Assembly (NCBI GenBank): GCA_964582615.1 | Contig: CAZORP010000005.1 | Coordinates: 11,994 to 75,993, forward strand | Length of the DNA: 64,000 nucleotides | Source: an uncultured Gammaproteobacteria bacterium | Lineage (GTDB): Bacteria > Patescibacteriota > Patescibacteriia > UBA9934 | Reading direction: 5' to 3' | Shown here: in pieces, positions 1-64,000 of the stretch | How the letters are laid out: every line of letters begins with the position of its first letter | Numbering within the stretch: the first letter of the stretch is position 1 | Translations under genes and position numbers: made by a program | The notes under the pieces: model-generated | Database searches by the model: none | Told to the model about the DNA's origin: nothing | Seen by the model: the letters and a program-made list of their open reading frames with translations, nothing else

Positions 1-424
1 GCTTATTAAGCGCATGCAAGAAGATATCGATCCCAATGGAACGGTTATTTCTTGGTACAAATCGTACGAAAGTCAACGCAATGAAAAGCTCGCAGAACTC
101 CACCCGGAATATGCACCGTTTCTTGAGATGCTCAATGAGCGCATGTTCGACCTCATGACGATCTTTTCAACAAATCAGTATGTCGATCCGGCATTTAAAG
201 GAAGTGCGAGTATCAAGAAGGTGCTTCCGGTTCTTGTGCCGAATTTGAGCTATCAAGACATGAACATTAGCAAAGGCGATCAGGCAAGTGAGCGATGGGA
301 AAAGCTCATCTCCCCCACTACCTCCCCCGAAGATAAAGAAAAAATCCGCAAAGACTTACTTGATTATTGCAAACTTGATACGTGGGCAATGGTGGAGATT
401 TATCGGTATTTGAAAAATGTTTAG
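1..424 (+). CDS. C-terminal fragment of a DUF2779-like / DEDDy-exonuclease-like protein; the gene continues upstream of the window
   Basis: Frame is open from nt 2. Motifs GSASIKKVLPVLVP and C-terminal YCKLDTWAMVEI (Y-x3-D) recalled from the DUF2779 family. Confidence 0.45.
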   Translation, partial: LIKRMQEDIDPNGTVISWYKSYESQRNEKLAELHPEYAPFLEMLNERMFDLMTIFSTNQYVDPAFKGSASIKKVLPVLVPNLSYQDMNISKGDQASERWEKLISPTTSPEDKEKIRKDLLDYCKLDTWAMVEIYRYLKNV

Positions 425-475
425 GCGTACATATTTCCAAGCCACACTTAAACCTCCTAGCCCGAGCATGAGAGT

Positions 476-1642
476 TCACGCATTAAATCGTCTATTTGAA
501 AGAATGAGAACTCCACCGATTAACTGAATAGCAGCGATACCTAAAAAGGCATGTGTAAGAGAGAAATTATCCGCAATAGCACCAAGTAAAATTGAAAATA
601 GCACGCCGCCAACACTTACAAACATAGCACTTGTAGAAAGGGTCGTCGCCCTCAGTTTCGTTGAAGATCTTTCATTGAGGTAGTCAGATTTATAGGCTCG
701 ATACAAGCTTTCAACAAAAGAGTAGACCGCAATTCCTGCAATCACGAAAAATATCGATGAAAGAGAAGCTACGAGAAAACAAGCTGTACCCAACAAGCTC
801 ATAAAAAATATTCGATAGACGCTTGTTTTGTGATTTTGTTTTGTCACAACGTAGCCGCCCAATATCGAGAAGAGCTTAATAACTGCAAAAAGTATTCCAA
901 ATAATGCAACTGCAATTCCTCCTTCCTCCATCTTTGGCTGCCATAAAAATCTTCCCGTTTCAGAAAGAAAGGAAAATGCTACCATTGCCACTAAAAGTTC
1001 ATTATTCGTTTTTACAAAGCTCCAAGCCCTCCGTAAGAAGTTTGTTGGAGATTCTTCAAATGATTCAATGATATTTTCATGTCTCTCATCATGAACCAAC
1101 GGCTCCTTCAAGAAAAACAGACTGTAGACCGCCGTAAGGAGCAGAAGAACAGATGCAATAATAAATACAGATGCCATACCACCAAAGAAAATAATAGTGC
1201 TTGATGCAAGCATGCCTATTAGTGTCGCGGACTCATCAATGATGCTAATTTTTCCGTAGGTTTTTTTGTACTCTGCTTCCTGACGTCGTTCCTTCAAAGT
1301 GTCGTAAACGAATGCATCGTCGGCGCCCGAGAGCAGTGAAAATCCAACACCCTCGACAACGGCCGCTAAAATAAACAAATTAATTCCATGTGCTACCGCA
1401 AAAATACCCGTTGAAATTGCGAGTACAAAGCTCGACAATACAATGCTACTTTTTCTTCCAAATCTATCAGATACATATCCCGTTGGTACTTCCGAGACAA
1501 AAGAAACAGCGAGTAGGATGGCGTTTACAGATGCGATTTCCGTTAAAGAAAGTCCACGACTTACCATGAAGACGGTTGAAATTGGAATGGTAAACCCAAA
1601 GGCGAGATGCTGGAGAAGTATTCTGACAAAATAAGCTTTCAT
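476..1642 (-). CDS. MFS transporter
   Basis: 388 aa with multiple TM helices; motif DRFGRK after TM2 is typical of the major facilitator superfamily. Confidence 0.8.
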   Translation of the reverse strand: MKAYFVRILLQHLAFGFTIPISTVFMVSRGLSLTEIASVNAILLAVSFVSEVPTGYVSDRFGRKSSIVLSSFVLAISTGIFAVAHGINLFILAAVVEGVGFSLLSGADDAFVYDTLKERRQEAEYKKTYGKISIIDESATLIGMLASSTIIFFGGMASVFIIASVLLLLTAVYSLFFLKEPLVHDERHENIIESFEESPTNFLRRAWSFVKTNNELLVAMVAFSFLSETGRFLWQPKMEEGGIAVALFGILFAVIKLFSILGGYVVTKQNHKTSVYRIFFMSLLGTACFLVASLSSIFFVIAGIAVYSFVESLYRAYKSDYLNERSSTKLRATTLSTSAMFVSVGGVLFSILLGAIADNFSLTHAFLGIAAIQLIGGVLILSNRRFNA

Positions 1643-1796
1643 AATGGCGAAATGTTATCATAAAATAACTATATCGACCTTAAAGGCAATCGAGAGAGCG
1701 TCCATTACAAATCAATACCCTAAGGACATTCAACAATCAAAGCTACCGGTATTCAGTCTAGCAATAGGTCGAATTTTGTTTTATGCTAGAAATATT

Positions 1797-2198
1797 ATGC
1801 GTTCTGAAGAAGAGATAAAACATGAGATTCTTGAGATACACGTACTTTTTCAAGAATGGTACCAAGGATCGCTTCCAGATTCGGATCTGGATTCTAAGAT
1901 TGGTATTCGTCTCGCTGAAGATTTTCAGATCACGTTTCCCGACGGTACGGTGCATGCTAAGAATGATCTCCTAAAAATGATGCGCCCAGATCGAGGTAAC
2001 GACCCTCAGTACAGGATTGTGATTGGCTATATTCAGATGAAAAGCTCCTCAGCGGACACGTATCACGTTGCCTATATTGAATCTCAACACTGGTACGGGG
2101 CCGAGAAGCCAAATCTAATCATTGAAACGTCGTCTATTCTCAGAGATTCACCAAATGGATTGCTTTGGGCATCTATCCATGAAACGAAAGTTGACTAA
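1797..2198 (+). CDS. NTF2-like (SnoaL/DUF4440-like) small protein; the ORF could start as early as 1644
   Basis: Pattern EEEIKHEILEIHVLFQEWYQG...DFQITFPDGTVHAKNDLL resembles SnoaL-like domains. An ATG at 1797 leaves room for divergent promoters with the MFS gene. Confidence 0.4.
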   Translation: MRSEEEIKHEILEIHVLFQEWYQGSLPDSDLDSKIGIRLAEDFQITFPDGTVHAKNDLLKMMRPDRGNDPQYRIVIGYIQMKSSSADTYHVAYIESQHWYGAEKPNLIIETSSILRDSPNGLLWASIHETKVD

Positions 2199-2528
2199 GG
2201 TGCACGGAGAACTGTAACCAGTCATCTCGTCTCACCGTTCTGAACTCGTCCAACGTGTGGAGCCATGAGAAGGCGTGTGAGGTAACCCACATGCCTTGTC
2301 AAAAAGTCGTCATTGAAAAATGGCGATTTTTTTGTTTAATCCTCGAGCGGAAAGCGACTCTTGGTAACCTACTCAACAATCGAAGCACCCGAGACGCAAA
2401 ATCGTCGAATTTTTCTCAAACAGCCGAAAGTTAGTTTTTGCCTTATTTTTTTCGGTTCGATCCTCAGACAGGGTTTCGAAATTCCGAGACTTCGAGAATT
2501 CATCAAAAGTTGCTATGATTCAAGTACC

Positions 2529-2828
2529 ATGAGCGATGGTGCAAAACCTAATATCATTCTCACTTCAAGCTTTAATTCCGTCACCCAAGAGCTTTGGGAA
2601 AAATCCCTCTTACCAAAAACGGCATCGGTTGCTTTTATTCCAACGGCTGGTGATCCGTATCCGGAACGGCCCTGGATCGACGCGGATCGAAAAGCTCTTG
2701 TTGGGCTAGGCTATAACGTCACAGACATCGGTCTCAAGGGCGTGACAATCGAAAAGAATCTGCTTAGAACCCCAGCCTCCATCCGAATCTTCGGGTGGAT
2801 ACTATCAATAAACACATTTCGTTCCTAA
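2529..2828 (+). pseudogene. Peptidase E (S51)-like N-terminal remnant, truncated after ~100 codons
   Basis: NIILTSSF...VAFIPTAGDPYPERPWIDADRKALVGLGYNV matches the peptidase E N-terminus. The reading frame then degenerates (IFGWILSINTF where IFVGGGNTF is expected) and stops. It directly abuts the nucleotidyltransferase cassette. Confidence 0.4.
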
Positions 2829-2854
2829 GATAACGATGCGTTCCTAAGAATTCT

Positions 2855-3502
2855 ATGAACCTAGAAGAAAATATTCTCCAGCACTTACTCGAGAAATACA
2901 ATCCATGGTTTATTTTTCTCCACGGATCACGAGCTGTTCATAAAAATCGCCAAGATAGTGATTGGGATATCTACGTCTTCACAAAAGACACCACAAAAAC
3001 AGGCAGTGCCACCGAAGTATTTGAGGGTTACGAACTTGATGTAAGCTTGCAAGTTTTTCCGTTTGAAATTACTAAAGAGACTCTTGTTGCTACATTTGGA
3101 CCAACATTACAAACCGCGGAGATTCTTTTTGACAAAAACGGTGACGGTAAAGATTTTCTCAATAAAGCCCAATTACTTTACGCAGAGGGTAGAAAACTTT
3201 CAGACCGCGAGATTGAGGATCGCAAGAGACGTTTCGCTAGAGTTCTGCTGAGATTAAAGGGGAGCATTCATGATGACTATGAATTCTTCTATCATATGAC
3301 AAGTTTTTATCCGTCCATTATTAGATGGTGGTTTGAACTTAGAGGTGAGTGGTCAAAGCCGATTTACCTTGCAATGAGAGAAATAATGAGTAGAGATGAG
3401 GAATACTATAATCATCTAAGCGCCATCGTAAGGTACGGCGACAACCATAACAAAGTAGTCGCACTTGAAAAAATTTACAAAAAACTCTTCAGCACTCACT
3501 GA
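2855..3502 (+). CDS. Minimal nucleotidyltransferase (Pol-beta superfamily, MNT/ANT-like) with a C-terminal helical domain
   Basis: hG[GS]...DxD signature HGSRAVHKNRQDSDWDIYVF; 215 aa. Confidence 0.75.
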   Translation: MNLEENILQHLLEKYNPWFIFLHGSRAVHKNRQDSDWDIYVFTKDTTKTGSATEVFEGYELDVSLQVFPFEITKETLVATFGPTLQTAEILFDKNGDGKDFLNKAQLLYAEGRKLSDREIEDRKRRFARVLLRLKGSIHDDYEFFYHMTSFYPSIIRWWFELRGEWSKPIYLAMREIMSRDEEYYNHLSAIVRYGDNHNKVVALEKIYKKLFSTH

Positions 3503-3567
3503 TTCTTGCTAGAACTCCCCGCTTAGTCCTCCAGCTATAGAGCTAGACTTATATCACGTAATTACGT

Positions 3568-4299
3568 ATGTCGGAACAAAAAAAGGATCGCTGGTGGATC
3601 GGTGCCCGAAGTCTTCACGATAATGTACGAAAGGTCGGTCTACACTACGAGGATATCGCTGGCAAGGAAAAATATGAATATTTTTTAGAAAACCAACAAT
3701 TTACTCTTACACCCTTTCCACGATCGTCCGCTCCTGCAAATACCGATTCTCTACTTACACCCAACTGGAAGTTGCTTGAATCTCGCTACACCGCCACGCT
3801 TTCCTCCTATTTACACCCCGCCGCGTCGGAGAAGGTAGATTTTATTAAAGGCCCCAACGAGGCGTATAAGCTACACCTCAACATTCCTATCGATCACGTG
3901 CGCGAAGCTTCGAATTATTTAAAGAAAGAGAATTACTACCACAAGTATCTATCAGGTGGAGATGATCCTGGATCAATTTTTACGCTTTACATCGGATCGC
4001 ATCATCTAGCATTTAGTCTTGCGGAAAAACTCAGCACGGAACTTGCAGATTTTCTTGCAAAACCCGAAAGAGCAGATGAGATAGAGTTTGCAGCTAATGT
4101 CGTAGGAAGATTTAGTACAGCAAAAGATGGTCGATATACCAAATACGGTGGCGGCCTTCGGGGAATGTCGTGCCTTACGGAATTTAATTGGTCCTTCTGG
4201 ATTACCAATGCCAGCGATCGGAAGGAATATCTTCAAAAAGCCTTCAAGGCGACCTACGCAAGTCTGGCAAAAGACTACGGTTCGTACTTCCATGGATAA
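3568..4299 (+). CDS. Hypothetical protein (243 aa) between the NTase and the HEPN-like gene
   Basis: Long ORF on the same strand with ATG start and compact spacing; no recognisable domain. Confidence 0.5.
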   Translation: MSEQKKDRWWIGARSLHDNVRKVGLHYEDIAGKEKYEYFLENQQFTLTPFPRSSAPANTDSLLTPNWKLLESRYTATLSSYLHPAASEKVDFIKGPNEAYKLHLNIPIDHVREASNYLKKENYYHKYLSGGDDPGSIFTLYIGSHHLAFSLAEKLSTELADFLAKPERADEIEFAANVVGRFSTAKDGRYTKYGGGLRGMSCLTEFNWSFWITNASDRKEYLQKAFKATYASLAKDYGSYFHG

Positions 4300-4470
4300 T
4301 GAGCACTTAGCATCAGAAAATCTCACAGCATCGCTTGAGAGCATAAAAGCTCACAGCAACATCGTTACCGGAAAAGTATTTCCTTCCCGTTGTTCACAAT
4401 TCCACTTCCGTGAACCTTAGAAATCGAAGGGGTGGTCTAAGGATATATTTGATTACTATAAACTTGCTAC

Positions 4471-4980
4471 GTGGACCGTGATAAAAATTTATCGACACCT
4501 TTGAGCGTTATGAGTACAAAAATCATCGATCTTGAGTATCCTTGGAAATATAACGATGGCCGTAATTGGCCTTACAACGGCATGGTAAATGATCTTTGGC
4601 GAGGAATTCAGGCCGATCAAAACTACCTCGTAGCTCTCGGTCTTTTTGCTTATTCAGAAATGCTTGGCCGTGAACTTCGAGGAACTGTGGGGAACCGAAA
4701 TATAGGTAAAGGTTTTGAAGCCTATAAAGAATTCACGGAAAACTTTGTCGGTTATGCATTTGAGGAATCTTTATTAAAAGATATTTTCGATAGGTATCGA
4801 AATGGGCTTGCTCATGAATATTTCATAAAATCCCAAAACGGAATGAGCGCTATTATTTATAATGATGATGGAAACAGGTCCTGTGGCATTGTTCTCAGCA
4901 AAGGAACGGCCGAGCTCTATATCCATACCTATTTCAAACACTTCGTCGCTGGACTCGAAAAAATGCTCAACAAATACTAG
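4471..4980 (+). CDS. Hypothetical protein with an Rx4HxY (HepT/HEPN-like) motif; GTG start at 4471 or ATG at 4510
   Basis: Motif RNGLAHEY (R-x4-H-x-Y) near the C-terminal third. It follows the NTase gene on the same strand. Confidence 0.5.
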   Translation: MDRDKNLSTPLSVMSTKIIDLEYPWKYNDGRNWPYNGMVNDLWRGIQADQNYLVALGLFAYSEMLGRELRGTVGNRNIGKGFEAYKEFTENFVGYAFEESLLKDIFDRYRNGLAHEYFIKSQNGMSAIIYNDDGNRSCGIVLSKGTAELYIHTYFKHFVAGLEKMLNKY

Positions 4981-5056
4981 TCACGAGAAGGATATCCCGC
5001 TACGCTCATCAACAAAATAACCGCACAACCTCTCATTCATCTACATATTTCACGCT

Positions 5057-5488
5057 ATGCCAACCATCAATCCCTGGATTAACTTCAACGGCAATGCCGA
5101 AGAAGCTTTTACGTTTTATCAATCAATCTTCGGAGGAGAATTCAAAAAGATCATACGTTTTAAAGATCTTGCAAGTGAAGACTTCCCTATTCCTCAAGAA
5201 GAATCAGAAAAAGTCATGCTTATCGCTCTATCTGTTGGCGAGCACCATACGCTCATGGGAAATGACGTGCCCTCTTTCATGGGAACCGTTAGCGAGCAAG
5301 AGCACCGAAGCAAGATCGCTCTTAGCGCAGACTCTAAGGAGGAAGCTGACGCAATCTTTCAAGGTCTTTCCGTGGGAGGTCACATAGAAGGCGCTATGAG
5401 CGAAGGTCCTTGGGGTTCTTACGCGGGAATGTTACGCGATAAATTTGGTATTGAGTGGATTATTGAATACTACCCCACTACACCGTAA
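5057..5488 (+). CDS. VOC/glyoxalase-family protein (PhnB-like)
   Basis: N-terminal INFNGNAEEAFTFYQSIFGG and 143 aa length are typical of the PhnB/VOC family. A hairpin terminator lies at 5511-5548. Confidence 0.75.
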   Translation: MPTINPWINFNGNAEEAFTFYQSIFGGEFKKIIRFKDLASEDFPIPQEESEKVMLIALSVGEHHTLMGNDVPSFMGTVSEQEHRSKIALSADSKEEADAIFQGLSVGGHIEGAMSEGPWGSYAGMLRDKFGIEWIIEYYPTTP

Positions 5489-5609
5489 TTTTCTACACAA
5501 AACCCTATACAAAAATAGCTATCCATCAAGGATAGTTGTTTTTTTACTGAACTTAAGAAAATCCTAAAACACTACCTCCCTCTGGGCATTTGCCGAGAAT
5601 ATTGCTACG

Positions 5610-5948
5610 ATGACCGGTATGTCGCATCAAGAACCGCGCAAAGAAAGCTATACCTTTACCGCCTCGCTATGGAAATACCAAGGACACGCTTCGTGGTATT
5701 TTTTTACCGTTTCCCAAGAGGTCTCACAGCGCATTCGAGAACACCATCATCAACACGCCCGAGGCTGGGGATCTCTCCCTGTTGCCGTATCTCTTGGAAC
5801 TAGCTCATGGGAAACATCGCTTTTTCCCGAAGGAAAAAGCAAGTGCTATCTCCTCCCCGTAAAAGCGGCAATTCGCAAAGCGGAAAACCTCAGCGTTCAA
5901 GAGCCTCGCAATATAACACTTCACGTTCTTCATACACCCTCGCGCTAA
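5610..5948 (+). CDS. DUF1905-like small protein
   Basis: ~110 aa; the WKYQGHASWYFFTVSQEV pattern resembles DUF1905. Confidence 0.35.
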   Translation: MTGMSHQEPRKESYTFTASLWKYQGHASWYFFTVSQEVSQRIREHHHQHARGWGSLPVAVSLGTSSWETSLFPEGKSKCYLLPVKAAIRKAENLSVQEPRNITLHVLHTPSR

Positions 5949-5975
5949 GTACACCTTCACCCTCAATCACAATCT

Positions 5976-7691
5976 ATGTCCTCCTCCGCCAAACAAACCA
6001 AACCCTCACTCATAGCACTTCTCAAGCCCTACCGACCCCTCATCGCAGGACTACTCCTCCTCACACTTGGTATCAACGCACTCACCCTTATACTCCCCCG
6101 CCTTATCTCGCAAGCTATTGATAGCTTTACACAAACGAACCATTCCCTCACCCCACTTCTCATAACCTTCGCGGGAATTTCTTTCGTTATTTTTCTTCTC
6201 ACCGTAGCACAGGGCATTCTTCAGGTTGTAGCATCTGAGCGAGTAGGTCGAGATCTTCGCCTTCAGCTTATGGAAAAACTCTCGGAAGAGTCTTTTTCAT
6301 TCATTCAGGAAAAAACTCCCGCAGTACTCCTCACCCACCTCACTTCAGACATCGACGCATTAAAAACTTTTGTCGCGCAAGCAATTTCTTCACTTATTGC
6401 CGCGGGAATACTTATCATCGGATCAGCAACACTCTTACTTGTAAGCAATGTTGCTCTCGGACTTTCCGTACTTGCCGTCTTCCCTCTCATCGCTTTTCTC
6501 TTCTTTCGAGCACTTAAAAAAGTTCGCGCGCTCTTTAAAGAAGGTCAAGAAACCATCGATCTCCTCAATCGCGTCATTCAGGAAAATATTTCCGGATCTA
6601 GCCTCATTCGCGTACTCAATCTTCAACGCCATGAAGAAGAAAAATTTTCACAGGTAAATGAGACCGCAAAGGGTATTGGTTTGCGTATTTTAGGGCTTTT
6701 TGCGGGACTCATTCCCACTATAACATTCATGGTCAGCCTTACAACGCTCATCATTCTTGTGCTTGGCGGCTATCTCGTCCAGCAAGGAACTATGACCCTT
6801 GGGGAAATTACCGCATTCATGAGCTACGTTGGTATTATGGTATTTCCCATCTTCATGATTGGATTTACTACGGGAGTCATCGCTCGCGCAACAGCATCTT
6901 ACGAGCGCATCATCACGCTTCTTGAACGGCCAGTGCCAAAAGAGGAAGGGACCATTTCATCTGCGCCTCGCGGAAATTTTTCTCTCAAGAACATCACCCT
7001 CGCGCGAAATGAAAAAACTATTCTTCGGGACATTTCCTTCACCATACAGGCCGGTAAAAAAACCGCAATCTTAGGCCCAACTGCCGCAGGGAAAACCCAT
7101 CTTCTCTATCTTCTCTCGGGACTTCTCACGCCAACATCGGGAAGCCTCACGTTAGACGATCGAGGTCTTCATGAATATCGCCAGGATGTACTTCATCAAT
7201 ATCTTGGTTTTGTCTTCCAAGACAGTATCATCTTTCAAGCGACACTTCGGGAAAACATCGCTTTTGGAAAAAATGTCAGCGAAGAAAATCTCATGAAGGC
7301 GATTCATGCGGCGGAACTTTCTGATTTTATCGCGTCTCTACCCGAGGGACTTGCCACACGTATTGCAGAAAAAGGATCCGGGCTTTCTGGAGGACAAAAG
7401 CAACGCATTATGCTTGCTCGAGCACTGGCAAATAATCCCAGCATTCTTCTTCTTGATGATTTTACCGCTCGTGTTGATGTTCCTACTGAGCAAAAAATTC
7501 TTGAGAATATTCGCGAACTCTATCCCCACATCACCCTTATTTCTGTTACGCAAAAAATTTCAACCATCGAGCAGTTTGACGACGTTATTCTTCTTATGGA
7601 GGGAGAGCTTATTGCTCAAGGAACCCACAAGGAACTCTCTGCAACATCATCCGAATACCTCCAAATTCTCCAATCTCAAGAAAGCATGTAA
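5976..7691 (+). CDS. ABC exporter permease/ATPase subunit carrying the degenerate nucleotide-binding site
   Basis: N-terminal 6-TM domain. Walker A GPTAAGKT; canonical signature LSGGQKQR; Walker B ILLLDD with D replacing the catalytic E; H-loop His replaced by Q (VTQKIS). Confidence 0.9.
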   Translation: MSSSAKQTKPSLIALLKPYRPLIAGLLLLTLGINALTLILPRLISQAIDSFTQTNHSLTPLLITFAGISFVIFLLTVAQGILQVVASERVGRDLRLQLMEKLSEESFSFIQEKTPAVLLTHLTSDIDALKTFVAQAISSLIAAGILIIGSATLLLVSNVALGLSVLAVFPLIAFLFFRALKKVRALFKEGQETIDLLNRVIQENISGSSLIRVLNLQRHEEEKFSQVNETAKGIGLRILGLFAGLIPTITFMVSLTTLIILVLGGYLVQQGTMTLGEITAFMSYVGIMVFPIFMIGFTTGVIARATASYERIITLLERPVPKEEGTISSAPRGNFSLKNITLARNEKTILRDISFTIQAGKKTAILGPTAAGKTHLLYLLSGLLTPTSGSLTLDDRGLHEYRQDVLHQYLGFVFQDSIIFQATLRENIAFGKNVSEENLMKAIHAAELSDFIASLPEGLATRIAEKGSGLSGGQKQRIMLARALANNPSILLLDDFTARVDVPTEQKILENIRELYPHITLISVTQKISTIEQFDDVILLMEGELIAQGTHKELSATSSEYLQILQSQESM

Positions 7692-7694
7692 CCT

Positions 7695-9446
7695 ATGACT
7701 CCTCTCCAAGAAAACACCAAGGTTCAACAAAAGACCATGAGCTCTCTGAGAAAATTCCTACCCTTTCTTTCTCAAGAACGAGGAAATCTTCTCTCTTCAA
7801 GTATAGCCATCGTCCTCGCTTCGGGACTCAATCTTCTCGCGCCAATACTTATTGCGCACACTATAGATACAACCTTTGGAACTGGAAATTTCTCCTCAAT
7901 TCTTTTCATGGGTTTTTGGATTTTCCTAGTGTATCTTGGAGCATTTTTTGCAAGCTATATACAAACCATGATCATGGGTGGCGTTGCACAGCGCATTCTC
8001 TTTCGCTTGCGAGAACGCATTTTTAACCACCTTCAGGAGCTTCCTCTTGCGTTTTTTCACGAACAGAAAACGGGAGATATCATCTCACGCATTAACGCAG
8101 ATACCGACAAGCTCAATCAGTTCTTCTCGCAAGGCATCATGCAGTTTGTAGGTAATGCCTTCATGATTCTTGGATCTGCACTTTTCATGCTTGGCCTACA
8201 ACGTCAACTTGGAGGGGCTGCACTTCTTCCCGCGGCCGGCATCATGGTGATAACACTTTTCATGGGAAGCATCACCCGCAAGAAAAATAAGGAAAATCTT
8301 GCATCGATAGGAAGTCTCAGCGGAACCATTCAAGAACAATTTGCAAACTTCAGCGTCATCGCAGTCTTTCACCGAAGAGACTATCTCCGCGAAACCTTCA
8401 AGCGCGCAACGCAAGCTACCTACAAGTCCGCCATTTCCGCAGGCATGGTAACAACCTTCATGACACCGCTTTATACCCTTGCGGGAAATCTTGCCATGCT
8501 CATTATTCTTAGCTATGGAACCTTACTCATTGCACGAGGAAATTTAACGCTTGGTATTCTTGTAAGTTTTCTCACCTATGCCAATCGCTTCTACGATCCT
8601 CTCAAACAGATCGCTGCAACGTGGTCATCCTTTCAACTTGCACTTGCCGCATGGGATCGCATTCGTGACATTCTTGAATATACAGCGCCATCACCAAAGA
8701 CTCTTCATGCGTCACCTCGTGCACCCGAAGAATTACTAGTATTCTCAGATGTCTCCTTTGGATATACGCCGGAAAAAGAAGTTCTTCATCACGTAAATAT
8801 CACGCTTGAATCCGGAAAAACCTATGCGCTTGTTGGACCAACTGGAGGAGGAAAAACTACCCTAGCGTCACTCATGGCGAAGCTTTTTGAGCCAACACAG
8901 GGATCCGTGCTCTTTTTAGGAAAAGATCTTCGTGAATACACCGACAACGAACGGGCACATCGCATTGGATTCATCTTGCAAGAACCTTTTCTTTTCACGG
9001 GAACCGTTCATGAAAACCTCATCTACGGAAATGAAGAGCTTCACAATATTTCAGAGCAAGATCTTGAACACATCCTCGAGGAACAACATCTCAAAGATCT
9101 TCTTCGCCGATTCAGCGAAGGGCTTTCAACACGAGTGACCTCAGAAGGATCATCGCTAAGTCTTGGACAGCGCCAGCTCCTTGCCTTCATGCGTGCCGTA
9201 TTGCGCAAACCCGACCTGCTCATTCTTGATGAAGCAACCGCAAATATCGACACTGTCACCGAACAACTCCTTCAAGAAACCCTCGAAAAACTTCCAAAAA
9301 CTACCACAAAGGTCATCATCGCACACCGTCTTCATACGATAAAAAATGCTGATGAAATCTTTTTCATTAACCAAGGATCCGTGGTACAGGCAGGATCATT
9401 TGACCACGCTGTAGACCTTCTCATGCATGGAAAACGAACGAGTTAA
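7695..9446 (+). CDS. ABC exporter permease/ATPase subunit carrying the consensus nucleotide-binding site
   Basis: Walker A GPTGGGKT; Walker B LLILDEAT; H-loop AHRLHTI; signature degenerate LSLGQRQ. Lies 4 bp after the partner gene. Confidence 0.9.
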   Translation: MTPLQENTKVQQKTMSSLRKFLPFLSQERGNLLSSSIAIVLASGLNLLAPILIAHTIDTTFGTGNFSSILFMGFWIFLVYLGAFFASYIQTMIMGGVAQRILFRLRERIFNHLQELPLAFFHEQKTGDIISRINADTDKLNQFFSQGIMQFVGNAFMILGSALFMLGLQRQLGGAALLPAAGIMVITLFMGSITRKKNKENLASIGSLSGTIQEQFANFSVIAVFHRRDYLRETFKRATQATYKSAISAGMVTTFMTPLYTLAGNLAMLIILSYGTLLIARGNLTLGILVSFLTYANRFYDPLKQIAATWSSFQLALAAWDRIRDILEYTAPSPKTLHASPRAPEELLVFSDVSFGYTPEKEVLHHVNITLESGKTYALVGPTGGGKTTLASLMAKLFEPTQGSVLFLGKDLREYTDNERAHRIGFILQEPFLFTGTVHENLIYGNEELHNISEQDLEHILEEQHLKDLLRRFSEGLSTRVTSEGSSLSLGQRQLLAFMRAVLRKPDLLILDEATANIDTVTEQLLQETLEKLPKTTTKVIIAHRLHTIKNADEIFFINQGSVVQAGSFDHAVDLLMHGKRTS

Positions 9447-9516
9447 TAACCATCGAAAAGTTCCATCTTTTATTCATCTGCTACACTTTCTGAAAAAAAC
9501 TCTGAGATTCTTTTTT

Positions 9517-10044
9517 ATGCGCCACATTTCACTTAAAGATTTTCAAGATATCCTCAAAGAACACGGAAACGATGCAGATATTCTTTTTCTCAACGTTTGC
9601 ACACGAGAAGAATTTGCAACGCAACATATTGCAGGAGTAAAAAACATTCCCCTCGACGAACTCTCTCAACATCAAGAAGCCTTCAAAGATAAAAAGGCTC
9701 TCTACATTCATTGTCGATCGGGAAAACGTAGCGATGCCGCGTGTGTAACATTGGAGAATTTGGGATTTACCGGAGAGCTCTTTTCACTCGAAGGAGGCCT
9801 TCTCGCGTGGACATCAGCAGGACTTCCCATTCATCGCCTGAACAACGCTCTTCCCTTGCGGCAACAAATCTTTTTATGCGCCGGGATACTCATTCTTCTT
9901 GGCGTATTCTGCACCGTATTCTTTGGAAATATTTTTCTCATCATACCCTGTATCGTGGGTATTGGCATGACGATATCAGGCACAACCGGATGGTGCGGCA
10001 TGGAACTTCTTCTTAAAAAAATGCCTTGGAATCGGGGCAAGTAA
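9517..10044 (+). CDS. Rhodanese-domain protein fused to a C-terminal two-TM DUF2892/YgaP-like segment
   Basis: Active-site Cys in YIHCRSGKRSD; C-terminal hydrophobic helices with a GW motif. ATG at 9517 (the track ORF starts earlier, overlapping the ABC gene). Confidence 0.7.
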   Translation: MRHISLKDFQDILKEHGNDADILFLNVCTREEFATQHIAGVKNIPLDELSQHQEAFKDKKALYIHCRSGKRSDAACVTLENLGFTGELFSLEGGLLAWTSAGLPIHRLNNALPLRQQIFLCAGILILLGVFCTVFFGNIFLIIPCIVGIGMTISGTTGWCGMELLLKKMPWNRGK

Positions 10045-10060
10045 CCATCACGCTGGGCAT

Positions 10061-11572
10061 ATGACTTCTTCACCGCGGATACCCTTGCACATTTTCTGGT
10101 CAAGAAGGGACTTTCGACATACCGACAATCCCGCACTCTCACAAGCCACTCGATCAGCCAAAGAAGAATCAGGAGCATTTTTGCCGATCTTTATCCTTGA
10201 AGATTACATGACAAAAGGGGATCCTCATGAACAATTTGGCTACCCTCAACGTGCATGGCTAAGTAATGCACTTCCAGAATTTTCTCGCACATTCCCAGCA
10301 TTTCTCACGCTCCTTGGCAAAGGAGCTTCTTGTATGATTGACCTTTGCACGCAAGCTCGGTCACACGGTTACGAGCCTCATGTTCACGTTAATCATGATA
10401 TTTATCAGGATTTCTTTACACAATGTAAAAAAATTCGCGATGCAGGAATTTCACTTTCACTCTATCGTGACGCACTCACCATTCCCTCAATAACAAAAAC
10501 TGGCTCAGGATCAACCTATAGCGTCTTTACCCCTTTTAAAAAGGCTGTCTGGAATGATTTTCTTCTTGCGCCGTGCCTTGCCTCCCCATCGCTCCAAAAT
10601 CTCACGAAACCTTCAAAAGATTTCCTCAACGCGGTAGGTAGCGCCATCGATTCAACGCCAGAAAACCTTCGCAAGCTTTTTTCTCAAGAGCGGACGCTCA
10701 TCGTTCGTGGTGAAAGAGATCATATCATTGACCTCGAAAAATTATTACCGGAAAAACCCCTTATTGATGACGTCATCAACGAGCAACAAGCACAACATCG
10801 CTTTAAGAAATATCTTAACAACATCTCGACGTATCACCTCGATCGAGACAATCTTGAACGCGACGTTACTCATGCAAGTACCTCGCACATGTCAACCGCG
10901 CTAGCATGGGGACTCGTATCTACGCGCTGGATGAAACAAGAGATTCTTCACCATGAACATCTCAACGCAGAGCATGTATCACTTACACAAAAAACCCACC
11001 AAGGCGCAACAACGTATCTCTCGGAACTTATTTGGAGAGAATTTTATAAATACCTCTTCCTTCACCACAAGAACCTCATGCGGGAAGAATTTCAATCTCG
11101 CTACCGAGGAACACTTTCATGGACAGAGGACACTCAAGCACTTCGATATTTCAAAGCGTGGATTCAGGGATCTACGGGCTACCCCCTCGTCGATGCGGCA
11201 ATGCGACAACTCGCCAAAACAGGACGCATGCACAATCGCGCGCGTATGGTTGTCGCCTCGGTGCTTACAAAAAACTTCGGCGTAGACTGGCGATGGGGTC
11301 AGGAATATTTCCGTGCACAGCTTATTGACCTTGATGAAGCCTCAAATTGCGGTGGATGGCAGTGGGCGGCATCGGTTGGAGCTGATCCAAAACCCATTCG
11401 CATTTTTAATCCACAACTTCAAGCAAAAACTCATGATCCTCAAGGAACCTACGAGAAATACTGGCTGGGAGAAGTGTACATGCACAACCCTCCCCAGCCC
11501 ATCATCGACCACAAAACCGCACGAATGGAGGCGCTATCGCGTTATCACCACGCGTACACTAAAAGCGATTGA
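10061..11572 (+). CDS. phr: Deoxyribodipyrimidine photolyase / cryptochrome family (FAD-binding domain)
   Basis: C-terminal FAD-binding domain motifs WREFY, TGYPLVDAAMRQL..TGRMHNRARM, LIDLDEASNCGGWQW, IFNPQLQ. Confidence 0.85.
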   Translation: MTSSPRIPLHIFWSRRDFRHTDNPALSQATRSAKEESGAFLPIFILEDYMTKGDPHEQFGYPQRAWLSNALPEFSRTFPAFLTLLGKGASCMIDLCTQARSHGYEPHVHVNHDIYQDFFTQCKKIRDAGISLSLYRDALTIPSITKTGSGSTYSVFTPFKKAVWNDFLLAPCLASPSLQNLTKPSKDFLNAVGSAIDSTPENLRKLFSQERTLIVRGERDHIIDLEKLLPEKPLIDDVINEQQAQHRFKKYLNNISTYHLDRDNLERDVTHASTSHMSTALAWGLVSTRWMKQEILHHEHLNAEHVSLTQKTHQGATTYLSELIWREFYKYLFLHHKNLMREEFQSRYRGTLSWTEDTQALRYFKAWIQGSTGYPLVDAAMRQLAKTGRMHNRARMVVASVLTKNFGVDWRWGQEYFRAQLIDLDEASNCGGWQWAASVGADPKPIRIFNPQLQAKTHDPQGTYEKYWLGEVYMHNPPQPIIDHKTARMEALSRYHHAYTKSD

Positions 11573-12002
11573 GCTCTTGTTCCAACTGGCGACCTTCTTC
11601 AATCAACGAAGCAAGATTCGTGCGCGCATTTTCCATGAGTACAACATCCTGCGATGAAGCCTTTTGAAGCTCCCCCTGTAAGCGAAGAAGCTCCCCCTGC
11701 AACACGTTGCATGCATTTTGCAAAAGTCCCTCATGAATTCCGCGATACCCACGCAAATGCTGGAGTTCTTTTCCAGAAGACCAACCTTGACCGCCCATAA
11801 AAGACCCACTCGCCCGACGAAGCAAACGCTGAAGTCGAAGAATGTACTCACGCGCTGTTTCGACATTCCAAGATCCGTTATACACCAAATCTCCCCCATC
11901 TAAAGGATTCTGCGCTCGGAGTATGTCATTCATCTGGGAAAGTGCCGCGCGATCACGTTCTGGATCTCTGAAAAATTTTTTCATTTGCTCAAAAATTCTC
12001 AT
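11559..12002 (-). CDS. Hypothetical protein (147 aa)
   Basis: ATG-initiated ORF convergent with phr; no recognised domain. Confidence 0.4.
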   Translation of the reverse strand: MRIFEQMKKFFRDPERDRAALSQMNDILRAQNPLDGGDLVYNGSWNVETAREYILRLQRLLRRASGSFMGGQGWSSGKELQHLRGYRGIHEGLLQNACNVLQGELLRLQGELQKASSQDVVLMENARTNLASLIEEGRQLEQELNRF

Positions 12003-12052
12003 ATAATATCAGTGTATCATAGAAGAGGTCTCATATTCCTTAACACCACCCA

Positions 12053-12670
12053 ATGTCTCAAGAAAAAAATCAGCACCCTCACACCTGGGAGGATTTTCGT
12101 GATGCATTTTATAGAAAAGGCCTTAAAATTGAAGGGGATTTTTCCAACTATCCACGCTACACACTTGATGTTCTTCCCGAATTATCCGAAATGACTCAAG
12201 CCCTCATGCGCGAGTGGGAGGACGCTTTCCTCGCAGAGCTTTCATCCATAACAAACAACAAAGAAATCATCAACTTTCTTACAAGTAACAACCGACACCT
12301 TCCAAGTTTCACACTTATACCCCCACAACAGGGGTACAACTTTATCAACAAAGAACGATCGCTTCGTCAAAGACGCTACCCTCTCGAGAGAACTTCAGCC
12401 ATCCTCATCTTCAACCTACCAAAAGTTTTTCAACGCTATTGGTGGAAAAGCAAGGAGGCAACTCGAGAAATGACCATCGCGTGGGGCTATCTTTACAATG
12501 TCATGATGAGAGTTTTTTGGAAGTACGGTGACGTTCTTGAAAATGGCAAGGGCCTTCCCCTATACCTCTCTCGGATCTCAGAAAAAAAGCGTCATGTAAA
12601 AAATGTCTATCATTACGTCTGGGAAGTCATCCCGGACCCCGTAAAGCCTTGGGATAACCTCAAGATATAA
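12053..12670 (+). CDS. Hypothetical protein (205 aa)
   Basis: ATG start and clean intergenic spacing; no recognised domain. Confidence 0.5.
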   Translation: MSQEKNQHPHTWEDFRDAFYRKGLKIEGDFSNYPRYTLDVLPELSEMTQALMREWEDAFLAELSSITNNKEIINFLTSNNRHLPSFTLIPPQQGYNFINKERSLRQRRYPLERTSAILIFNLPKVFQRYWWKSKEATREMTIAWGYLYNVMMRVFWKYGDVLENGKGLPLYLSRISEKKRHVKNVYHYVWEVIPDPVKPWDNLKI

Positions 12671-12715
12671 AGATTCTTCCTGCTATGCTATGGGGTGAAG
12701 ATTTTTTTCTTTACT

Positions 12716-14488
12716 ATGCATAGCTTTTTTAAAAAAATTGCGGCAGGAAGCGCGGTCTTTGCACTCGCAGGAGGGCCAAGTCTCGCACACGCCGCAAGTC
12801 TTATTACTGACGGAAACGATCCTCTTTTTGATTATTCCTTTACCGAGGAAAATACTTCATGGAGAATTACCACGACCTCAGATAGCGCAACGGTTGAGGA
12901 GATCGAAAGCGACTTCGTGGGAGAATCAGATCAACACCTCACCGACGACTCTGGTTGGTCGAGTATTTTCAGCGGAGATGATGACGACAGAAGTCTTGCT
13001 GTGGATCTTGGGTACTCGCTTTCATTTGGAGGAGAGGCATATGACACCGCATTTATCTCATCCAATACTTACATCAGCTTCCATGAAGGTTCAGAACTCT
13101 ACTGGGACCTCAGAGAAGACCGTCCCGCGCTTCCCAGCATCCACCTCTGTTCAGGAGATCACTCTTATCAAGAAGTTTACCAAGAAAATGGAGAAGGCTT
13201 TACCCGTATACGTTACGAAGGAACTGACGACACGGATGCTGGAGAAGATTCTCCTAATATCATTTACGAGGTAGTTTTCTACGCCGGAGAAAACTATATT
13301 GACGTCCACATGGGAACAAACGCGGCGTGTGATGGCGAAGACGGGAGCACTCTTCCCTATTTTCATGGCTATGCCGCCGTTGGCCAAACTCTTCATGGAA
13401 ACGAAGGAAACTTTCCAGCATCAGGAGCGCCCTACGAATACCAGTATCAGTGGCAGAGAGGGTTTGAGGGAGAATTCGAAGACATCGAAGATGCAACCCA
13501 ACTTCACTACACCATCACTGAAGAAGACATTGGAGCATCTTTGCGCCTTACCGTCACCGGAATAACTCTCGATGATGAGGAAATAATGCATATAAGTGAC
13601 CCTTCGGACGATGTCCAAGAAATCAACATCATCTCCTCGTGCGCTGAATTATTCGCCATTGATGAAACCCATGACTCAGGAGATGCCTTTGCACTTACAG
13701 GAAACATCGACTGCGACGGCGTAGAAACTCATCCACTCTGGTACTCTGGGGAATCGGGAGAAAACTTCACCGGATTATTTGATGGAAAAAATTACACCAT
13801 TGAGAACCTCTCACTATCATCATTGGGCCAAGGTGGTTTGTTTTATCAAATCGCCGACGATGCAGTAATCACCAATATAAACTTTACTGACTCTACTATC
13901 TCAGGAGAAGGCGATTACCTTGGAACTCTTTCTGGCTACATGACCGGAGGAACGATTACCAATATTACCATTGATGGGTCCGTTGATAACACCGGAGGCT
14001 ACACCGGAGGACTCATTGGAAATATTACCACTGGGGAAAGTTCCTATCCGGTTATTATTTCCAATGTTTATTTTACAGGAAGTGTACACGGTGACGGATC
14101 TTACACGGGAGGAATTGCAGGGTCTCTCTACAGTGGAGATGCTATGGAACTCGTCGACATCTCTCATCTTACTGTTGACGCTGATATTTCAGGTTCTTCT
14201 GACTACGTAGGAGGTATTGCAGGCCAAGCCAGCACCGACGATGGTCAGATTGATATCTCAACCTCAAGCGTACAAGGTAGCGTTGTTGGAGATTATGACT
14301 ACGTTGGTGGAATTGTAGGATTTGCAAGTGCATGGTCTGGTATTACAGGAACCATTGTTCGCATTGAGATGAATGATGTATATACCAGCGCAAACATCAG
14401 TGGAGTAGCAACGGTTGGTGGAATTGTTGGATCTGCCATTATAGGCCTGTCAGAAGGCAGTGACACTGAGATTAATATCCGCATATAG
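12716..14488 (+). CDS. Giant secreted surface protein A, 5' part: signal peptide plus GLUG-motif-like repeats. Interrupted by a frameshift near 14480.
   Basis: Signal peptide MHSFFKKIAAGSAVFALAGGPSLAHA. Repeated xYxGG(I/L)(A/V)G modules (YTGGLIGN, YTGGIAGS, YVGGIAGQ, YVGGIVGF, TVGGIVGS). Confidence 0.7.
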   Translation: MHSFFKKIAAGSAVFALAGGPSLAHAASLITDGNDPLFDYSFTEENTSWRITTTSDSATVEEIESDFVGESDQHLTDDSGWSSIFSGDDDDRSLAVDLGYSLSFGGEAYDTAFISSNTYISFHEGSELYWDLREDRPALPSIHLCSGDHSYQEVYQENGEGFTRIRYEGTDDTDAGEDSPNIIYEVVFYAGENYIDVHMGTNAACDGEDGSTLPYFHGYAAVGQTLHGNEGNFPASGAPYEYQYQWQRGFEGEFEDIEDATQLHYTITEEDIGASLRLTVTGITLDDEEIMHISDPSDDVQEINIISSCAELFAIDETHDSGDAFALTGNIDCDGVETHPLWYSGESGENFTGLFDGKNYTIENLSLSSLGQGGLFYQIADDAVITNINFTDSTISGEGDYLGTLSGYMTGGTITNITIDGSVDNTGGYTGGLIGNITTGESSYPVIISNVYFTGSVHGDGSYTGGIAGSLYSGDAMELVDISHLTVDADISGSSDYVGGIAGQASTDDGQIDISTSSVQGSVVGDYDYVGGIVGFASAWSGITGTIVRIEMNDVYTSANISGVATVGGIVGSAIIGLSEGSDTEINIRI

Positions 14489-15863
14489 CTCAGGACTTCT
14501 TACCACTACAGAAGGAGGGGCTGGAGGCATCATTGGATACGCTTCTTCACCACTTGAAAATACAAGAATAACCATTGATGACAGCTTCTCTCGAGCATCG
14601 TACGGAACTTCAGGATGGCCAAGTATTAACGCTTATTCCACAGAATTCCCTCCACAGGTTAGTAACTTCTCCTTCGATGCAACCGCGGCAGATACGCTTA
14701 TTTGTGACCAAGAAGAAGCTTTTTCCTGCACTGTTGTTAATGAATCGGCAGATGAAGATGATTTCTTCTTTATAACAACACATAGCCCAATGGACTCTTG
14801 GGATTTTGATGATGTGTGGCAAGAAGAAACCGATGCCCTTCCAACGCTCAGAGTTGTGTATACCTATACCGAGCCCCTCGTCACAACGACTCCCGCACAT
14901 GGACGAGCATCTCATCGCGCCACGCTTTCAGGAGAAATTCTTGATAACGGCGGAGCCGCAGTTACCGAAGTTGGCGTTATTTACGGAACAACACGAGAGT
15001 ACGGTAACACCGTATCAGACGAGGGATTCTTTGAAGCCGGCAGTTTCGATGTTACCGTAAGCGGACTTCACTGCGGAAGAACCTACTATTACCGCGCTTT
15101 TGCAATAAACCAAATGGGCACCACGCTCGGAAGAAGTGAAACCTTCAGAACCTCAAGTTGCGACGATGACACCCCATCATCGGGAGGAGGATCGTCATCA
15201 TTGCCGTCTATACCAGACGCTTCCAATGAAGACTCCTCAGAAGAGGCTACACCAGAAGACACATCATCAGGCGAAGAATCGTCAACCGAGGAGGAGGAAG
15301 ATGAGGAGCAATCCCCCATCCACCGCGATGACGCAACATCTTCCTACGACACCTCTCGTCAACGATTTGTTGCAGAAGATTCTGGAGAAGTAGATAGCTC
15401 AGGTCGAGCATTGTCACGTGTTGCTTCAGGATGGTTTGTTCGCAGTGAACAGTTCTCAACGGTGTACTACATTGATAGCTCTTATGTACGTCATCCACTT
15501 TGGGATACACAAACGTTCTTTACATGGGCAGATTCATGGGATGACATTACCTGGGTTACCGATGCTACCCTTGCAACCATGCCCCTTGGAAAGCCAGTGC
15601 TTCCTAAGTCTGGAGTGGTGCTTGTGAAACTTGAGAGTGATCCTTCGGTATATGCGGTAGATGAAGATACTTCAGGAAACAGTATCCTTCGCCGCGTTCC
15701 TTCCGAAGAAGATGCTCGTGCACTCTTTGGATCTTCTTGGCAGTCGTACGTCATTGATATTCCTCCTACGATCTTCCCTCACTTTGGTAAGGGATCTCCC
15801 CTGACCAAGGATGAGGCATGGGATGCGGGAGGGATGAAGGAACGAGCATTGTTAAGCCTTTAA
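14460..15863 (+). CDS. Giant surface protein A, 3' part (GTG-opened frame): more GLUG-like repeats, an Fn3-like domain, an acidic S/E-rich linker and the C-terminal domain shared with protein B
   Basis: Continues the repeats (GGAGGIIGYASS) in a different frame. Fn3-like GRTYYYRAFAINQMG. The last ~176 codons are identical to the end of the 21112-24552 ORF. Confidence 0.7.
   Translation: MTLRLISAYSSGLLTTTEGGAGGIIGYASSPLENTRITIDDSFSRASYGTSGWPSINAYSTEFPPQVSNFSFDATAADTLICDQEEAFSCTVVNESADEDDFFFITTHSPMDSWDFDDVWQEETDALPTLRVVYTYTEPLVTTTPAHGRASHRATLSGEILDNGGAAVTEVGVIYGTTREYGNTVSDEGFFEAGSFDVTVSGLHCGRTYYYRAFAINQMGTTLGRSETFRTSSCDDDTPSSGGGSSSLPSIPDASNEDSSEEATPEDTSSGEESSTEEEEDEEQSPIHRDDATSSYDTSRQRFVAEDSGEVDSSGRALSRVASGWFVRSEQFSTVYYIDSSYVRHPLWDTQTFFTWADSWDDITWVTDATLATMPLGKPVLPKSGVVLVKLESDPSVYAVDEDTSGNSILRRVPSEEDARALFGSSWQSYVIDIPPTIFPHFGKGSPLTKDEAWDAGGMKERALLSL
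15309..15836 (+). repeat. 528-bp perfect direct repeat, copy 1 (3' module of giant gene A)
   Basis: Identical line by line to 23989-24516 (offset 8680 bp); identity breaks at both flanks. Confidence 0.95.
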
Positions 15864-15891
15864 AAAAACACGCCTTCGGGCGTGTTTTTTT
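15862..15891. terminator. Bidirectional intrinsic terminator
   Basis: aaaaaaaCACGCCttcgGGCGTGttttttt lies between convergent genes. Confidence 0.8.
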
Positions 15892-15905
15892 ATATCTCGA
15901 GTTTT

Positions 15906-17762
15906 TTAGTACTCAGTAACGATATTGAGTTGGGGAATGTGCACCATTCCAGCAAGGATAAGATTTTGCATATCTTTTTCCTCGGGAGTCTTCGGGCTTG
16001 GCATCTCTCCCCCAAGATACATCTTTAACCACATTTTCTGTCCAAAGTCATACCCCTCAGCTCGACGTAAAGCCTTTCTTGCAAGATCATCTTCACCAAA
16101 AATTTCGCTTCGTGAGGTTCCGCGTAACTCCTCATCTTTTCGCAACGATGCAAAAGAGAGCATGTCTTCGTAAAGTTCAAGAAATGTTGCGAGATCTTTG
16201 GCATACTCCGCATGCGCGACACGTCGTCCAGAAAATATCTCAGAAGCATCGCCTTTCTCACGAAGAAGAATTTCCTTCAACCTGCCCGGAAGGCCACTCC
16301 ATAGGCGATCGCGCGCAACATAACTCATTATCTCGGATGATGTAAAACTTTCGCGATCAGACGGTGAGAGTTCAGCGATGCTCAAGCGGATTTCTTGTAC
16401 TGCGAATCGCAAACAGTCTCGACGTAATATGATACCAGGAAGACGATCGCCGAGAGAGTCTTTTCTTAGATTTTCCCTTGCTTTATATAAAGATTCCCGC
16501 ATCTTTATAAGTTCTTGACGACGGGGCTCAAGTTCTTTTCGAGCGCGCGCAACCTCCTGCAATTGATCGCGAAGATTTTCACTCTTTTTTTGCACGCCCT
16601 CTCTTCTCCACTTCCACGCATCATACGCATAGGCATCCTGAAGATGCTTTGGAAGTTCACCCTTCGCACCAGCAATTGCATCAGCAATAACATCAGGACG
16701 CTCAAGTTCGCTGCGAAGATTCTCCACATACGCTCTTGCTTGAGCAAGCTTCTGACCAAGTTGGCGCTTCTTCACTATTCTCCAAGAAGAACACTCCGCC
16801 TCTTCTTTTTCAAGCTCACGAAGACGAACCTCGCGCTCTGCGGCTCGCAATTTACTCTCAATTCGTTCAGATCGCTCTTGACGATTCTTGTACGAAAGCG
16901 CATCTCGCTCGTCTTCTTTAACAATACGAAGAGCTTCTTTTTGCATGCGAAGCTCATGGCTATCAAGCTGTTTCTTCGCTTTAAGACGTTCAAAAATATT
17001 CCAGAGCGGAATCTTTTCATACGCCGCCGTTAACATCTGCTGACGTTCACGAAACGACGCCCAAGAATGCGGGAGATTCTCGGACTTATCGTGAAGAGAC
17101 TCCCCGCGAAGAGCGGGTCTTTGAGGAACTCCAAGTACAACTCTTGTGATTTCTTTTTGAGGAACCCTCTCAACTTCAAGAGGAGTAATAAACCTATCAG
17201 GCAACTCTTCAAGAATACCTTCCGACGTATCAAGAGGGGCAAGGAATTCATCAGGCAACTCTTCCGGAATATTCAGTGAAAGAGTTTTAACGTGCATTAA
17301 CATTGCATCAAGAAGGTGCTCCTCAAGAAGCATTCCCTGCCTATCCCTCGCTCGACCATCAGCATCAGCTTCGCTTATCTGCTTATGGAGTTCTTGTCGG
17401 CGGCGTATAAGTACCGCTTGATACTTCTGCACGGAGGGAAACGCACCTACCTCACGATCAACGCGCTCCCTCGCAAGAAGAGCGGCGAGTTCTCGAGCTT
17501 CTCCAAGCACCTGAGCTCGACTGCCATCATATGGCCCAGTATTAACATACCTCTGCTTAAGAGAGCTCCAGTAACTCTCATGATCTATCCCAGATTCGAG
17601 ACGCAACTGTGCAAGTCTTCTTCCTGCATCCTGGAGAGCATCCGCCTTATTCCTTGGATCTTTATGAGGAACAACTCCTTGGGAAGACCCTACTTCTAAT
17701 CTTGGCGAGCGACGCTCTGGGGGTCTACGCTCTGGGGATCCAGATGCAGAAAATCTTTCCAT
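15906..17762 (-). CDS. Hypothetical highly charged coiled-coil protein (618 aa)
   Basis: Long ATG ORF rich in E/R/K/L heptad-like segments. Transcribed divergently from giant gene B. Confidence 0.6.
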   Translation of the reverse strand: MERFSASGSPERRPPERRSPRLEVGSSQGVVPHKDPRNKADALQDAGRRLAQLRLESGIDHESYWSSLKQRYVNTGPYDGSRAQVLGEARELAALLARERVDREVGAFPSVQKYQAVLIRRRQELHKQISEADADGRARDRQGMLLEEHLLDAMLMHVKTLSLNIPEELPDEFLAPLDTSEGILEELPDRFITPLEVERVPQKEITRVVLGVPQRPALRGESLHDKSENLPHSWASFRERQQMLTAAYEKIPLWNIFERLKAKKQLDSHELRMQKEALRIVKEDERDALSYKNRQERSERIESKLRAAEREVRLRELEKEEAECSSWRIVKKRQLGQKLAQARAYVENLRSELERPDVIADAIAGAKGELPKHLQDAYAYDAWKWRREGVQKKSENLRDQLQEVARARKELEPRRQELIKMRESLYKARENLRKDSLGDRLPGIILRRDCLRFAVQEIRLSIAELSPSDRESFTSSEIMSYVARDRLWSGLPGRLKEILLREKGDASEIFSGRRVAHAEYAKDLATFLELYEDMLSFASLRKDEELRGTSRSEIFGEDDLARKALRRAEGYDFGQKMWLKMYLGGEMPSPKTPEEKDMQNLILAGMVHIPQLNIVTEY

Positions 17763-17884
17763 ATCACTAAGTATACTTGAGTGCTTGTTTCACAGAAAAA
17801 ATTATACACATATTTTTTTTCAAAAAATGCTTTTTTAAAAAAGAAAACCAACTTAATTCGTGCTATTATAGAAAAAATTTTGCT

Positions 17885-20800
17885 ATGCATTTTTTCAAAA
17901 AATTTCTCTCACTTTTTAGCCTTATAACCCTTGGTATTTTAGCGGTACTTCACCCGACTATAACTCACGCCGATCCCGATACTACTCCCCCATCATTTGT
18001 ATCCGCCTATATTACCGGCGACCATAGCGTCACCATTACCTATTCAGAAACGCTTTGGTGGAATTTTTCTGATGCATATGCGAACTTTACCGGAGATTTT
18101 GCAGGAAAAAACATCATCGCACAGAGTGAAAATTCCTCAAGCAATCATATTGTCCTTATTTTTGACGGTCCTGTTTTTGAAAGCAACTTCTCGGGAACAC
18201 TCGATATTCTCGCGGGAGAAGTTCAGGACTTTTCAGGAAATGCCTTTGGTGGGCTTTCCGGTGTACTCATTACCCGCCAACCACAAGCAACACAAGTAAT
18301 CTGGAATGATGTCGACGCTTCAAGAGATTTTTCCGGAACCGATACCCTCACGGTGCAGTTCAGTACTGTCATGAACGAATCTTCAATTACCACAGAAAAC
18401 ATTGATAGCCGCCTCGGTCTTTCCGCGGGAACATTTGGAACTTCCGCCGCGGGACTTAGCCTCTCATGGGACCTCATGGGAGATCCCTCCTTCTCAACAC
18501 TCACCATTACTCTTGGCAGTGATACAACCATCGTTCACGGAGCAACCATCAATCCAAGCTCAAGCGTTACCAATAGCTCAGGAGCTCCGGACGCAACACC
18601 ATCAAACCTTATCCTCAGTACCGATTATTACTTTGCAGAATTTTGGAATCTTCCCGCGGAGTCCGATGAATCTCCAGCTTTTCCCACGGGAGAGCCGGAT
18701 TATCAATCAAATAGTGAGGAAATTAATTTCATGTGGAGTGAGGAATCTCCAAATCCCGCCATTAACACCGACGATTTTGCGGCTCGTTTTACAAGAACCA
18801 CAACACTTACCAACAATCATTACACCTTTTCCTTCAGCGAACTTGATGACGGAGTCAAACTTTATATTGATGATGAACTCATCTTTTCTTCATGGGTCGA
18901 TCAGGGATCCGCAAGTTATAACGTAGAAGCTCGAATAACACCAGGAGAACACACCATCGTTCTGGAATATTATGAAAACGGTGGAGGTGCAGGTATTATC
19001 TTTAGCATGTCAGGTGACACGCTCGCGGACACTGTGTATGTTGATTCCACATATGCAAGCGAACTTGCCAACGATGGTCACACCTGGGGTTACGACGCAT
19101 TTTCAAATATTTTTAGCGCCATTAGCGCGACTGCGGGAAATGGAACCGTACACATCGGTGATGCAGAGTGGGCAACTTCTGACAGCATCAATCTCACCTT
19201 CCCTATTACCATAGATGGCGAAGGTGCAGGCATAACTCGAATAAAAAACGTTTCCTGTACAACGGTATTTAACATTCAATCAAGCAACGTTACCATTCAA
19301 GATCTTACCGCAGGAAGTTACGACGGTTTTGGATCGGATCTCTGCACAAGTAGTGACGTTATTTACGCGGTTGGAACGTCCACGACACCAATTAGTTCAA
19401 TTTCACTTTCCCATGTAGACCTCCACGGTGGAGATGGAGGAGTTTATTTTGGCGAATATATTTCAGACGCTACCGTTACCGGAAGTACAGTATCGGAAGC
19501 ATATACAGGAATTTACCTTGCCAGCTCAACTGATGTTACAATCTCGGGATCGACACTTGAAAACAATACCGCGGAAGCAATCTTCTTTACCCTTGGATCC
19601 TGCGAGGAATGCAGTCTCATGCCACCGTCAATGATCACTATTGACGACAACCTCATTCAAGGAAATCTTGGCGCGGGAATTACCCTAGAAACCGGCGACA
19701 CCATTACCATTTCTTCAAATACCATCTCCGATAACGGATGGGATTGGTGGGATATCTCAGGCGGTATCGTTGTACGAGGAGAGTGGGGGGAAACGCGCAG
19801 TCTTACTATTTCAGGAAATACCCTCTCTCAAAATTCAGCTCACGGTATCTACATTCATCAACCAACTGACCTTGAAGCAGATGCTCCAACACTAAGCGAC
19901 AACATCATCGTTCGAACAGGCATGAATGATGCCGACGAAACATATCCTGCAACGGCAGGTGTAACAATTCTTGCTTCAAGCGTTACCTGTGAGGGAAATT
20001 CTATTGGAGAAAATTCAGGATCGGGTATCGTCCTTGGAAGTATCGATGTTTACCCAGAAAATGTTACGATCAGTACCAATATCCTTGGATCTTTTACGCT
20101 TCCCGATACAACTTCCTACGGAGGAAATACCGCGAATGGTCTCACCGTCGTCCACTTCGCCGGCACCGCAAATAGCATTCACCAAAACATTATTAGAGAT
20201 AATGCATTACTCGCCGCAGAAAATAGCAATGGCTCTGAGATTGACTTAACACTCAACTACTGGGGACATTTTACGGGACCATTTCATTCTTCGGAGCACA
20301 TGACTGGTCGAGGCGATACCATTGGTAACGATATTCTTTTTACACCCTACAATGAAGGACCGGAAACCCTCACGCTTAACGATCCTCTTGTAAGTTTCTT
20401 TAGCGCCCCTGAAGATGCCTCAGAAATCACCGACGCTACGCTTGGCGTAGTACTTGAAACCAGCGCATCTCGAGATCAGCACGCAGCTTTCGTTTCTCGC
20501 AACGATGACCTTTTAGCCTTCTGGAGATTTGAGAACATGGGACCAAATGAGGGATCTTTAAGCATCCCTATGAACGTTGGCGGAGCAGACCCCTATCTTT
20601 ATCAAGGACATTACGGAAGCTCAGCAAAATTCGATGGTGTGAGTGCACTTTTCGCAAATGAAAGCATCCTTTCATCACGTCCAGAGTTTACCCTTGCAGG
20701 ATGGGTTTACATCGACGAAGACGTGCTCTCAGGTCAACGACGCGGATTCTTCGGTGAGAATAATGCCTTTGAAGTTGGTTTTGACACCGATCACCTCACC

Positions 20801-21355
20801 ATTTATACCGACCTTGTAGGAAATGTTAGTTGGGAGGTAACTCCAGAAAATTTCCCTGTTCGCACATGGCATCACATTGCCGCAGTTTTTGAACCTTCCG
20901 GAACAAATCCCCTTACGCTTTATGTTGATGGCGTAGCTGTTGCCGAAGGTGGCAGTTCTGGACCCTATGTCACGGAAGGATTCTACGAATCCCCTCTTGC
21001 GCTTGGCGGTGCGTCATTGACGCTTCCTGTGGGGACGATGCGCTTGTTGGAAGACTTGATGATGTATTTCTCTTCAATCGAGCACTGCAAAGCGACGAAG
21101 TCCTCTCCCTTATGGACGCAGGAGAAAATCCCTACACGAATCTTACCTACCCACTTGATGACGGTGAGTACACTATTCAAGGTTTCGTTATTGATGGCGG
21201 TGGCGACATGGAATCAACCTCGTCGCGGTCATTCTTTGCAACATACACCCCTCCTGTATACAGCCTCTACGTTGACGATGACTACACGCCCGAAGGAGAA
21301 AATGATGGTCATGTTTGGGGAGAAACAGCATTCGCGGATCTTGATAGCGCGCTAG
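17885..21355 (+). CDS. Giant secreted surface protein B, 5' part: signal peptide, PA14 domain, parallel beta-helix (PbH1) repeats and a LamG/ConA-like domain. The frame breaks by -1 near 21017; the last ~110 codons of this ORF are out of frame.
   Basis: Signal peptide MHFFKKFLSLFSLITLGILAVLHPTITHA. PA14-like DDGVKLYIDDELIFSSW...YYENGGGAGIIF. PbH1 repeats (NTISDNGWDWWDISGGIVV, NTLSQNSAHGIYIH). LamG core TLAGWVYIDED...TLYVDGVAV. Confidence 0.75.
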   Translation: MHFFKKFLSLFSLITLGILAVLHPTITHADPDTTPPSFVSAYITGDHSVTITYSETLWWNFSDAYANFTGDFAGKNIIAQSENSSSNHIVLIFDGPVFESNFSGTLDILAGEVQDFSGNAFGGLSGVLITRQPQATQVIWNDVDASRDFSGTDTLTVQFSTVMNESSITTENIDSRLGLSAGTFGTSAAGLSLSWDLMGDPSFSTLTITLGSDTTIVHGATINPSSSVTNSSGAPDATPSNLILSTDYYFAEFWNLPAESDESPAFPTGEPDYQSNSEEINFMWSEESPNPAINTDDFAARFTRTTTLTNNHYTFSFSELDDGVKLYIDDELIFSSWVDQGSASYNVEARITPGEHTIVLEYYENGGGAGIIFSMSGDTLADTVYVDSTYASELANDGHTWGYDAFSNIFSAISATAGNGTVHIGDAEWATSDSINLTFPITIDGEGAGITRIKNVSCTTVFNIQSSNVTIQDLTAGSYDGFGSDLCTSSDVIYAVGTSTTPISSISLSHVDLHGGDGGVYFGEYISDATVTGSTVSEAYTGIYLASSTDVTISGSTLENNTAEAIFFTLGSCEECSLMPPSMITIDDNLIQGNLGAGITLETGDTITISSNTISDNGWDWWDISGGIVVRGEWGETRSLTISGNTLSQNSAHGIYIHQPTDLEADAPTLSDNIIVRTGMNDADETYPATAGVTILASSVTCEGNSIGENSGSGIVLGSIDVYPENVTISTNILGSFTLPDTTSYGGNTANGLTVVHFAGTANSIHQNIIRDNALLAAENSNGSEIDLTLNYWGHFTGPFHSSEHMTGRGDTIGNDILFTPYNEGPETLTLNDPLVSFFSAPEDASEITDATLGVVLETSASRDQHAAFVSRNDDLLAFWRFENMGPNEGSLSIPMNVGGADPYLYQGHYGSSAKFDGVSALFANESILSSRPEFTLAGWVYIDEDVLSGQRRGFFGENNAFEVGFDTDHLTIYTDLVGNVSWEVTPENFPVRTWHHIAAVFEPSGTNPLTLYVDGVAVAEGGSSGPYVTEGFYESPLALGGASLTLPVGTMRLLEDLMMYFSSIEHCKATKSSPLWTQEKIPTRILPTHLMTVSTLFKVSLLMAVATWNQPRRGHSLQHTPLLYTASTLTMTTRPKEKMMVMFGEKQHSRILIAR

Positions 21356-24300
21356 AAATCGCAACGCCAAACTCAACGATCACCATGGCATCGGGCTATT
21401 ACGAAACTGTTCTTGGTTACGATATCACTCTCGAAGGACTCACCATCGAAGGCCCTGAAGACATGAGTGCACGTATCGTAAATCCGCTCTGCGGGGATGT
21501 TTTTAACATCTACGCACCATCGGTCACCATCACCCACCTCACCCTCGAAGAACGCGATGGCGATGGAGCGATCTGTGAAGAAAATGAGGTCATAAGCCTA
21601 TGGCATGATCCTGAAAGCATATGGGACGCTTCGTCTGCCGAAATAAGTTACAACGTCATCACGGGAGGTTATCGAGGAGTATATCTCTCAGGACACATGG
21701 AGGACGTAACTATTACATCAAACACCATCTCTGAAAGTACATATGGCATTCGATCTTACGGTGGAAAACGAACAGTTATCGACGATAATACTATTATAGA
21801 AAATTTTATTGGTATTCGTTTTGATGACCATGACTGTAGCGAGGAAGGCTGTGAAAGTTATCCCGAAGACGTCATCATTCAATTCAACAACATCAGCTAT
21901 AACGACGAAGACGGTCTTAATCTTGACGAAGGAAAACGAACCATCGTTTCGGGCAATGCCTTCTTCGAAAATGGTCATGATTCTGAATTTGGAGGAGGAA
22001 TCTACATATCCGACATCGGACTTGATGGAACAGAAATTGATACAAATACGTTCATCAACAACGTATCTTACGGTATCTACATCTCTGCTGAGGAAACCAG
22101 CGCGGAAAGCCCTATATCTATCACGAATAACACCATTCTTCAAGACACCGTAGGTGAGGATACTCGCGGAATTGATGTAAATGGAGACTATATTTCCATC
22201 ACCGAAAATAGTATCGCCGGCTACGCTGAAGGAATTCGCGCCTGCAGTGACTATCTCAATACTGCAACCATTTCCGAAAATACCCTCGGAGCCATCACTA
22301 TCGAAGATACAAGTTTCCCCGGAAACACCATCGGACTAGGCATGTACTGCGGAGACACTGTCACCGTTGAGCGTAATACCTTTTCAGGAAACGAAGTCGG
22401 TCTTCATAACTTTTCAACAGAAACCGTGACCGCTCAATACAACTACTGGGGTGCGGCATCAGGACCAACAAACCTCACCAACCCCGAGGGATCCGGAGAT
22501 CAGCTCAATGAAAACGACGGCATCTTCACTAATCCTTATACTTACGGAGAAGAAGATGGAACGTATCATTTCCTTGTAACACTTTCCGCTCCCAACAACA
22601 ACGTCATCTACCGTCCCTTCTTTAGCGATGAAGAAATGACTACGGAAGTCACCGGAGAAAACATCCCCTTCACGTTAACTCGAGCAGGCGTTAGCTTTGG
22701 AGAGTCCTCCGTTGAAGAGTCCACCTTAGCGCAAGAGGACAGCGAAGGTCTCCTCTTTGGAGAATATACCTTCACAAGCGACAGCCCACTTTCCTGTGGA
22801 AGATCTTATCTTTACCGCTACGATGCAACGCTTAACGATGAGGTATTCCTTTCAACAACGGAAACCTTTATCGCCGATGCGTGTACCGATAACGAAGGAC
22901 CTGAAATCGTTACTATTTCAGCAGAAGCAGAAGAGACGACCGCGACGCTCTCCTTTGAAACCAATGAACGATCGTCGTACCTTCCTCGAATTGGCACACA
23001 CCTCGATCTTCTTGAAGAACTCTTCCTTGAGGACGATGCATTTACTACAGCAGAACATACTGCAGAATTTGATGAACTTACCCCCTGTACGAAGTACTAC
23101 GTCACTCTTGAACTCTCTGACAGTCTTGGAAATGTCTCAACAGATACCGTGGCAGAATTTACCACGCAAGGATGTCCCGGAAATGCAGAAATGGTGAATA
23201 TTGGAACGGAAATTTTTGACCCCGAAGAAAGCGAATTGTTTGGACTTTCCGCCGAAGATTTCTCAGCCAGCATTTTCGCAGATGAAGACTTCTTCATTCT
23301 TCCCACCGCCTTCCAAATGTCACTCTTTATTGCCGATGAAGTTTTTGACGGTATGGGCGATCCCGCAAGAACAACACTCGCAAGCTCACACCTTGCCCAA
23401 GTGAATGCTTTCGTTTTTGGAACCAATCTTGTAGAAACCCTAAGTGAACCCATTTCCGTCAGTGTAAACTACGACGCCGAACTCGTTCCCGAAGAAGATC
23501 TTGAAAAACTCTTCATCTACAGCTATCGCAACCATCACTGGAGTAAACTCTCTGACTGCACCACGGACACCGAGGAATATCGCATTACATGTACTACCGA
23601 CGAGCCCGGGCTCTTTGGAGCTTTTATCCAGGAAGATCGTCGATCGTCATCATCAGCACCAGCAACGCCTCCTCGCGTCGTTTCGGAAACCCCAGAAGGA
23701 ACCGTGCCAACCTGCACCCTACCTCGAAAAACCACCTCACTCAACATCCCCTTCTCTTGTACCGCAACGGGAAGCTCAACACGTTCCATGAGCTTTACCG
23801 AAACCTACCAAGGAAAAACATCCTTATCCTCTGGTCGCTACACTTCCAAAGATACCCTTCTTCTTCGCGAAGGCGCCGGAGAACACACCATTGTCATCAC
23901 ACTTACATCACAGACGGGAGAAATCCTCACCCTACCCACGTTTACCGTCACGGTAGAAGATGCCCACGGACAGATCTCAACATCATCTCAATCCCCCATC
24001 CACCGCGATGACGCAACATCTTCCTACGACACCTCTCGTCAACGATTTGTTGCAGAAGATTCTGGAGAAGTAGATAGCTCAGGTCGAGCATTGTCACGTG
24101 TTGCTTCAGGATGGTTTGTTCGCAGTGAACAGTTCTCAACGGTGTACTACATTGATAGCTCTTATGTACGTCATCCACTTTGGGATACACAAACGTTCTT
24201 TACATGGGCAGATTCATGGGATGACATTACCTGGGTTACCGATGCTACCCTTGCAACCATGCCCCTTGGAAAGCCAGTGCTTCCTAAGTCTGGAGTGGTG

Positions 24301-24552
24301 CTTGTGAAACTTGAGAGTGATCCTTCGGTATATGCGGTAGATGAAGATACTTCAGGAAACAGTATCCTTCGCCGCGTTCCTTCCGAAGAAGATGCTCGTG
24401 CACTCTTTGGATCTTCTTGGCAGTCGTACGTCATTGATATTCCTCCTACGATCTTCCCTCACTTTGGTAAGGGATCTCCCCTGACCAAGGATGAGGCATG
24501 GGATGCGGGAGGGATGCTCTCTCGCGCACAGATTTCCGCCGCATCGTTATAG
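20930..24552 (+). CDS. Giant surface protein B, 3' part: completes the LamG domain (..GRLDDVFLFNRALQSDEVLSLMDAGENP), then more PbH1 repeats with NYWG..SGP motifs, Ig/Fn3-like domains and the shared C-terminal domain. The frame is open from ~20930; the first ATG is at 21112.
   Basis: The canonical LamG terminal motif lies in the +2 frame immediately after the break. Beta-helix repeats follow (NTISESTYGIRSYGG, NNISYNDEDGLNLDEG). Confidence 0.75.
23989..24516 (+). repeat. 528-bp perfect direct repeat, copy 2 (3' module of giant gene B)
   Basis: Identical to 15309-15836. Confidence 0.95.
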
Positions 24553-24587
24553 ACGTTTTTCCGCACACGTGGTACATCTGAGTCTCT

Positions 24588-25853
24588 ATGCGCCAACGCG
24601 AAGCACTTGCACTCATGTGTGCGGGAAATAATATTTTTCTCACAGGAGAACCGGGATCGGGGAAAAGTCACACCCTACGAACGTTCTGCGCATTTCTTCG
24701 CGCAGAGCATCGCAATTTTGCGGTAACCGCAAGCACCGGAATTGCCGCAACGCACATCGGAGGAACCACCATTCACGCGTGGAGCGGCATTGGTATCGCA
24801 AAACATCTCACCAAAAAAGCCTGCAAAGACCGAGGAAAAATCAATGGCTGTGCAAAGCGTATCGCAAATACTGAAGTCCTTATTATCGACGAAGTTTCCA
24901 TGCTTGATGCACAAGTTCTCGATACCGTGGATCTCATGTGTCGCGTACATCGCACCGCAGATCTCCCCTTCGGAGGTATGCAGGTTGTTTTTGTTGGAGA
25001 TTTCTTTCAACTCCCTCCTGTCGCACGTCACGATGAACCTCCTGCAAAATTCGCATTTCAAAGCGATGCATGGCAATCTCTCGACCTGCAGATTTGTTAT
25101 CTTGATGAACAGCACCGACAAGAAGACCCTCTTTTTCTTGAACTTCTTCGCGATATCCGCAAAGGGTCACCCACCGCAAAGCATCTCGAAACATTACAAA
25201 CTCGCATTCGAAAAACCGCACCAGAACATACAAAGCTTTTCTGCACCAATCTTGATGTCGACACCATGAACGCAGAGCATCTTTCCCGCATCAAAGAACC
25301 CCTCAAGGCTTTCACCATGACTACATTTGGAAATCCAAAAGCGATTGAGCAATTACAACGAGGATGCCTATCCCCCGAACGCCTTGAGCTGAAAAAGGGA
25401 GCTCGCGTCATGGTGACGAAAAATCTTCCCAGCAAACGATTGGTTAACGGAAGTATTGGTATTGTGGAAGATTTCGCAAAAGAAACTCACCTACCTCTTG
25501 TGCGATTTCCTTCCGGATCTCTTGTAAGCTTTGAACCCGAGGTTTGGAGCTTTGAAGGAACCAAAGAGGAACAAGCGAGCATTCGCCAAATTCCTCTTCG
25601 ACTTGCGTGGGCTATTACCATTCACAAGAGTCAAGGCATGTCACTCTCCGAAGCGTATATCGATCTTGAGAAGACGTTTACCTACGGCCAAGGCTACGTT
25701 GCTCTTTCTCGCGTGCGCACGCTGGCAGGCATTACACTTAAGGGAATTTCACCAAGAGCTCTCGAGGTGCATCCGGATATTCTTGTTTTCGACAATCACC
25801 TTCGCACCGCATCAAAAACCCTTGTGCCACAAAGAAAGAAGACGCTTTTTTGA
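24588..25853 (+). CDS. PIF1/RecD-like superfamily-1 DNA helicase
   Basis: Walker A FLTGEPGSGKSH; motif II LIIDEVSMLD; VVFVGDFFQLPPV. Confidence 0.8.
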   Translation: MRQREALALMCAGNNIFLTGEPGSGKSHTLRTFCAFLRAEHRNFAVTASTGIAATHIGGTTIHAWSGIGIAKHLTKKACKDRGKINGCAKRIANTEVLIIDEVSMLDAQVLDTVDLMCRVHRTADLPFGGMQVVFVGDFFQLPPVARHDEPPAKFAFQSDAWQSLDLQICYLDEQHRQEDPLFLELLRDIRKGSPTAKHLETLQTRIRKTAPEHTKLFCTNLDVDTMNAEHLSRIKEPLKAFTMTTFGNPKAIEQLQRGCLSPERLELKKGARVMVTKNLPSKRLVNGSIGIVEDFAKETHLPLVRFPSGSLVSFEPEVWSFEGTKEEQASIRQIPLRLAWAITIHKSQGMSLSEAYIDLEKTFTYGQGYVALSRVRTLAGITLKGISPRALEVHPDILVFDNHLRTASKTLVPQRKKTLF

Positions 25854-25917
25854 GGAAAAATCCTTATTTCATGCATGAATTTGAAAAAATGCCAAAAATG
25901 TGGTATACTAAAAAGTT

Positions 25918-26769
25918 ATGCATGAACAGCCAAAAAACACTCAAGATACTCTCACTCAAGAGACTCTTCTTGTAAAAGACGCAATCAAAATTCTTCGAGA
26001 AAAACTAGGGACAGCCTCACACCAAACCCTCAAACAAAGCCTCGTGGGACTTAGGTCAACACCAGGCTTGAGCGAAGAAGTTATTCGGGATCTTCAAGGG
26101 GGAAAACTTACCCAACGCGTTCTTGATGCCATCATCGCCATGCGCCCAAGCCTTCGTCCTGAAGGTTTTTTGGGTATTGATGAATTCTGTACTGCAGTTG
26201 GCTGTTCTCCAGATGAAGCAAAGATCAACGGTCTCCTTGATCGCTTTATGAAGCTTTACGGAGATTCAAATGTACTAAAAAGCTTTGATGTGTGGAGAGC
26301 CGGGGGTCATCGCTTTCCAGAAATTGGCGTCTTTGCTCGGTCTCCAAAAAATGGCTACGAAACATTTTTCTTTGCACCGGAAAGTGTCAAGTTATTCAAG
26401 GAATTCATAAAAGAGCATCGCAAAAAGCAAAAACTTCCAACGCAACCACCACTTCAGAACGAAGGAGTCCCCCTTCAAGAACTCACGGGAGCTATATATT
26501 CCCCTTCGAATCCTTCAAAAAAATTACCGGCAACCTTCGTAGCAGAAAGACCAGAAGCAAGTCCAAATCAACCCGATCGCTCACCACTCATAAACCGATG
26601 CTCAAGGCTTCTTAATGAAGACAATCGCTTAAAAAACTTACACTCTGATGAACGAAAGCGTGTTGCCGAGATTCTTGCACGACTCAACAAGCAAGAAGCC
26701 ATCGATCCTTCAACTGGAAGATTGCTCGCGCAACATATTGCAAAAATAGAAAGCCGTATCAAGGCTTAG
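25918..26769 (+). CDS. Hypothetical protein (283 aa)
   Basis: ATG ORF followed by the terminator at 26815-26841. Confidence 0.5.
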   Translation: MHEQPKNTQDTLTQETLLVKDAIKILREKLGTASHQTLKQSLVGLRSTPGLSEEVIRDLQGGKLTQRVLDAIIAMRPSLRPEGFLGIDEFCTAVGCSPDEAKINGLLDRFMKLYGDSNVLKSFDVWRAGGHRFPEIGVFARSPKNGYETFFFAPESVKLFKEFIKEHRKKQKLPTQPPLQNEGVPLQELTGAIYSPSNPSKKLPATFVAERPEASPNQPDRSPLINRCSRLLNEDNRLKNLHSDERKRVAEILARLNKQEAIDPSTGRLLAQHIAKIESRIKA

Positions 26770-26814
26770 CAAGTCGGGAATATAGCTCTTTTCGCTAAGC
26801 GGAATTTTATGCAC

Positions 26815-26841
26815 AAAAACCACCCTACAGGGTGGTTTTTT
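26815..26841 (+). terminator. Intrinsic terminator
   Basis: aaaaacCACCCtacaGGGTGGtttttt. Confidence 0.75.
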
Positions 26842-26897
26842 GAATCTTATCTTTACTTTATAAGAATAAAAAATCACTGAACATGTCAGTGATTTTT

Positions 26898-26972
26898 TGG
26901 TGACTCTACCGGGAATCGAACCCGGATTTAAGGCTTGAGAAGCCTCTGTCCTAACCGTTAGACGATAGAGCC
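26898..26972 (-). tRNA. tRNA-Glu (anticodon CUC), CCA encoded
   Basis: Cloverleaf folds by hand: acceptor GGCTCTA/TAGAGTC, anticodon stem GAGGC/GCCTT with loop TTCTCAA, T-arm CCGGG-TTCGATT-CCCGG. A hairpin terminator lies at 26868-26897. Confidence 0.85.
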
Positions 26973-27072
26973 GTACGAGAAGAGTGTAGCAAGGTCATGA
27001 AGTTTTCGCAAGATCTCCCCCTCCACAGGGGCTATAGAAAAAACTGATGGGATTTTGTTATAACTGATACCT

Positions 27073-28902
27073 ATGTGTGGAATCATTGGATTTATTGGAA
27101 ACGACGATAGTATTACCTATCTTCTTGACGGTCTTACCATTCTCGAAAATCGAGGATACGACTCCGCGGGTGTTGCAACCATGAGCCACAAAGGCGACAT
27201 GATGATTTCAAAGTTCGCAAGCAAACATGAACAAACTGCAAATGCAATCACACTGCTTCGTGAACACGCAGGAAAGCATACCGGACACAATGTAGGCATT
27301 GGTCACACAAGATGGGCTACCCATGGAGGAAAAACGGATGCCAATGCGCACCCGCATACCGATGAAAAACTTCGCGTAAGCGTTGTACACAATGGCGTCA
27401 TTGAAAACTATCACACGCTAAAAAAGGAGCTTCTTGGTAAAGGCGTCTCTTTTGTTTCAGAAACTGATACCGAAGTCATCGCGCAACTCATTGGCGCATA
27501 CCTCGACGAAGGTCTTTCCCTTCCCGAAGCAATCCGCACAACACTTTCTCGCTTGGAAGGAACATGGGGCCTTGCCATTATTTCACCCCTTGATCCAGAA
27601 ACCATCTTTGTAGCAAAAAATGGCAGTCCACTATGTATCGGTATTAGCGAAGGAAAGATGTTTATCGCCTCAGAACCTGCGGCATTTGGCATGATAACGC
27701 GAGACTTTATCGCCCTTGATAACGGAGAATTTGCCATGGTTCGCGCAACCGGAACAGAACTTGATAAAACACGCATCGAGCAAGCTCCACTGGACACCAT
27801 TAGTACCTCACCAGATCCTCATCCCCATTGGACTATTAAAGAAATTCTCGAGCAACCAGAAGCTGTCCATCGAACACTCAATTATGGAGCTCGACTTCTT
27901 GGGGATACTCAAATAAAGCTTGGAGGACTCGATAGTCATGCAGACGAACTTCTTAGCATAGACCACCTTGTCATTGCGGCATGCGGCACGAGCTATCACG
28001 CGGGAATGTACGGTGCACTTGCCATGCGTGCCATGCAGGCATTTTCCACGGTACAAGTAGTTGATGCATCAGAACTCACACCTCATCATTTTCCCAAAAA
28101 AGGCGCCGGACTTCTTGTACTTTCTCAGTCGGGAGAAACGAAAGACACCCACCGTGCAGTGATCCTTGCGCAAAACATGGGAATTCCCACCTTCTCCATT
28201 GTAAACGCTGTTGGTTCGCTCATTGCTCGAACAACGGGATGCGGCGTCTATCTCAATGCAGGAAGAGAACACGCAGTTGCATCAACAAAGGCCTTTGTGA
28301 CACAAGTAACCGCACTTGAACTGACTGCGGCATGGTTCTCGGAACGACGCGGTCATGAACTCTCCCGAAGAAAAGCTATCATTCACGACCTTCGAAGGCT
28401 CTCAACAAATCTCTCTACAACACTTGCCACGCGAGAACATTGCGCAGATATCGCCAAAAAGCTCCTTCCCCACGAACACGCATTCGTACTTGGAAAAGGT
28501 CCGGGAGAGAGCATCGCCAAAGAAGGAGCTTTAAAGATCAAAGAGATCACCTACCTTCACGCCGAAGGCTATGCGGGAGGAGCACTCAAACACGGTCCAT
28601 TTGCACTCATCAGCGAAGGAACACCGGTTATACTTCTTGTTCTTGATGACGCTCACGGTAATCTTATGCGCACCGCCGCGGAAGAAGTTCGAGCTCGCGG
28701 AGCGTATACCATCATCATTACCGATAATCCAAAGCTTGCCGAAGGCATTGCTGATGACACCATTCTTATACCTCACGACGGATCACTCACTGCACTTCTT
28801 GCAACAATCCCCCTCCAGTATCTCGCTTACGAGCTCGCGGTCGCAAAAGGCATTAATCCCGACAAGCCAAGAAATCTTGCAAAAGCCGTTACCGTCGACT
28901 AA
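27073..28902 (+). CDS. glmS: Glutamine--fructose-6-phosphate aminotransferase
   Basis: N-terminal MCGIIGFIG (Ntn Cys), two SIS domains, 609 aa. Confidence 0.95.
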   Translation: MCGIIGFIGNDDSITYLLDGLTILENRGYDSAGVATMSHKGDMMISKFASKHEQTANAITLLREHAGKHTGHNVGIGHTRWATHGGKTDANAHPHTDEKLRVSVVHNGVIENYHTLKKELLGKGVSFVSETDTEVIAQLIGAYLDEGLSLPEAIRTTLSRLEGTWGLAIISPLDPETIFVAKNGSPLCIGISEGKMFIASEPAAFGMITRDFIALDNGEFAMVRATGTELDKTRIEQAPLDTISTSPDPHPHWTIKEILEQPEAVHRTLNYGARLLGDTQIKLGGLDSHADELLSIDHLVIAACGTSYHAGMYGALAMRAMQAFSTVQVVDASELTPHHFPKKGAGLLVLSQSGETKDTHRAVILAQNMGIPTFSIVNAVGSLIARTTGCGVYLNAGREHAVASTKAFVTQVTALELTAAWFSERRGHELSRRKAIIHDLRRLSTNLSTTLATREHCADIAKKLLPHEHAFVLGKGPGESIAKEGALKIKEITYLHAEGYAGGALKHGPFALISEGTPVILLVLDDAHGNLMRTAAEEVRARGAYTIIITDNPKLAEGIADDTILIPHDGSLTALLATIPLQYLAYELAVAKGINPDKPRNLAKAVTVD

Positions 28903-28910
28903 GCCATCAA

Positions 28911-28943
28911 AGAAAAAACCATGCATCAAGCATGGTTTTTTAA
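28911..28943. terminator. Bidirectional intrinsic terminator between glmS and the convergent Mur ligase gene
   Basis: aaaaaaCCATGCatcaaGCATGGtttttt. Confidence 0.8.
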
Positions 28944-28953
28944 GAGCGTTTTC

Positions 28954-30264
28954 TTATTCCTGCCAAGCGGCATCCTGTCGCACGAGCAACTCTTCAGCGC
29001 GAAGAGGTTCGGCCATGATGTCTTTCACCACACGCTCCATGCGCATACTCTGAGAACCCTTTACCAGCACAACATCTCCCCCTTGAACATGGCTATCAAG
29101 GTAACGACCAGCTTCGCGACTATCCTTAAACCACTCAACCGCATCGCGAGGCATTCCTGCGGCAATAGCAGCATCAGCCGCGAGGCGCATTTGAGGACCG
29201 ACAGCGATAAACATCTGCGCAACTTCAGCAATGCGACTTCCAAGCGCACGATGCTCCTCTTCGGAGCGAGGACCAAGCTCGGCCATATCACCAAGACACG
29301 CAATGTAGCGATCACGCGTCTCTCCCGGTGTAAAGGCGGAAAGCGCATCAAGTCCCGCGCGCATACTTGCAGGAGCCGCATTGTAGGTATCGTCAAGAAT
29401 GAGCGAACCTCGAATTCCCGCCAGAGGACGCAAACGACCCGCCTCGGGATTAATGCGCTTCTCCATTTCTCGCACCGCCTCTTCAAGAGAAACGCCGTAA
29501 TGTTTCGCGACGGCAACACCTGCAAGTACTGTAGAAATCACCGTCTCAGAAATACAATTATCCAGCGTCAATGAAACCCGTTCTCCTTCGCAACTAATCG
29601 TTGCGGTGAGACGTGCAAATGTTTCTGTTGGCATAAAAAGCCCATCACCGTCTTTGCGAGTGTAGCACGCAATATCCTCAGCCATAACATCTGCAGGATG
29701 ATGAATAGCGTACGTAACAACGCGCGCAACAAAACGTGACGCCATGGAACGAACGTCCTCATTGTCAACATTGAGCACAACAAGGCCTTGAGCATCAACC
29801 GCCTCACCAAGTGAAGCCTTCTCTTGAACAAGCGCTTCATACGAGGGGTAGTTCGCAAGGTGAACGGGAGATACCGCGGTAATTACCGCAACTTCAGGTC
29901 GAGCAATGTCAACCAAATGAGCAATATCTCCGGGCTTATCGGCGCCATACTCAAGTACGAGATAATCGGGCATATCTTCATAGCCCATATTTCTCCAAAA
30001 CAACTTCAACCACTCCCAAGCATTTTTTCCGGGACTTTTTTCTCCAAGAATAGCCAAGGGAACTCCAAGTTCATTATTGTAATTTTTATACGGAATACGA
30101 ACACGAGAACGACTTGAAAGCGCGTGAGCAATAGCATTGCGCGTCGATGTCTTTCCTACAGATCCCGTAACCGCAATAACGTGAGGCTTATGTTCTGCAA
30201 GATGCTTTTTCGCTAGACGAGCAAGAGTTTTTTCAAAAAACGTTGGCATAGATGCCCGTAGCAT
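28954..30264 (-). CDS. Mur ligase family protein, MurF-like, lacking the usual N-terminal domain
   Basis: P-loop VIAVTGSVGKTSTRNAI only ~30 residues from the start. C-terminal LVKGSQSMRMERVVKDI is typical of MurF. Confidence 0.75.
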   Translation of the reverse strand: MLRASMPTFFEKTLARLAKKHLAEHKPHVIAVTGSVGKTSTRNAIAHALSSRSRVRIPYKNYNNELGVPLAILGEKSPGKNAWEWLKLFWRNMGYEDMPDYLVLEYGADKPGDIAHLVDIARPEVAVITAVSPVHLANYPSYEALVQEKASLGEAVDAQGLVVLNVDNEDVRSMASRFVARVVTYAIHHPADVMAEDIACYTRKDGDGLFMPTETFARLTATISCEGERVSLTLDNCISETVISTVLAGVAVAKHYGVSLEEAVREMEKRINPEAGRLRPLAGIRGSLILDDTYNAAPASMRAGLDALSAFTPGETRDRYIACLGDMAELGPRSEEEHRALGSRIAEVAQMFIAVGPQMRLAADAAIAAGMPRDAVEWFKDSREAGRYLDSHVQGGDVVLVKGSQSMRMERVVKDIMAEPLRAEELLVRQDAAWQE

Positions 30265-30310
30265 AGCACTTTTGCTAAAAAACCCTAGACTCTGTTCACA
30301 AGAGTCTTAT

Positions 30311-31066
30311 TTAAGACTTTTTCTGACGATCGTGTACCTTTTCAAGAACTTCTTTTGCGTAACCAAAGCCGTAACGAAAACCATCGTGACGAATTGGACC
30401 AAAAAAGAGCAGGTGAAGTTCAGCGAGGGCGTATTTTATGGCCATACCAAGCCTTCCATCACGCTCTTGTCGTCGCGTTGTTACCGCAATGGAAATACCA
30501 TCAAGAAAACCAAACCTTCCTCGCTTTGCGGCACGACCCGCATAGTCATGATCTTCACAAAATCGTACAGTTTCATCAAAACCACCCACTTCATTATGAA
30601 GTTCTTTTTTTACAAACATGCAAAATCCCGGAGCGTGAGCATGTACACTCCCCCAAAGTCTTACATATCTATTGTAAAAAGCATGAACTGCCCGATCAAA
30701 AGCGTTCCCATGAGGAACAATAACGTCAACCGTAGCAATGGCAAGATCTCGTCGGGAAAACTGCTCGAGTCCGCGCTCAAGAAAATCGTTCTGCGGTAAA
30801 AGAACATCAGCATCAAGAAAAAGGATGATATCCCCCATCGCCGCACGTGCGCCAGCATTTCTCCCCGGTCCCGGCATGCCACCCTTCACCACACGACATC
30901 CATATTGCCCAGCAAGAGTGACCGTCCCATCAGTACTCCCCGCGTCGGCAATAATAATTTCATCCGGTTGCAACGTCTGCTGTTTGATACTTTCAAGAAG
31001 AATGGGGAGAAAATGCTCCTCGTTTTTTGCAGGAATAACAATTGAAAGACGTTGCATATAGCCCAT
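30311..31066 (-). CDS. Family-2 glycosyltransferase (GT-A fold)
   Basis: LSIVIPAKNEE...IIIADAGSTDGT...LFLDADV (DxD). Confidence 0.8.
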   Translation of the reverse strand: MGYMQRLSIVIPAKNEEHFLPILLESIKQQTLQPDEIIIADAGSTDGTVTLAGQYGCRVVKGGMPGPGRNAGARAAMGDIILFLDADVLLPQNDFLERGLEQFSRRDLAIATVDVIVPHGNAFDRAVHAFYNRYVRLWGSVHAHAPGFCMFVKKELHNEVGGFDETVRFCEDHDYAGRAAKRGRFGFLDGISIAVTTRRQERDGRLGMAIKYALAELHLLFFGPIRHDGFRYGFGYAKEVLEKVHDRQKKS

Positions 31067-31134
31067 ATCATGCAGAAGACCTCAAAAAAAGACAATGACT
31101 TGAGAAAAGTCGCGGGTTCTGGCAGGCTACTTTC

Positions 31135-31569
31135 ATGATCGTCATCGCGCATAACATTCGAAGCATGCACAACGTTGGAGCAATCTTCCGATCTGCGGCA
31201 TGTTTTGGTATTGAGAAAATTTTTCTCACCGGATATACCCCAACTCCCCCAAGAAAGGAGATTGCCAAGGTCGCACTTGGAGCGGAGCGCATTGTCGCCT
31301 GGGAATCCTGTGCGATACACGAAGCAATCGAAATCTGCAAGAACTTAGACTTTAGCGTCTTCGCACTCGAGCAAACACCGTCGGCAGAAATTCTCTCCCC
31401 AAAAAACAATCTTCGCATTGCGCTCATTCTTGGCAATGAAGTCACCGGCGTCGAATCTGAAGTTCTTGCACATTGCGATGGAAGTTTCGTGATTCCCATG
31501 GAACAAAAACAATCGCTCAATGTTTCGGTTGCCGCGGGGGTTGCGATGTTTATCCTCAAAAATTCGTAA
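31135..31569 (+). CDS. SpoU/TrmH-family RNA 2'-O-methyltransferase (TrmL-like, ~145 aa)
   Basis: Motifs IVIAHNIRSMHNVGAIFRSAACFG and LILGNEVTGV...SLNVSVAAGVAMF. Confidence 0.75.
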   Translation: MIVIAHNIRSMHNVGAIFRSAACFGIEKIFLTGYTPTPPRKEIAKVALGAERIVAWESCAIHEAIEICKNLDFSVFALEQTPSAEILSPKNNLRIALILGNEVTGVESEVLAHCDGSFVIPMEQKQSLNVSVAAGVAMFILKNS

Positions 31570-31607
31570 GAGTTGCAAAAATTTGCTACGCTCGCAAAGG
31601 AGGTGAC

Positions 31608-31991
31608 ATGGCAAGACCCTGGACGACACCCTGCGTCGGCAGGATGATCACCCGCCGATGCTTAGAACTCCCCCAGAGCCGACTGGGGAGAATTCAGCTC
31701 CTAGGAGATCTCATACTCCTCGGAGCTGTGCTCGACGAAGAGCTCGTCGAGCTTTCGTGCAACAAGCAGGTCGACGCGAAATTCTCCTCCCGCGAAGCCT
31801 CGGCAACGCTTCGCGTCATGGAGGCCCTCGGTCGCGATGATGAGCAGCCCGCGAGCTACGAGTGCCAAGAAGCACTCGTTGGTGCTATCAGCGCCCTAAC
31901 GACGCCTCAGGGCGAGTTCATGCTCGGGGTATGGACTTTCAGGGGTATCTACCTCCTCGCTCCCCTGGATTCTTTGCCGGAGGAGTGTTAG
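31608..31991 (+). CDS. Small GC3-rich hypothetical protein (127 aa) with a perfect SD and its own terminator; possibly horizontally acquired
   Basis: AAGGAGGTGA lies 1 nt upstream of the ATG. Codon third positions are strongly G/C, unlike neighbouring genes. A hairpin terminator lies at 31993-32026. Confidence 0.4.
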   Translation: MARPWTTPCVGRMITRRCLELPQSRLGRIQLLGDLILLGAVLDEELVELSCNKQVDAKFSSREASATLRVMEALGRDDEQPASYECQEALVGAISALTTPQGEFMLGVWTFRGIYLLAPLDSLPEEC

Positions 31992-32026
31992 GCTAACGTC
32001 CAATACTCTTGGACGTTTCTTTTTTT

Positions 32027-33196
32027 ATGTCATCACCAACCCTTTGCCCAAACGCCGACGTCTGCGGAAGTTGCGGATGGAGCCATATTGCCTACGAACA
32101 TCAGCTCACACAAAAACAAGCCGATATCAATGCCTCCTTCGCGCTCAAGGAACTCCCCTATACCGTAAATGCCATACACGCATCTCCAAAAATCGATCAC
32201 TATCGTAACCGCATGGATTTTGTCATCGATTGGCAAGGCAGTGTGGGACTACGCGAACAAGGAAAGTGGTGGCGCGTCATTGATAATCACCCCTGCTTCC
32301 TCGCCGATGAGCGAATTGATGAACTCTTTGCCGTGTGTCGATCTTGGGCGAAAACCTGCGGACTCTCTTTCTTTGATCGAAAGGCAATAACAGGAACTTT
32401 GCGCTACGCGGTTATTCGCACAACAACACAAAAAGAAAGCATGGTAACTATTGTCACGAGTGCTCCGGAAAATTCTGAACACGAGATTCGCATTACCGCT
32501 ACGCTCCACGATCTCGTGAAGAATCTTGAAGACACCCATAAAGATGGCCATCTTACCGTACTTTGGGCGATTAACCACACCCCATCGGACGTTTCACATG
32601 GAGGGGAGTATCGCATTATTTCAGGAAAGGGATTTATTGAGGAAGAAATCGCCAATGTACGCTATCGCATTTCACCAAACGCCTTCTTCCAAACTAATCC
32701 GCATGCCGCCCCCCTTCTTCTTGATGCCGTAACTCGAGCCCTCGGAGATCTCTCGGGAAAAACCTTCCTTGATCTTTACTGCGGAACAGGATTCTTCTCC
32801 CTTGCACTTGCAGGCAAGGCAAAAAAAACTCTTGGTATCGAAATCGTTCCAGAAGCTATCGATGACGCACGGCAAAATGCAATGATCAATCATCTTGAAG
32901 ACAAGGTCACCTACCTTGCACAACCCACTGAACAGGTCGATTGGCTAAGCTATCAACCCGACATCGTACTTCTTGATCCTCCACGTGCAGGACTTCATCC
33001 CTCAACGCTTGAAACCCTCAAGGATCCTCGGGCACCTCAAGATATTGTTTACGTGTCTTGCAACTATAAAAATCTTGCACGAGAAATGGCACTCCTTAAG
33101 GAGTTTTATACCGTAACCTTCATGGAGGCTATTGACATGTTTCCCCACACACCACACGTTGAAGTTGTTGCAACTCTTAAAAAACGCTCCTCCTAG
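32027..33196 (+). CDS. 23S rRNA (uracil-5-)-methyltransferase RlmD/RumA-like (Fe-S cluster plus class I SAM methyltransferase)
   Basis: Cys cluster CPNADVCGSCGW; SAM motif LDLYCGTGFFSLALAG; VLLDPPRAG. The ATG at 32027 is preferred over the TTG at 32009, which lies inside the upstream terminator. Confidence 0.85.
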   Translation: MSSPTLCPNADVCGSCGWSHIAYEHQLTQKQADINASFALKELPYTVNAIHASPKIDHYRNRMDFVIDWQGSVGLREQGKWWRVIDNHPCFLADERIDELFAVCRSWAKTCGLSFFDRKAITGTLRYAVIRTTTQKESMVTIVTSAPENSEHEIRITATLHDLVKNLEDTHKDGHLTVLWAINHTPSDVSHGGEYRIISGKGFIEEEIANVRYRISPNAFFQTNPHAAPLLLDAVTRALGDLSGKTFLDLYCGTGFFSLALAGKAKKTLGIEIVPEAIDDARQNAMINHLEDKVTYLAQPTEQVDWLSYQPDIVLLDPPRAGLHPSTLETLKDPRAPQDIVYVSCNYKNLAREMALLKEFYTVTFMEAIDMFPHTPHVEVVATLKKRSS

Positions 33197-33258
33197 GGGC
33201 GTTTTTCTATCCTCACGAACTATTTTTTTCACGAGAAAACAACGTATACTTACCATGT

Positions 33259-34938
33259 ATGCTGAAAGAAAGTCCCAATGCCACAAAAGAACGCGTAGAA
33301 CGTCCCCACGAAATAGAGCACATTCTTACGATACTTAGCGACATCGCCGCATCAGATGACATTCATCACCGTGCATTTGGCGCCTTTTGCAAGACATTTC
33401 TTAGTACCAACGAAAAAGCGTCTTTGGAAAAACTCTCAACACTCCTTGATTACTATCAGGGCATCTTCAGCGCCCCCACATCTCCAGAAGAGAATATTGC
33501 AAAGCTTAAGACCATCTTTGAATGCGCTGACTACATGGGACTATCTACACAGGCACACATTGAGGCAAAGGATCTCATCGGCGCCTTTGAGGATTTCTGC
33601 GTTCTTGAAAAATTTCTCACCCTCTGCAACCTCTCGCTTACTTCAAGCACTGAAGAAATCTCCCAGAGAATACCAAAAACAGCTCGTGACGAAGTATACG
33701 CCAACCTGCCATCTTCAGAAAAAAGAGCACTACAACGAGTGGTTATCCATCGACACAGACTTTTCCACATCTTCTCAAACTTTTTTTCAGCACAAAAAAA
33801 CCTTCACTATATCTGCAAAAAAATCAATGATCTCTTTTTAAAAGAAGATCGACAATCACTTCTTGCAGAAGAATTCTCATGCGAAGAAGATGATGTAGTC
33901 TTCTCACTTGCAGACGCAGAAGCCTTGGCAAATAAAGGCAAGCTTTTTTCCGTTCTTTACTTGGATTATGCGCATGGCAATGATCTAAACCTTAGAAGAT
34001 ATCCATACCTTCAAAAGCTCATACAACACCCTCAAATTAAAACAAATCCCGTCATCATTGGAGACGTCTCTATTTTCGAAGAATTTCACGCAGAACCACT
34101 TCTCTCACGAGCGATCTTTAGAGGGAGTGTGATGTTATTAAACTTGGAAAAGAATATTCATCTTAACTATGGAAAACTTATCTACGCAAAACCCGCCCTG
34201 GAAATGCCACTAACTGAAGAAGCCAAAAAAGAACCGGAACCACTGCTTCCTATGCATATTCAAGGAAAGGGAACTGTGTGCATGGAACTACCTTGCAACG
34301 TTAACCTCGACCCGGGTATTTACGAGACAACATTCAAAAGTACATGGTATGCATCAACGCTACCATCATCAACTCACATCATTATCGATACAGATATCGC
34401 AGACCCAGAAACATGCACGCTCCCGAGCGATCTCAGAAAACTAACCCTTCGAAGCGAAGGTGGCCTTAGATACATCAACAAACAACTCCTCTCATCTCTC
34501 ACCGATCTTACCGTCGAAACTCACATGTCAGAAAGTCACCGGATTCGAGAAGCACAAAGTCTTATAAACCTCACCCTTGCATACCCACTCGCATTAAAAG
34601 AATGCTATTCATCATCGCTTCTCTGTCTTGAAATAAAAAATCTTGGGCACAAATCCCCCACTGAACTCCCCAGCATTCCTCACCTCATTCTTCATGTCAC
34701 TCCAAATACCCCAAGCATCACGATACCTCAAGAAACCCGGCGTCTCACACTCCTCTTCGAGAGCACGCCAGCAGTGGAATTCAATTATCGTTCTACATCA
34801 GTAGCGAATCCCGTATCATTTAATGCGCGATCTTATCAAACATTCTTCTCGGGTCTCAAACTTCCACAAGAAACCCGCGTCGTCATTCCTTTGCGTGAAG
34901 CTCGGGAAGCCTATGAGAAATTTTTAAAAAATAGCTAA
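33259..34938 (+). CDS. Tandem paralogue 1 of a lineage-specific LRR-like protein family (559 aa)
   Basis: Shares its architecture with the next two genes: N-terminal helical region with the F(S)C(E/K)EEDVV motif, C-terminal ~22-24-aa L-rich repeats, C-terminal EAREAYEKFLKN. Confidence 0.7.
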   Translation: MLKESPNATKERVERPHEIEHILTILSDIAASDDIHHRAFGAFCKTFLSTNEKASLEKLSTLLDYYQGIFSAPTSPEENIAKLKTIFECADYMGLSTQAHIEAKDLIGAFEDFCVLEKFLTLCNLSLTSSTEEISQRIPKTARDEVYANLPSSEKRALQRVVIHRHRLFHIFSNFFSAQKNLHYICKKINDLFLKEDRQSLLAEEFSCEEDDVVFSLADAEALANKGKLFSVLYLDYAHGNDLNLRRYPYLQKLIQHPQIKTNPVIIGDVSIFEEFHAEPLLSRAIFRGSVMLLNLEKNIHLNYGKLIYAKPALEMPLTEEAKKEPEPLLPMHIQGKGTVCMELPCNVNLDPGIYETTFKSTWYASTLPSSTHIIIDTDIADPETCTLPSDLRKLTLRSEGGLRYINKQLLSSLTDLTVETHMSESHRIREAQSLINLTLAYPLALKECYSSSLLCLEIKNLGHKSPTELPSIPHLILHVTPNTPSITIPQETRRLTLLFESTPAVEFNYRSTSVANPVSFNARSYQTFFSGLKLPQETRVVIPLREAREAYEKFLKNS

Positions 34939-34941
34939 TGT

Positions 34942-36633
34942 ATGAAGCGTGAGTTAATGCCAAAAAATCCCGAGCGAGACCAATCGACGCAGGAAAAAAA
35001 TCTTCTCATCCTTGAAAAAAACCTTGAAGAGATGGAGAAGTATCCAACACTTCACAATGCCGCATTTGCTCGTTTTTGTCGTAAATTTTTAGTAAATCTT
35101 TCGCCTTACAACGTCGAAACTACTAGCGTGCTTCTTGATATCTGGAAAACGCATTACTTAAAAAATACACCCCCATTCTCACAAGAGAGTAATCGCGTTG
35201 AGCAACTATTCCTAGAATACAAAGACTTTTTTAAAGAAAAAAATCTCTCCATTCAAGAGCTTTTTATCGCCATTGACGACCTCTGTACTATAGATTCTTT
35301 TCTCAAGTTATCAGGTCTCTCACTAGACTCAACTAGCCAAGATATACGGACAAAGTTTGCAGGAAAAATATCAATCTTTGAAGATCTCCCAAATGATCAT
35401 CAGCAAAGATTAAAAAAATCTCTCCTCATGCGTGCGCGAGTGCAGTATTTTTTTGATAAAGATATCTTTAAAAATTTAGAAGATATTTGCTTAGAACTCG
35501 AATATTCTCTCTCAGAAGAAGACGCTAAGGGGCTTCTTGCTGATCTCTTTTCTTGCAAAGAAGAAGACGTTGTCTGTACGAAAGAAGATCTCTACAGAGT
35601 CTTAACTGAAAAAAAATATCCACGCGTATTCTACGCGCTCTATTCTCAGAAAAATTTCCCAGAAGTCATAAACTTTGAGGACGTCGATATTTCAGCCATT
35701 GAAGAACGCTACAATGCGAATTGTAAGAGAATGTATTTCGTGGGGAATATTGATCTACGGAAACAAGAGACCGCGGAACGTGTCTGCACTTTTGGTATTT
35801 TTCAAGGAAATGTACGACTAAGTGACGTTCAACCGAGCAGTATGCGTCTGCACTACGCCAATATCACGTACTGCGACAGTGAGCTTGGCGAAGAGACCAC
35901 TGAACCATCTTCCTGTGAAGTTGCAGGATATGGATCCATATCCGTCCATCGACCACTTAAAGATCTCGCACTTGGAGCGGGAATATATCACCTAGAACTC
36001 TCTAGTCCTGTTTCACGATTACTACAGGTTCCATATCTACAAAGCCTTGATCTTTCCTTTTCAAAAATTCCTCAGTCCATTGAAATCAACCCCCACCTCA
36101 AAACTCTTATCTTGCAAAATACCGAGAGTAGAATTTGGACAGAAATCCTTCCCATTGACAACCTCACAAGCCTCACCATGCGAGGTGTTAATAGAAGCAA
36201 CTTCCCCACCCAAGAAACCATCGCCTCTAAGGCACGCGGCCTTATGCATCTTGATCTGGAGCGCGGCTTATCAATAGTGGAAGCTTACCCAAAAAATCTT
36301 CAAAACCTCACGATGCGAGAAATTTCAGGACCAATATTTGGTAAAAAACTCGAAATTCCCACCGTACCAAACGTAACGCTTTACGTAAAGCCAACCAACG
36401 CTCCTCCAGAACTACCAGAAGACATCTCCAATCTCACAATACTATTCCCACAAAGTACCCCACCACAAAACACTATCCCGCGGGGAGTAAAAAGACTATC
36501 ATCCCATTATCAAGTGTCTGGGGATGGCCATGCGCAAAGTTTTCCAAATTTCACCCAAGAAAATCACGCTCCCCGCGTACTTACTAACGATGAGGCCCGA
36601 AAGGCTTATAAGGATTTTTTTAAAAATGGCTAA
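34942..36633 (+). CDS. Tandem paralogue 2 (563 aa), LRR-like C-terminal repeats
   Basis: The start context TAAtgtATGAAGCGTGA is conserved with paralogue 3. Repeats NLTSLTMRG.., NLQNLTMRE.., NLTILFP.. Confidence 0.7.
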   Translation: MKRELMPKNPERDQSTQEKNLLILEKNLEEMEKYPTLHNAAFARFCRKFLVNLSPYNVETTSVLLDIWKTHYLKNTPPFSQESNRVEQLFLEYKDFFKEKNLSIQELFIAIDDLCTIDSFLKLSGLSLDSTSQDIRTKFAGKISIFEDLPNDHQQRLKKSLLMRARVQYFFDKDIFKNLEDICLELEYSLSEEDAKGLLADLFSCKEEDVVCTKEDLYRVLTEKKYPRVFYALYSQKNFPEVINFEDVDISAIEERYNANCKRMYFVGNIDLRKQETAERVCTFGIFQGNVRLSDVQPSSMRLHYANITYCDSELGEETTEPSSCEVAGYGSISVHRPLKDLALGAGIYHLELSSPVSRLLQVPYLQSLDLSFSKIPQSIEINPHLKTLILQNTESRIWTEILPIDNLTSLTMRGVNRSNFPTQETIASKARGLMHLDLERGLSIVEAYPKNLQNLTMREISGPIFGKKLEIPTVPNVTLYVKPTNAPPELPEDISNLTILFPQSTPPQNTIPRGVKRLSSHYQVSGDGHAQSFPNFTQENHAPRVLTNDEARKAYKDFFKNG

Positions 36634-36636
36634 TGT

Positions 36637-38340
36637 ATGAAGCGTGAACTGGCGCCAGTGGAAACACTGAAGAGCGAAAGGCTTTTACTTGAAAAAAACT
36701 TTTCCTCCTGCGAATTTCATCCAAGAATGGAGATGCGCCTTTTTTCTTCATGGCTAAAAACCTTTCTCTACCCCATCCCAAAGACTGAAGCTGTCTGCGC
36801 CGTCATGCTTGACTTCATGCACGAATTTTTTGCAACGTACCGCGAAGAAAATGACATCCTCGCGCAAAAAGAGCCTCCAAAAACACTTCTTGATCTGGAA
36901 GAATCCCTCAAGCAAGAATTTCCCACGCTATCTCTACGAGAAATGTTTTCTTCGCTTCAACATCTTCTTCGACTCAAGCATCTTTTCCAAGAAATTCAGG
37001 TAAAGCATCTCCTAACGCAGAGAGATCGCTATGTTGGAAAAGATACGCTCACACGTATTCGTCAGGCCATCGGAGAGTATCTCCTGAAAAAGTCTGAAGA
37101 AGAAAAATTTCTCATCCTTGAGGCGCTCTGGAGCACTTCTCTTATCCGCTACCATTTCGGTAACGAAGAATTCTCGGACATAGATCAGGAATGTGCCGTA
37201 TTGCTAAGAAATGAGTACACCGTTACCGAGAGTGGAACTGCGCTCACGAAAAAATATTTTGCTCGCCGTTTTTCCTGCAAGGAAGAGGAGGTTATCGAAT
37301 TTAATGCTTTTAATATCGGACATACACTCATCCCAGATTCTCAGATAAAGGTTATCTATTATTCACGATCAAAGCACAATCCCGCTTTCAGCGAACTTGA
37401 GACAAGAGATGTCATGACCTTCCAAAATAACCTTCTCTCAAGACTTGAAAGCGAATCCACAATAGCCTTCTTTGGATCTGTAGAAGTTATGCCATCGGGA
37501 AATACCGGGAATGCGGATATGTACATAAACACGCTCCGCAACCATCAGTTCTTCTGCAGTAAACTCGATCTCCGCAACACCATTCCCAACATTCACCTCG
37601 CACAAGGAGGAGAAATTTCCATTAGTGGAAACATTCCAGGAAGCAATCAAGAGCGCATCTTCTCGGGAAAGATTACACACCTTATTCTTGACAGAAGTAC
37701 TCAGTGGCAGAACATAACCATCATGCCAGGCGCGAAGCACGTTACCATCAACGCATCATCCGCAGACATTCATCTTCCCAACTTTCTTCCTGAACTCACC
37801 TTAAAAGATACCGTCAATGGAGAAAATATTTTTCCACCAAAATCCATTGGCAAACTTGTTCTTTCCGAAAGAACAGAAAACCTCTTCCCCGGATCGGTAC
37901 AGCCCTCAATACAACACCTTGTCCTTGAAAAAACCAACTTTATCCCAAAGAATATCGCCAATATTTCAGCATTTGACGGAGAACTTCCCAAAGAAGGCCT
38001 TCCCCGAGGCATTACAACACTCATCCTTCCCGCACAACAGTCGCAAAAAACCACCTACCCCGAACATGTCATTACTTTTGGCATACGGTGCTCTCAAACA
38101 AGGATTCCAAAGACCCCCATTCCACAAACCTGCAGAGCACTCCTCATTTTTCCCAAAGTAACAAGCAATGACGTCACACGACAAGATCTTGAAAAATTTT
38201 TTAAAGATTTCTCAACACTCTCCATCCCCAGAAACGTTGAGCGTATTATCTTTAAAAATCCTCGTTATCAAGAATATTATACCGAGGTCTTCACAGGAAA
38301 AAATTCTCCAAAAGATCGTCATGAGCGTAAAGAATTTTAA
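36637..38340 (+). CDS. Tandem paralogue 3 (567 aa)
   Basis: MKRELAP.. N-terminus, FSCKEEEVIEF motif, L-rich C-terminal repeats. The terminator at 38341-38366 follows. Confidence 0.7.
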   Translation: MKRELAPVETLKSERLLLEKNFSSCEFHPRMEMRLFSSWLKTFLYPIPKTEAVCAVMLDFMHEFFATYREENDILAQKEPPKTLLDLEESLKQEFPTLSLREMFSSLQHLLRLKHLFQEIQVKHLLTQRDRYVGKDTLTRIRQAIGEYLLKKSEEEKFLILEALWSTSLIRYHFGNEEFSDIDQECAVLLRNEYTVTESGTALTKKYFARRFSCKEEEVIEFNAFNIGHTLIPDSQIKVIYYSRSKHNPAFSELETRDVMTFQNNLLSRLESESTIAFFGSVEVMPSGNTGNADMYINTLRNHQFFCSKLDLRNTIPNIHLAQGGEISISGNIPGSNQERIFSGKITHLILDRSTQWQNITIMPGAKHVTINASSADIHLPNFLPELTLKDTVNGENIFPPKSIGKLVLSERTENLFPGSVQPSIQHLVLEKTNFIPKNIANISAFDGELPKEGLPRGITTLILPAQQSQKTTYPEHVITFGIRCSQTRIPKTPIPQTCRALLIFPKVTSNDVTRQDLEKFFKDFSTLSIPRNVERIIFKNPRYQEYYTEVFTGKNSPKDRHERKEF

Positions 38341-38366
38341 AACCACCCAAGATCTGGGTGGTTTTT
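38341..38366. terminator. Bidirectional intrinsic terminator
   Basis: aaCCACCCaagatctGGGTGGttttt. Confidence 0.8.
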
Positions 38367-38898
38367 ATTCAATCAAGGAAACTCTTGAAGAACAAGGCTC
38401 CTCAATATTTTCTTGTGGCGTGATGTAGACACGGTACGTGGAGACTTCGCGAGCAAATGCTTCCGTTACCCGACTCGCATCGTTTGTGGAAAGTGTCACA
38501 AGTGAACGACTCTGCTGTGGATTAAAAAACTCTTCCTCCAATCGATTGTCATTGCTTGCAAGAAGCTGAAACGTCGGACACGATACCTCACCATCATGCA
38601 TCCATAAACTCTCTTCAAGAGGCGCGAGCGTCATCGTCGCAACTCCAGCAAGACGTTGCGAGGCGTTATCGTAAACAAGACAACGTCGACCAACGTCACA
38701 CGACGTGTCTGCATAGCGAAGTGTATACACCGTTTCCTGCAATGCATGTAGCGTCTTGACGACTCGCAAGTAATTTTCTGTCATGATACGCAAAACAACC
38801 ACAACGAGCGCTAGCGTAATGACCGTCAAAAGCCACATCCTCCACTCACGAGCGGAGGATGTTTTAGCAAGAGGTATCTTAACCTTGCTCCGCAACAT
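38365..38898 (-). CDS. Membrane-anchored hypothetical protein (single TM after a W-R-M-W motif, ~150-aa extracytoplasmic domain)
   Basis: ..SAREWRMWLLTVITLALVVVVL.. The start at 38898 was chosen by alignment to its upstream paralogue. Confidence 0.45.
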   Translation of the reverse strand: MLRSKVKIPLAKTSSAREWRMWLLTVITLALVVVVLRIMTENYLRVVKTLHALQETVYTLRYADTSCDVGRRCLVYDNASQRLAGVATMTLAPLEESLWMHDGEVSCPTFQLLASNDNRLEEEFFNPQQSRSLVTLSTNDASRVTEAFAREVSTYRVYITPQENIEEPCSSRVSLIE

Positions 38899-39094
38899 AT
38901 CCCGTGTCACGCAATTGCATGATGCGGTTGGTGAGTGCATTATTCTGCTTCATAAGAAGCACCATAACGAGCAATGAGAATGCGAGCGCGGCACATGTGA
39001 GAATCCACATACGCCATGATCCATTATTTGCCACTGACGAGCTTTGTGACTCGCGATTTTTTACCGTTGAACGAACTCCTCCTTGTTTTTTCAT
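38879..39094 (-). CDS. Short membrane-anchored paralogue (~71 aa) of the preceding gene
   Basis: ..NNGSWRMWILTCAALAFSLLVMVLL.. has the same N-terminal architecture and a truncated ectodomain. Confidence 0.4.
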   Translation of the reverse strand: MKKQGGVRSTVKNRESQSSSVANNGSWRMWILTCAALAFSLLVMVLLMKQNNALTNRIMQLRDTGYVAEQG

Positions 39095-39223
39095 ATATAC
39101 GCAGTATAGCATATCTTTTTCACGCTTGTGCATGAGGTTGGGGGTTGCATTTTTTTAAAAAAATGTGTATATTCTTTGTCTTATTTTTGGCGCGCAAACA
39201 TACTGCGCGATAACCTCGACACT

Positions 39224-40081
39224 ATGAAAAAAGCTGGATTCGTCGCCATCATCGGACGATCAAACGTTGGAAAGTCAACGCTTCTTAATACCCTTGTTGG
39301 TACCAAGGTTGCTATCACGACTCCTAAACCACAAACCACTCGCCGCCCCATTCAAGGCGTTATTACTCGGGAAGAAGGACAGATTGTTTTCGTTGATACT
39401 CCGGGTATCATGCAAAAAGCACGCGACCCTCTTACACAAGCGCTTCTTGCGTACGCGAAAGAGGCATTGCATGACGTTGATGCCATTCTTTATGTTGTAG
39501 ATCCTACGCGAGCAATTGGCGAAGAAGAGAAGCAAGCGTTTCGTCTTCTTGAACACGTCACCGCTCCAACACTTCTTGTTATCAATAAAATAGATGATCC
39601 TCAATCGCGAAACTATCTTGATTTCTACCGAGATCTTTCTAAGAAATTTACCGCATACGCCGAAGTTTCGGCTATGACCGGAAAGGACGTTGACACGCTT
39701 TCTCGATGGCTCTTTACCCACATGCCAGAATGCGAAGAACTTCCCTATCCAGAATTTCAATATACAAACCTGAGTAACGCAGACTGGATGGCGGAATTAA
39801 TTCGCGAGAAGCTTTTTCTTCGCCTCGACAAGGAGGTTCCTTACTCTACTCACGTTGAAGTTGACGAGATCGCGCAACGCGAAAATGGCACCACCTATGT
39901 TCACGGCATTGTCTATACCAGCGCAGAACGCTACAAGCCGATGATTATCGGAAAAGGAGCTCGTGGCATTAAAGAAATTAGTCAGTCGGTTCGCAACGAA
40001 CTCGAGGGCGTTTCTGGAAGAAAGTACTTTATTGCCCTTGAAGTTGCTGTTGATCCTCGCTGGGTTGAGAAATTTGCGTAA
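39224..40081 (+). CDS. era: GTPase Era
   Basis: G1 GRSNVGKST, G3 DTPG, G4 NKID, C-terminal KH domain. Confidence 0.9.
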   Translation: MKKAGFVAIIGRSNVGKSTLLNTLVGTKVAITTPKPQTTRRPIQGVITREEGQIVFVDTPGIMQKARDPLTQALLAYAKEALHDVDAILYVVDPTRAIGEEEKQAFRLLEHVTAPTLLVINKIDDPQSRNYLDFYRDLSKKFTAYAEVSAMTGKDVDTLSRWLFTHMPECEELPYPEFQYTNLSNADWMAELIREKLFLRLDKEVPYSTHVEVDEIAQRENGTTYVHGIVYTSAERYKPMIIGKGARGIKEISQSVRNELEGVSGRKYFIALEVAVDPRWVEKFA

Positions 40082-40973
40082 TACGATACCCTTCAAGAAG
40101 CACCCCGGGCATAAGCGTACCCATTACGGAAGAAATCCATGATACCCCCCGAGGCTCCCATGCAAGCACAAGCGGCGCATCTGCTCGTGCGAGAATGGTG
40201 TAGCGAGCAAACATATTCTCTGCAATAAGCACAGGAACCGTTACGCGATCTTCCCCATACGTAAGCGTATATGTTCCCCATGCTGAATCCGCGGTAAGCG
40301 TCATAAACTCATCAAGCGTAGCACCACCATCAGGAAGTGCTACGTTTGCTTTTTGAGCAAGCGACACAGCGAGATCCGAAGCGTACCCAAGGTAGTCACT
40401 CACTACAGCGAAGATATCCTGCGTAGATCCGACCGTTACTCGAGCTTGTCTGGTTGTTTGAAGTTGCTCGTAGGTTTCTTTTGAAAGCAGGAGCACCGCA
40501 TGGGTACTTCCCGAAAAATTACTCTCTCCCTCACTCCACATACTTGGAACAACGAATCTCGTACCCTCACGATGACCAACGATCCCCACATTTCCCTCTC
40601 GTAAAAGAGTTTCATAGACTGCATCAGGAACTTCAACGTCAGTCCCCACGGGAGCGTGTTCTGCTAAACTTCGAGCCTCTTTTGATGCTAAGGTTTCTTC
40701 TTCGTACGACTGCTTCCAGGAAAAACGCAAAAGATCATCGGTAAATGTCGTAAGCGTTATCTCGCGAGGTTCGAGATGCGTTTTTTGCAAAAGATCCCCC
40801 AGTGCCGCGTGCGAAGGAGTTACCTCGAGCATCGTTCCCTCGGCAAGTACAAGATCATCAGGAGAAAGATCTCTTGCACCCAACGACCATGACGACGGAA
40901 TGCATCCAATACCAAAAAGCACCATCGCCACGCATCCCAAAAAAACCGCGCGAAATCCTCCAAGATTCTTCAT
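40029..40973 (-). CDS. Secreted/lipoprotein-like hypothetical protein
   Basis: N-terminal signal MKNLGGFRAVFLGCVAMVLFGIGC. Its 3' end overlaps era convergently by ~52 nt. Confidence 0.55.
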   Translation of the reverse strand: MKNLGGFRAVFLGCVAMVLFGIGCIPSSWSLGARDLSPDDLVLAEGTMLEVTPSHAALGDLLQKTHLEPREITLTTFTDDLLRFSWKQSYEEETLASKEARSLAEHAPVGTDVEVPDAVYETLLREGNVGIVGHREGTRFVVPSMWSEGESNFSGSTHAVLLLSKETYEQLQTTRQARVTVGSTQDIFAVVSDYLGYASDLAVSLAQKANVALPDGGATLDEFMTLTADSAWGTYTLTYGEDRVTVPVLIAENMFARYTILARADAPLVLAWEPRGVSWISSVMGTLMPGVLLEGYRITQISQPSEDQQQLQGQ

Positions 40974-40974
40974 A

Positions 40975-41238
40975 CTACACCGAGGATCCTAACATCCACG
41001 CACGAAGCTCTGCCTCATCGCAAGATCCACAAATTTTTTGACCAGTCACATCATTGTAAAAGAATGGGACACCGCCACAAACACCCTGATCAATATCATG
41101 AAGCTTCTTTGCGTTCTCCTCATTATTCCAAACCTCAAACTTCTCTACCGTAACACCAAGTTCTCGTTCAAGTTTTTCCACCATCGGCATCATTACCAAG
41201 CAATGAGGACACTCGTCACCATAAAATTCGTAAAGCAT
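40975..41238 (-). CDS. Thioredoxin/glutaredoxin-like small protein
   Basis: CPHC active site, 87 aa. Confidence 0.75.
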   Translation of the reverse strand: MLYEFYGDECPHCLVMMPMVEKLERELGVTVEKFEVWNNEENAKKLHDIDQGVCGGVPFFYNDVTGQKICGSCDEAELRAWMLGSSV

Positions 41239-41256
41239 ACATTCTGGAGATAAGAA

Positions 41257-42141
41257 TTACATTACTTCCTTAGCTATACTATAAGTTCCATCGTTGTCAT
41301 ACGCAAGAAATCCCTCACGAACTAGACCCCGAAGAATCTCTTCGCCGCGCGAAGGATTATCACCAAGACCAACATGTCGCAAAAGCGCCTCAGTGCCCAC
41401 GGATGATTCCACATGTAAGACTCGCAAAATTCTTCCACGAAACATCCTATCAGATCCTTCAAACTTCTTTTGACGAGCCTTAACAATCTCTCCCCCAGCG
41501 CAAGGATATGAAGCACAAACATCTCGAAGAGGACACGAGGCACACTGAGGCTTTCGCGCAGCACACTTGCTTGCCCCAAGATCCATAAGTGCATGATTCC
41601 ACGAAGCGACGTCATCTGGAACACTCCACACGGCAAGCTCTTTAATTTCCCGCGCAGACATGCTATGCGCTCCATACACTCTCCGAAGCACACGATCAAC
41701 ATTGGTATCAACCGCGGCCGCATGAGGAGTTTTGTACGCAAATGCCGCTATCGCCGCGGCGGTGTATGGACCTATCCCCGGAAGCGTAACAAGCTCATCA
41801 ATCGATCTCGGGAGTCCTCCACGTCTTACCACTTCCTCGGCCAAACGTTTCAGCGCAAGCGCTCGACGATTGTACCCAAGCCCGCTCCAAAGCCTGAGAA
41901 TAGTAGGCACATCAGCTCTTGCCACCGCCTCCCACGTGGGAAGCTCCTCAAGCCACGCTTGCCACTTGGGAATAACCCGATCAACCTGCGTTTGTTGAGA
42001 CATGATCTCCGAAAGCGCAATAGCGTAAGGATCTTCTATTTTTCGCCAAGGAAGCTCGCGGTGACTTGCCGCGTACCATGCGAGAAGAATTTTTTGAAAT
42101 ATGCTACGCTTGGCAGAAAGCTCCACCTCATTTAAGGTCAT
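41257..42141 (-). CDS. mutY: A/G-specific adenine DNA glycosylase
   Basis: HhH-GPD (LPGIGPYTAAAI), Fe-S loop CAARKPQCASCPLRDVC and a C-terminal NUDIX-like domain. ATG at 42141 (GTG at 42153). Confidence 0.85.
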   Translation of the reverse strand: MTLNEVELSAKRSIFQKILLAWYAASHRELPWRKIEDPYAIALSEIMSQQTQVDRVIPKWQAWLEELPTWEAVARADVPTILRLWSGLGYNRRALALKRLAEEVVRRGGLPRSIDELVTLPGIGPYTAAAIAAFAYKTPHAAAVDTNVDRVLRRVYGAHSMSAREIKELAVWSVPDDVASWNHALMDLGASKCAARKPQCASCPLRDVCASYPCAGGEIVKARQKKFEGSDRMFRGRILRVLHVESSVGTEALLRHVGLGDNPSRGEEILRGLVREGFLAYDNDGTYSIAKEVM

Positions 42142-42777
42142 ATGTTTTTGCACGGTAAAAGAAAAATCTCCCCAAGGGCAATACAGTTATCCGCAGGAAT
42201 CTGTACCGTCGTATGCGCAACTGTACTTCTTCTTTCTTTACGTCTTGATCTTCGAAAGCCTCAAATGTTTACATTTGAGGAATTCTCTCTCGAAGAAGTC
42301 GCTCCGCATACCACATCCCCCTTAGCCATCGGCGAATATCTTTCAACAACCTTTTCATCCTACGGAAAAAGCACCCTCAACACATGCACTCTTCTCCTTA
42401 GCACATCATCAGAAGCTTATCTTGAAGACTCCCGAGTCTCACCTCCGCTCATACGTCTTCTTGGAGGAAGATTTTTTGCCAAGGGAGACTGCGACCTCCT
42501 ACTCCGTTCAGCGACGCTTCATACACAAGGACTGGTAAGCGTCGTGATGTATGGATGGGAGTCTCGTGCGGACGTCGTCGTACACGAAGGACAGGCAACG
42601 CTCACAACGCCACACGACGAATATCTTCTCTCCCCCAATCCCACGGGAACCACAAGCGCTATTGCAACAACCTATCATCTTACCAATGAAAGCATTACTT
42701 CAACACCATTCGCTTTTGATGGCACACCGGAAGTACGCGCTTGGTATACTTGGGCTACTCACTTCTTCGAACTATGA
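42142..42777 (+). CDS. Hypothetical membrane-anchored protein (211 aa)
   Basis: N-terminal TM helix. Its start is back to back with the mutY start (CATATG); an alternative start is at 42265. Confidence 0.45.
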   Translation: MFLHGKRKISPRAIQLSAGICTVVCATVLLLSLRLDLRKPQMFTFEEFSLEEVAPHTTSPLAIGEYLSTTFSSYGKSTLNTCTLLLSTSSEAYLEDSRVSPPLIRLLGGRFFAKGDCDLLLRSATLHTQGLVSVVMYGWESRADVVVHEGQATLTTPHDEYLLSPNPTGTTSAIATTYHLTNESITSTPFAFDGTPEVRAWYTWATHFFEL

Positions 42778-43283
42778 TGAACGAAAAAAAACGCGGTGAA
42801 CGCACTTCCTTGCCAGAACAGAAAAATCCCCTCTTGAACAAAGAATTCCTTGAATATCTCAAATCAGAGCTCGTGAAGTATCCAGAAACTCACGAGGGCA
42901 TCGACGCATCACTACGAACCGTCATCAATCTTCTTCTTGTGTTCATCGATACGATTCCGGGAATCGGAGAAGCCTCATCGGGCCTCGTAGATACCCTGAA
43001 AGCTTTTGCCATCCTTCGAGGCATGACCATGAAGCATGGGGAAAGAACGCTCCTTAACACAACTCCGGATGTTCCCTTTGTCTACAATATCGTTTCGGAA
43101 ATTTTTGAACCATGCTTTGGGTTCATTTTTCCGTCACACGCAATTCCAAGCGCATTGCAGTTCAAGAAAGACCTTCCAAGAATTCAAGCTTTTCTCAAAC
43201 TTAGTGCTCAACGCATTGCCGACTATCAACAAAGCAAACAACAAAGAGATCGCGAAAAAGCCGCTGATGTATTTTTAGAATAA
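42774..43283 (+). CDS. Hypothetical protein (169 aa)
   Basis: ATGA overlap with the preceding stop indicates translational coupling. Confidence 0.5.
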   Translation: MMNEKKRGERTSLPEQKNPLLNKEFLEYLKSELVKYPETHEGIDASLRTVINLLLVFIDTIPGIGEASSGLVDTLKAFAILRGMTMKHGERTLLNTTPDVPFVYNIVSEIFEPCFGFIFPSHAIPSALQFKKDLPRIQAFLKLSAQRIADYQQSKQQRDREKAADVFLE

Positions 43284-43289
43284 TCCCCT

Positions 43290-43535
43290 ATGACAATCAT
43301 GGAACCCAAAGAGGCGCTCATCATCCTTATTAACACAAGCCCTCTTTCAGAGAAAGACAAACAGACTCTTCTTGATATCGTACCAACGCTATCACCTCAA
43401 GACGTCACCCTTCTAGGAAAGGCTTTTGCAAAAGAAGTCCGTGAAGAAAATATGCTCCTTGAGCGTATTTTTACACACATCACATCAACTCACGATGCTC
43501 TTACAGCTCAAAAACCTCATGCAAGCGAGGAATGA
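43290..43535 (+). CDS. Small hypothetical protein (81 aa)
   Basis: Third gene of the same-strand cluster. Confidence 0.35.
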   Translation: MTIMEPKEALIILINTSPLSEKDKQTLLDIVPTLSPQDVTLLGKAFAKEVREENMLLERIFTHITSTHDALTAQKPHASEE

Positions 43536-44841
43536 GAATATCGCTTTCAAGCGTTTTTCCAAGATACTGGGAGAACGCTTGTTTTGTTGTATCTTCGCCA
43601 TGAACAAGAAAAATCTTCTTAGGATCGCCCTCAGTTGCCTTGAGCCAAGAAGCAAGTTTTTCACGATCTCCATGCGCAGAAAATGACTCGATATTTCCTA
43701 CCTCAGCACGAACGCGTACCGATGATCCAAAGATGCGCACCGTTTCGTGACGCTGCATAATTGCTCGACCAAGCGTTCCCGGAGCTTGGAATCCTATAAC
43801 CAAAAGGCCATTCTTTTCATCATCAAGATAGCGCAACAAGTGATGTAGCACTCTTCCACCTGTCATCATGCCATTTCCAGCAATAATAATTTTCGGCCGA
43901 TGATCGTCATTGATACGCTTACTCTCATCAACCGTCACCGTTTCTCGAAGTGAAGGAAACGAGAAAAAGTCCCTCTGCATCATGGGGTGATCAAAGGATA
44001 GGTATTGTGCGTAGTGTCGATAAATTGACGTAGCCCGTATCGCAAGAGGACTGTCGAGATATACGGGAATTTGAGGAAGCTTTCCCTCGGTAACCAACAC
44101 ATCCAACTCGTAGAGCAGTTCCTGAGTTCGCTCAAGCGAAAACGCTGGAATAATCACCGTTCCATGTCTGCGCAAAATCTTCTCAACAAATGCACGAAGT
44201 TTTTCTCGGCGAAATGATGTTGGCTCATGATCACGATCTCCGTAGGTAGATTCACACACGACAACGTCCGCATGATGAAGCGCTTCGGTATCAGGAAGAA
44301 TTGGAACGTCATTATTTCCAATATCTCCCGAAAAAACTAAACGCTTCCCATGAACATCGAGAGAAATGTACGCAGACCCTAAAATATGACCAGCATCATG
44401 AAACATCACCGAAACGCCGGGAACAGGTTCAAATGTAGTATGGTAATTTACCCCAACAACATGACGAAGATACTCCCGAACATCTTCCTCGGAGTAAGGA
44501 ACCACATCGCCACATCGCTCAGCATTTTCTGACATGATGCCAAGAGAATCATCGAGAATAATCTCTGAGAGCGCCTTTGTTGGTGGAGTCATGTAGACCT
44601 TTCCCGTGTATCCTTTTGCAAAAAGCTCAGGAAGACGCCCTGTGTGATCAAAATGCGCATGGGTTACGAGCACGGCAGAAAGATTTTTTGGATCAAACGT
44701 AAAATCATCATGATCACGCAACATGCATACTCGCTCTCCCTGTTTCATTCCGCAGTCAACAAGAATGTTTCCGTGCTCCGTTTCAAGCAAAAAACAAGAT
44801 CCCGTGACCTCCTCCGTCGCCCCATGAAACGAGAGTTTCAT
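43501..44841 (-). CDS. MBL-fold beta-CASP ribonuclease (CPSF/RNase J family)
   Basis: VTHAHFDHTG metallo-beta-lactamase motif with an N-terminal beta-strand region, 446 aa. Confidence 0.8.
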   Translation of the reverse strand: MKLSFHGATEEVTGSCFLLETEHGNILVDCGMKQGERVCMLRDHDDFTFDPKNLSAVLVTHAHFDHTGRLPELFAKGYTGKVYMTPPTKALSEIILDDSLGIMSENAERCGDVVPYSEEDVREYLRHVVGVNYHTTFEPVPGVSVMFHDAGHILGSAYISLDVHGKRLVFSGDIGNNDVPILPDTEALHHADVVVCESTYGDRDHEPTSFRREKLRAFVEKILRRHGTVIIPAFSLERTQELLYELDVLVTEGKLPQIPVYLDSPLAIRATSIYRHYAQYLSFDHPMMQRDFFSFPSLRETVTVDESKRINDDHRPKIIIAGNGMMTGGRVLHHLLRYLDDEKNGLLVIGFQAPGTLGRAIMQRHETVRIFGSSVRVRAEVGNIESFSAHGDREKLASWLKATEGDPKKIFLVHGEDTTKQAFSQYLGKTLESDILIPRLHEVFEL

Positions 44842-44849
44842 ACCCGCTT

Positions 44850-45074
44850 TTACGCTTCCTCCTGATATCGTCGCTCAAATTCTCCAAAACGCTCACCGAT
44901 ACGCTGTGTGAGTTGCCCTGCGGCAGATGCTCGAATCTCACCCATATCAACCATATCGTTAAGCACGTCTTCCACAAGACTTGCGTATTCTTCCTGCGTC
45001 ACCGTTCCGCGAATCACCCCTTCCTCCACAATACGATCAAAGATTTCTTCTTCAGAAAATGCAAGATTTGCCAT
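44850..45074 (-). CDS. Small acidic hypothetical protein (~75 aa)
   Basis: ATG ORF MANLAFSEEEIFDRIVEEG... lying between convergent/divergent genes. Confidence 0.35.
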   Translation of the reverse strand: MANLAFSEEEIFDRIVEEGVIRGTVTQEEYASLVEDVLNDMVDMGEIRASAAGQLTQRIGERFGEFERRYQEEA

Positions 45075-45160
45075 ACAAAAAAATATACAGCAAGTATACT
45101 TCACGCAACTTTGGGTAGGCAAGTGGATTATTCCGCCCACCTCTGTTACACTGCATATCT

Positions 45161-46138
45161 ATGTTTTCTTGGAACTCCCTAGAAAAGCCCATCCTCTGCC
45201 TCTCCCCCATGGCAGACATGACCGATTCAGCTTTTTGCCAAATCGTTCGCGAAGTCACCGCAGAACGTCTAGGCAAAGACCGCGATACCTGCATTGTCTT
45301 CCGAGAAATGGTCTCCGCGGAAGCTGTTGTTCGTGGCAATGAAAAAACCCTTGGAATGACCGACATTCATCCAACAGAGCGGCCACTTATTCAACAGATC
45401 TTCGGAAGCGATCCTGCGATTATGGCCGAAGCGGCCGCGCGCATTTCCGCGGAACATGCTCCCGAAGGGTTCGACCTCAACATGGGATGCCCTGTGTATA
45501 AAATCGTGCACAACTTCAACGGATGCGCACTCATGAAAGACCCCGAACTAGCGGCACGCATTGTTCGCTCGGTCAAACACGCAATCACCACTCCCCTTTC
45601 GGTAAAGATTCGTCTTGGCTGGTCCGATCCGAAAGACTGCCTTACTTTTGTTCAGGTCCTCGAAGATGCCGGCGCTGATCTTATTACCATTCACGGACGT
45701 ACAAAGGCTCAAGGATATTCAGGCGTTGCCGATTGGGATATGGTTGGCGAAGCACGAAAGCGCGTCAAAAACATCCCCGTTCTTGTAAATGGCGATATTC
45801 ATAAGCCGGAACTTGTCAATGAAGCTCTCCAACGGTCAGGTGCCGACGGCGCACTCATTGCCCGAGGAGCACTTGGCAATCCTTGGTTCTTTTCGGACTA
45901 CGCGCTTCTTCGCGAGGGAAAGTCAGTCCCCCCACTCACACTCAGTGAGCGAGTACGTGTTGTACGTCGCCATTTCCTACTTCATCTTGAACATCATGGA
46001 GAAGGAGCGGTTACTACTTTTAGAAAGCATCTTTCGTGGTATTTTAAGGGAATTCCTCACATCAAGCCTCATAAAGAAGCACTTATGCTTGCAAAAACAC
46101 GAGAGGAAGTTCTTGCGCACCTTGAAGCGATGCAATAA
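45161..46138 (+). CDS. dus: tRNA-dihydrouridine synthase
   Basis: TIM-barrel Dus motifs: LSPMADMTD, GFDLNMGCP, ITIHGRT. Confidence 0.85.
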   Translation: MFSWNSLEKPILCLSPMADMTDSAFCQIVREVTAERLGKDRDTCIVFREMVSAEAVVRGNEKTLGMTDIHPTERPLIQQIFGSDPAIMAEAAARISAEHAPEGFDLNMGCPVYKIVHNFNGCALMKDPELAARIVRSVKHAITTPLSVKIRLGWSDPKDCLTFVQVLEDAGADLITIHGRTKAQGYSGVADWDMVGEARKRVKNIPVLVNGDIHKPELVNEALQRSGADGALIARGALGNPWFFSDYALLREGKSVPPLTLSERVRVVRRHFLLHLEHHGEGAVTTFRKHLSWYFKGIPHIKPHKEALMLAKTREEVLAHLEAMQ

Positions 46139-46167
46139 AAAAACTCCCTTGTGGGAGTTTTTTTATT
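46137..46167. terminator. Bidirectional intrinsic terminator
   Basis: aaaaaaaCTCCCttgtGGGAGttttttt. Confidence 0.8.
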
Positions 46168-46179
46168 TCTTGGAAGAAA

Positions 46180-46368
46180 TTAGTCGAGAACCTCTTCTTC
46201 ATCTTCTCCATCCTCATCTTCAAGTCCTTCGCCAACTTCACCAAATCCATCCATCTCATCCTCATCTTCATTTTCTTCATCACCAAAAGCATCCTCATCG
46301 CCGGTAGCAGCGACCACGGGAAGAACTGCGAATTCGAGTTCTGTTTTTTCTTCAAGCGTCGTAAGCAT
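46180..46368 (-). CDS. Possible acidic micro-protein (62 aa, D/E-rich tail)
   Basis: Extended -10 (TGTATAAT) lies ~30 nt upstream on the minus strand; it ends at the bidirectional terminator. Confidence 0.3.
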   Translation of the reverse strand: MLTTLEEKTELEFAVLPVVAATGDEDAFGDEENEDEDEMDGFGEVGEGLEDEDGEDEEEVLD

Positions 46369-46456
46369 AACAATAAAATAATTAAGTGGTTTCTATTATA
46401 CAAACCTTTCAGGGCTTGGCAAGAGGCAAAAGCTCTGGCATACTATCCCTGCCTCA

Positions 46457-46531
46457 TTCCGAGATCGTCTAACGGCAGGACGAGGGACTCTGAATCCCTT
46501 AATCATGGTTCGAATCCATGTCTCGGAACCA
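46457..46531 (+). tRNA. tRNA-Gln (anticodon CUG), CCA encoded
   Basis: Acceptor TCCGAGA/TCTCGGA with the U1-A72 pair typical of bacterial tRNA-Gln. Anticodon stem AGGGA/TCCCT with loop CTCTGAA. T-arm CATGG-TTCGAAT-CCATG. Confidence 0.85.
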
Positions 46532-46577
46532 TCACGACCCATTCCCACAATAAAGAACCGGGAGGTGACCAAGAAAA
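46526..46577 (+). repeat. 52-bp direct repeat, copy 1 (last 6 nt of tRNA-Gln plus downstream sequence); a terminator follows at ~46574-46605
   Basis: gaaccatcacgacccattcccacaataaagaaccgggaggtgaccaagaaaa is identical at 47107-47158. Confidence 0.9.
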
Positions 46578-46643
46578 CCCGCATCCAGCAATGGAAGCGG
46601 GTTTTCGATTTATTAGATATAATGTTCAGTGAAAAAATACGAT

Positions 46644-47000
46644 ATGAAAAAAGTAATCTTCGCCATAGTACTTACCCCATTTATTATCATTGGAGCACTG
46701 TATTTCGCGTACTATATCCACGATATCATTCCAGATAAATTAATGGCCGCTCGGGAAATCCGTAAAGCGGAATCCGATGGATCTATTATTATCCAAGAAG
46801 GAAAATCGAAAAACATCAACGGCATCAACATTGCATTCGATCTTCTACCTGTTGTTTACGGTAAACTTACGTTTACGGTTGATGGAGAAAAAGTTTTCGT
46901 TTCAGATTGGGATTTTTTGGCAGTTGGCGATCAAATGTACCGCATTCATGGCTGGGGAATTGGTAGCGACGCCTGGGTGTCACTTACCCTAAAAAATTGA
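46644..47000 (+). CDS. Small membrane-anchored hypothetical protein inside the tRNA-Gln-associated insert
   Basis: TATAAT at ~46612. N-terminal TM VIFAIVLTPFIIIGALYFAYY. The GTG at 46629 is an alternative start. Confidence 0.5.
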   Translation: MKKVIFAIVLTPFIIIGALYFAYYIHDIIPDKLMAAREIRKAESDGSIIIQEGKSKNINGINIAFDLLPVVYGKLTFTVDGEKVFVSDWDFLAVGDQMYRIHGWGIGSDAWVSLTLKN

Positions 47001-47106
47001 TTTCAATTTTGCGCTTTATAGCTCTACCCAATCGGGACAGAGTCGAGGAGCACATAGAAGGTACGTTGAATACCCCCTCAAAAGCTCCAAGCGAGACCGG
47101 GTCGCA

Positions 47107-47158
47107 GAACCATCACGACCCATTCCCACAATAAAGAACCGGGAGGTGACCAAGAAAA
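47107..47158 (+). repeat. 52-bp direct repeat, copy 2, preceded by a degenerate tRNA 3'-end-like segment; a terminator follows at 47156-47188
   Basis: Identical to 46526-46577. The upstream gtcgca matches the tRNA's gtctcg at 4/6 positions. Confidence 0.9.
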
Positions 47159-47221
47159 AGCCCGAAACCATATGGTTCCGGGCTTTTGCGTTTTCATAAA
47201 ACAAGATACTCTACATTTCGT

Positions 47222-47761
47222 ATGACAAACGCGGCACACGAAGAACTTCTTCAATGTTTTGACGACTCTGGAAACCCAACCGAGACCCGCCCTCGATCCG
47301 AGGTAAAACAACAGCCTCCTCGTTTTTGGTATGGCGTTGCGCGTGTTTGGGTTGTGAATAATCAGGGAGAAATCCTCGTCTCAAAACGTAGCGACAAGAT
47401 GGATGTTGCAGGCGGAAAGTGGTCAACGTGGTTCGGTGGTCATGTTGGTGCCGGCGAGACTATCAAAGAAGCGGCTCAACGAGAATTGCGCGAGGAAGCT
47501 GGCCTTAACCTTCCATTAGAAGAATTCTTTTTCGTTGATAAGGGCCGTAACGAAGTCAAAAAGGTTTTCTTTGAAAATTACGCCGTTCGCTTTAATGGAA
47601 CGCCGACTGACCTCAAGGTTCAGGATGACGAAGTTACTGAGGTGAAATGGATGCCTATGCATAACTGTCAGGCCGATGCCGCCGCAAACACAGAATGTTG
47701 GGCAAATTGCATTCTTAAAGAACAGGGGGAACTCGTATTGGAGTCGCTGTTCTTGAAGTGA
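47222..47761 (+). CDS. NUDIX hydrolase
   Basis: Nudix box GGHVGAGETIKEAAQRELREEAGL. ATG at 47222 (TTG at 47186). Confidence 0.75.
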   Translation: MTNAAHEELLQCFDDSGNPTETRPRSEVKQQPPRFWYGVARVWVVNNQGEILVSKRSDKMDVAGGKWSTWFGGHVGAGETIKEAAQRELREEAGLNLPLEEFFFVDKGRNEVKKVFFENYAVRFNGTPTDLKVQDDEVTEVKWMPMHNCQADAAANTECWANCILKEQGELVLESLFLK

Positions 47762-47903
47762 AATAATGAAAAATTCTCAAGCATTTGACCTTCACCGAGA
47801 AAAATGCTAATATTTTCGCGAAAAAGCGCCGTTTTTTTCGGCGTTTTCCTCTTTTTTTCTTCATGCCACCGTTCAGACACCTGCACGGATATGCGCCTTT
47901 TGT

Positions 47904-49703
47904 ATGGATATTCGCAATATCGCCATCATCGCCCACGTTGACCACGGCAAAACAACCCTCGTTGACGCCATGCTTAAACAGTCAGGAACCTTTTCAGATC
48001 GTGAGGAGGTAGAAACCTGCGTCATGGACTCTAACGAACTCGAACGCGAGCGTGGAATCACCATTTACGCAAAAAATACCGCCATCATGGTTGATGGAAA
48101 TAAAATCAACATCGTCGACACCCCGGGTCACGCCGACTTCGGATCCGAAGTTGAGCGTGTTTTGCGCATGGTCGACTCCGTTCTTCTTCTTGTTGACGCC
48201 TACGAAGGACCAATGCCACAAACAAAATTCGTTCTTCGCAAATCCCTCGCGCTTGGCCTTAAACCAATTGTCGTACTTAACAAAATCGATAAACCAACTG
48301 CACGTCCAGACTGGGTGCTCGACCAGGTTTTTGACCTTTTCGTTGAGCTTGGTGCAAATGACGATCAGTTGAACTTTACCTACCTTTACGCCATCGGTCG
48401 TGATGGAGTTGCAAAGCGTGAACTTACCGATGAAAGCAAAGATCTTCGCCCACTTTTTGACATTATCCTCAACCAAGTTCCACCCGCAGCAAGCGACACC
48501 TCCAAAGAGCTCCGCATGCAAATTGCAAACCTCAAGTACGACAACTATGTTGGCCGTTTGGGTGTTGGGCGCATTTACGAAGGTATCGTTAAAAACGGCA
48601 TGACCGTTACCGCAATTAAGCCAGACGGAAGCCGCTATAGCGGAAAAATCAGCAAAATCTATACGCATCGTGGACTTGAAAAAATCGAAGTTCAGGAAGC
48701 TGTCGCGGGAGATATCGTGCAAATCGCAGGACTTTCTCAAATTTACGTAGGAGAAACCATCGCTGGAAATGCGCAAGCAGAGGCACTCCCAACACTCGCC
48801 ATCGATGCACCAACGTTGACCATGAACTTCATGCCAAACAGTTCGCCGTTTGCTGGACGCGAGGGATCTCTTGTTACCTCACGTCAAATTCGCGATCGTC
48901 TTGAGCGAGAACTTGAAACTAACGTAGGACTTCACATTGATTTTCCTGATGGAGATGGAGAGTTCAAGGTTTCTGGACGTGGAGAAATGCACCTCTCCGT
49001 GCTTATTGAGCAGATGCGTCGTGAGGGCTTTGAATTACAAGTTTCCCAGCCTCAAGTTATCATGAAGGAAGAGAATGGGGTTGTTTTTGAACCTGTTGAA
49101 AGCGTTATCGTTGACGTTCCTGATGAATTCTCAGGAACCGTTATCGAAAAGCTTGGTCGTCGCAAGGGAGAAATGCGCAACATGCACGCAGAAAACGGAT
49201 CTACTCGCCTTGAATACGTTGTCCCTACGCGAGGACTTCTTGGCTACCGAACCGAGTTCATGACTGACACCAAGGGACAAGGAACACTCGCCCACAACTT
49301 CGCAGAATATGCTCCATGGAAGGGAGATATCGAGCGTCGCTCCACCGGATCAATCATTTCAGGATTTACCGGAGTTACCACCGCATATGCACTTGAAGGC
49401 CTTCAAGATCGCGGACCACTCTTTGTCTCCCCGGGTGTTGACGTGTACGAAGGCATGGTCATTGGAGCATCCATGAAAGAGTCCATGACGGTGAACGCTA
49501 TTCGTGAAAAGAAACTCACGAACATGCGCTCGGCGGGAGCAGAAGACCTTACCCGTCTTACGCCACCTATCGACATGAACCTTGAACGCGCACTTGAATA
49601 TATCGAAGGTGATGAGTACGTTGAAGTGACACCAAAGTCCGTTCGCATTCGCAAAAAGTACCTTACCGAAACTGATCGCAAGCGCGCTGATCGCAGTGCA
49701 TAA
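47904..49703 (+). CDS. typA: Translational GTPase TypA/BipA
   Basis: [21 protein letters not shown]; EF-G-like domains; 599 aa. Convergent terminators lie at 49704-49780. Confidence 0.9.
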
Positions 49704-49793
49704 TAAAAAATACCCACCTCATCTGAGTGTGGGTATTTTTATAAAAAACAGGACATTGCCAACGATGACAATGTCCTGTACGAGAGGTGCAGG

Positions 49794-50258
49794 TTACCTG
49801 AGGTTTAACCTCCACATCCGAGCGAGATCCGCCTCAGTGAGGCTTGCAGTCAATCCTACCCGCCAAACCCCACCATCAAACGAGATCCACCGGTCTCGCT
49901 TCTTCGGATTCGGCGACCCCCAGGAAACCTCCGTCACCACGACAGGATCCCATCTCCCCTGTACCCCCCCTCGGTTAAAATACATCCAGAGAAGCGTCTC
50001 TGGAGGTGATGGCAACTCCTCCGAAGCGGGGGTTGCCATCACCTCCCGCATTCCGGAGGTGGTGAAATAGTTCTTCCCGCCCTTTGGGGCAAATGGGGAC
50101 CAAAGAACCCCATTGAATATCTCCCTCTCCTCGGGGGAGAAGAGAAAATCCATCACCCTCTCCCTCCCCCAGTGGGGAATTTGGCCTTCAGGCCACAAAA
50201 AGTGAGCCCCAATCCCTGGGAACGAACGAAGCGCGAACGGAACAAATAGAGCAGCCAT
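49794..50258 (-). CDS. Hypothetical protein (~154 aa)
   Basis: The internal ATG with AAGGAG 7 nt upstream is preferred over the 50291 start. Confidence 0.45.
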   Translation of the reverse strand: MAALFVPFALRSFPGIGAHFLWPEGQIPHWGRERVMDFLFSPEEREIFNGVLWSPFAPKGGKNYFTTSGMREVMATPASEELPSPPETLLWMYFNRGGVQGRWDPVVVTEVSWGSPNPKKRDRWISFDGGVWRVGLTASLTEADLARMWRLNLR

Positions 50259-50384
50259 GACAATCTCCTTGAAAAAGTCTTTTATCGACATGATAAAAGA
50301 CCGCTCATACTAACAAAAATCCCCCTTTCTTGCAATTGCGCAAAACTAAAAAAACACCCACTGGGTGTTTTTTTGATGACAATA

Positions 50385-50981
50385 TTACTTCTTTTTCTGA
50401 GGAAAAACGATGTATGAATGCGCAAGGTCTGGATACGTCTTCACAATACTCTCAATAGACGAGAAAATTTCTTCTAGCCCTTCTTCTTGTTCACGATACT
50501 CTTCCTGATATTCAGCAATAGACTTAGATCCGTATAAGAATCCAAAAGAAGTATTTTGTATAATCTGCCACAGTTCGCCCATGTTCTCAGCGCATATCCG
50601 CGCTTGCTCAACAAGATTCATGACTTCTTCAGTGAGCGGAAGTGCCGGCAAGAAAACCCCCTCTTCTCTCCCCTTCACTAAAAGATCAAGAACCTCGTCT
50701 ATCCTCGTCAGTTGAGCATTGAGAAACGCATAGTGATCCCACCGCGCTCGCAGGTCCTCGAGGCGCTTTGCGCTCTTGCTGGTATCAAGATATGGAACAG
50801 CGTACTCCGAATTTGGCACAAACGACACCCCGCCCTGACTTTCTACGAGATGAATTTGAGCAATTTCATCTTGAATTTTCCTTATTTCATCATCATTTTT
50901 GGCGATCTCTTCTTTATACCAAGAGTATTCAGAGATAATACGCCGAGACCCTTCTTTTTGTTGAGGCTTTTCTTTTCTCAT
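50385..50981 (-). CDS. Hypothetical protein (198 aa), translationally coupled downstream of rpoD
   Basis: Its start is 1 nt after the rpoD stop; a terminator at 50347-50374 follows it. Confidence 0.5.
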   Translation of the reverse strand: MRKEKPQQKEGSRRIISEYSWYKEEIAKNDDEIRKIQDEIAQIHLVESQGGVSFVPNSEYAVPYLDTSKSAKRLEDLRARWDHYAFLNAQLTRIDEVLDLLVKGREEGVFLPALPLTEEVMNLVEQARICAENMGELWQIIQNTSFGFLYGSKSIAEYQEEYREQEEGLEEIFSSIESIVKTYPDLAHSYIVFPQKKK

Positions 50982-50982
50982 A

Positions 50983-52296
50983 TTAGTAATCCTTCAGCTT
51001 TTGAATGATTTCTTTTTGCTGAATTTTTTCAAGAGCCTTTGCTTCAATTTGACGAATACGCTCACGAGTAACATCAAATTCTCGACCAACCTCTTCAAGA
51101 GTATGAGAAACACCATCCTCAAGACCAAAACGCAATTCGAGAATCTTCTGTTCACGAGGCGTGAGATCCTTCATCGCCTCGGTAACGTAGTCTTTAAGCA
51201 GTTGACGAGCGGCGCTTTTATCGGGAGAAAGATTTTTCGCGTCCTCAATAAAGTCCGCGAGCTTGGAATCATCGTCATCGTCACCAACTGAAGTGTCAAG
51301 CGATGCCGTTTCTTGAGAAATCTTCTGAATGTGCACCACCTTATCAATGGGCATGTCCATCTCTGCGGCAAGCTCCTCAAGAAGAGGCTCACGTCCAAGG
51401 TCTTGAATCAATCGACGCTCAACCTGCTTGAAACGATTAATCGTTTCAACCATGTGCACCGGAATACGGATAGTGCGAGATTGATCAGCAAGAGCACGCG
51501 TAATTGCTTGACGAATCCACCAGGTAGCATAGGTAGAAAACTTGAATCCCTTACGGTATTCAAATTTCTTCACCGCACGGAAAAGTCCAACATTTCCCTC
51601 TTGAATAAGGTCAAGCAACGAAAGCTGTTTTCCTACAAATTTCTTGGCAATAGAAACTACCAAGCGGAGGTTTGCCTCAATAAGACGACGCTCAGCTTCT
51701 TTATCGTTACGTTCCTTTCGTTTTGCGAGCAACACCTCTTCTTCAGCAGTAAGGAGAGGGATCTTTCCAATTTCACGCAAGTACATCTGAATACTATCCT
51801 GCGTGAGTTCTGACGCGAGCGCGGATACTTCAGGACGCTTTTCAACCGTAATACGAAGCTTGTCATAAACATCGCTTCGGCTTTTCCCTCCTCCCAAAAA
51901 GCCCTCCTTCATTTCAACGAAGTGGAGACCCTTGCGCTCAACGCGCTCCATGAACTCTTCAAGAAGTTCGAGGTGATCTTCAATATATCCGAACGTAAAA
52001 AGCACTTCGTTTTCGGTAACGAATCCTCGCATCATGCCGCGATCAATCACCGCCTGCAAAGCATCTTCCGATGGTGGTGGAGATTTTTTATCAGCAACAA
52101 GCTTTGCCGGAGAAGGCACCTTTGTTGGGGTCAGTACGGTCTTTGGGGAAGACTTTTGCACCGAGGACGAACCTGTCTTAGCCGCCTTCGTTCCAGAAAC
52201 CTTATTTCCCTTCTTTACTTTTTCTTCCTCAGTCTTCTTATCGACTAGCGCGCGCATCTTTGAACGTACAGAATTCACAATATTTTTCACAGGCAT
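50983..52296 (-). CDS. rpoD: RNA polymerase primary sigma factor (sigma-70)
   Basis: Region 2 [37 protein letters not shown] and region 4 [24 protein letters not shown]. Confidence 0.9.
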
Positions 52297-52311
52297 ACAC
52301 AAAGCAAGAGA

Positions 52312-54225
52312 TTATCGCATCTTGCGAAATTCAGATAAGAGCGCGCTGTATTGAGCAAGAAGTGCGTGAAGACGATCAAGGTTTCCCTGCGCTTCAGCTT
52401 GCCGAATAGCCGCTTCTAATGATTTTTTTTGATCTTCCATGCGCGCACGCGCAAGAAAGAGAAAGTGCCGTCGTGCTTCTTCGTGCTTTTGGGATTGCGA
52501 CAGTCCGGCAACGATCTCGTCGTAAAGAAGCACCGCGCGATCAAGCACGGAAGAAAGGTGCTTGCGGGAGGCGTCATCGAGATATGCCCGAAGTTGCGTG
52601 AAAAGGGATTGTGATTCACCCGAGGAAGAAGAACGTTCCTGAGAAGCAGTATACACGGTCTTTAGGGCCTCGTAAAGAATATTCCACGGATCTTCAAGCG
52701 GTTTTTCGGCGAACTTTTCAAGAAAAAATGGCGTGAATTGAGCGTCGGAAAGCGCGTGCATGAATAAAAACGCCTGTGCACGCTCGCGTGGAGACGATCC
52801 AAGACTCTCAGAAACTTGCCAAGACTTCACCTCACGCGCGACGACACCTCCCTGCCCTTTAGCCTGTTGAGGCTGTTGCATCTGCGTTTCTTGAGGCTTT
52901 TTCCTTCGTGCAAGTTCTTCAATAAGTACCTCCGGAGAAACATGCGTAGCATCAGCAAGTTGTAAGAGATAAAGATGTCGCTCATCGGAACGAACAATGT
53001 CTTGAAGATAAGGCAATAGTGCATCAATAAGCGCCTTGCGTGCATCAAGCGAGAGAGTTTCCCCAAAGCGAATATGAAAATCCTCAAAGGTTCGCTCGAA
53101 AACATAAGCAACGCTTCCCACCGAACGTTCAACAAGATCCCTCCAGGCTTGCGGATCTTTACGAACAACATCATCGGGATCCTTTCCTAGTTGAGGAGGA
53201 ATGCTAATACAACGAATATCATAACTAAGATCCTGCTGTTGAAGTGCAAGCGCAAAAGCCAAAACACGTTTTGCCGCAGAAAATCCAGCAGAATCTCCAT
53301 CAAGACAAAAAATAAATCGTTTTGTATATCGAGATAGAAGTTTAAGCTGTGCAGGCGTCAGTGCAGTTCCTGAAGATGCAACAACATGCTGAACGCCAGC
53401 CTGATGCGATGAAATGACGTCAAGATTTCCCTCAACGATAATGACCGCATCCTGTTTTCGAATTGCCTGCTTTGCAACCGAAAGTCCATACACGACCTCG
53501 CCTTTTTTATACAGAATCGTTTCTGGAGAATTAACATACTTTGCGGCGTCGGGTGGATGGACGCCACCAGGAAGAACTCTTCCGGTAAATGCAATGACAT
53601 TTCCCTGAGCATCTGAAATTGGAACCATGAGACGATCGCGAAAACGATCAAAAACTCCTGAACCATTTTTTCGCTCAAGTGCAAGACCTCCGCGAACCAT
53701 TTCATCATCACGATATCCTCGCTTATGAAGCCACGTCACCAATCCATCCCACCCCTCGGATGCCGCTCCAAGCTGGAATACTTCACGCGTCTGACCATCA
53801 ATCCCTCGGGTATCGCAATACGATCGAGCACGTGCTCCAGCAGGAAACTCTCGCAGTGATGTTGCGTAATACGTTGCCGCCTCTTTGTAAAGCGCAAGGT
53901 AGCGTAAACGTTCGTCTTCGTGTTCTTGAGATTGCGGTTGATACGCAGGGAGCACAACACCCGCGCGAGATGCGAGCATGCGCAAAGCCTCTGCAAACGT
54001 TATCCCCTCCATCTCCATGAGGAAAGAAAAAATATCCCCCCCTTTATCACATCCAAAGCATTTAAAAATTTGACGATCTCGAGAAACATGAAACGAAGGA
54101 GACCGCTCCTGATGAAAGGGGCAGATTCCTTTAAGACTTCCCGTTCCAGCGGGTTTTAACTGGACATATTCTCCGATAAGCTCAGCAATATCGAGAGATT
54201 GTTTAACGAGCTCTTTTGGTTCCAT
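52312..54225 (-). CDS. dnaG: DNA primase
   Basis: Zn-ribbon CPFHQERSPSFHV..CFGC and a TOPRIM domain (EGNLD), 637 aa, immediately upstream of rpoD. Confidence 0.9.
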   Translation of the reverse strand: MEPKELVKQSLDIAELIGEYVQLKPAGTGSLKGICPFHQERSPSFHVSRDRQIFKCFGCDKGGDIFSFLMEMEGITFAEALRMLASRAGVVLPAYQPQSQEHEDERLRYLALYKEAATYYATSLREFPAGARARSYCDTRGIDGQTREVFQLGAASEGWDGLVTWLHKRGYRDDEMVRGGLALERKNGSGVFDRFRDRLMVPISDAQGNVIAFTGRVLPGGVHPPDAAKYVNSPETILYKKGEVVYGLSVAKQAIRKQDAVIIVEGNLDVISSHQAGVQHVVASSGTALTPAQLKLLSRYTKRFIFCLDGDSAGFSAAKRVLAFALALQQQDLSYDIRCISIPPQLGKDPDDVVRKDPQAWRDLVERSVGSVAYVFERTFEDFHIRFGETLSLDARKALIDALLPYLQDIVRSDERHLYLLQLADATHVSPEVLIEELARRKKPQETQMQQPQQAKGQGGVVAREVKSWQVSESLGSSPRERAQAFLFMHALSDAQFTPFFLEKFAEKPLEDPWNILYEALKTVYTASQERSSSSGESQSLFTQLRAYLDDASRKHLSSVLDRAVLLYDEIVAGLSQSQKHEEARRHFLFLARARMEDQKKSLEAAIRQAEAQGNLDRLHALLAQYSALLSEFRKMR

Positions 54226-54433
54226 ACAGCTATGCTAAGAGTAGCCTGAAAGCGCAACCCTCGCAACTTTACATACATCCCTTATTCTGCTAAAATTTCC
54301 CGTTATTTGGGACAGCGAGCAGGTACTCTTTCCAAGAGAACTCGCCCGTTACGCTCCAAGCAGGGCCGACCTCCACACCCTTCGAGGGTTCGGACGTCTG
54401 CTTCGGACAACCAATGACACTCGTCATCCTAGC

Positions 54434-54697
54434 TTAGGGTGACGTTTTTTCTTTTTCCTCTTTGAGACGACGGATTTTCTCACTCCTGCCACGGTTGTAT
54501 TCTCCCGCATCGCCATTAGAACGGATAACTCTATGACATGGAATCGTTGGATCGTAATTTTTCTTTAAAATACTTCCAACTGCACGATACGCCCGGGGAC
54601 TACCCGCACGCTCGGCGACTTCGCGATACGTAGCAACCTCTCCCTCGGGAATACAACGAACAACATCATGTACCCGCTGAGTGAATGTTTTTTTCAT
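54434..54697 (-). CDS. Methylated-DNA--protein-cysteine methyltransferase family (C-terminal domain only, 87 aa)
   Basis: PCHRV active-site motif. Confidence 0.7.
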   Translation of the reverse strand: MKKTFTQRVHDVVRCIPEGEVATYREVAERAGSPRAYRAVGSILKKNYDPTIPCHRVIRSNGDAGEYNRGRSEKIRRLKEEKEKTSP

Positions 54698-54724
54698 AAA
54701 AAGAAAAAGAGGTTGTCGCCTCTT

Positions 54725-55213
54725 TTAATGTACAAGTGAGCTCATTTTCATCTTCGTTACGCGCGGCTCTTTTTTAATACGCTGATACTTTGCTTGGATG
54801 GTCGCCGATGCGAGAATGTGTCCCTCCATAGCTCGTTCAAGCACGTGTCGTTGAGATCCTCTTGGAAGATTGAGCGTCACCGAAAGCGCGAAGACCATAA
54901 AACGATATTCATGCTCTCCGTAACTTGGACAAGGTCCTCCGTAGCCAATTTCACTAAAATCAGTTTCTCCCTCAACAGCACCCTTGGGAAGAGTATCCTC
55001 AGGAATGCAGGTTATTGCGGGATCAATATTCCACACCGACCAGTGCAACCAATTGCCACTGGGAGATTTTGGATCGTCGATCATGAGAACCAAACTCTTC
55101 GCGTCTTGAGGAACATCAGCAAAGCGGAGTTCCGGATTCACATCATCGCCGTCACATGTGTACTTTGATGGTACTCGACTACCATCTTCGAACGCTGGAC
55201 TCATGATGCGCAT
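54725..55213 (-). CDS. YbhB/YbcL-family PEBP (Raf kinase inhibitor-like) protein
   Basis: DPD..P motif in MIDDPKSPSGNWLHW, GYGGPCP, HEYRF. Confidence 0.8.
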   Translation of the reverse strand: MRIMSPAFEDGSRVPSKYTCDGDDVNPELRFADVPQDAKSLVLMIDDPKSPSGNWLHWSVWNIDPAITCIPEDTLPKGAVEGETDFSEIGYGGPCPSYGEHEYRFMVFALSVTLNLPRGSQRHVLERAMEGHILASATIQAKYQRIKKEPRVTKMKMSSLVH

Positions 55214-55291
55214 ATACGGTACTCATCATAAAATGAGTTCATCTCTCTCACAAGAGAATTCATGCACAGCCTCTCACGTCTTTTCTTCTTT

Positions 55292-55984
55292 CTATGCTTG
55301 CATGAGATTTTTACGTGCGCGATGAAGCTCATCATGCGTACCAACAGGCTGCCACATCGTTGCTTCTTCAATATGAACATCACATCGCTTTGCAATGCGT
55401 GCAAGTGTATGCGGAATACTTGCCTCAGAAGATCCTCGCACGGAAATTATTTCAAGAGGCTCTGAAAAATATGCATCACCTAGTACATACGCTCCACAAT
55501 TTTGCCAAGCATCCGATTGTGGTCCGGGAAGAAAACCGCGAAGCAATAAGGATGACTCGTCAACCAAGAATGGATTGGCGACACTTTCTTTTGTGCGACG
55601 AGCGAGTACCGCGTGTTCATAAGAGAGCATGCGCTGAAGATCTTCTTGCGCATAAAGATCATCACCATTAACAACAAGCAATCGTTCTCCGGAAAGACGC
55701 TGAACACAGGCGAGGGCCCCTCCAGTTCCCGTGAGTTCAGACTGCTCTACATATACCAACGAACACGATCCAAAGCGATCCCCCAGCGCGGTACGAATCT
55801 GATCGCCAAGATAACCAACCACAATCACAACCTCCCGAATCTCCAAAGGAATCGATCGCAGTACATGCACAATAAGCGGATCGTGATCAAGTAAAACAAG
55901 AGGCTTGGGGAGGTTTTGTGTAAGCGGAAGAAGTCGAGTTCCTTTTCCCGCGGCAAGAATGACGGCGCGCATAGATGAAGGCAT
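55292..55984 (-). CDS. Sugar-phosphate nucleotidyltransferase (short NTP-transferase)
   Basis: MRAVILAAGKGTRLLPLT..PKPLV signature. Confidence 0.75.
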   Translation of the reverse strand: MPSSMRAVILAAGKGTRLLPLTQNLPKPLVLLDHDPLIVHVLRSIPLEIREVVIVVGYLGDQIRTALGDRFGSCSLVYVEQSELTGTGGALACVQRLSGERLLVVNGDDLYAQEDLQRMLSYEHAVLARRTKESVANPFLVDESSLLLRGFLPGPQSDAWQNCGAYVLGDAYFSEPLEIISVRGSSEASIPHTLARIAKRCDVHIEEATMWQPVGTHDELHRARKNLMQA

Positions 55985-56138
55985 CGTAACATAAAAAAAA
56001 TCCCGCACGTGAATCGTACGGGACCCCTCAAGACGAGGGAAGAAATTGCGTCCTTTTTTACAATGTGAGGCCCACCGCCACACATCGTTCAAAAAACGCA
56101 ACTGTCAATTTTATCAAAAAACATCACCATCGTCAAGA

Positions 56139-57404
56139 CTATACTTCATGAAATGACTCACGATGCAAAGATTCTCCCCCGCCACTATGGCGAACACCTG
56201 CAAGAAAAACTAGCCACGCCAAAAAGATTATCGTTCCGGAAATGAGCATTGGAAGACGAATATCGTACACAATAACCATTCCCGCGATAACCGGAGGAAG
56301 CATTTGTGCTAACGCTTGAACCGATGATTGGATACCAAGAATCTCCCCCTGCGACTTAGGATCTGCAAGTTGAGAAATCATTGCGCTGGTATTTGGGTTT
56401 ACAAAACCATTTGCAATCGCCACAAATGGCAACGACCACATAAGCATCATTGGCGCACTAGGAAGAAGAAGCGCGGGAATGGCGAGCGCAAGGCCAAGAA
56501 GTGCAATGCGAAGAACCTGGGCAGAAGAATAGCGCGACCCTACAAGTCGCAAGAGAAAAGCCTGTGTAATAACAATCCAAACACCTATCACCGCAAAGGT
56601 GTCTCCAATTTGCGATTCGGAAAATCCAAAACGATCGACGAGATACACTTGAAAAAATTGTGTAAAGAACGAAAAGCCAAGCGTGACCAAGAAAATTACC
56701 GTAAACATTGTACGCGTTGCTGGCATTGAAAAAGCCTTGGCAATATTTGAAAATCCTGTAAAAAAACTCATGGGTTTATAGAGTTTTTTCTGCAATGTTT
56801 CAGGTATCTTCACATATACCATGCACATATTTAGCGCAGAAATAAGTGCGGCAAAATAAAATGGCGTTGCGGCAGTAAACCACGATACCAACGAAGCATC
56901 GGCAAGCTTTCCTCCAATGTAGGGCCCTATGATAAAACCAAGACCAAATGCGGCACCAATCATGCCGAACGCCTTCGCGCGATCTTGAGGCTTAGTGACA
57001 TCGGTAAGAACCGCCATGGCAACTGCAATATTTCCACCCGTGAATCCATCAAGAAGTCTACTTGCAAACAAGAGAGGGATATTTTTAAAAAGAATTCCGA
57101 TTGCAAACATGACGTATCCGAGTGCAGTTCCTAGTAATGACGCAAGCAAAACACCCCGACGACCGCGTCTATCCGCAAGCGCCCCAAGAAGTGGAGCTCC
57201 GAAAAATTGCGCAAAAGGAAACGCCGCGGAAAGAAGTCCGTACAATATTCCTCTCATGAGCATTGAGGTTTCGGAAGGAAGAATACTTCCCTGTCCAAAA
57301 AAGAGTGGCCCAAGAACAGGAATGATAATTCCCACGCCAAGCATGTCGATAAAGATCGTGAGAAAAAGAATGGAACGCGAAAAGTTTTTTTGCATATGTA
57401 TCAT
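56139..57404 (-). CDS. MFS transporter (drug:H+ antiporter-like)
   Basis: 12 predicted TM helices; GALADRRGRRGVLL motif. Confidence 0.85.
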   Translation of the reverse strand: MIHMQKNFSRSILFLTIFIDMLGVGIIIPVLGPLFFGQGSILPSETSMLMRGILYGLLSAAFPFAQFFGAPLLGALADRRGRRGVLLASLLGTALGYVMFAIGILFKNIPLLFASRLLDGFTGGNIAVAMAVLTDVTKPQDRAKAFGMIGAAFGLGFIIGPYIGGKLADASLVSWFTAATPFYFAALISALNMCMVYVKIPETLQKKLYKPMSFFTGFSNIAKAFSMPATRTMFTVIFLVTLGFSFFTQFFQVYLVDRFGFSESQIGDTFAVIGVWIVITQAFLLRLVGSRYSSAQVLRIALLGLALAIPALLLPSAPMMLMWSLPFVAIANGFVNPNTSAMISQLADPKSQGEILGIQSSVQALAQMLPPVIAGMVIVYDIRLPMLISGTIIFLAWLVFLAGVRHSGGGESLHRESFHEV

Positions 57405-57435
57405 GGAAATTATCTCCCTGCCATACCATCACTCT

Positions 57436-57834
57436 CTACACCCCCGCAAGCTTTTCAATGCGACGCGCTTGAGCCGATGTCACCGGCATCACTGAAAGTC
57501 GAGATTGCTTTACAAGAAGCATCTCCTTCATACCATCATCATGTTTTATCTGCTCCAAGGAAACTGCTCGAGGACATCGTTCAAGCGGAACAATGTCAAC
57601 AACAACCCACGCGGAATCCTGAGGATCGGGGTACGGAGATGAGACGATGCGAGCAAGGCCAACAATCTCTTTATCTTTTTGACTATGATAAATAAAAACC
57701 GTATCTCCGGAACGCATCGCGGAAAGATACTGCCTCGCCTGAGGATTACGAACCCCATCCCACACTGCACGACCATCTTTTACAAGATTATCAAATCCAT
57801 AAGTTTCAGGATCCGACTTGAGAAGCCAGTACGC
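57436..57834 (-). CDS. EVE (PUA-like) domain protein
   Basis: MAYWLLKSDPETYGFDNLVKDGRAVWDGVRN matches the EVE domain N-terminus. Confidence 0.75.
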   Translation of the reverse strand, partial: AYWLLKSDPETYGFDNLVKDGRAVWDGVRNPQARQYLSAMRSGDTVFIYHSQKDKEIVGLARIVSSPYPDPQDSAWVVVDIVPLERCPRAVSLEQIKHDDGMKEMLLVKQSRLSVMPVTSAQARRIEKLAGV

Positions 57835-57841
57835 CATACCT

Positions 57842-59272
57842 TTAGTATGAGCGAGCAAAAATAACTCTCGTTGATGAAGGACGTCCTGTCATGACACAAG
57901 CACCTTCCTCGGGCTTTTCGGAAAATGGAATACAGCGAATGGTCGCGTTGGTGAGTTCTTTAATTTTAGCTTCCGTCGCCGAGTCACCATCCCAGTGCGC
58001 ACGCACAAAGCATCCCCTCTCAATTGCGGCGACAAAATCTTCCCAAGTATCAACCGCAACAATCTTTTCATCACGATACGCACGTGCACGCGCAAGTAAT
58101 GTTTCATGAATCTGCTCAAGAAGTTGGGGTATCTCCTTATCAAGAACATCAAGACTCAAGGAAGTCTTTTCACCGGTATCACGACGAGCAACTACCGCAA
58201 CTCCTGCGTCGAGATCCTTTGGACCAAGCTCAAGACGCAAAGGAACACCCTTCTTTTCCCACGCAAAAATCTTTTCACCGGGACGACCTTCCTTGGTATC
58301 AACCTTTACACGAATACCAACTCGCTTAAGACGCTCTTCAATACTCTTTGCTGCGGAAAGTATTCCTTCGCGCTGTTCGTCCTTGAACCACAAAGGAATA
58401 ATCACCACTTGCGTTGCCGCGAGGCGAGGTGGAACAACAAGGCCCTTGTCATCACTATGCGTCATGATAAGTCCTCCGATACTTCGCGTAGAAAGTCCCC
58501 AGCTTGTTTGATGACAGAACTGCTCGGTATTTTGCTCGTCGGTAAAGGTTACATGGAACGCTTTTGCAAAATTTTGTCCAAGATGATGCGACGTTGCAAA
58601 TTGCAAAGCCTTACCATCTTGCATCATCGCCTCGAGACAATATGTACGAAGAGCTCCTGCGAATTTTTCAGACTCGCTCTTTTGTCCGGGAATAACCGGT
58701 ATCGCCATCACGTTCTCGGCGAAGTCTCGATATACCTCGAGCATCATGCGAGCACGCTCATCAGCTTCAGCGTCGGTTGCATGCACTGTGTGACCTTCTT
58801 GCCACAAGAACTCCGTGGTGCGCAAAAAGAGCCTTGTACGCTTTTCCCAGCGAACAACGTTTGCCCATTGGTTAATAAGAAGCGGGAGATCGCGATACGA
58901 GTGAACCCAATCTTTAAAAACTTCGTACATGATGGTCTCGGACGTAGGACGAACCACCAAGGGTTCATCAAGTGGACCGCCACCGGCATGTGTCACCGTT
59001 GCAACTTCGGGAGCAAATCCCTCAACATGATCCTCTTCTCGAGTTAGCAAAGAACGAGGAATAAAAAGTGGGAAATAGGCATTTTCAACCCCCGTTTCCT
59101 TGAAGCGACGATCAAGCTCTTCTTCAATGCGCTCCCATAGAGCGTAGCCGTAAGGCTTAATAATCATGCATCCTTTCACCGGAGAATGCTCGGCCATATC
59201 TGCCGCGGCAATAACATCAAGATACCACTGATTGTAGTCTTCCTTGCGAGGAGTAATGCGAATATCGGACAT
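57842..59272 (-). CDS. proS: Proline--tRNA ligase (archaeal/eukaryotic-type class II)
   Basis: N-terminal RKEDYNQWYLDVI..., class II motifs, C-terminal zinc-binding ProRS domain, 476 aa. Confidence 0.9.
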   Translation of the reverse strand: MSDIRITPRKEDYNQWYLDVIAAADMAEHSPVKGCMIIKPYGYALWERIEEELDRRFKETGVENAYFPLFIPRSLLTREEDHVEGFAPEVATVTHAGGGPLDEPLVVRPTSETIMYEVFKDWVHSYRDLPLLINQWANVVRWEKRTRLFLRTTEFLWQEGHTVHATDAEADERARMMLEVYRDFAENVMAIPVIPGQKSESEKFAGALRTYCLEAMMQDGKALQFATSHHLGQNFAKAFHVTFTDEQNTEQFCHQTSWGLSTRSIGGLIMTHSDDKGLVVPPRLAATQVVIIPLWFKDEQREGILSAAKSIEERLKRVGIRVKVDTKEGRPGEKIFAWEKKGVPLRLELGPKDLDAGVAVVARRDTGEKTSLSLDVLDKEIPQLLEQIHETLLARARAYRDEKIVAVDTWEDFVAAIERGCFVRAHWDGDSATEAKIKELTNATIRCIPFSEKPEEGACVMTGRPSSTRVIFARSY

Positions 59273-59311
59273 ATGACGGTAGTCTATCGGAAAGATTCAA
59301 AAATGTCACCC

Positions 59312-59902
59312 CTATCGCCTCCCCCACCTCGCCAAAAAACGCCTCCACGCTGAGGGGCTATTTTTAGAATAAACACAGGGGCATCCTTTGCAGGCGCCGG
59401 ATTTTTCAGGAAGCCTGTACGATGCACAGCACACCTTTTTTATTCGTTTACGACCAAAAAATACGAGAACATCAGCCCATAGGCGGGATAGCTTTGGGCG
59501 ATCACGAAAATCATGAGGAATCTCCTCTTCGTAGCCCTTCTCTCGAAAATACGAAACCCAAGAACTTCCCTCGGCTACCGTCGTCTTCACAAGAAATGCC
59601 TCAGGAGAAAGTCCCCCGAGTCGCTCAAACTTTTTCTGCTTCTTCTCAAGAACACCCGCAAATGAACCGCCAGACTGCACAACCATCGCCTCAAGAACCT
59701 CGCACACATCAGCGGCTTCAGAAAGAAGATCTTCCAGCGTTGTTGCTGTAGAAAATTCTTCAGCTTCTTCGCGAAGTTTTCGCAAGAGCTCTTGGTGAAA
59801 TTCCTGAGTATCTAGAGTTTTTGTGACGATATTTTCACCCTCAGAACGTATACGCTCTGGAAGCTTTTCACGAACAAGTTTTTGAAGAAGAAATGTTGGC
59901 AT
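59312..59902 (-). CDS. MazG-like nucleotide pyrophosphohydrolase-like protein with a Cys-rich basic C-terminal tail
   Basis: N-terminal KLVREKLPERI resembles the MazG/HisE-like all-alpha NTP-PPase family. The tail is ..CCASYRLPEKSGACKGCPC. Confidence 0.4.
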   Translation of the reverse strand: MPTFLLQKLVREKLPERIRSEGENIVTKTLDTQEFHQELLRKLREEAEEFSTATTLEDLLSEAADVCEVLEAMVVQSGGSFAGVLEKKQKKFERLGGLSPEAFLVKTTVAEGSSWVSYFREKGYEEEIPHDFRDRPKLSRLWADVLVFFGRKRIKKVCCASYRLPEKSGACKGCPCVYSKNSPSAWRRFLARWGRR

Positions 59903-59905
59903 ATA

Positions 59906-60391
59906 TTACTTTCGTGAACGTTTTTGAAAAAGAAACACCATAATTGCCAATAGTACACCAACACTCACGTACCCGACACCCCTCCAGGGAATAGCAAGCA
60001 CGGAGGGCTGTACAATCTCTTCGCTGGTGAAATCGGAAGAAATCTCTTTTGTTCCCGAACAAAGTGTCGTTTGCAAGTCGCCATCAGCATCAATTGTGGC
60101 AAAAATTTCATAGGCGACACCCTCTTCAAACATTACTCCACACGAGATCTCCTCTTGAGATGGAAGTGTAACAAAGGGGCGAAGCACGTATCGCTCACTC
60201 TTTTCTTTATCGTGAACCCTTACAAGCGCACGAGAAATGCCATTTTCCGAAGTCACCCGATCAACAACGCCTGTAAACACCACATCGGCAGAATTGAGGA
60301 GCACCTCTCGAGACTGTTCAATACACTGACAGGCGTGTGCAGAGAGGGGAAATGCTAGGAAAAGCATCAGAGCGGTAACGTATCGAAACAT
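59906..60391 (-). CDS. Secreted hypothetical protein (signal peptide; ATG at 60391)
   Basis: MFRYVTALMLFLAFPLSAHA signal peptide; the track ORF extends further upstream. Confidence 0.5.
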   Translation of the reverse strand: MFRYVTALMLFLAFPLSAHACQCIEQSREVLLNSADVVFTGVVDRVTSENGISRALVRVHDKEKSERYVLRPFVTLPSQEEISCGVMFEEGVAYEIFATIDADGDLQTTLCSGTKEISSDFTSEEIVQPSVLAIPWRGVGYVSVGVLLAIMVFLFQKRSRK

Positions 60392-60423
60392 AAGTTTTTT
60401 CTCAGTATACGTAAAATTCTTTT

Positions 60424-60452
60424 TGACGAAAAGCCAAAAAAATGCCATAATT
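60424..60452 (+). promoter_or_regulatory. Sigma-70-like promoter (TTGACG - 17 bp - CATAAT)
   Basis: Consensus-like -35 and -10 boxes with a 17-bp spacer, upstream of the structured GC-rich element. Confidence 0.4.
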
Positions 60453-60459
60453 CCAAGTT

Positions 60460-60765
60460 CGCACGCCACTTTTTGCACTTCCGCAAAAGAATACCCGTGC
60501 AAACTCGGAGGAAGTACGATCTGTCGCTTTCATTTCCGGGGACGACTCTATGAAGGGTTCGTCCCCGAAACAACCGGGGAGGCGTATTTTCGCCTCCCAG
60601 AAACCGACGGTAACACGGAGGGCGTCTGCGTCCTGGTTACCGTTGATGGGTTGGGTGTCGTGGCTAGCACGGTAGACTTCAACCCGAGCTACCCCCTTGC
60701 GACCGAAGTGGTCGACGAGGGGTAGCCCTCACCTTCCCAAATCATGGGAAGGTTTTTTTATTTTT
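60460..60765 (+). ncRNA. Candidate structured small RNA of ~300 nt (class unassigned) ending in an intrinsic terminator at 60732-60765
   Basis: GC-rich island with several perfect 7-8-bp helices (GGGGACGA/TCGTCCCC; GGAGGCG/CGCCTCC; CGGTAAC/GTTACCG; GCTACCCC/GGGGTAGC) and CCTTCCC-aaatcat-GGGAAGGttttttt. The only long ORF here starts with TTG inside the -35 box and has no in-frame ATG. Confidence 0.35.
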
Positions 60766-60848
60766 ACACCCCACTTCACAGTCCTGTGGTCACTTGCCGC
60801 GCAGAAATATTCGCGGTATATTCGCTGAAAATATTCTTAGCCTCAGTT

Positions 60849-61592
60849 ATGAAAAACTTGAGTACAAACATCTCCCTTTTCGCACTGCTTCTCTCCTTCA
60901 TTGCTTGTATCGTGAGCATTACCGCACTCACCACCTCTTCAGAGATATCCTCGATAACACAACAAGCATCACCCACAACAACAGAGCAGATACCGTCATC
61001 CGCTACCGCAACCTACACAAATAACGATCTTAGACTGCAATTTTCATACCCTGCAAACTATCAGATTTCGGAAGAACATGAACTCGCGGGTGATACTGGA
61101 AAGCTTTTACGTATCAACGTCACACGCAACAATGAAGCCCTTTTCACCGTAACCGCAACATCTTCTAACTACGATCCAAGCGCGGGAGAAGGAACCATGT
61201 CCTTTGCTGGATCTCTTGATATAAAGAATGCTCCTCAAGAAGCAGAGCGTATTGTCGGCGAACAGCTCGGCAAAATCTTTGCACCTTACCGTAGAGAGCT
61301 CGACAATCAGTCATCGATGGGATTCTTTTACGCGCCCATACAGTATGGAGCCGTAGATATCTTTGAATCACACATAGTTTCTGCGACGCACAACAACACC
61401 TACAGCACCATAAGCTTTACCAGTGGAAGCCTTTATCACGAAAGCGGCACCGAGGAAGAGCTCGCTCAGCGAGTTAACGATATTTTGACACTGAAGAATT
61501 TGCGTATGGGTGACGATTTTTACAATGAACTTTCATTGGAAAAGCGTGATGCTTATAACCGCATTTTGGAAAGCGTTCTTTTAGCCGACTAG
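60849..61592 (+). CDS. Secreted/membrane-anchored hypothetical protein
   Basis: N-terminal signal/TM MKNLSTNISLFALLLSFIACIVSITAL. A bidirectional terminator lies at 61611-61637. Confidence 0.55.
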   Translation: MKNLSTNISLFALLLSFIACIVSITALTTSSEISSITQQASPTTTEQIPSSATATYTNNDLRLQFSYPANYQISEEHELAGDTGKLLRINVTRNNEALFTVTATSSNYDPSAGEGTMSFAGSLDIKNAPQEAERIVGEQLGKIFAPYRRELDNQSSMGFFYAPIQYGAVDIFESHIVSATHNNTYSTISFTSGSLYHESGTEEELAQRVNDILTLKNLRMGDDFYNELSLEKRDAYNRILESVLLAD

Positions 61593-61654
61593 TTCTTAGG
61601 CATGAAATAGTAAAAACGGCTCATAGAGCCGTTTTTTTATATAGCGTAAACGTA

Positions 61655-62167
61655 CTAAAGTCCTGTTGCTAAAAAGGCTTTGGAGGCACGTTCCCCTTGC
61701 TCGCGTCGAAGCCTCTCTCCCAAGACAAGCTCGGCGCTCTTTGCGAATGTATAAAAACTTTTCGATGCAAGATTCGGTGTAGAGTCCCCTAAAATTTGAT
61801 ATTCCAAAACATTATTGTTCATTGGGTTGAGCATGTAGGGAATACTTCCATACAACACCAGAACACGATAAAGTTCCGCAGAACGAATATTGTGTTCGTT
61901 GAAGAAATCTTCAGAGAACTTTACATAGTGAAGAGCCTTGTCCGACCCCTTCCAGTGTATCGTCATTTCCTTCTCATGTAGCAGAGATGTGATAGCCGTT
62001 CCGGGAGCACATGCTTCAAACCTTCCCCACAATACGCTGCGCATATCTACTTCCTGTCCTTCGGCATCAAATGCGGCAATTTTCTCTCCGTGTAGATACG
62101 CAAGCTTCAAAAAAGCCTCGCGATCCTCGGGGGTAGAGGTCACAATAATTTCCCCGCGTTGTTTCAT
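61655..62167 (-). CDS. Hypothetical protein (~170 aa)
   Basis: ATG at 62167 (TTG at 62176). Confidence 0.45.
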   Translation of the reverse strand: MKQRGEIIVTSTPEDREAFLKLAYLHGEKIAAFDAEGQEVDMRSVLWGRFEACAPGTAITSLLHEKEMTIHWKGSDKALHYVKFSEDFFNEHNIRSAELYRVLVLYGSIPYMLNPMNNNVLEYQILGDSTPNLASKSFYTFAKSAELVLGERLRREQGERASKAFLATGL

Positions 62168-62353
62168 GTACTCCAAAACAACGTTAGCAAGCTTTTTTCA
62201 GCCTTGACACGTTCATCATAGTCATCATTACGTTGCTTTTCCCTTGAAGACACTTCCCGATACGACATAGATTTATATTTGTTTTTTTAAAAAAGTATCA
62301 CGAGAAGAATATCGCCTCCAAGCACACCCTCTCAAGGTGCCGAGGTATAGCTT

Positions 62354-62881
62354 TTATATCATGCGGCGACAAAGATCGGTAACAATTTCATCAACCGATT
62401 GTATGGAAGTATCGTAGGTCACCGTCACGTCATCTCTACGAACCTCGTTTCTATACTGAAGATATTTTTCTAAAAATCCTTCATCAGTCATTCTTGCAAC
62501 TCGCTCAGGATTTCGCTCAAGCATTCGTCTTTCATGCATTCTTTCAAGAATGACTTCGTAGGGTGCCTCGATGATGACGTGGTGAATATCAAAACCTTCC
62601 GACTTTGCATTTTCGATAAGTTGTGAGAGTTTTTCAGGACTTGCATAAATCGCAAACTCCAAAATAATATCCTCCCCCTGTTCAACAAGCGTGCATGCAA
62701 TGTGATGAACAAGAGCGTACACGCGCTGACGATGTGTCGCGGAAGTATATTGAGAGTACCACTTTTTAACCTTATCAAAAGAAGGTGCAACGTACTCTAT
62801 TGCAGTTTGCTCTAAAAATCGAGAAATGATGGTGGTTTTTCCGGCTCCAAATGGACCTTGAACTATAATGAGTTTTGGCAT
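62354..62881 (-). CDS. P-loop NTPase, small kinase-like (AAA_33/zeta-toxin-like fold)
   Basis: Walker A IVQGPFGAGKTT at the N-terminus; ~175 aa. Confidence 0.6.
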   Translation of the reverse strand: MPKLIIVQGPFGAGKTTIISRFLEQTAIEYVAPSFDKVKKWYSQYTSATHRQRVYALVHHIACTLVEQGEDIILEFAIYASPEKLSQLIENAKSEGFDIHHVIIEAPYEVILERMHERRMLERNPERVARMTDEGFLEKYLQYRNEVRRDDVTVTYDTSIQSVDEIVTDLCRRMI

Positions 62882-63126
62882 ACGTCCCAATTATCTTAGC
62901 GTATTCTAAAAAAGAATACGATACGCGCACCATCGCCCCCTTGTTGCGATCATCGCCAAGAGGTATCCGACACTTATCGCTAAGGCAAGATTGAAGCACT
63001 CGGTTCAATTTGTAAAAATTCTTCAAATATTAGCCACATAAAGCACATACATCATTCGTACGAAAAGCCCCTGATGACATTACCGTGTCACAAAGTATAA
63101 GCTCCTACGTATAGTAGAATGCACCT

Positions 63127-63630
63127 ATGAACGTTTCTCAAAAAATACGACGGGCATTTCTGACAGAATACGACCAAAATTATCAGCGCGTGTATCGTTA
63201 TATTCGCATGCGTACAACTCGAGAAGAAGATGCGAAAGATCTCACGTCCGACGTGTTTATTTCAGCTATCGAGCATCTAGAACACTACGATCCTCAAAAG
63301 GGGAAATTTGAGCAGTGGATTATTAGCATCGCAAAGAATCGCCTCATTGATCACTGGCGTCAACGTAAGGATGTTTTAGTAGAAGACGAGATGCTGGAAC
63401 AAATGGCTGGAGATGTCAATAAAGGATTGAACAGTCGCATAGATCTCAAGCAAATTCTTGCCGATATACCAGACACCGATCGCGCACTTGTCACATTTCA
63501 TTATGTGGACGGGTATAGCTACGAGGAGATCGCGAAAATGCTTAATGCAACAACGTCCGCAGTAAGACAGCGCTCATCACGCATCATGCGACGCCTCCAA
63601 CAAGAACACGCATATGAAAAACATACTTGA
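63127..63630 (+). CDS. ECF-type RNA polymerase sigma factor (sigma-70 regions 2 and 4)
   Basis: Region 2 DLTSDVFISAIEHLEHYDP...WIISIAKNRLIDHWR; region 4 YSYEEIAKMLNATTSAVRQRSSRIMRRL. Confidence 0.85.
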   Translation: MNVSQKIRRAFLTEYDQNYQRVYRYIRMRTTREEDAKDLTSDVFISAIEHLEHYDPQKGKFEQWIISIAKNRLIDHWRQRKDVLVEDEMLEQMAGDVNKGLNSRIDLKQILADIPDTDRALVTFHYVDGYSYEEIAKMLNATTSAVRQRSSRIMRRLQQEHAYEKHT

Positions 63631-64000
63631 ACATTTCGAAAATACCATCAGAATCGATGCCAACCATCGCAAAGCACTCAGAATCGAGATTAAAAAACGT
63701 CTCCATCCCCCCGTACGACATATGTGGTGGTTCATTGCACCGCTTGCGATAGGAATTGCAACTTTTGCGTTGTTTACTCGTCCATCATCACAACCTGTCA
63801 CTGCTAATGCTACAGAACTCCTTCGCCACGCGTCGGAAGCCTTTGTCAATATTCCTGAAGGAAAAATCCTTCACATCCATCGAACAATGACTGGAATGAG
63901 CGAGCGCGAAGATGGAGTGATTGAATACGGCGTAACAAATAGGGACGATCTTACATTCAACGGCGACTCATATATTTGGACGATGATCGATCCGCGATCA
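63613..64000 (+). CDS. Putative anti-sigma factor / membrane protein; partial, runs off the window
   Basis: Overlaps the sigma gene stop by 18 nt. TM helix WWFIAPLAIGIATFALF. No stop codon before the window end. Confidence 0.5.

Follow-up and report, generated by a model that had tools for sequence, protein, structure and literature searches.

A two-domain nucleotidyltransferase gene and genes for candidate lyase-like and HEPN-like proteins beside a peptidase S51 gene remnant

The locus lies at positions 2529–4980 of a 64,000-nucleotide stretch of DNA from an uncultured bacterium (contig CAZORP010000005.1), which is referred to here as the window. It consists of four open reading frames on the + strand. 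A truncated peptidase S51 gene (2529–2828, an open reading frame of 99 codons) is followed by a nucleotidyltransferase (NTase) gene (2855–3502) that encodes 215 residues with a GSx10DxD motif and a Pfam Polbeta domain. These are followed by a 243-residue open reading frame (3568–4299) with a residue signature like that of phosphothreonine lyases, and by a shorter reading frame that contains the sequence RNGLAHEY, has 29 homologues and begins either at an ATG (4510–4980, 156 residues) or at an upstream GTG (4471–4980, 169 residues). All of the open reading frames and motifs listed in a preliminary description of this DNA were confirmed at the same positions. The intergenic gaps are 65 nt between the NTase and 243-residue genes and 210 nt between the latter and the 156-residue gene. 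Every open reading frame of at least 200 residues between 2855 and 15863 is on the + strand, and the same co-directional run includes genes for an MFS transporter, a VOC/glyoxalase protein of the bleomycin-resistance type, a DUF1905 protein and two ABC exporters, which are detoxification- or export-like. Promoter and terminator matches do not exceed shuffle expectation.

The region 2529–2828 corresponds to residues ~2–88 of an S51 enzyme of ~210–230 residues, that is, to its N-terminal half. It matches the Pfam S51 model with an E-value of 0.02 and 15 bits, below the cut-off of 23.9, and BLASTP aligns it with an Enterococcus S51 protein at 31% identity across 87 residues (E = 3e-8); this Enterococcus protein itself matches PF03575 with 173.6 bits (E = 5.6e-51). 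The reading frame stops just past a degenerate GG-NTF motif (FGWILSINTF), and the C-terminal catalytic half is absent from the entire window, in which tblastn matches residues 2–88 only. Without the half that carries the Ser/His/Glu triad, the product is not a full-length S51 protein, and the region is a dead 5′ remnant of a peptidase E-like gene rather than a functional family member. The truncation after about 100 codons recorded in the preliminary description is thus correct. The accompanying suggestion that the downstream genes landed as a cassette in an eroding accessory locus is unsupported as far as the S51 gene is concerned: no second S51 half, compositional island (GC across the region is 0.39–0.47) or flanking repeats were found. 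Insertion of a mobile element was rejected on the same grounds, the S51 gene not being split and no shift in GC being seen.

The NTase motif (GSRAVHKNRQDSDWD, residues 24–38, nt 2924–2968) and a match to Pfam Polbeta (PF18765, E = 2.8e-8) bear out the earlier assignment of this protein as a minimal Pol-beta-type NTase, with its closest motif in the PDB being that of the MNT antitoxins. In a PDB profile search, the best match is the MNT antitoxin 7ae2_B (E = 6e-7, NTase core only), and ANT(4′) (4ebj, E = 0.0015) and HalB (E = 0.006) were found in the same search. The alignments to ANT(4′), KNTase and ANT(3″)(9) cover only the catalytic core of ~45 residues, with E-values between 0.0015 and 1, and neither Pfam nor NCBIfam gave a match to an ANT family, an ANT C-terminal domain or a resistance model. 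The core is followed by a C-terminal extension of ~115 residues, which is helical-looking and conserved across the family; the proteins in the family alignment (A6) are 203–228 residues long. An Rx5H sequence in this extension (R133…H139) was examined as a possible HEPN motif within the NTase and was dropped because the histidine varies in the closest homologues. The full-length two-domain relatives are encoded by solo genes that adjoin genes for HD hydrolases, an SDR protein, a nitroreductase or GNATs. A Pol-beta core at the N-terminus followed by a helical C-terminal domain, a size of ~200–270 residues and a solo gene are also features of ANT(4′)/KNTase, ANT(3″)(9), Lnu and HalB, from which the present NTase differs in aligning by its catalytic core only and in matching no resistance-gene model. 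The protein is a self-contained two-domain NTase with an MNT/ANT-like core and a helical C-terminal domain, and would most likely act alone to adenylylate or nucleotidylylate a small molecule or other substrate.

The 243-residue protein probably belongs to a large family, as yet unnamed, whose members resemble the phosphothreonine lyases. The family comprises at least 489 representative clusters (50% identity, E ≤ 1e-3). Most members are stand-alone proteins of 200–290 residues, and the domain is also found, sometimes in several copies, inside giant proteins of 807–7844 residues. In an alignment of 105 sequences, the residues K101, K126, T139, P166 and F182 do not vary, and at least 90% of members have H103, Y141 and R181. 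In the window, the corresponding codons on the + strand are located at nt 3868–3876 (K101-x-H103), 3943–3945 (K126), 3988–3990 (Y141) and 4108–4110 (R181). No Pfam match was obtained for the window's own protein; among the 105 family members, 39 match RamC_N (PF25816) at E ≤ 1 and below threshold. No other Pfam model is matched nearly as often in the family as RamC_N, for which the best single-domain E-value is 0.0014; a multi-copy member (P0045) falls just short of its gathering cut-off of 27 bits, at 26.1 bits (E = 6.7e-6). PADLOC and PHROGs searches with the 243-residue protein gave no matches, nor did PDB sequence and profile searches with the protein and its family alignment.

The catalytic residues of SpvC are K104, H106, K136 and Y158, and the N-terminal domain of LanL and RamC is homologous to OspF (PMC2843593, PMC4159009). 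An hhalign comparison of the 243-residue family with SpvC/OspF (P = 0.002, probability 13.8%) aligns the K-x-H and T-x-Y motifs, such that K101 and H103 are paired with SpvC K104 and H106, T139-x-Y141 with T156-x-Y158, and K126 with K134, two residues from K136. The family has the same catalytic residues, in the same order, as OspF/SpvC/HopAI1 (Pfam VRP3) and the RamC_N lyase domain of the class III/IV lanthipeptide synthetases. It differs from these in that the loops between the catalytic residues are seven residues shorter, in that every match lies below the curated cut-off, and in the absence of any fusion with a kinase or cyclase; no kinase or cyclase Pfam domain was found in the large proteins that carry the domain. 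Genes for kinases, precursor peptides or type III secretion are absent from the five genomic contexts of the family. The AF2 model of the 243-residue protein, which was built from a shallow alignment of 12 sequences, has a pLDDT of 53.7. Since this model is poor, the Foldseek matches to the PDB are generic (ferredoxin-like and PII folds), with ThurKC at rank 13 (E = 0.34). We take the protein to be a distant, stand-alone relative of the phospho-Ser/Thr lyases, with the fold found in OspF/SpvC and in the N-terminal domain of RamC/LanKC/LanL, a homology that is shown in part. Its activity would most likely consist in β-elimination at a modified Ser or Thr, with loss of phosphate or of a different leaving group.

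The last gene has a true product that is probably 156 residues long, since the ATG at 4510 is the start in all 29 homologues and in the public gene call; the GTG at 4471 adds 13 residues that are seen in no homologue. The homologues, which form an uncharacterized family of solo genes, share 36–60% identity and occur in Patescibacteria and other phyla. RNGLAHEY is encoded at nt 4798–4821, with R-N-G-x-x-H at nt 4798–4815. Within this motif, R97, G99 and H102 are present in 29/29 members and N98 in 28/29, compared with a mean column identity of ~50%, and RNGxxH conservation in the aligned sequences exceeds chance. Residue 104, two positions after the histidine, is Phe in 16 of the 29 members and Tyr in 13; the window protein has Tyr. 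HEPN motifs take the form Rx4-6H with a polar residue (N, D or H) after the arginine, and the family has such a motif, Rx4H with Asn after the arginine. No match to the 156-residue protein was found in Pfam, NCBIfam, PADLOC or PHROG, including any HEPN, DUF86 or HepT profile; Pfam and NCBIfam match no other family member, and PDB sequence and profile searches with the protein and its family alignment also returned nothing. Additionally, hhalign revealed no relation of the family to either of two HEPN families whose genes accompany MNT genes in the metagenome loci.

The AF2 model of the 156-residue protein (pLDDT 90.4) is mainly helical and consists of five helices and a three-stranded sheet, which follows the motif and precedes the last helix. 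In the Foldseek comparison proposed in the preliminary description, HEPN proteins are among the best PDB matches, accounting for 14 of the top 33, and none of the matches is significant (best E = 0.86, TM 0.36–0.40). The strongest fold matches of all are to two uncharacterized phage proteins of BFVD (E = 5.5e-4 and 0.03). The 'HE' of AHEY and SprT-like matches in BFVD prompted a zincin reading, which was dropped because the sequence lacks a second histidine and only 17 of the 29 members have E103. The protein is plausibly HEPN-like, because the R-N-G-x-x-H motif is invariant, the predicted structure is helical and HEPN proteins are found among the weak PDB matches. It resembles solo or loosely linked HEPN RNases, such as AbiV, the HEPN domains of Csx1/Csm6 and YutE/DUF86, in its R-N-x-x-[AS]-H motif, mainly helical structure and size of ~150 residues; it differs from them in having no significant sequence or fold match and in the three-stranded sheet of its model. 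Its fold would most likely be a divergent version of the HEPN type, and it might act as an RNase.

The distribution of the three families was examined at 9 independent loci for the 156-residue family, 5 for the 243-residue family and ~40 for the NTase relatives. Outside the window's own lineage, no locus contains two of the three. The contexts of the 156-residue family are from a Portnoybacteria/Patescibacteria-group MAG, Bacteroidia, a Bacteroidia-related variant locus (L008), Falkowbacteria, Gammaproteobacteria, Saccharibacteria, Pseudomonadota and two metagenome contigs, and in these nine there is no NTase, no member of the 243-residue family and no other conserved neighbor. The neighbors of the 243-residue family differ among its five contexts and include an AAA_15 ATPase, RelA/SpoT, RRF, RuvC and a 73-residue open reading frame. 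The NTase relatives surveyed come from 37 metagenome loci, a short Logan contig (L019) and one plasmid, with one close homologue (P0043) left out; HMM searches of the 37 loci and the Logan contig identified members of neither the 243-residue nor the 156-residue family, and the plasmid locus was judged by annotation only. A scan of IMG/VR for the 243- and 156-residue families also found nothing. Two more assemblies of the window's lineage keep all three genes (L001) or two of them (L002). Since the contexts are few and the contigs of most close homologues are 1–2 kb long, a module limited to the nearest relatives of this uncultivated lineage might have escaped notice.

The preliminary description had viewed the three genes as an NTase/unknown/HepT cassette, forming a variant toxin-antitoxin or abortive-infection module, and had itself named a failure of the genes to co-occur elsewhere as grounds for rejecting this view. 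Outside their own lineage the three are never together, and the module is unsupported by the 9, 5 and ~40 loci examined. Because the families do not travel together in the other genomes examined, the locus does not define a new three-gene toxin-antitoxin system. There is a resemblance to the type VII MntA-HepT systems, such as Shewanella SO_3165/3166 (PDB 5yep/7bxo) and the Aphanizomenon MNT/HEPN pair (PDB 7ae2/7ae8): the NTase carries GSx10DxD and is closest in sequence, among PDB entries, to the MNT antitoxins, the window's 156-residue protein has R-x4-H-x-Y at exactly the HepT spacing (R97, H102 and Y104), and HEPN proteins, with HepT/HEPN toxin chains among them, prevail in its weak, non-significant fold matches. 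MntA antitoxins, however, are single-domain proteins of ~100–150 residues, whereas the NTase here, at 215 residues, has an additional C-terminal domain, which is conserved, and matches NCBIfam MntA_antitoxin over 34 residues only, with 27.5 bits against the 60-bit equivalog cut-off; its full-length relatives are solo. The tyrosine of HepT is the site of AMPylation. Of the R-x4-H-x-Y signature previously noted, the Rx4H portion is conserved family-wide, while the tyrosine and the assignment to HepT do not hold: the 156-residue protein is not a HepT toxin neutralized by the neighboring NTase, because 16 of the 29 family members have phenylalanine at the tyrosine position, and no DUF86, HepT or HEPN profile matches the family. 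A lineage-specific, type VII-like module of three genes, in which the NTase would AMPylate a HEPN-like RNase at Y104 with the 243-residue protein as an accessory, would agree with the common direction of the genes and their retention in the two sister assemblies. We consider it quite improbable, given that the NTase and 156-residue genes are separated by a third gene with gaps unlike the tight coupling of toxin-antitoxin pairs, that their pairing is kept in no other genome examined, and that neither of the two downstream proteins has a PADLOC match.

An ordinary antibiotic-type NTase (ANT- or Lnu-like) in a resistance or detoxification neighborhood, beside two unrelated hypothetical proteins with neither HEPN nor lyase activity, is an unlikely explanation of the locus. 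The two-domain size of the family is similar to that of ANT(4′)/KNTase and HalB, both ANT(4′) and HalB are recovered in the profile search, relatives of the NTase adjoin GNATs, a nitroreductase and HD hydrolases, and the window itself supplies the MFS transporter, the VOC protein and the ABC exporters as neighbors. The restriction of the ANT matches to the catalytic core and the lack of a match to any ANT C-terminal or resistance model argue against the assignment of the NTase, and the invariant RNGxxH and the K-x-H/K/Y signatures argue for enzymes rather than inert partners. The reading we favor as probable is that the three are independent, lineage-specific accessory genes, for a two-domain NTase, a lyase-like protein and a HEPN-like protein, which are adjacent by chance and are accompanied by the dead S51 remnant. 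A bolder proposal, which we regard as possible while inclining against it, is that the 243-residue family represents 'eliminylases' of uncultivated bacteria, related to OspF, SpvC and the lanthipeptide lyases and occurring outside any lanthipeptide or type III secretion context, and that the neighboring 156-residue protein belongs to a new solo family of HEPN-like proteins. In its extreme version, the NTase and the lyase-like protein would form an AMPylation-elimination pair, the NTase AMPylating Ser or Thr and its partner eliminating AMP to give dehydroalanine or dehydrobutyrine. The logic of activation followed by elimination is established for LanL (PMC2843593). Such a pair would parallel phosphorylation-elimination in LanKC/LanL, and the NTase gene does adjoin a gene with a lyase catalytic signature. 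This version is nevertheless hardly credible, being pure inference: the two families are neighbors nowhere else, and no ORF resembling a precursor peptide and no cyclase was seen.

As a three-gene system that fails the co-occurrence test, the locus has no importance as a toxin-antitoxin variant. Its significance resides in the two downstream proteins, which allow the annotation of two families without any Pfam, NCBIfam, PADLOC or PHROG match at curated cut-off. The 156-residue family, with its compact solo genes and invariant RNGxxH motif, may be an unpartnered HEPN-type RNase. If the 243-residue family is active, irreversible 'eliminylation' of phosphoproteins or phosphopeptides would extend well beyond the type III effectors and the lanthipeptide synthetases, and would take in giant multi-domain proteins from uncultivated bacteria.

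The NTase open reading frame (ORF; 2855–3502) encodes 215 residues, with GSRAVHKNRQDSDWD at nt 2924–2968, and is followed by the ORF of the 243-aa protein (3568–4299) and by an ORF containing an RNGLAHEY motif (4471–4980 in the version with a GTG start, motif at nt 4798–4821). In the homologues and in the public gene call the last ORF starts at the ATG at 4510, giving a protein of 156 residues, and its residues are numbered here from that ATG. The three genes are separated by 65 and 210 nt, with neither overlap nor tight coupling, all ORFs of 200 aa or more between 2855 and 15863 lie on the plus strand, and the GC content of the region (0.39–0.47) is similar to that of its flanks. A search for repeats flanking the three-gene stretch found none, and promoter and terminator matches around the genes were not above shuffle expectation. 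A three-gene unit is not singled out by any of these local features.

The ORF at 2529–2828 (99 codons) had been described as a truncated peptidase E (family S51) gene, which the comparisons bear out. Its Pfam S51 match is sub-threshold (15 bits vs 23.9). In a pairwise alignment (E 3e-8), 87 of its residues match, at 31% identity, the N-terminal half of a clear-cut S51 protein from Enterococcus (173.6 bits). The ORF ends directly past a degenerate GG-NTF motif (FGWILSINTF), and the missing catalytic half is encoded nowhere in the window. Judged by these alignments, it is a genuine S51 remnant and a dead gene. Between this remnant and an MFS transporter gene lies a putative gene of 184 aa (1644–2198) with weak DUF4440/SnoaL-like and S6PP_C matches (E ~0.01). 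Further along the contig, 17777–24552 contains a pair of very large ORFs, of 1192 and 1146 aa, which encode beta-helix/NosD, PA14 and LamG-like domains. They share ~240 nt, read in different frames, and could be one frameshift-split gene or two neighbouring surface proteins. They are adjoined by a PIF1-like helicase gene (24588–25853; Pfam PIF1, E 2e-36), here in a bacterial contig.

The preliminary description proposed that the trio forms a toxin-antitoxin or abortive-infection cassette with a HepT-like toxin. Nine independent contexts were inspected for the 156-aa family (29 homologues): a Portnoybacteria/Patescibacteria-group MAG (loci L003/L015, its name differing between the two sources), Bacteroidia, a variant Bacteroidia-related locus (L008), Falkowbacteria, a gammaproteobacterial MAG, Saccharibacteria, a Pseudomonadota MAG beside an IS3 element, and two metagenome contigs. 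These contexts contained no conserved neighbour of any kind. The five contexts inspected for the 243-aa family contained a 741-aa AAA_15/SMC_N ATPase, two RelA/SpoT genes, RRF, RuvC and a 73-aa ORF as neighbours. Relatives of the NTase were found at 37 loci by metagenome scan, plus one from a plasmid search. When every ORF of those loci for which DNA was available, other than the plasmid loci, was compared with the three family HMMs, no locus contained two of the three families except for two short assemblies from the lineage of the window itself. P0032 (53% identity to the 243-aa protein) and P0020 (58% to the 156-aa protein), relatives found in sibling assemblies, are on separate contigs and their surroundings are unrelated. 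The proposed cassette thus does not recur across the loci scanned, a result that the preliminary description itself had named as refuting it.

Two of the loci have features of their own. On a 390-kb metagenome contig (L009, 3768–6732, and L010), the 243-aa-family gene begins 8 nt past the 741-aa AAA_15/AAA_23/SMC_N ATPase gene, possibly as a two-gene unit of the type seen in defence systems; the pairing is found in none of the other four contexts. In the Bacteroidia locus L006, a 142-aa lipoprotein-like gene occurs twice (5391–5819 and 9060–9488, 92% identical), on either side of a stretch that contains a Fic-domain gene as well as the 156-aa-family gene. This arrangement suggests that the region is duplicated and variable. 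An intact S51 peptidase gene 3 kb upstream is probably a coincidence.

The assignment of the first protein as a minimal Pol-beta-type NTase is upheld by its match to Pfam PF18765 (E 2.8e-8) and its GSx10DxD motif. The best PDB match of the family profile is the Aphanizomenon MNT antitoxin (7ae2_B, E 6e-7), with further matches to ANT(4') (E 0.0015), HalB, KNTase and ANT(3'')(9), all via the catalytic core. In contrast to MntA, with which it shares this core, the protein scores far under the NCBIfam MntA equivalog cut-off (27.5 bits vs 60, across just 34 residues), and its family (alignment A6; 203–228 aa) has an extra C-terminal part of ~115 residues that is kept together with the core. Full-length relatives are solo genes; their neighbours are HD hydrolases, an SDR, a nitroreductase and, for the relative on a plasmid of Clostridium tagluense, GNAT acetyltransferases. 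Short MNT-like relatives (~110–150 aa) from the same metagenome scan have an adjacent HEPN gene; therefore, the method would detect a partner if one were present. These pairs (L024–L056) serve as a positive control for the appearance of a canonical MNT-HEPN pair; the gene behind each NTase belongs either to a HEPN-type family with the motif NRLYY...R[QH]KGDY or to a second such family with YRYPSP. We conclude that the NTase is a self-contained two-domain enzyme, and its gene contexts make a small-molecule substrate plausible.

The 243-aa protein itself has no profile match. Exhaustive HMMER searching with its family profile recovered 489 representative clusters at E≤1e-3, of which 151 reach E≤1e-30. 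Members are mostly 200–290 residues long; in 12 cases the domain lies within a protein of 807–7844 aa (P0045, P0071, P0073, P0076, P0081, P0087, P0112, P0118, P0120, P0127, P0144 and P0157), sometimes in multiple copies (two or three in P0045 and P0076). The eight of these 12 that were scanned contain essentially no other Pfam domains, a pattern reminiscent of multi-effector or polymorphic-toxin proteins. In a 105-sequence alignment, K101, K126, T139, P166 and F182 are invariant and H103, N105, H125, Y141, E173 and R181 are at least 90% conserved, with the consensus GWKxHLN ... HKYLSGG ... GKIFTxYIGS ... EIEFAPGVVGRF. RamC_N (PF25816), the lyase domain at the N terminus of class III lanthipeptide synthetases, is matched by 39 of the 105 members at E≤1 (next family, six), and by multi-copy member P0045 with 26.1 bits against a 27-bit cut-off (E 6.7e-6). 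Profile-profile comparison with SpvC (pSLT), OspF (Shigella plasmid) and a distant Microbulbifer homologue gave P 0.002 and a probability of 13.8% over 67 columns. K101-x-H103 and T139-x-Y141 align with SpvC K104-x-H106 and T156-x-Y158, and K126 pairs with K134, two positions before K136. The catalytic residues of SpvC are K104, H106, K136 and Y158, and the LanL/RamC N-terminal domain is homologous to OspF (PMC2843593, PMC4159009). An AlphaFold2 model from an early 12-sequence alignment was poor (pLDDT 53.7), and a fold search with it was uninformative (ThurKC at rank 13). The family is similar to OspF/SpvC and RamC_N in its K-x-H, K and T-x-Y residues but not in gene context: the five loci contain neither kinase nor cyclase genes, nor any for precursor peptides or type III secretion. 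Remote homology to the phosphothreonine-lyase fold is probable, and the chances of the predicted beta-elimination activity are about even.

For the 156-aa protein, an R-x4-H-x-Y signature of HepT type had been proposed; the family keeps the R and H throughout and the Y in some members. R97, G99, H102 and K107 are present in all 29 homologues and N98 in 28, so that, on the alignment, the R/N/G/H motif is a real signature. At the position two past the histidine, that of the AMPylated tyrosine in Shewanella HepT, 16 members have F and 13 have Y. No member matches Pfam, NCBIfam, PADLOC or PHROG. The AlphaFold2 model is confident (pLDDT 90.4, pTM 0.88), with helices 22–34, 38–57, 68–80, 86–97 and 138–155 and a three-stranded sheet (113–137). 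Foldseek found no significant match in the PDB (best E 0.86); among these non-significant matches, 14 of the top 33 (TM 0.3–0.4) are from five different HEPN proteins (Csx1-Crn2, AbiV, Shewanella HepT complex chains, Aphanizomenon HEPN toxin and YutE). This enrichment and the R-N-x-x-[AS]-H motif make HEPN the best guess. Overall, the model comes closest to two phage proteins in BFVD, both uncharacterised: A0A0H4TI24 and A0A3G2KI42 (Arthrobacter phage Nandita), one match having E 5.5e-4 and TM 0.53 and the other E 0.03 and TM 0.59. Several SprT-like proteins come next, at E>1. A search of IMG/VR found no member of the family.

A lineage-specific toxin-antitoxin module would fit the HxY of the 156-aa protein in this genome and the MNT-like NTase motif, but it has no comparative support, as the families are not paired in the other loci scanned. 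Comparative support is likewise absent for an AMPylation-elimination pair, and the trio as a toxin-antitoxin variant is not supported. The best-supported reading of the sequences is of three independent genes beside a dead S51 gene. The two-domain NTase would act independently of its neighbours. The 243-aa protein would be a stand-alone lyase-like enzyme that, given its conserved catalytic residues, may beta-eliminate phosphate or another leaving group from modified Ser/Thr. The 156-aa protein would be a solo HEPN-like protein that, because of its motif, may cut RNA via a dimeric R/H site. The value that remains lies in a provisional annotation of two unnamed families, those of the 243-aa and 156-aa proteins.

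What the first reader, a model, noticed from the sequence alone, without database searches (positions are those of the whole stretch)
15309..24516. Two giant adhesin-like genes share a 528-bp, 100%-identical 3' module
Positions 15309-15836 and 23989-24516 are identical base for base (offset 8680 bp), and identity stops abruptly at both flanks. The repeat encodes the last ~176 residues of both giant proteins (..SPIHRDDATSSYDTSRQRFVAEDSG...WADSWDDITWVTDATLATMPLGKPVLPKSGVVLVKLESDPSVYAVDEDTSGN...KDEAWDAGGM). The upstream parts of the two proteins are unrelated in sequence: GLUG-like repeats plus Fn3 in one, PA14 plus beta-helix plus LamG in the other. Perfect identity over 0.5 kb between otherwise divergent genes implies very recent gene conversion or recombination. 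It could be a shared anchoring or sorting module, or a recombination substrate for swapping variable 5' cassettes (an antigenic or host-range variation system). The shared domain has no TM segment and no LPXTG or other recognisable sorting signal, and I do not recognise it as a described domain. A PIF1-family helicase gene follows immediately downstream.
Basis: seen in the sequence. Interest (0 to 1): 0.75.

Follow-up and report, generated by a model that had tools for sequence, protein, structure and literature searches.

The report
Shared cell-surface tail on two genes
Two neighbouring surface-protein genes of an uncultured ultra-small (Patescibacteria/CPR) bacterium carry a base-for-base identical 528-bp 3' segment, most likely from a recent copy between genes, and it encodes a very common but uncatalogued C-terminal domain that probably holds secreted proteins on the cell envelope; it is not a cassette-switching system.

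Summary
Positions 15309-15836 and 23989-24516 are 528/528 identical, and the flanks are at random identity. An independent short-read assembly (Logan, SRR16481183) breaks exactly 30 nt inside three of the four repeat junctions.

The window is a Patescibacteria chromosome related to Candidatus Uhrbacteria. The repeat encodes almost all of a ~155-aa C-terminal domain:
- The domain has no Pfam, NCBIfam or PDB sequence match.
- It occurs in more than 4,000 protein clusters at 50% identity.
- It nearly always sits at the extreme C-terminus of secreted multidomain proteins (Ig-like domains, S8 proteases, esterases).
- AlphaFold (pLDDT 95.8) gives two tandem alpha/beta repeats that weakly resemble EccB repeats and PlyCB/endolysin wall-binding domains.

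Identity stops 8 and 11 codons before the two stop codons. Both divergent tails still fit the family profile, so one pre-existing paralogous domain was probably overwritten by the other (gene conversion). Paralogous domains in other genomes are only 37-59% identical.

The repeats are direct, there are only two copies, and the window has no recombinase, so a cassette-swap or antigenic-variation system is not supported. The PIF1 neighbour looks incidental. Each "giant gene" is interrupted by a single-base frameshift; gene A's is reproduced in the independent assembly.

The parts
12716..14488 (+). Gene A, 5' ORF (590 aa). It has a signal-peptide-like N-terminus (MHSFFKKIAAGSAVFALAGGPSLAHA) and GLUG-like repeats, and ends at a premature stop after a frameshift.
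   Evidence: ORF list and translation. Weak Glug and Peptidase_M26_N hits. The exact 590-aa product is also recorded from Logan, on contig L011, which is identical to the window.
14477..14482 (+). Approximate site of the gene A frameshift (ATCCGC). The reading frame must move +1 somewhere within 14445-14488.
   Evidence: The three-frame translation shows the GLUG-like repeat pattern continuing in the next frame. Deleting one C gives a single 1,048-aa ORF. The same sequence is present in the independent Logan contig.
14460..15863 (+). Gene A, 3' ORF (467 aa): Fn3-like domain, acidic Ser/Glu linker, then the C-terminal domain.
   Evidence: identical to P0003. The profile of the C-terminal domain matches nt 15387-15857 at 216.6 bits.
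15309..15836 (+). Repeat copy 1 (528 bp, 176 codons): a linker plus almost the whole C-terminal domain of gene A.
   Evidence: Logan contigs end at 15338 and start at 15807.
15837..15863 (+). Gene A tail outside the identity tract (KERALLSL, then stop). It is a family-type 'MK[T/E]R..L' tail and is predicted to be helical.
   Evidence: The tail adds +6.9 bits to the family-profile score; 4 of 500 random tails did as well. Model helix at residues 153-157. Family tails are listed.
15864..15891 (.). Hairpin CACGCC-TTCG-GGCGTG flanked by an A-run and a T-run, lying between the convergent genes. It looks like a bidirectional intrinsic terminator.
   Evidence: Read directly from the sequence. The consensus scanner did not list it.
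15906..17762 (-). Intervening gene (618 aa), charged and coiled-coil-like, with no family match. It lies inside the 8.68-kb unit bounded by the repeats.
   Evidence: Also present on Logan contig L012. Not found near genes with this domain in other loci.
17885..21355 (+). Gene B, 5' ORF (1,156 aa): signal-peptide-like N-terminus, PA14, beta-helix and a truncated LamG domain. The frame is lost near 21031.
   Evidence: Pfam hits to PA14, Beta_helix, NosD, and Laminin_G_3 covering profile positions 14-123 of 151. Start codon chosen.
21031..21034 (+). GGGG run: the most likely site of the gene B frameshift (a one-base deletion) inside the LamG domain.
   Evidence: Adding one G gives a 2,222-aa ORF. 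It also raises the Laminin_G_3 hit from 50.9 bits (profile 14-123) to 75.7 bits (profile 13-150 of 151).
20929..24552 (+). Gene B, 3' reading frame (first ATG at 21112): a second beta-helix block, Fn3/Ig-like domains, then the C-terminal domain.
   Evidence: P0004 is this ORF read from a later ATG. Internal duplication: B1 versus B2 is 30% identical over 570 aa.
23989..24516 (+). Repeat copy 2 (528 bp): a linker plus almost the whole C-terminal domain of gene B.
   Evidence: Logan contig L003 starts at 24487. Profile match at nt 24067-24540, 215.5 bits.
24517..24552 (+). Gene B tail outside the identity tract (LSRAQISAASL, then stop). It is a diverged family-type tail of the long subtype.
   Evidence: The tail adds +6.2 bits to the family-profile score; 5 of 500 random tails did as well. 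Alignment to profile positions 159-164.

Best explanation
The two copies are a real, perfect 528-bp direct repeat in the chromosome of a Patescibacteria (CPR) bacterium related to Candidatus Uhrbacteria.

What the repeat encodes. It covers almost all of a C-terminal domain (CTD) of about 155 aa plus its linker. This CTD belongs to a very large, uncurated family that ends thousands of secreted CPR proteins with otherwise unrelated 'head' domains.

Proposed function (inferred). The CTD folds as two tandem alpha/beta repeats, each with four strands and two helices, closed by a short C-terminal helix. I propose it is a non-covalent cell-envelope retention module. The Sec-exported protein would stay attached to the producer's wall, through peptidoglycan or an associated glycopolymer, while the variable head points outward.

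Proposed origin of the identity (inferred). Both genes originally had their own diverged CTD. A recent non-reciprocal recombination (gene conversion) then copied one gene's linker plus CTD over the other's, ending 8-11 codons before the stop. That left the tails different and the heads untouched.

What it is not. It is a by-product of paralogy and proximity, not a programmed switching system. Its main consequence is that the 8.68-kb unit between the copies can now be deleted by homologous recombination.

Status of each step:
- Shown: the repeat and its boundaries; family membership and size; C-terminal placement; the predicted fold; the frameshifts.
- Inferred: wall binding; gene conversion as the copying mechanism.
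For: Repeat and junctions.

Taxon: the best named hits to TypA are 'Patescibacteria group bacterium' and 'Candidatus Uhrbacteria bacterium', with at most 86% identity. Housekeeping genes surround the locus.

Family:
- A profile search of 1.84 billion representatives gave 4,073 hits at E<=1e-3 and 3,143 at E<=1e-10.
- In 142 of the 150 top hits the domain ends within 11 residues of the C-terminus, and the tail 'MKTR..L' is conserved.
- Named members are Patescibacteria or Uhrbacteria hypothetical proteins.
- Partner domains are extracellular: Big_5 in 30 of 54 members, plus Kre9_KNH, Peptidase_S8, SASA esterase and GDSL lipase.
- 89 of 123 members that start with M have an N-terminal hydrophobic segment by a crude test.

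Fold:
- AF2 model with pLDDT 95.8 and secondary structure E-E-E-H-E-H twice.
- The top eight Foldseek PDB hits are all EccB.
- PMC4769845 describes EccB1 repeats as a 4-stranded sheet plus two helices that resemble the cell-wall-binding protein PlyCB.

Context consistent with envelope binding:
- Two members carry PG_binding_1 after the domain.
- Domain-like copies also occur at an N-terminal or internal position (L009, L010, P0072). That argues for a binding module rather than a terminal sorting tag.
- Genes with this domain sit beside glycosyltransferase, sugar-nucleotide or Mur-ligase genes in three independent synteny groups.

Gene conversion:
- Paralogous CTDs in other genomes are only 37-59% identical at the protein level and about 67% at the DNA level. 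The identity here is therefore exceptional and recent.
- Both non-identical tails score as family tails, with p about 0.01 each. Each gene therefore probably owned a CTD before the event.
- The tail is a structured helix of the domain, so the tract ends inside the domain.
Against: - The CTDs are acidic, with median pI 4.36. Many wall-binding modules that grip anionic polymers are basic.
- The almost obligatory extreme C-terminal position also fits a sorting or secretion signal.
- Typical paralogues share only about 67% DNA identity, which is poor substrate for homologous gene conversion. The 5' end of the tract lies about 12 codons upstream of the first recognisably conserved position. A copy-and-paste by illegitimate recombination is therefore not excluded.
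- The interior of the repeat has no independent check, so small differences could have been collapsed by the assembler.
- Both genes are frameshifted. The CTDs may not currently be translated in fusion with their heads.
- The glycan-gene neighbourhood rests on few independent loci.
Confidence: 0.55

Rival explanations
1. Assembly artefact. The two copies would be merely similar, with their differences merged when the assembler walked one collapsed repeat node twice. Alternatively, the contig mis-joins flanks, for example a chromosome with a single copy plus a separate 8.68-kb circular or tandem element.
For: The source is a metagenome-assembled contig of 79,794 nt, and all its proteins are singletons in the database. 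The Logan graph collapses the repeat, so nothing independent verifies its interior or the pairing of flanks. Both genes carry frameshifts.
Against: - Three of the four junctions are reproduced base-for-base in an independent assembly, with breaks exactly where a true repeat with two exits predicts.
- Both left flanks enter the repeat in frame, and both right flanks supply family-type tails and stop codons.
- The middle segment connects only to the repeat, so the linear path that uses the repeat twice is the simplest solution.
- Even under the alternative pairing, two genes would still share the module.
Confidence: 0.1
2. Recent domain shuffling rather than conversion. A 528-bp piece of one gene's 3' end would have been duplicated and pasted by illegitimate recombination onto a gene that previously had a different C-terminus or none.
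For: Identity drops to random immediately at both ends. The 5' end of the tract lies in a non-conserved linker. Diverged paralogues at about 67% DNA identity are poor substrates for RecA-type conversion. Anchoring-domain swapping among surface proteins is documented in Firmicutes (bioRxiv 10.1101/2025.04.02.646754).
Against: The 8-11 codons after the tract in both genes resemble family tails better than about 99% of random peptides. That is hard to explain if the recipient had no CTD. The paste would also have had to land in frame at both ends.
Confidence: 0.15
3. Rival function. The CTD would not be a wall-binding anchor but a C-terminal sorting, secretion or docking domain. A dedicated export or processing machine, or a surface receptor protein, would recognise it, in the manner of T9SS CTDs or dockerins.
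For: Extreme C-terminal placement in 142 of 150 members and a strongly conserved terminal motif, MKTR..L. Acidic pI, untypical of polymer-binding anchors. Structural similarity to wall-binding folds is weak.
Against: - Domain-like copies occur at N-terminal or internal positions in some proteins.
- PG_binding_1 follows the domain in two members.
- There is no match to known sorting-domain models in Pfam or NCBIfam.
- The terminal motif is part of a packed helix in the model.
- No conserved candidate partner gene was seen next to genes with this domain, only glycan-synthesis genes.
Confidence: 0.2
4. Programmed variation system. The identical module would be a recombination handle used to exchange or switch the variable heads (antigenic or host-range variation), possibly together with the frameshifts acting as phase switches and the PIF1 helicase.
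For: Perfect identity confined to the constant part of two surface-protein genes. Both genes carry single-base frameshifts, one in a G run. The helicase gene lies 36 nt downstream.
Against: - There are only two copies in 64 kb.
- The repeats are direct, so recombination deletes rather than swaps. No inverted repeats of 40 nt or more were found.
- Both genes have their own N-terminal signal sequence, so there are no silent cassettes.
- No recombinase or transposase domain was found in the ORFs scanned.
- The G4 and CC tracts are too short for typical slipped-strand phase variation.
- PIF1 is absent from other loci with this domain.
- Paralogous CTDs in other genomes are not homogenised.
Confidence: 0.05

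Closest known systems
EccB repeat domains (type VII secretion) and PlyCB / enterococcal endolysin cell-wall-binding domains (PDB 3x3m, 4f87, 6ist, 7d55)
Shared non-covalent anchoring modules of Gram-positive surface proteins (CWB2 of the Clostridioides difficile Cwp family, SLH, choline-binding repeats, GW, LysM)
   Same: One conserved module is appended to many otherwise unrelated secreted proteins of a genome. The genes are often clustered and lie near wall-glycopolymer synthesis genes. The modules are swappable in evolution (bioRxiv 10.1101/2025.04.02.646754).
   Different: None of those Pfam families matches. The fold is different and the domain is acidic rather than basic. Placement is almost exclusively C-terminal, and the ligand is unknown.
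C-terminal sorting signals (LPXTG/sortase, T9SS C-terminal domain, PEP-CTERM)
   Same: Obligatory position at the very C-terminus of secreted proteins with varied heads, and a conserved terminal motif.
   Different: There is no hydrophobic segment and no LPXTG signal. The 'LPKSG' inside the domain is the conserved PMLPKxG strand motif, about 85 residues from the end. There are no Pfam or NCBIfam sorting-domain hits. Some family members carry the domain internally or at the N-terminus.
Gene conversion and concerted evolution among paralogous surface-protein genes (for example Neisseria pilE/pilS and opa, Mycoplasma MgPa repeats; from general knowledge)
   Same: Non-reciprocal copying between nearby paralogous segments gives tracts of perfect identity with abrupt ends.
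   Different: In those systems the variable, exposed part is converted from silent cassettes to create diversity. Here the constant anchoring part is homogenised between two complete genes. No diversity is generated and there is no cassette archive.

Membership tests
Uncurated Patescibacteria C-terminal domain family (defined here by profiles A2/A3) | Full-length match to the family profile | tested here: met
   Both copies match profile positions 7-163 or 7-164 of 165 at about 216 bits. They still score 220-221 bits against a profile built without the window's own sequences.
Uncurated Patescibacteria C-terminal domain family (defined here by profiles A2/A3) | Placement at the extreme C-terminus, with a conserved M-K-[T/E]-R..L tail | tested here: met
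   142 of 150 family members end within 11 residues of the domain. Gene A ends MKERALLSL and gene B ends MLSRAQISAASL; both tails score as family tails.
EccB-repeat / PlyCB-like wall-binding fold | A unit of about 55 aa with a 4-stranded sheet and two helices, structurally superposable on EccB R1 or PlyCB | tested here: inconclusive
EccB-repeat / PlyCB-like wall-binding fold | Binds peptidoglycan or wall polysaccharide | not testable with these tools
   Only circumstantial evidence is available: co-occurrence with PG_binding_1 and glycan-synthesis neighbours. The acidic pI argues mildly against.
Sortase (LPXTG) cell-wall sorting signal | [quoted passage not shown] | tested here: not met
   The only LPx[TSA]G is LPKSG inside the folded domain, about 85 residues from the end. 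No hydrophobic stretch follows it.
Known wall-binding modules (SLH, CWB2, LysM, SH3b, PG_binding, choline-binding, GW) | Match to the corresponding Pfam model | tested here: not met
   The 184-aa C-terminal segment has no Pfam family at E<=0.01. None of these was reported within the CTD itself in 54 family members. PG_binding_1 occurs in two members, downstream of the CTD.
T9SS C-terminal domain / PEP-CTERM-type sorting domains | Match to the NCBIfam/TIGRFAM or Pfam sorting-domain models | tested here: not met
   The module has no NCBIfam hit and no Pfam hit.
Cassette-based antigenic variation (pilE/pilS, vlsE type) | One expression site plus several silent, promoter-less cassettes, with conversion of the variable region | tested here: not met
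   There are only two copies in the window. Both are complete genes with their own signal-peptide-like N-termini. The identical tract is the constant part, and the heads are unrelated. The rest of the genome was not available.
Invertible shufflon / recombinase-driven switch | Inverted repeats flanking the segment and a site-specific recombinase nearby | tested here: not met
   No inverted repeats of 40 nt or more. The copies are direct. None of the 38 window ORFs scanned has a recombinase, integrase or transposase domain.

The most novel reading that the evidence does not exclude
This uncatalogued C-terminal domain could be the general device by which Uhrbacteria-like Patescibacteria display secreted enzymes and adhesins on their own surface. 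That would make it a new class of cell-envelope anchor built from EccB/PlyCB-like repeats, binding a CPR-specific wall glycopolymer, with occasional gene conversion between neighbouring genes keeping anchors matched to the wall.
Probability: 0.35. Interest if true: 0.6.

Novelty: new variant of a known kind. Interest (0 to 1): 0.4.

Why it matters
Patescibacteria (CPR) are ultra-small bacteria; the cultivated ones live attached to other microbes as episymbionts. How they build and decorate their surface is largely unknown.

This domain terminates thousands of their secreted proteases, esterases and adhesin-like proteins. It is absent from the Pfam, NCBIfam and PDB sequence sets searched here. 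That makes it a concrete handle for three things:
- defining the CPR 'surfaceome' from sequence;
- building a curated family model;
- testing wall binding experimentally.

The perfect repeat itself is a textbook-type event, recent conversion between paralogous 3' ends. It matters mainly as a marker of genome instability at this locus, because the 8.68-kb unit can be deleted. It is also a caution for assembly and annotation of such genes.

Tried and rejected
- The first word-index homology search with the module found only two proteins. The exhaustive profile search was needed to see the family.
- I suspected that a frameshift upstream of the domain might be a recurrent, programmed feature, because the two first homologues were also split into overlapping ORFs. 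This was rejected: both splits are caused by runs of 10 N in the records.
- The search for related loci with the 57-sequence alignment failed because no stretch was conserved enough. The 3-sequence alignment worked.
- The AFDB Foldseek library was not available.
- BFVD gave only uncharacterised actinophage proteins.
- Sequence similarity between the two halves of the domain is not significant (hhalign P 0.12). The two-repeat architecture rests on the predicted structure only.
- Attempts to find the Logan contig for the repeat interior, or for gene B's left junction and frameshift, failed.
- The 'LPKSG' motif was considered as a sortase signal and rejected.
- A Campbell-type insertion of an 8.68-kb circle was considered. 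It does not explain the identity, and there is no integrase.
- The promoter/terminator scan of 12000-26000, the composition profile of 11000-27000 and Rfam on the whole window showed nothing special at the locus.
- Three literature searches found no description of this domain.

Full report
1. THE OBSERVATION

Positions 15309-15836 and 23989-24516 are identical at all 528 bases. The exact match cannot be extended by one base on either side, and the flanks are 22-28% identical over 50-500 nt, which is random (family D1). Chance cannot produce this.

Independent support comes from a separate short-read assembly of run SRR16481183 (Logan). Three of its contigs are identical to the window:
- one covers window 7291-15338;
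- one covers 15807-20423;
- one covers 24487-26935.

Their ends lie exactly 30 nt inside the repeat at three of its four junctions. That is what I would expect from a de Bruijn graph with k-1 = 30 when a segment really has two entries and two exits (the k value is my assumption). The interior of the repeat, and the pairing of left with right flanks, are not independently verified. A few collapsed SNPs cannot be excluded.

2. WHAT THE GENES ARE

The window is a bacterial chromosome. It carries glmS, a Mur ligase, TypA/BipA, DnaG, a sigma-70 factor, ProRS, ABC exporters and two tRNAs. The best named relatives of its TypA protein are 'Patescibacteria group bacterium' and 'Candidatus Uhrbacteria bacterium', at no more than 86% identity. 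Every window protein looked up is a singleton at 90% identity, on an NCBI contig of 79,794 nt.

As assembled, neither 'giant gene' is a single ORF.
- Gene A is 12716-14488 plus 14460-15863, in different frames.
- Gene B is 17885-21355 plus a frame open from 20929 to 24552.
- In gene A the GLUG-like repeat pattern continues across the frame change. Deleting one C near 14480 gives a 1,048-aa ORF.
- In gene B, adding one G to the GGGG run at 21031-21034 gives a 2,222-aa ORF. It also completes the interrupted LamG domain: Laminin_G_3 rises from 50.9 bits (profile 14-123 of 151) to 75.7 bits (profile 13-150).
- The gene A frameshift is present in the independent Logan contig, and its truncated 590-aa product is on record there. 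It is therefore unlikely to be an error of one assembler. Gene B's frameshift could not be checked.

Both genes begin with signal-peptide-like sequences. Their heads are unrelated apart from a weak Fn3-like match. Gene B contains an internal duplication of its beta-helix block, 30% identical over 570 aa.

3. WHAT THE SHARED MODULE IS

The module has no match in the curated libraries available here: Pfam at E<=0.01, NCBIfam and PDB sequences.

An exhaustive profile search of 1.84 billion representative proteins found 4,073 relatives at E<=1e-3 and 3,143 at E<=1e-10. In 142 of the 150 best hits the domain ends within 11 residues of the C-terminus, and the tail is conserved as 'MKTR..L'. Named members are hypothetical proteins of Patescibacteria or Uhrbacteria. 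Five genome records that carry it are titled 'uncultured Gammaproteobacteria bacterium', which I could not verify.

The proteins range from 150 to 2,445 aa, and their heads are extracellular in type:
- Big_5 Ig-like domains in 30 of 54 members;
- Kre9_KNH, subtilases, GDSL lipase, SASA esterase, LamG.

A crude test finds an N-terminal hydrophobic segment in 89 of 123 members that start with M.

AlphaFold2 with a 57-sequence alignment gives a confident model (pLDDT 95.8, pTM 0.86). It has two tandem units of strand-strand-strand-helix-strand-helix and a short terminal helix.
- The eight best Foldseek PDB matches are all EccB proteins, at E 0.05-0.4.
- PMC4769845 describes the EccB1 repeats as a four-stranded sheet with two helices, resembling the cell-wall-binding PlyCB. 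The authors treat this only as a hint of peptidoglycan binding.

The matches are consistent in kind but weak.

Other observations point the same way:
- PG_binding_1 follows the domain in two members.
- Domain-like copies occur at N-terminal or internal positions in a few large proteins (P0072, L009:1-327, L010:9-197).
- Genes with this domain lie next to sugar-nucleotide, glycosyltransferase or Mur-ligase genes in three synteny groups. L007/L009/L010 have a TPR protein, an S8 protease with the domain, an epimerase, two GT2 genes and two GT4 genes. L004/L005 have a UDP-glucose dehydrogenase. L008 has a Mur-ligase protein.

One observation points the other way: the domains are acidic, with median pI 4.36.

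4. WHY THE TWO COPIES ARE IDENTICAL

The window holds only these two copies. Paralogous domains in other genomes, including adjacent genes, are 37-59% identical in protein and about 67% in DNA. Perfect identity is therefore not a property of the family. It is a recent event at this locus.

The tract begins about 12 codons upstream of the first weakly conserved position of the module. It ends right after a conserved Met, 8 codons (gene A) and 11 codons (gene B) before the stop. The two remaining tails, KERALLSL and LSRAQISAASL, differ in DNA and protein. Each still adds 6-7 bits to the family-profile score, and only 4 and 5 of 500 random tails did as well, using a profile built without the window's own sequences. 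The tail is a packed helix in the model.

The simplest reading is that both genes already had their own diverged domain, and most of one was overwritten by the other through gene conversion. A copy-and-paste by illegitimate recombination onto a gene with a different end is the main alternative. It is favoured by the poor DNA identity expected between old paralogues.

5. WHAT IT IS NOT

- The copies are direct, so recombination between them deletes the 8.68-kb unit (the 618-aa gene plus the head of gene B). It does not swap heads.
- There are no inverted repeats of 40 nt or more.
- There are no further copies and no silent cassettes.
- No recombinase, integrase or transposase domain was found in the 38 window ORFs scanned.
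- The PIF1 helicase gene is real and starts 36 nt after gene B. Neither it nor the 618-aa gene accompanies genes with this domain in the other loci.
- The promoter/terminator scan and the composition profile of the surrounding ~15 kb, and Rfam on the whole window, show nothing unusual at the locus.
- The idea that frameshifts upstream of the domain are a family feature was dropped. The split homologues contain runs of N.

6. COMPARISON WITH KNOWN SYSTEMS AND VERDICT

Functionally the module behaves like the shared anchoring modules of Gram-positive surface proteins (CWB2, SLH, choline-binding repeats). Those are also appended to many unrelated proteins of one genome and swapped in evolution (bioRxiv 10.1101/2025.04.02.646754). 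It is not a member of any of those families. It lacks the features of sortase, T9SS or PEP-CTERM signals.

Structurally its closest relatives are the EccB repeats and PlyCB-like wall-binding domains, but membership of that fold class is only suggested.

The repeat is thus a real and recent conversion-type event between two frameshifted surface-protein genes. It is an ordinary phenomenon in an unusual organism. The more useful result is the large, uncatalogued C-terminal domain family that it exposes.

- Confidence in the composite explanation: about 0.55.
- The repeat is real: about 0.9.
- Family membership: about 1.0.
- Conversion rather than other copying: about 0.6.
- Envelope anchoring: about 0.5.

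Noticed in passing
window 14477-14482 and 21031-21034: Each of the two large surface-protein genes is interrupted by a single-base frameshift. Gene A has an extra base near ATCCGC. Gene B has a G4 run where G5 would restore a complete LamG domain and a 2,222-aa ORF. Gene A's frameshift is reproduced in the independent Logan assembly. Whether these are pseudogenes, recent mutations or population polymorphisms is unknown.
   Followed up: partly
window 33259-38340: Three tandem paralogous genes (559, 563 and 567 aa), only 15-24% identical to the first, with no Pfam match. Their junctions share a conserved 57-nt stop/start region (repeat D3, 34896-34952 and 36591-36647).
   Followed up: partly
window 46511-46577 and 47092-47158: A 67-nt direct repeat at 91% identity. 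The first copy overlaps the 3' end of tRNA-Gln (46458-46531). Each copy precedes a small ORF (46629-47000 and 47186-47761). It could be a shared leader or a remnant of a tRNA-associated duplication.
   Followed up: no
L009:1-327, L010:9-197; protein P0072: Diverged copies of the same domain sit at the N-terminal or internal part of large proteins (at least 1,300 aa) in Uhrbacteria-type genomes. P0072 has one copy at each end. The domain is therefore not strictly a C-terminal element.
   Followed up: partly
L007, L009, L010 (about 4.2-12.2 kb of each locus): Conserved gene order in three genomes: TPR protein, S8 protease carrying the C-terminal domain, NAD-dependent epimerase/dehydratase, two GT2 glycosyltransferases and two GT4 glycosyltransferases. 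Confirmed by per-gene Pfam scan in L010; inferred for L007 and L009 from matching ORF sizes and pooled Pfam counts. This suggests a link between the domain and surface-glycan synthesis.
   Followed up: partly
L004-L007, L009 (record titles): Five MAG records that carry this Patescibacteria-type domain are titled 'uncultured Gammaproteobacteria bacterium'. This is probably a taxonomic mislabel from an automated pipeline.
   Followed up: no
window 17885-24552 (gene B): Gene B contains an internal duplication. Its first beta-helix block and its second are 30% identical over 570 aa (E 4e-34).
   Followed up: partly
window 17176-17271: A 42-nt imperfect tandem-like repeat (79% identity, 54-nt spacing) inside the 618-aa charged protein gene on the minus strand. 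It corresponds to a repeated 'EELPDxF(I/L)xPL' peptide motif.
   Followed up: no
L001 about 787-796 and L002 about 1045-1054: The public records of the two closest homologues contain runs of 10 N inside the genes. Gene callers therefore split them into overlapping ORFs. This mimics frameshifts.
   Followed up: yes

What the first reader, a model, noticed from the sequence alone, without database searches (positions are those of the whole stretch)
20990..21120. Frameshift inside the LamG domain of giant surface gene B (single A deletion in tcaattgac)
In frame 1 the LamG domain reads ...ESPLALGGASLTLPVGTMRLLEDLMMYF... (nonsense). The canonical LamG ending ..IDASCGDDALVGRLDDVFLFNRALQSDEVLSLMDAGENPY is in the +2 frame from ~21017 and continues to 24552. 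The sequence ggtgcgtcattgacgct would read GGAS-IDAS if one A were restored (tca att gac). So 17885-24552 is one ~2220-aa gene (signal peptide, PA14, PbH1 repeats, LamG, more PbH1 with NYWG motifs, Ig/Fn3-like domains, shared C-terminal domain) that is either inactivated or mis-assembled. Both giant genes being frameshifted is notable.
Basis: seen in the sequence. Interest (0 to 1): 0.55.

Follow-up and report, generated by a model that had tools for sequence, protein, structure and literature searches.

The report
Frameshifted giant surface-protein gene
A 2,222-codon gene for a giant secreted surface protein of an uncultured Patescibacteria (CPR) bacterium is broken by one missing base inside its LamG domain, which is most likely a recent inactivating mutation or an assembly error and is an ordinary finding.

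Summary
The frame break is real in the sequence. Frame 1 is open from ATG 17885 and has no stop before 21353. Frame 0 has 67 stops before 20928 and none from there to 24552. Codon-usage signal swaps between the two frames at about 21000-21050 with equal strength on both sides. Adding one base gives a 2,222-aa protein and raises the Pfam Laminin_G_3 match from 51 bits (profile 14-123) to 76 bits (profile 14-150).

Any one-base insertion between 21011 and 21035 scores the same (75.6-77.7 bits), and that interval contains a GGGG run.

I found no slippery heptamer, no simple-sequence tract and no stable downstream RNA structure, so recoding and classical phase variation are unlikely.

The second giant gene (12716-15863) is also frame-broken. 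That break is reproduced base for base in an independent Logan assembly of SRR16481183, which matches the window at 15,114 of 15,114 bases. The Logan contig stops 590 nt short of the gene B site, so real mutation versus consensus error stays open (about 0.6 vs 0.3). All conserved genes I tested in the window are full length. No orthologue exists for comparison.

Verdict: a recent frameshift pseudogene or an artefact, of low interest.

The parts
17885..17971 (+). Start codon and predicted signal peptide of gene B (MHFFKKFLSLFSLITLGILAVLHPTITHA|DPD)
   Evidence: Read from the translation: a KK n-region, a hydrophobic core and a THA|D site. No signal-peptide predictor was available, so this is inference.
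18683..18991 (+). PA14 domain (residues 267-369)
   Evidence: Pfam PF07691, 41.5 bits, E 1.5e-10.
19256..20065 (+). First right-handed beta-helix (PbH1/NosD-like) block; the NYWG motif follows at about 20300
   Evidence: Pfam Beta_helix and NosD on residues 458-727. NCBIfam para_beta_helix repeat.
20669..21102 (+). LamG (Laminin_G_3) domain, split across two reading frames
   Evidence: As it stands, profile 14-123 of 151 at 51.3 bits. After a one-base repair, profile 14-150 at 75.9 bits.
21011..21035 (+). Interval that must contain the frame break (one base missing, net -1).
   Evidence: The junction scan gives a plateau of 75.6-77.7 bits inside the interval and lower scores outside it. Homopolymer list. 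The hard limits are the frame-0 stop at 20926-20928 and the frame-1 stop at 21353-21355.
21036..21355 (+). Out-of-frame tail of ORF1 (about 106-113 nonsense codons, then TAG)
   Evidence: Translation. Codon-usage score in frame 1 turns negative here.
20929..24552 (+). Downstream reading frame (frame 0). First ATG at 21112. A gene caller started it at ATG 21385 (1,055 aa, P0005).
   Evidence: No stops over about 1,200 codons. Coding signal +0.263 bit/codon. P0005 is identical to window 21385-24552.
21604..22065 (+). Second beta-helix (PbH1/NosD-like) block
   Evidence: Pfam Beta_helix 67.9 bits and NosD 51.4 bits on ORF2 residues 165-318. 31% identity to P0001 across this module.
22900..23166 (+). 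Weak fn3-like segment
   Evidence: Pur_ac_phosph_N, E 0.004, 18.1 bits, below the cut-off of 30. Suggestive only.
23989..24516 (+). 3' cassette identical to gene A (copy 2 of the 528-bp exact repeat). It encodes a linker plus a ~147-aa C-terminal domain (about 24094-24534).
   Evidence: Exact repeat with sharp edges. The domain family has 4,066 representatives and sits at the very C-terminus.
12716..15863 (+). Gene A, the second giant surface gene (GLUG/M26-N-like repeats plus the same C-terminal cassette). It is also frame-broken within 14445-14488 (frame 1 to frame 2, one extra base).
   Evidence: Translations and stop counts. Pfam and NCBIfam give weak GLUG, M26_N and ZmpB matches. The same two ORFs occur on Logan contig L004, which matches window 7291-15338 exactly.
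15309..15836 (+). Copy 1 of the 528-bp exact repeat (3' end of gene A)
   Evidence: Logan contigs end or start exactly 30 nt inside the repeat (15338, 15807, 24487).

Best explanation
Gene B was, until recently, a single 2,222-codon gene for a secreted giant surface protein. Its domains run signal peptide, PA14, beta-helix, LamG, beta-helix, Ig/fn3-like region, then a ~147-aa C-terminal module found on many secreted Patescibacteria proteins.

In the genotype that was assembled, one base has been lost between 21011 and 21035, inside the second-to-last part of the LamG jelly-roll. Translation from ATG 17885 therefore leaves the native frame after about residue 1044-1050, reads about 110 nonsense codons and stops at 21353.

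The product would be a secreted 1,156-aa fragment with an incomplete LamG domain. It would lack the second beta-helix, the Ig-like region and the C-terminal module. The downstream 1,146 codons have no signal peptide or ribosome-binding site of their own, so they are effectively silent.

The downstream frame is still completely open and carries undiminished codon bias. The lesion is therefore very young: a fresh pseudogene or a null allele segregating in the population, in a fast-evolving and dispensable surface-protein locus.

Shown: the break, its interval, the one-gene architecture and the intact coding signal on both sides. Inferred: that the deletion exists in the cells' DNA and is not a consensus error, and the fate of the products.
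For: There is a single clean frame switch. The LamG match is completed only across the two frames.

The assembly is reliable wherever it can be checked. Three contigs from an independent Logan assembly of SRR16481183 match the window at 8,048 + 4,617 + 2,449 = 15,114 bases with no mismatch. One of them reproduces the other giant gene's frameshift with the same two ORFs.

All conserved genes I tested in the window give full-length domain matches. These include the Era-like GTPase, Mur ligase, tRNA-U5 methyltransferase, Dus, beta-CASP RNase, BipA, RpoD, DnaG, ProRS and the MFS transporters. The only two breaks therefore fall in the ~10 kb of surface-protein genes, not at random along 64 kb.

The locus is lineage-specific and variable. 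No close homologue of the LamG region turned up among 5.8 billion proteins, the GTDB representative genomes or the JGI metagenomes. In the nearest relative found, the ABC-transporter pair abuts the helicase directly, and different giant genes with the same C-terminal module lie next to it as intact ORFs of 2,091 and 751 aa.
Against: There is no read-level or independent-assembly evidence at the gene B site itself. Logan contig L003 ends at 20423, 590 nt upstream. ORF1 and ORF2 are on record only from the NCBI assembly.

That contig end is unexplained. It could mean low coverage or strain heterogeneity in this stretch, which are the conditions in which consensus indels arise. The candidate interval also contains a G4 run, a typical place for an indel error.

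The complete absence of secondary damage in 1,146 downstream codons is expected equally if the gene is actually intact.
Confidence: 0.6

Rival explanations
1. Consensus or assembly error. The organism carries an intact 2,222-codon gene, and one base was dropped when the metagenome-assembled contig was built or polished. Low coverage, mixed strains or a miscalled G run could each cause this.
For: The site could not be checked against any second assembly. The Logan contig stops at 20423 although its last 30-mer is unique in the window. ORF1 and ORF2 are recorded from NCBI only. A GGGG run lies in the interval. The downstream frame is perfectly preserved.
Against: The window agrees with the independent Logan assembly at all 15,114 comparable bases, including the other frameshift. 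No tested conserved gene in the window is broken. G4 is a short run, and the error-prone homopolymers of long-read data are usually longer (general knowledge).
Confidence: 0.3
2. Population heterogeneity or an on/off allele. Intact and frameshifted versions of the gene coexist in the community, with selection by phage or host contact acting on a surface protein, and the assembler picked the null allele. The identical 528-bp 3' cassette shared with gene A would permit recombination between the two loci.
For: Both giant surface genes carry single-base frame breaks while the tested conserved genes are intact. There is a 528-bp exact repeat with sharp borders. The Logan contig breaks inside gene B without a repeat in the window to explain it.
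Against: Neither site has a simple-sequence tract, which is the hallmark of reversible switching: only CC at the gene A site and at most G4/C4 here. No variant sequence was seen, and only one Logan sample carries the organism.
Confidence: 0.08
3. Programmed recoding. The full-length protein is made by -1 ribosomal frameshifting or transcriptional slippage at the overlap.
For: The shift needed is -1, and the two frames overlap by about 430 nt.
Against: There is no X_XXY_YYZ heptamer anywhere in 20900-21100 and no A or T run. The RNA downstream, 21020-21120, folds no better than shuffled sequence (z = -0.32). The break lies inside a beta-sandwich domain, where a truncated product has no evident use. 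Gene A would need the opposite (+1) shift at an unrelated sequence. No homologues exist to show conservation of a site.
Confidence: 0.02

Closest known systems
Frameshift pseudogenes of large adhesin or surface-protein genes in bacterial genomes
   Same: A single-base indel splits one long secreted-protein gene into two adjacent overlapping ORFs. The break lies inside a recognisable domain, and both halves keep their coding signature.
   Different: No orthologue or second strain is available to show the intact state, and the host is an uncultured Patescibacteria genome known only from a metagenome assembly.
Local indel errors in metagenome-assembled genomes
   Same: An isolated one-base frame break in an otherwise open long gene, next to a short homopolymer. 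This is indistinguishable from a real mutation without reads.
   Different: The assembly is otherwise reproduced exactly by an independent assembly over 15.1 kb, including the sister gene's frameshift.
Phase-variable contingency loci (slipped-strand mispairing in surface-protein genes, e.g. Neisseria and Haemophilus adhesins; general knowledge)
   Same: The target is a surface-exposed protein, switching off is by a one-base frame change, and two such genes in one locus are affected.
   Different: There is no homopolymer or short tandem repeat of the length that drives reversible slippage.
Programmed -1 frameshifting (dnaX, IS elements, phage tail assembly chaperone genes; general knowledge)
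   Same: Two overlapping frames related by -1.
   Different: There is no slippery heptamer and no stimulatory structure, and the site is inside a folded domain.
Multidomain PbH1 / LamG / PA14 secreted proteins with a lineage-specific C-terminal module
   Same: Domain content matches. The C-terminal ~147-aa module is shared with thousands of secreted multidomain proteins carrying S8 protease, Big_5, Calx-beta, Metallophos, fn3 or GDSL lipase domains.
   Different: The exact protein has no close homologue. The only hit to the central region is 31% identical and covers the beta-helix module only.

Membership tests
Laminin_G_3 / concanavalin-A-like lectin domain (PF13385) | Match to the full-length profile above the gathering score | tested here: met
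   75.9 bits against a cut-off of 27.6, profile 14-150 of 151, but only after a one-base repair. As it stands the match is 51.3 bits over profile 14-123.
Right-handed parallel beta-helix (PbH1) proteins (PF13229 / PF05048 / TIGR03804) | Repeated PbH1 units scoring above cut-off | tested here: met
   Beta_helix 125 bits over 6 stretches and NosD 87.5 bits on the repaired protein. para_beta_helix repeat 41.2 bits.
PA14 domain (PF07691) | Profile match above cut-off | tested here: met
   41.5 bits against a cut-off of 24.
Frameshift pseudogene | One frame break inside an otherwise continuous coding region, with a known domain continuing in the other frame | tested here: met
Frameshift pseudogene | The break is present in the organism's DNA (reads or an independent assembly) | not testable with these tools
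   The Logan contig ends at 20423. Cut gene products are not indexed: the control 846-aa product was absent. Guessed look-ups failed. The sister gene A's break is independently reproduced.
Frameshift pseudogene | Intact orthologue in related genomes | tested here: inconclusive
   No orthologue exists in the collections searched. The relative L009 lacks the gene but has intact giant genes with the same C-terminal module.
Programmed -1 ribosomal frameshift site | Slippery heptamer X_XXY_YYZ in the zero frame within the overlap | tested here: not met
   None in 20900-21100.
Programmed -1 ribosomal frameshift site | Stable stimulatory RNA structure 5-9 nt downstream | tested here: not met
   Minimum free energy -26 kcal/mol against a shuffle mean of -25, z = -0.32.
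Phase-variable contingency locus | Long homopolymer or short tandem repeat at the switch point | tested here: not met
   The longest runs in 20929-21060 are C4 and G4. The gene A site has only CC.

The most novel reading that the evidence does not exclude
The two giant genes could be a variable surface-protein pair in a CPR bacterium. Their identical 528-bp 3' cassette would be kept identical by gene conversion, and the single-base frame breaks would be alternative off states that coexist with intact alleles in the population. That would be a form of surface variation without simple-sequence repeats in an episymbiotic lineage.
Probability: 0.06. Interest if true: 0.5.

Novelty: new member of a known kind. 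Interest (0 to 1): 0.14.

Why it matters
It matters mainly for annotation. Windows 17885-21355 and 21112-24552 (or 21385-24552) should be treated as one disrupted gene, not as two proteins. The ORF1 tail is not a real sequence.

If the break is real, this population has just lost, or is losing, a 2,222-aa surface protein, and its neighbour gene A too. That is a small data point on how quickly envelope proteins turn over in Patescibacteria. If it is an artefact, it marks a spot where the public assembly needs correction. Neither outcome changes any general understanding.

The by-product with more reuse value is the unannotated ~147-aa C-terminal module. It has more than 4,000 representative proteins, always sits at the very C-terminus, and gives a confident predicted fold.

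Tried and rejected
(1) Reaching the gene B site in the independent Logan assembly. Look-ups of ORF2 from 21112 and from 21385, of ORF1 from 17885, and of guessed cut products starting at 20396 and 20426 all returned nothing. Exact look-ups of cut products, including a positive control known to be called on L003, showed that such products are not in the protein collection. This route is closed.

(2) Comparison with orthologues. A protein search with the repaired 509-aa region found one 31% hit that covers only the beta-helix. Scans of the GTDB representatives and the JGI metagenomes found only remote domain-level matches. Searches also failed to return the window's own ORFs, although these are in the collection. 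Absence of near-identical hits in those two calls is therefore not evidence.

(3) An apparent pattern of split genes in the two homologues of the C-terminal domain (L005, L006). It turned out to be 10-N runs in those records, not frameshifts.

(4) Recoding. There is no slippery heptamer and no significant RNA structure.

(5) An internal promoter or terminator that would make ORF2 a separate gene. Consensus scans found nothing above the shuffle expectation, and ATG 21112 has no Shine-Dalgarno-like sequence upstream.

(6) Pinning the missing base with the LamG profile. The scores form a plateau and cannot resolve it.

(7) PDB sequence search with the repaired LamG domain found nothing.

(9) A paper search for the SRA run found nothing.

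Full report
**1. The observation**

Three-frame translation shows the long upstream frame (frame 1, ATG 17885) running ...YESPLALGGASLTLPVGTMRLLEDLMMYFSSIEH... to a TAG at 21353-21355. The frame one base back (frame 0) reads ...VIDASCGDDALVGRLDDVFLFNRALQSDEVLSLMDAGENPY... and stays open to the TAG at 24550-24552.

Stop counts make the switch unambiguous:
- Frame 1 has 0 stops in 17885-21016 and 26 afterwards.
- Frame 0 has 67 stops before (the last at 20926-20928) and none afterwards.

A codon-usage log-odds model trained on 21 other genes of the window gives +0.265 bit/codon in frame 1 upstream and +0.263 in frame 0 downstream. The other frames are negative, and the crossover falls in the windows 20960-21200.

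Pfam completes the picture. ORF1 as it stands matches Laminin_G_3 over profile positions 14-123 of 151 (51.3 bits). A one-base repair gives 14-150 (75.9 bits) within a 2,222-aa protein. That protein has PA14 (residues 267-369), two Beta_helix/NosD blocks and LamG (residues 929-1073).

**2. Where exactly the break lies**

I built hybrid proteins with the junction moved codon by codon and scored them against Pfam.

| Junction position | Laminin_G_3 score (bits) |
|---|---|
| 20999 | 69.3 |
| 21005 | 70.9 |
| 21011 | 75.6 |
| 21017 | 77.5 |
| 21023 | 77.0 |
| 21029 | 77.7 |
| 21032 | 75.8 |
| 21038 | 74.5 |
| 21044 | 72.4 |
| 21050 | 68.2 |

The break therefore lies in about 21011-21035, and the profile cannot say where within that interval. 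The interval contains a GGGG run (21031-21034). The specific A-deletion claim is only one possibility.

**3. What the gene is**

The N-terminus (MHFFKKFLSLFSLITLGILAVLHPTITHA|DPD) looks like a signal peptide. This is read from the sequence only, since no predictor was available. The domains that follow are those of a secreted carbohydrate-binding or adhesin-like giant protein.

The last 528 nt before the final 36 nt of the gene are identical, base for base, to the 3' end of gene A (15309-15836 = 23989-24516), and similarity stops abruptly at both borders.

The encoded ~147-aa module has no Pfam or NCBIfam model. A three-sequence profile of it finds 4,066 cluster representatives (3,122 at E <= 1e-10) among 1.84 billion proteins. 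In the best 150 it sits at the extreme C-terminus: a median of one residue follows it, and 142 of 150 have 15 or fewer.

It is attached to very different extracellular domains:
- an S8 protease
- Big_5, Calx-beta, Metallophos, fn3, GDSL lipase and LamG_2

With 33 sequences, AlphaFold2 gives pLDDT 96.2. Foldseek against PDB finds only marginal similarity to the repeat domains of EccB1 (E 0.04, probability 0.72, TM 0.33). Those repeats have themselves been likened, weakly, to the cell-wall-binding PlyCB (PMC4769845). I read the module as a generic C-terminal localisation or anchoring domain. This is inference, not a demonstrated function.

**4. The organism and its relatives**

The neighbouring PIF1-type helicase has named relatives only in Patescibacteria: Uhrbacteria, Andersenbacteria, Brennerbacteria, Parcubacteria and Pacebacteria. 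The best non-self hit is 58% identical. This is a CPR bacterium without close sequenced relatives.

Searches gave no orthologue of gene B. The repaired LamG region found none in 5.8 billion proteins (the single 31% hit aligns only to the beta-helix). None turned up in the GTDB representative genomes or the JGI metagenomes.

In the relative L009, the pair of ABC transporters abuts the helicase directly. Two other large genes (2,091 and 751 aa) with the same C-terminal module lie beside it as intact single ORFs. The region is thus a variable surface-protein island, and giant proteins of this class are normally single ORFs.

**5. Is the break real DNA or an artefact?**

The window's proteins are on record from an NCBI contig of 79,794 bp. 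An independent Logan assembly of SRA run SRR16481183 contains the same organism. Three of its contigs match the window exactly:

| Logan contig | Window span |
|---|---|
| L004 | 7291-15338 |
| L003 | 15807-20423 |
| L001 | 24487-26935 |

That is 15,114 bases without a mismatch. The contigs end exactly 30 nt inside the 528-bp repeat on three flanks, as expected for a true two-copy repeat in a k = 31 graph.

L004 spans gene A's frame break and carries the same two ORFs (590 aa, then a second overlapping frame). That break is therefore not peculiar to one assembler. It lies in 14445-14488, goes from frame 1 to frame 2 and corresponds to one extra base, probably at ATCCGC.

L003 stops at 20423, 590 nt before the gene B break, although its last 30-mer is unique in the window. 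I could not reach the next Logan contig. Look-ups need exact products, and cut products are not indexed. The state of the reads at 21011-21035 remains unknown.

All conserved genes I tested elsewhere in the window gave full-length matches. These are the Era-like GTPase, Mur ligase, GT2, tRNA-U5 methyltransferase, HhH-GPD glycosylase, beta-CASP RNase, Dus, BipA, RpoD, DnaG, ProRS, the MFS transporters and others. Both breaks therefore fall in about 10 kb of surface-protein genes out of about 57 kb of coding sequence. For two randomly placed errors that would happen about 3% of the time. This is a rough figure, because breaks in unannotatable ORFs could go unnoticed.

**6. Mechanistic alternatives**

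*Recoding.* The region 20900-21100 holds no X_XXY_YYZ heptamer and no A or T run. The RNA at 21020-21120 folds no better than shuffles (z = -0.32). Gene A would need the opposite shift at an unrelated sequence. I reject recoding (about 2%).

*Classical phase variation.* There is no simple-sequence tract at either site. A non-SSR on/off polymorphism in the population remains possible (about 8%). It would fit the unexplained contig end inside gene B.

*ORF2 as an independent gene.* It has no signal peptide. It starts inside a beta-sandwich domain. Nothing promoter- or RBS-like precedes ATG 21112 or ATG 21385.

**7. Conclusion**

The most likely account (0.6) is a very recent one-base deletion that turns gene B into a pseudogene or null allele. 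The result would be a secreted 1,156-aa fragment with a broken LamG domain and about 110 nonsense residues. It would lack the distal beta-helix, the Ig-like region and the C-terminal module. The main rival (0.3) is a consensus error in the metagenome assembly.

Both are ordinary explanations. Reads at 21011-21035 would settle the matter.

**8. Novelty and interest**

This is a new instance of a well-known kind of feature: a frameshift-disrupted surface-protein gene, or a local assembly error. A specialist would not be surprised, and no open question becomes testable. Interest is 0.14.

The most novel reading not excluded is a recombining, switchable pair of surface genes in a CPR bacterium. 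I give it about 6%.

Noticed in passing
window 15309-15836 and 23989-24516: A 528-bp perfectly identical direct repeat forms the 3' cassette of both giant genes. Similarity ends abruptly at both borders, and the last ~10 codons differ (gene A ...GGMKERALLSL, gene B ...GGMLSRAQISAASL). This suggests recent gene conversion or cassette exchange. Logan contigs break 30 nt inside it on three flanks, so the repeat is real.
   Followed up: yes
window 14445-14488 (gene A, 12716-15863): The second giant surface gene (GLUG/M26-N-like repeats) is also frame-broken, here by one extra base (frame 1 to frame 2, probably at ATCCGC). The break is reproduced exactly in the independent Logan contig L004.
   Followed up: yes
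window about 24094-24534 (also 15414-15854); P0004-P0153: An unannotated ~147-aa C-terminal domain family with 4,066 representative proteins. It is always at the very C-terminus of secreted multidomain proteins and has no Pfam or NCBIfam model. The AlphaFold2 model has pLDDT 96.2. The only PDB resemblance is marginal, to EccB1 repeat domains (E 0.04). It may be worth describing as a Patescibacteria anchoring or sorting module.
   Followed up: partly
window 20394-20423 (end of Logan contig L003): The independent assembly stops here although the terminal 30-mer is unique in the window. This is either a coverage gap or strain heterogeneity inside gene B, and it is unexplained.
   Followed up: partly
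window 5976-25853 compared with L009 6414-11704: In the nearest relative found (helicase 57% identical) the two ABC-transporter genes directly abut the PIF1 helicase. In the window, the rhodanese gene, the photolyase gene, gene A, a 618-aa charged ORF and gene B lie between them. L009 has different giant genes (2,091 and 751 aa) with the same C-terminal module on the other side of the helicase. This looks like a variable surface-protein island.
   Followed up: partly
window 33259-38340: Three tandem genes of 559, 563 and 567 aa lie in the same frame, each starting one codon after the previous stop. They are diverged paralogues (22-25% identity) with no Pfam or NCBIfam match.
   Followed up: partly
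window 15862-15891: A perfect bidirectional terminator-like hairpin (A-run, CACGCC-TTCG-GGCGTG, T-run) sits between the convergent gene A and the 618-aa ORF. The consensus scan did not list it.
   Followed up: no
window 24588-26769: The PIF1-type helicase is 421 aa and lacks the HTH_40 C-terminal domain carried by most of its ~560-aa homologues. It is followed, in another frame, by a 283-aa ORF with no family match. I did not examine whether this is a further rearrangement.
   Followed up: no
L005 786-795 and L006 1045-1054: Both public homologues of the C-terminal domain appear as split ORFs only because the records contain runs of 10 N. In L005 the run is inside the S8 protease GTSxAAP motif. 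These gaps mimic frameshifts in gene calls.
   Followed up: yes

Follow-up and report, generated by a model that had tools for sequence, protein, structure and literature searches.

A genome-specific tandem array encoding three diverged paralogs with predicted LRR-type repeats in an Uhrbacteria-like Patescibacterium

The chromosome of an ultrasmall, Uhrbacteria-like Patescibacterium carries three long genes in tandem, and the question they raise is what kind of proteins they encode and whether, as a preliminary description proposed, these are effectors or adhesins. The array was analyzed within a 64-kb stretch of DNA, referred to here as the window. The three plus-strand open reading frames (ORFs) occupy positions 33259 to 38340 in a single reading frame: gene A (33259 to 34938; 559 amino acids [aa]), gene B (34942 to 36633; 563 aa), and gene C (36637 to 38340; 567 aa). 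Their coordinates, strand, and head-to-tail order agree with those first described. Neighboring ORFs are separated only by the stop codon TAA and the trinucleotide TGT, giving stop-to-start spacers of 3 nt at both A/B and B/C. The sequence ATGTATG was present at all three starts, as had been noticed, and none of the genes has an upstream in-frame start. In A, a helical N-terminal domain (approximately residues 1 to 245) is followed by an LRR-like C-terminal half (approximately residues 256 to 559); B is the central family member, resembling both A and C, and C is the most diverged copy, with degenerate repeats.

BLASTP comparisons identified significant similarity between A and B (25% full-length identity; E value, 3e−36) and between B and C (22% identity; E value, 7e−12); the link between A and C (E value, 0.03) was only transitive, through B. 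In a test for a middle copy formed by unequal crossover, B was nearer to A and to C than these were to each other at every point of the alignment, and no breakpoint stood out. Among the paralogs, pS was 0.75 to 0.77, which is saturated, and dN/dS is therefore undefined; with these values, and with the family occurring in one genome only, the rapid diversification proposed earlier gains no support. These alignments uphold both the paralogy and the strong protein divergence that had been claimed, and judged from their sequences, A, B, and C are anciently diverged paralogs made by tandem duplication. No further copy of the family was found within the window; a pair of genes at 5976 to 9446, of similar size and spacing, proved to be an ABC-exporter pair.

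The junctions between the genes, previously described as nearly identical, both read ...AAAAAT(A/G)GCTAATGTATGAAGCGTGA(G/A) and form the longest direct repeat of the region, a 57-nt sequence with copies at 34896 to 34952 (A/B) and 36591 to 36647 (B/C) on the plus strand that share 81% identity. Each copy comprises C-terminal helix codons, TAA, TGT, and the start of the next gene (ATG AAG CGT GA in A/B). Codon identity at conserved residues was about 5/9 and 2/4, close to the gene-wide value of 44%, which ruled out a special nucleotide-level constraint at the junctions. Their nucleotide likeness therefore follows from conserved terminal peptides.

An intrinsic-terminator-like hairpin at 33180 to 33206 on the plus strand (12-bp stem followed by UUUUUC; ΔG of −17 kcal/mol; z score, −3.7) ends the upstream rumA-type methyltransferase gene (32009 to 33196; identified by the Pfam family tRNA_U5-meth_tr) and sets the array apart as its own transcription unit. 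Scanning for the σ70 consensus called no full promoter upstream of gene A. A candidate −10 box, TATACT, could be read at 33245 to 33250 on the plus strand, 8 nt before the gene A start codon, and its position suggests that the gene A mRNA may be leaderless or nearly so. TATACT- or TATAAT-like hexamers 7 to 12 nt before ATG, without a Shine-Dalgarno (SD) sequence, recur at several other genes in the window, where an SD-like tetramer was found at only 7 of 51 starts. The terminator said to close the array was borne out as a bidirectional hairpin at 38339 to 38365, usable on both strands, with an 11- to 12-bp GC-rich stem between an A-run and a T-run (ΔG of −18.2 and −17.9 kcal/mol and z scores of −5.0 and −4.6 on the plus and minus strands, respectively). 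The same hairpin terminates the convergent gene on the minus strand (38365 to 38940).

The N-terminal domain spans approximately 230 to 245 aa and is all-helical, and conservation within it is strongest at LLAxxFSC(K/E)E(E/D)xV. Within this, the FSC motif reported earlier was recovered as FSCEEDDVV in A (residues 206 to 214; nucleotides 33874 to 33900), FSCKEEDVV in B (residues 203 to 211; 35548 to 35574), and FSCKEEEVI in C (residues 212 to 220; 37270 to 37296). Two of the nine Cys residues of B are invariant, a fraction that, with three sequences, is not statistically distinguishable from background conservation. Structure models were built from the three-sequence alignment, and their mean pLDDT values of 60.5 and 66 denote low confidence; because of this, the fold is judged here from secondary structure and from matches that are weak but mutually consistent. 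The AF2 model of B (mean pLDDT, 60.5) placed 13 helices up to approximately residue 223, a further short helix at residues 250 to 257, and, from residue 264 on, short strands; a model of the N-terminal domain contained 12 helices (pTM, 0.58). Compared with PDB sequences, the domain had no match at an E value of ≤10, and Foldseek gave no match better than an E value of 1.3, with TM scores of <0.25; no NEL structure was among the best 50 of its 86 Foldseek matches at an E value of ≤10. The N-terminal domain is an orphan, without detectable sequence or fold relatives.

The C-terminal half, of approximately 300 aa, consists of irregular (I/L)Pxx-LxxLxL repeats of 19 to 26 aa, after which a conserved amphipathic helix caps the C-terminal end; in B, approximately 8 to 9 such repeats extend across residues ∼339 to 515. 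Chains of eight LxxLxL-type motifs, spaced by 17 to 27 aa, were identified in the C-terminal halves of A and B (0 of 2,000 shuffles), and no comparable chains occurred in the N-terminal halves. The Leu-rich repeats proposed earlier therefore stand for A and B, but those of C are degenerate, with a longest chain of only three motifs. Similarly, the proposed EAR.AY..F.KN ending is terminal in A (..REAREAYEKFLKNS) and B (..NDEARKAYKDFFKNG), but the corresponding helix of C (..TRQDLEKFFKD) lies internally, with a tail of 42 aa after it.

Several searches converged on one class of repeat proteins. An exhaustive scan of 1.84e9 proteins returned non-self matches solely in the repeat region (E values, 3e−6 to 2e−4); three of these five were FNIP (PF05725) proteins, with an FNIP match at 3e−6, and one was an nSTAND1-LRR protein. 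A profile of the C-terminal half matched CroV588 (6NYR; E value, 1.1e−8; 38 bits over five stretches) and CroV539 (7ZAL; 1.1e−3) among PDB sequences; FNIP proteins occur in giant viruses and Dictyostelium. Alignment to FNIP proteins with hhalign gave a probability of 76.5% (E value, 2.2e−5). The top Foldseek matches in the PDB were NRC2, CroV588, and SKP2, and giant-virus F-box/FNIP proteins were found in BFVD (best E value, 2.6e−4). Nearly all top Foldseek matches were LRR or FNIP proteins, but with E values of ≥2.6e−4 and TM scores of ≤0.3; the NRC2 alignment (TM score, 0.22; root mean square deviation, 15 Å) is without structural meaning.

Other hallmarks were lacking. In the repeats listed, the residue at position 9 after the LxxLxL core was variously E, H, P, S, T, V, G, and I, and an Asn/Cys ladder (position 9-10 of the conserved segment) is absent; FGxxFN LRR proteins are also without the canonical ladder (PMC9525666). 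An FN/FG core was absent from every repeat, Pfam FNIP had no match at an E value of ≤1 in A, B, or C, and a single-unit HMM made from FNIP proteins scored 0.7 to 3.7 bits, within the shuffle range. No curated LRR profile scored above threshold, the best being LRR_14 in B (E value, 0.044; 13 bits against a cutoff of 40). Taken with the AF2 secondary structure, the matches agree with the earlier division into a helical N-terminal half and an LRR-like C-terminal half, and the latter is predicted to be an LRR-type solenoid whose similarity to the FNIP/FGxxFN class is a remote relationship only.

The proteins were compared with known LRR systems. With FNIP/FGxxFN proteins, which form expanded paralog families that often have an N-terminal nonrepeat domain fused (PMC9525666), they share an approximately 22-aa repeat in the (L/I)Pxx-hxxhxh register, and this class supplied the only significant remote sequence matches and the best fold matches. 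However, the array repeats lack the FGxxFN/FNx7IP core (double Phe spine) and are irregular in length (19 to 26 aa), the host is a bacterium of the Patescibacteria, and the N-terminal domain is a helical orphan of ∼240 aa rather than an F-box or kinase. F-box-LRR adaptors (SKP2, FBXL2/17, Ralstonia GALA, and giant-virus F-box+FNIP proteins) likewise place a helical module at the N terminus and an LRR solenoid at the C terminus, and several were among the Foldseek matches; yet no F-box family was detected in the array proteins (Pfam; E value, ≤1), their N-terminal domain is about five times the size of an F-box (∼45 aa) and without a fold match, and what use such an adaptor would be to a bacterium lacking a ubiquitin system is not obvious, unless a eukaryote is targeted. 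The IpaH/SspH/SlrP NEL E3 ligases also combine an LRR with an all-helical domain in ∼550 to 600 aa and have a Cys followed by acidic residues, to whose CxD motif we would liken the array's FSC(K/E)EED. In IpaH the LRR is N-terminal, whereas in the array proteins it is C-terminal, and the latter have neither a Pfam NEL match nor a type III secretion context. Internalins and BspA/TpLRR (LRR_5) proteins resemble the array in their LRR-type repeats, tandem paralog expansion, and the IPxx-hxxhxh flavor of TpLRR/BspA, but the array proteins have no signal peptide by hydropathy, no LPXTG, GW, or other anchor, and no LRR_5, LRR_4, or internalin Pfam match, and are not encoded beside surface-protein genes. 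NEL, F-box, and NLR identities found no support in Pfam, Foldseek, or PDB sequence searches. In the literature on LRR proteins in Patescibacteria or Uhrbacteria, the term "leucine-rich repeat" was not found among the matches listed.

When 1.84 billion representative proteins were scanned exhaustively by HMM, the only family members recovered were A, B, and C themselves. A word-indexed search of 5.8e9 proteins returned self or nothing, the clusters of A, B, and C had one member each among 15e9 proteins, and degenerate-pattern searches of GTDB genomes, JGI metagenomes, and IMG/VR identified no relatives. NCBIfam, Pfam, PADLOC, and PHROGs gave no match at or near threshold for any of the three. 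The gene order glmS-murF-GT2-spoU-rumA-[slot]-era-...-mutY-beta-CASP was kept in 13 relatives, in which the rumA-era slot measures 0.4 to 3.8 kb, compared with 5.9 kb here, and its contents are variable. The survey of related genomes that had been suggested found that the slot in these 13 never holds the A/B/C family, and this absence, with that from every collection searched, supports the view that it is not a housekeeping family.

The GC content, GC3, and codon usage of A, B, and C are within the range of window genes, with GC slightly below the window mean (z scores, −1.0 to −1.6), and horizontal transfer is unsupported by composition. This native composition and the saturated pS count for what is presumably a long residence in the genome. 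Of all the explanations considered, we give least credence to a recent acquisition of the genes as foreign cargo (the source being a mobile element, a phage, or a giant-virus or protist FNIP donor) or to spurious or decaying ORFs. The occurrence of the family in one genome only, its FNIP-class similarity, and the slightly low GC could be read in that way; against this stand the host-like codon usage and GC3, the lack of an integrase, transposase, or tRNA at the array and of inverted or direct repeats flanking it, the lack of any relative in IMG/VR or PHROGs, and the missing FN core. Decay would not leave three intact ORFs of ∼560 codons each that retain conserved motifs.

By its gene structure and flanking terminators, the array is a genome-specific, self-contained orphan operon. 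Our favored account, to which we assign about an even chance, is that it encodes accessory LRR-type binding proteins. A, B, and C would be transcribed together from their own promoter and, since each stop and the next start lie 3 nt apart, probably translated in a coupled manner. The products would be cytoplasmic, or exported only independently of Sec. Each paralog may use its LRR solenoid to bind a ligand or protein with a specificity of its own, and the helical N-terminal domain may be a common output or scaffold module, possibly acting via the invariant Cys. As the family is accessory and lineage specific, a role in interacting with some partner, with a host, or with phage would be likelier than a core cellular function. 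The tight stop-start coupling fits equally well with a structural or scaffold assembly in which the three proteins would form a single hetero-oligomer, the coupling ensuring equimolar synthesis. The identical spacers, the single frame, and the single transcription unit between two terminators are consistent with such a complex; the conserved terminal helices could mediate cap interactions, and FGxxFN LRR proteins can dimerize via caps, with CroV539 forming cap-swapped dimers (PMC9525666). No related genome has the family, however, so any complex would be dispensable, and we consider this explanation distinctly improbable.

That an episymbiotic CPR cell exports the products as effectors or adhesins, either delivering them to its host or displaying them toward it, with the LRR binding host surface or cytosolic targets, is in our judgment unlikely. 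Patescibacteria are generally host-dependent, many bacterial effectors and adhesins contain LRR-type repeats, the variable slot marks the family as accessory, and its closest repeat relatives are FNIP proteins, a class whose usual bearers are protists and their giant viruses. However, no signal peptide, lipobox, transmembrane segment, or anchor was found in A, B, or C; their N termini are charged and the maximum 19-residue hydropathy is 1.1, so the signal-sequence check suggested earlier revealed no N-terminal hydrophobic region. Internalin, LRR_5/BspA, and NEL Pfam matches were likewise missing, no secretion-system or toxin genes lie near the array, and the obvious surface-protein candidates of the window are other genes, the Beta_helix/PA14/Laminin_G giants at 17777 to 24552. 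The effector, adhesin, or internalin/BspA-like role put forward at the outset was not upheld. Cytoplasmic proteins, as hydropathy would have them, encoded by diversified tandem paralogs in a hypervariable chromosomal slot could, by loose analogy with repeat-sensor defense proteins, be an intracellular immune-sensor array, in which the solenoids would recognize different phage or foreign proteins and the helical N-terminal domain would trigger the response. The remote nSTAND1 NTPase-LRR match and the NLR protein NRC2 as top PDB match in Foldseek point the same way, although the latter alignment carries no structural meaning. We regard this as quite unlikely, as A, B, and C contain no NTPase, nuclease, TIR, protease, or other enzymatic Pfam domain, PADLOC matched none of its families at an E value of ≤1, and no defense genes adjoin the array.

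Very improbable, in our estimate, is the more far-reaching possibility that the N-terminal domain is a new effector or enzymatic module using the Cys of FSC(K/E)EE, fused to an FNIP-class LRR targeting domain, and that the operon is a Patescibacteria-specific toolkit for manipulating a host or sensing host proteins, the host possibly being eukaryotic. If true, it would imply an unexpected Uhrbacteria-protist association or giant-virus gene flow.

Because the family is known from a single genome and has no tie to a phenotype, its immediate importance is modest, and no long-standing question is opened or settled. The array does offer useful features, namely, a clean domain boundary, an orphan N-terminal domain with a short, strongly conserved Cys motif, and three natural variants per operon. 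By predicted fold, Patescibacteria have FNIP-like (LPxx-LxxLxL) solenoids that lack the Phe-spine core. If the favored account of an operon of LRR-type binding proteins is true, the array would represent one more lineage-restricted, repeat-based binding family in the "dark" accessory genome of the CPR.

Genes A (33259 to 34938; 559 aa), B (34942 to 36633; 563 aa) and C (36637 to 38340; 567 aa) form a tandem array of plus-strand open reading frames (ORFs), and the near-identical junctions and ATGTATG starts given in the preliminary description were confirmed in the sequence. Both the A/B and the B/C junction read TAA-TGT-ATG, within the near-identical stretch AAAAAT(A/G)GCTAATGTATGAAGCGTGA(G/A). 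The junction is the longest direct repeat of the region (34896 to 34952 versus 36591 to 36647; 57 nt, 81% identity), followed by the FSC-motif segment (43 nt, 74%). Junction codons at conserved residues are identical about as often as gene-wide (44%), and thus no nucleotide-level explanation is needed for the near-identity. The ATGTATG heptamer is also found at the start of A; eight copies occur in the window (5.2 expected), three of them at the starts of A, B and C and one at that of a thioredoxin-like gene (40975 to 41238, minus strand). With a spacing of TAA plus TGT only, the three genes share one reading frame, the chance of which is only about 1 in 3 because both junctions derive from one ancestral junction. 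Two stop-codon read-throughs in the array would yield a single 1,691-aa polyprotein.

BLASTP bore out the paralogy, with A and B sharing 25% identity over their full length (E value, 3e−36) and B and C sharing 22% (E value, 7e−12). A and C matched at an E value of only 0.03, so the paralogy of all three rests on B as the link; along the whole length, B is closer to A and to C than A is to C. No fourth copy was found in the 64-kb window. Synonymous sites are saturated (pS of 0.75 to 0.77 between copies), which marks the duplications as old and leaves dN/dS undefined.

The upstream rumA-type methyltransferase gene (Pfam tRNA_U5-meth_tr) ends in a hairpin with a U-run (33180 to 33206; ΔG, −17; z, −3.7), and the array is itself bounded downstream, as had been described, by a strong bidirectional terminator hairpin (38339 to 38365; ΔG, −18; z, about −5). 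TATACT/TATAAT-like hexamers occur 7 to 12 nt upstream of the start codon of many window genes, such as those upstream of 15906 to 17762 (minus strand), 25918 and 63127; they resemble −10 boxes, and that of gene A is a TATACT (33245 to 33250) 8 nt before its ATG. SD-like tetramers are present at 7 of 51 starts, which makes this an SD-poor genome. Sequence features suggest that leaderless mRNAs are widespread in it. Gene A may be initiated leaderless and B and C by coupled re-initiation over the 3-nt spacers. All three are predicted to be coexpressed.

No N-terminal hydrophobic region or transmembrane segment (maximum 19-residue hydropathy, about 1.1) and no in-frame upstream start were identified in A, B or C. 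AlphaFold2 models, built from three-sequence alignments and of low to moderate confidence, placed 13 helices in B up to about residue 223, a poorly predicted linker (residues 224 to 263) with one short helix (250 to 257), and short strands from residue 264 on (full-length pLDDT, 60.5). The N-domain alone gave 12 helices (pLDDT, 66; pTM, 0.58). Its best-conserved element, LLAxxFSC(K/E)E(E/D)xV, lies at the C-terminal edge, and two cysteines are invariant among the three sequences (C183 and C205 in B), a hint at most. The leucine-rich C-terminal repeats previously ascribed to all three proteins hold for A and B, whose C-halves carry chains of eight LxxLxL-type motifs spaced by 17 to 27 aa (matched by 0 of 2,000 shuffles), but are degenerate in C; N-halves contain nothing comparable. 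The repeat unit is (I/L)Pxx-LxxLxL (19 to 26 aa) without an Asn ladder. Likewise, the EAR.AY..F.KN motif is terminal in A and B but in C forms an internal helix followed by a 42-aa tail.

Database searches returned few relatives. The best Pfam match was LRR_14 (13 bits; cutoff, 40), and nothing near threshold was found in NCBIfam, PADLOC or PHROGs. A word-indexed search of 5.8e9 proteins returned B itself only, each protein clusters with no other among 15e9 proteins, and beyond the NCBI contig the genes recur on a single identical Logan contig only (SRR16481183). Scanned exhaustively with HMMER, using a profile built from the three proteins, 1.84e9 representative proteins yielded A, B and C themselves and five weak matches (E values, 3e−6 to 2e−4), all confined to the repeat region; three were FNIP-repeat proteins (PF05725), one an nSTAND1-NTPase-LRR protein, and one had no repeat-family match. 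An LRR-like C-half, as first proposed, was upheld by profile and structure comparison. Against PDB sequences, the C-half profile matched CroV588, a circular FGxxFN LRR (E value, 1.1e−8), and CroV539 (1.1e−3), and hhalign of the C-halves with FNIP proteins gave a probability of 76.5% (E value, 2.2e−5). Foldseek with the full model placed only LRR-type proteins on top in PDB (NRC2, CroV588 and SKP2) and giant-virus F-box/FNIP proteins on top in BFVD (best E value, 2.6e−4), TM-scores being low in both. The N-half is an orphan, with no PDB sequence match at an E value of ≤10 and no Foldseek relative (best E value, 1.3).

The FN/FGxxFN core is diagnostic of the FNIP/FGxxFN class (PMC9525666). It is absent from the repeats of A, B and C, and a single-unit FNIP HMM scored them no higher than shuffled controls; membership of PF05725 was thus rejected. 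From these matches without the FN core, the C-half is predicted to be an LRR-type solenoid, remotely FNIP-flavored and outside PF05725. This class is the nearest known in sequence and fold, and the architecture resembles that of F-box-LRR adaptors and also that of IpaH-type LRR-NEL effectors, in which the two domains come in the opposite order, although the array proteins depart from each of the three in a defining feature. We class them as a new orphan family within a well-known kind, namely proteins with LRR-type repeats that have expanded into tandem paralogues. CPR genomes are rich in orphan families.

Ordinary chromosomal DNA makes up the window, which encodes ABC exporters, a photolyase, a PIF1 helicase, the products of glmS, murF and GT2, SpoU and RumA methylases, Era, an HhH-GPD (MutY/Nth-type) glycosylase, a beta-CASP RNase, Dus, BipA, DnaG and ProRS. 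RumA relatives (54 to 69% identity) came from Uhrbacteria or "Patescibacteria group" MAGs from groundwater and freshwater. Thirteen RumA-bearing relatives keep the order GT2-spoU-rumA-[slot]-era-h314-trx-(mutY)-beta-CASP, where the rumA-era slot spans 373 bp to 3.8 kb, compared with 5.9 kb here; none has a gene related to the array in it. In the slot lie minus-strand genes belonging to three families of small membrane proteins, which in relatives are one or two full-length genes (230 to 290 aa). Here, these are overlapping ORFs of 191 and 84 aa (38365 to 38940 and 38879 to 39133) with a common WRMW(I/L)LT... transmembrane segment, the shorter resembling a truncated paralogue. In several MAGs that bear the title "uncultured Gammaproteobacteria bacterium" (SRP342105, ERP125453 and ERP113451), the Patescibacteria-type synteny glmS/murF/GT2/spoU/rumA/era is present (56 to 82% identity), and these MAGs are probably mislabeled. 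In the window, glmS, murF and GT2 were named from ORF translations and conserved matches in relatives, only GT2 (Glycos_transf_2) of the three being Pfam scanned. Three large ORFs within 12695 to 17762 (597 and 467 aa, plus strand; 618 aa, minus strand) form another block to which no Pfam family was assigned, a subthreshold Peptidase_M26_N being the sole match.

The array is thus a genuine operon, self-contained and specific to this genome, of three anciently diverged paralogues, whose products join a helical orphan N-domain to an LRR-type C-domain and carry no export signals. They are probably cytoplasmic binding proteins, in which the solenoids would give three different specificities and the common N-domain would serve as an output or scaffold module. 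Export as effectors or adhesins is unlikely, there being no export evidence; better adhesin candidates are two giant plus-strand ORFs (17777 to 21355, 1,192 aa; 21112 to 24552, 1,146 aa; overlapping by 244 nt as listed) with Beta_helix/NosD, PA14 and Laminin_G_3 matches, likely surface or adhesin-type proteins. An array of immune sensors is improbable, as no NTPase, effector domain or PADLOC match was found, and we give slightly less credence to a hetero-oligomeric complex of A, B and C, which the tight coupling of the genes would fit. Least probable of all is recent foreign cargo or decaying ORFs, against which composition and intactness argue: GC, GC3 and codon usage fall within the spread seen among genes of the window (GC z, −1.0 to −1.6). 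No repeats flank the array, and tRNA and recombinase genes are likewise absent. Either it has been resident for long enough to appear native, or its donor had a similar composition. As every sampled relative lacks it, it either evolves much faster than its neighbors or arrived in the lineage already diversified.

The accessory status of the family, which is known from a single genome, suggests that it functions in interaction with a partner, host or phage. That the N-domain is a novel effector domain, dependent on Cys and joined to a targeting domain of the FNIP class, is very improbable, but if true, this would hint at Uhrbacterium-eukaryote or giant-virus connections.
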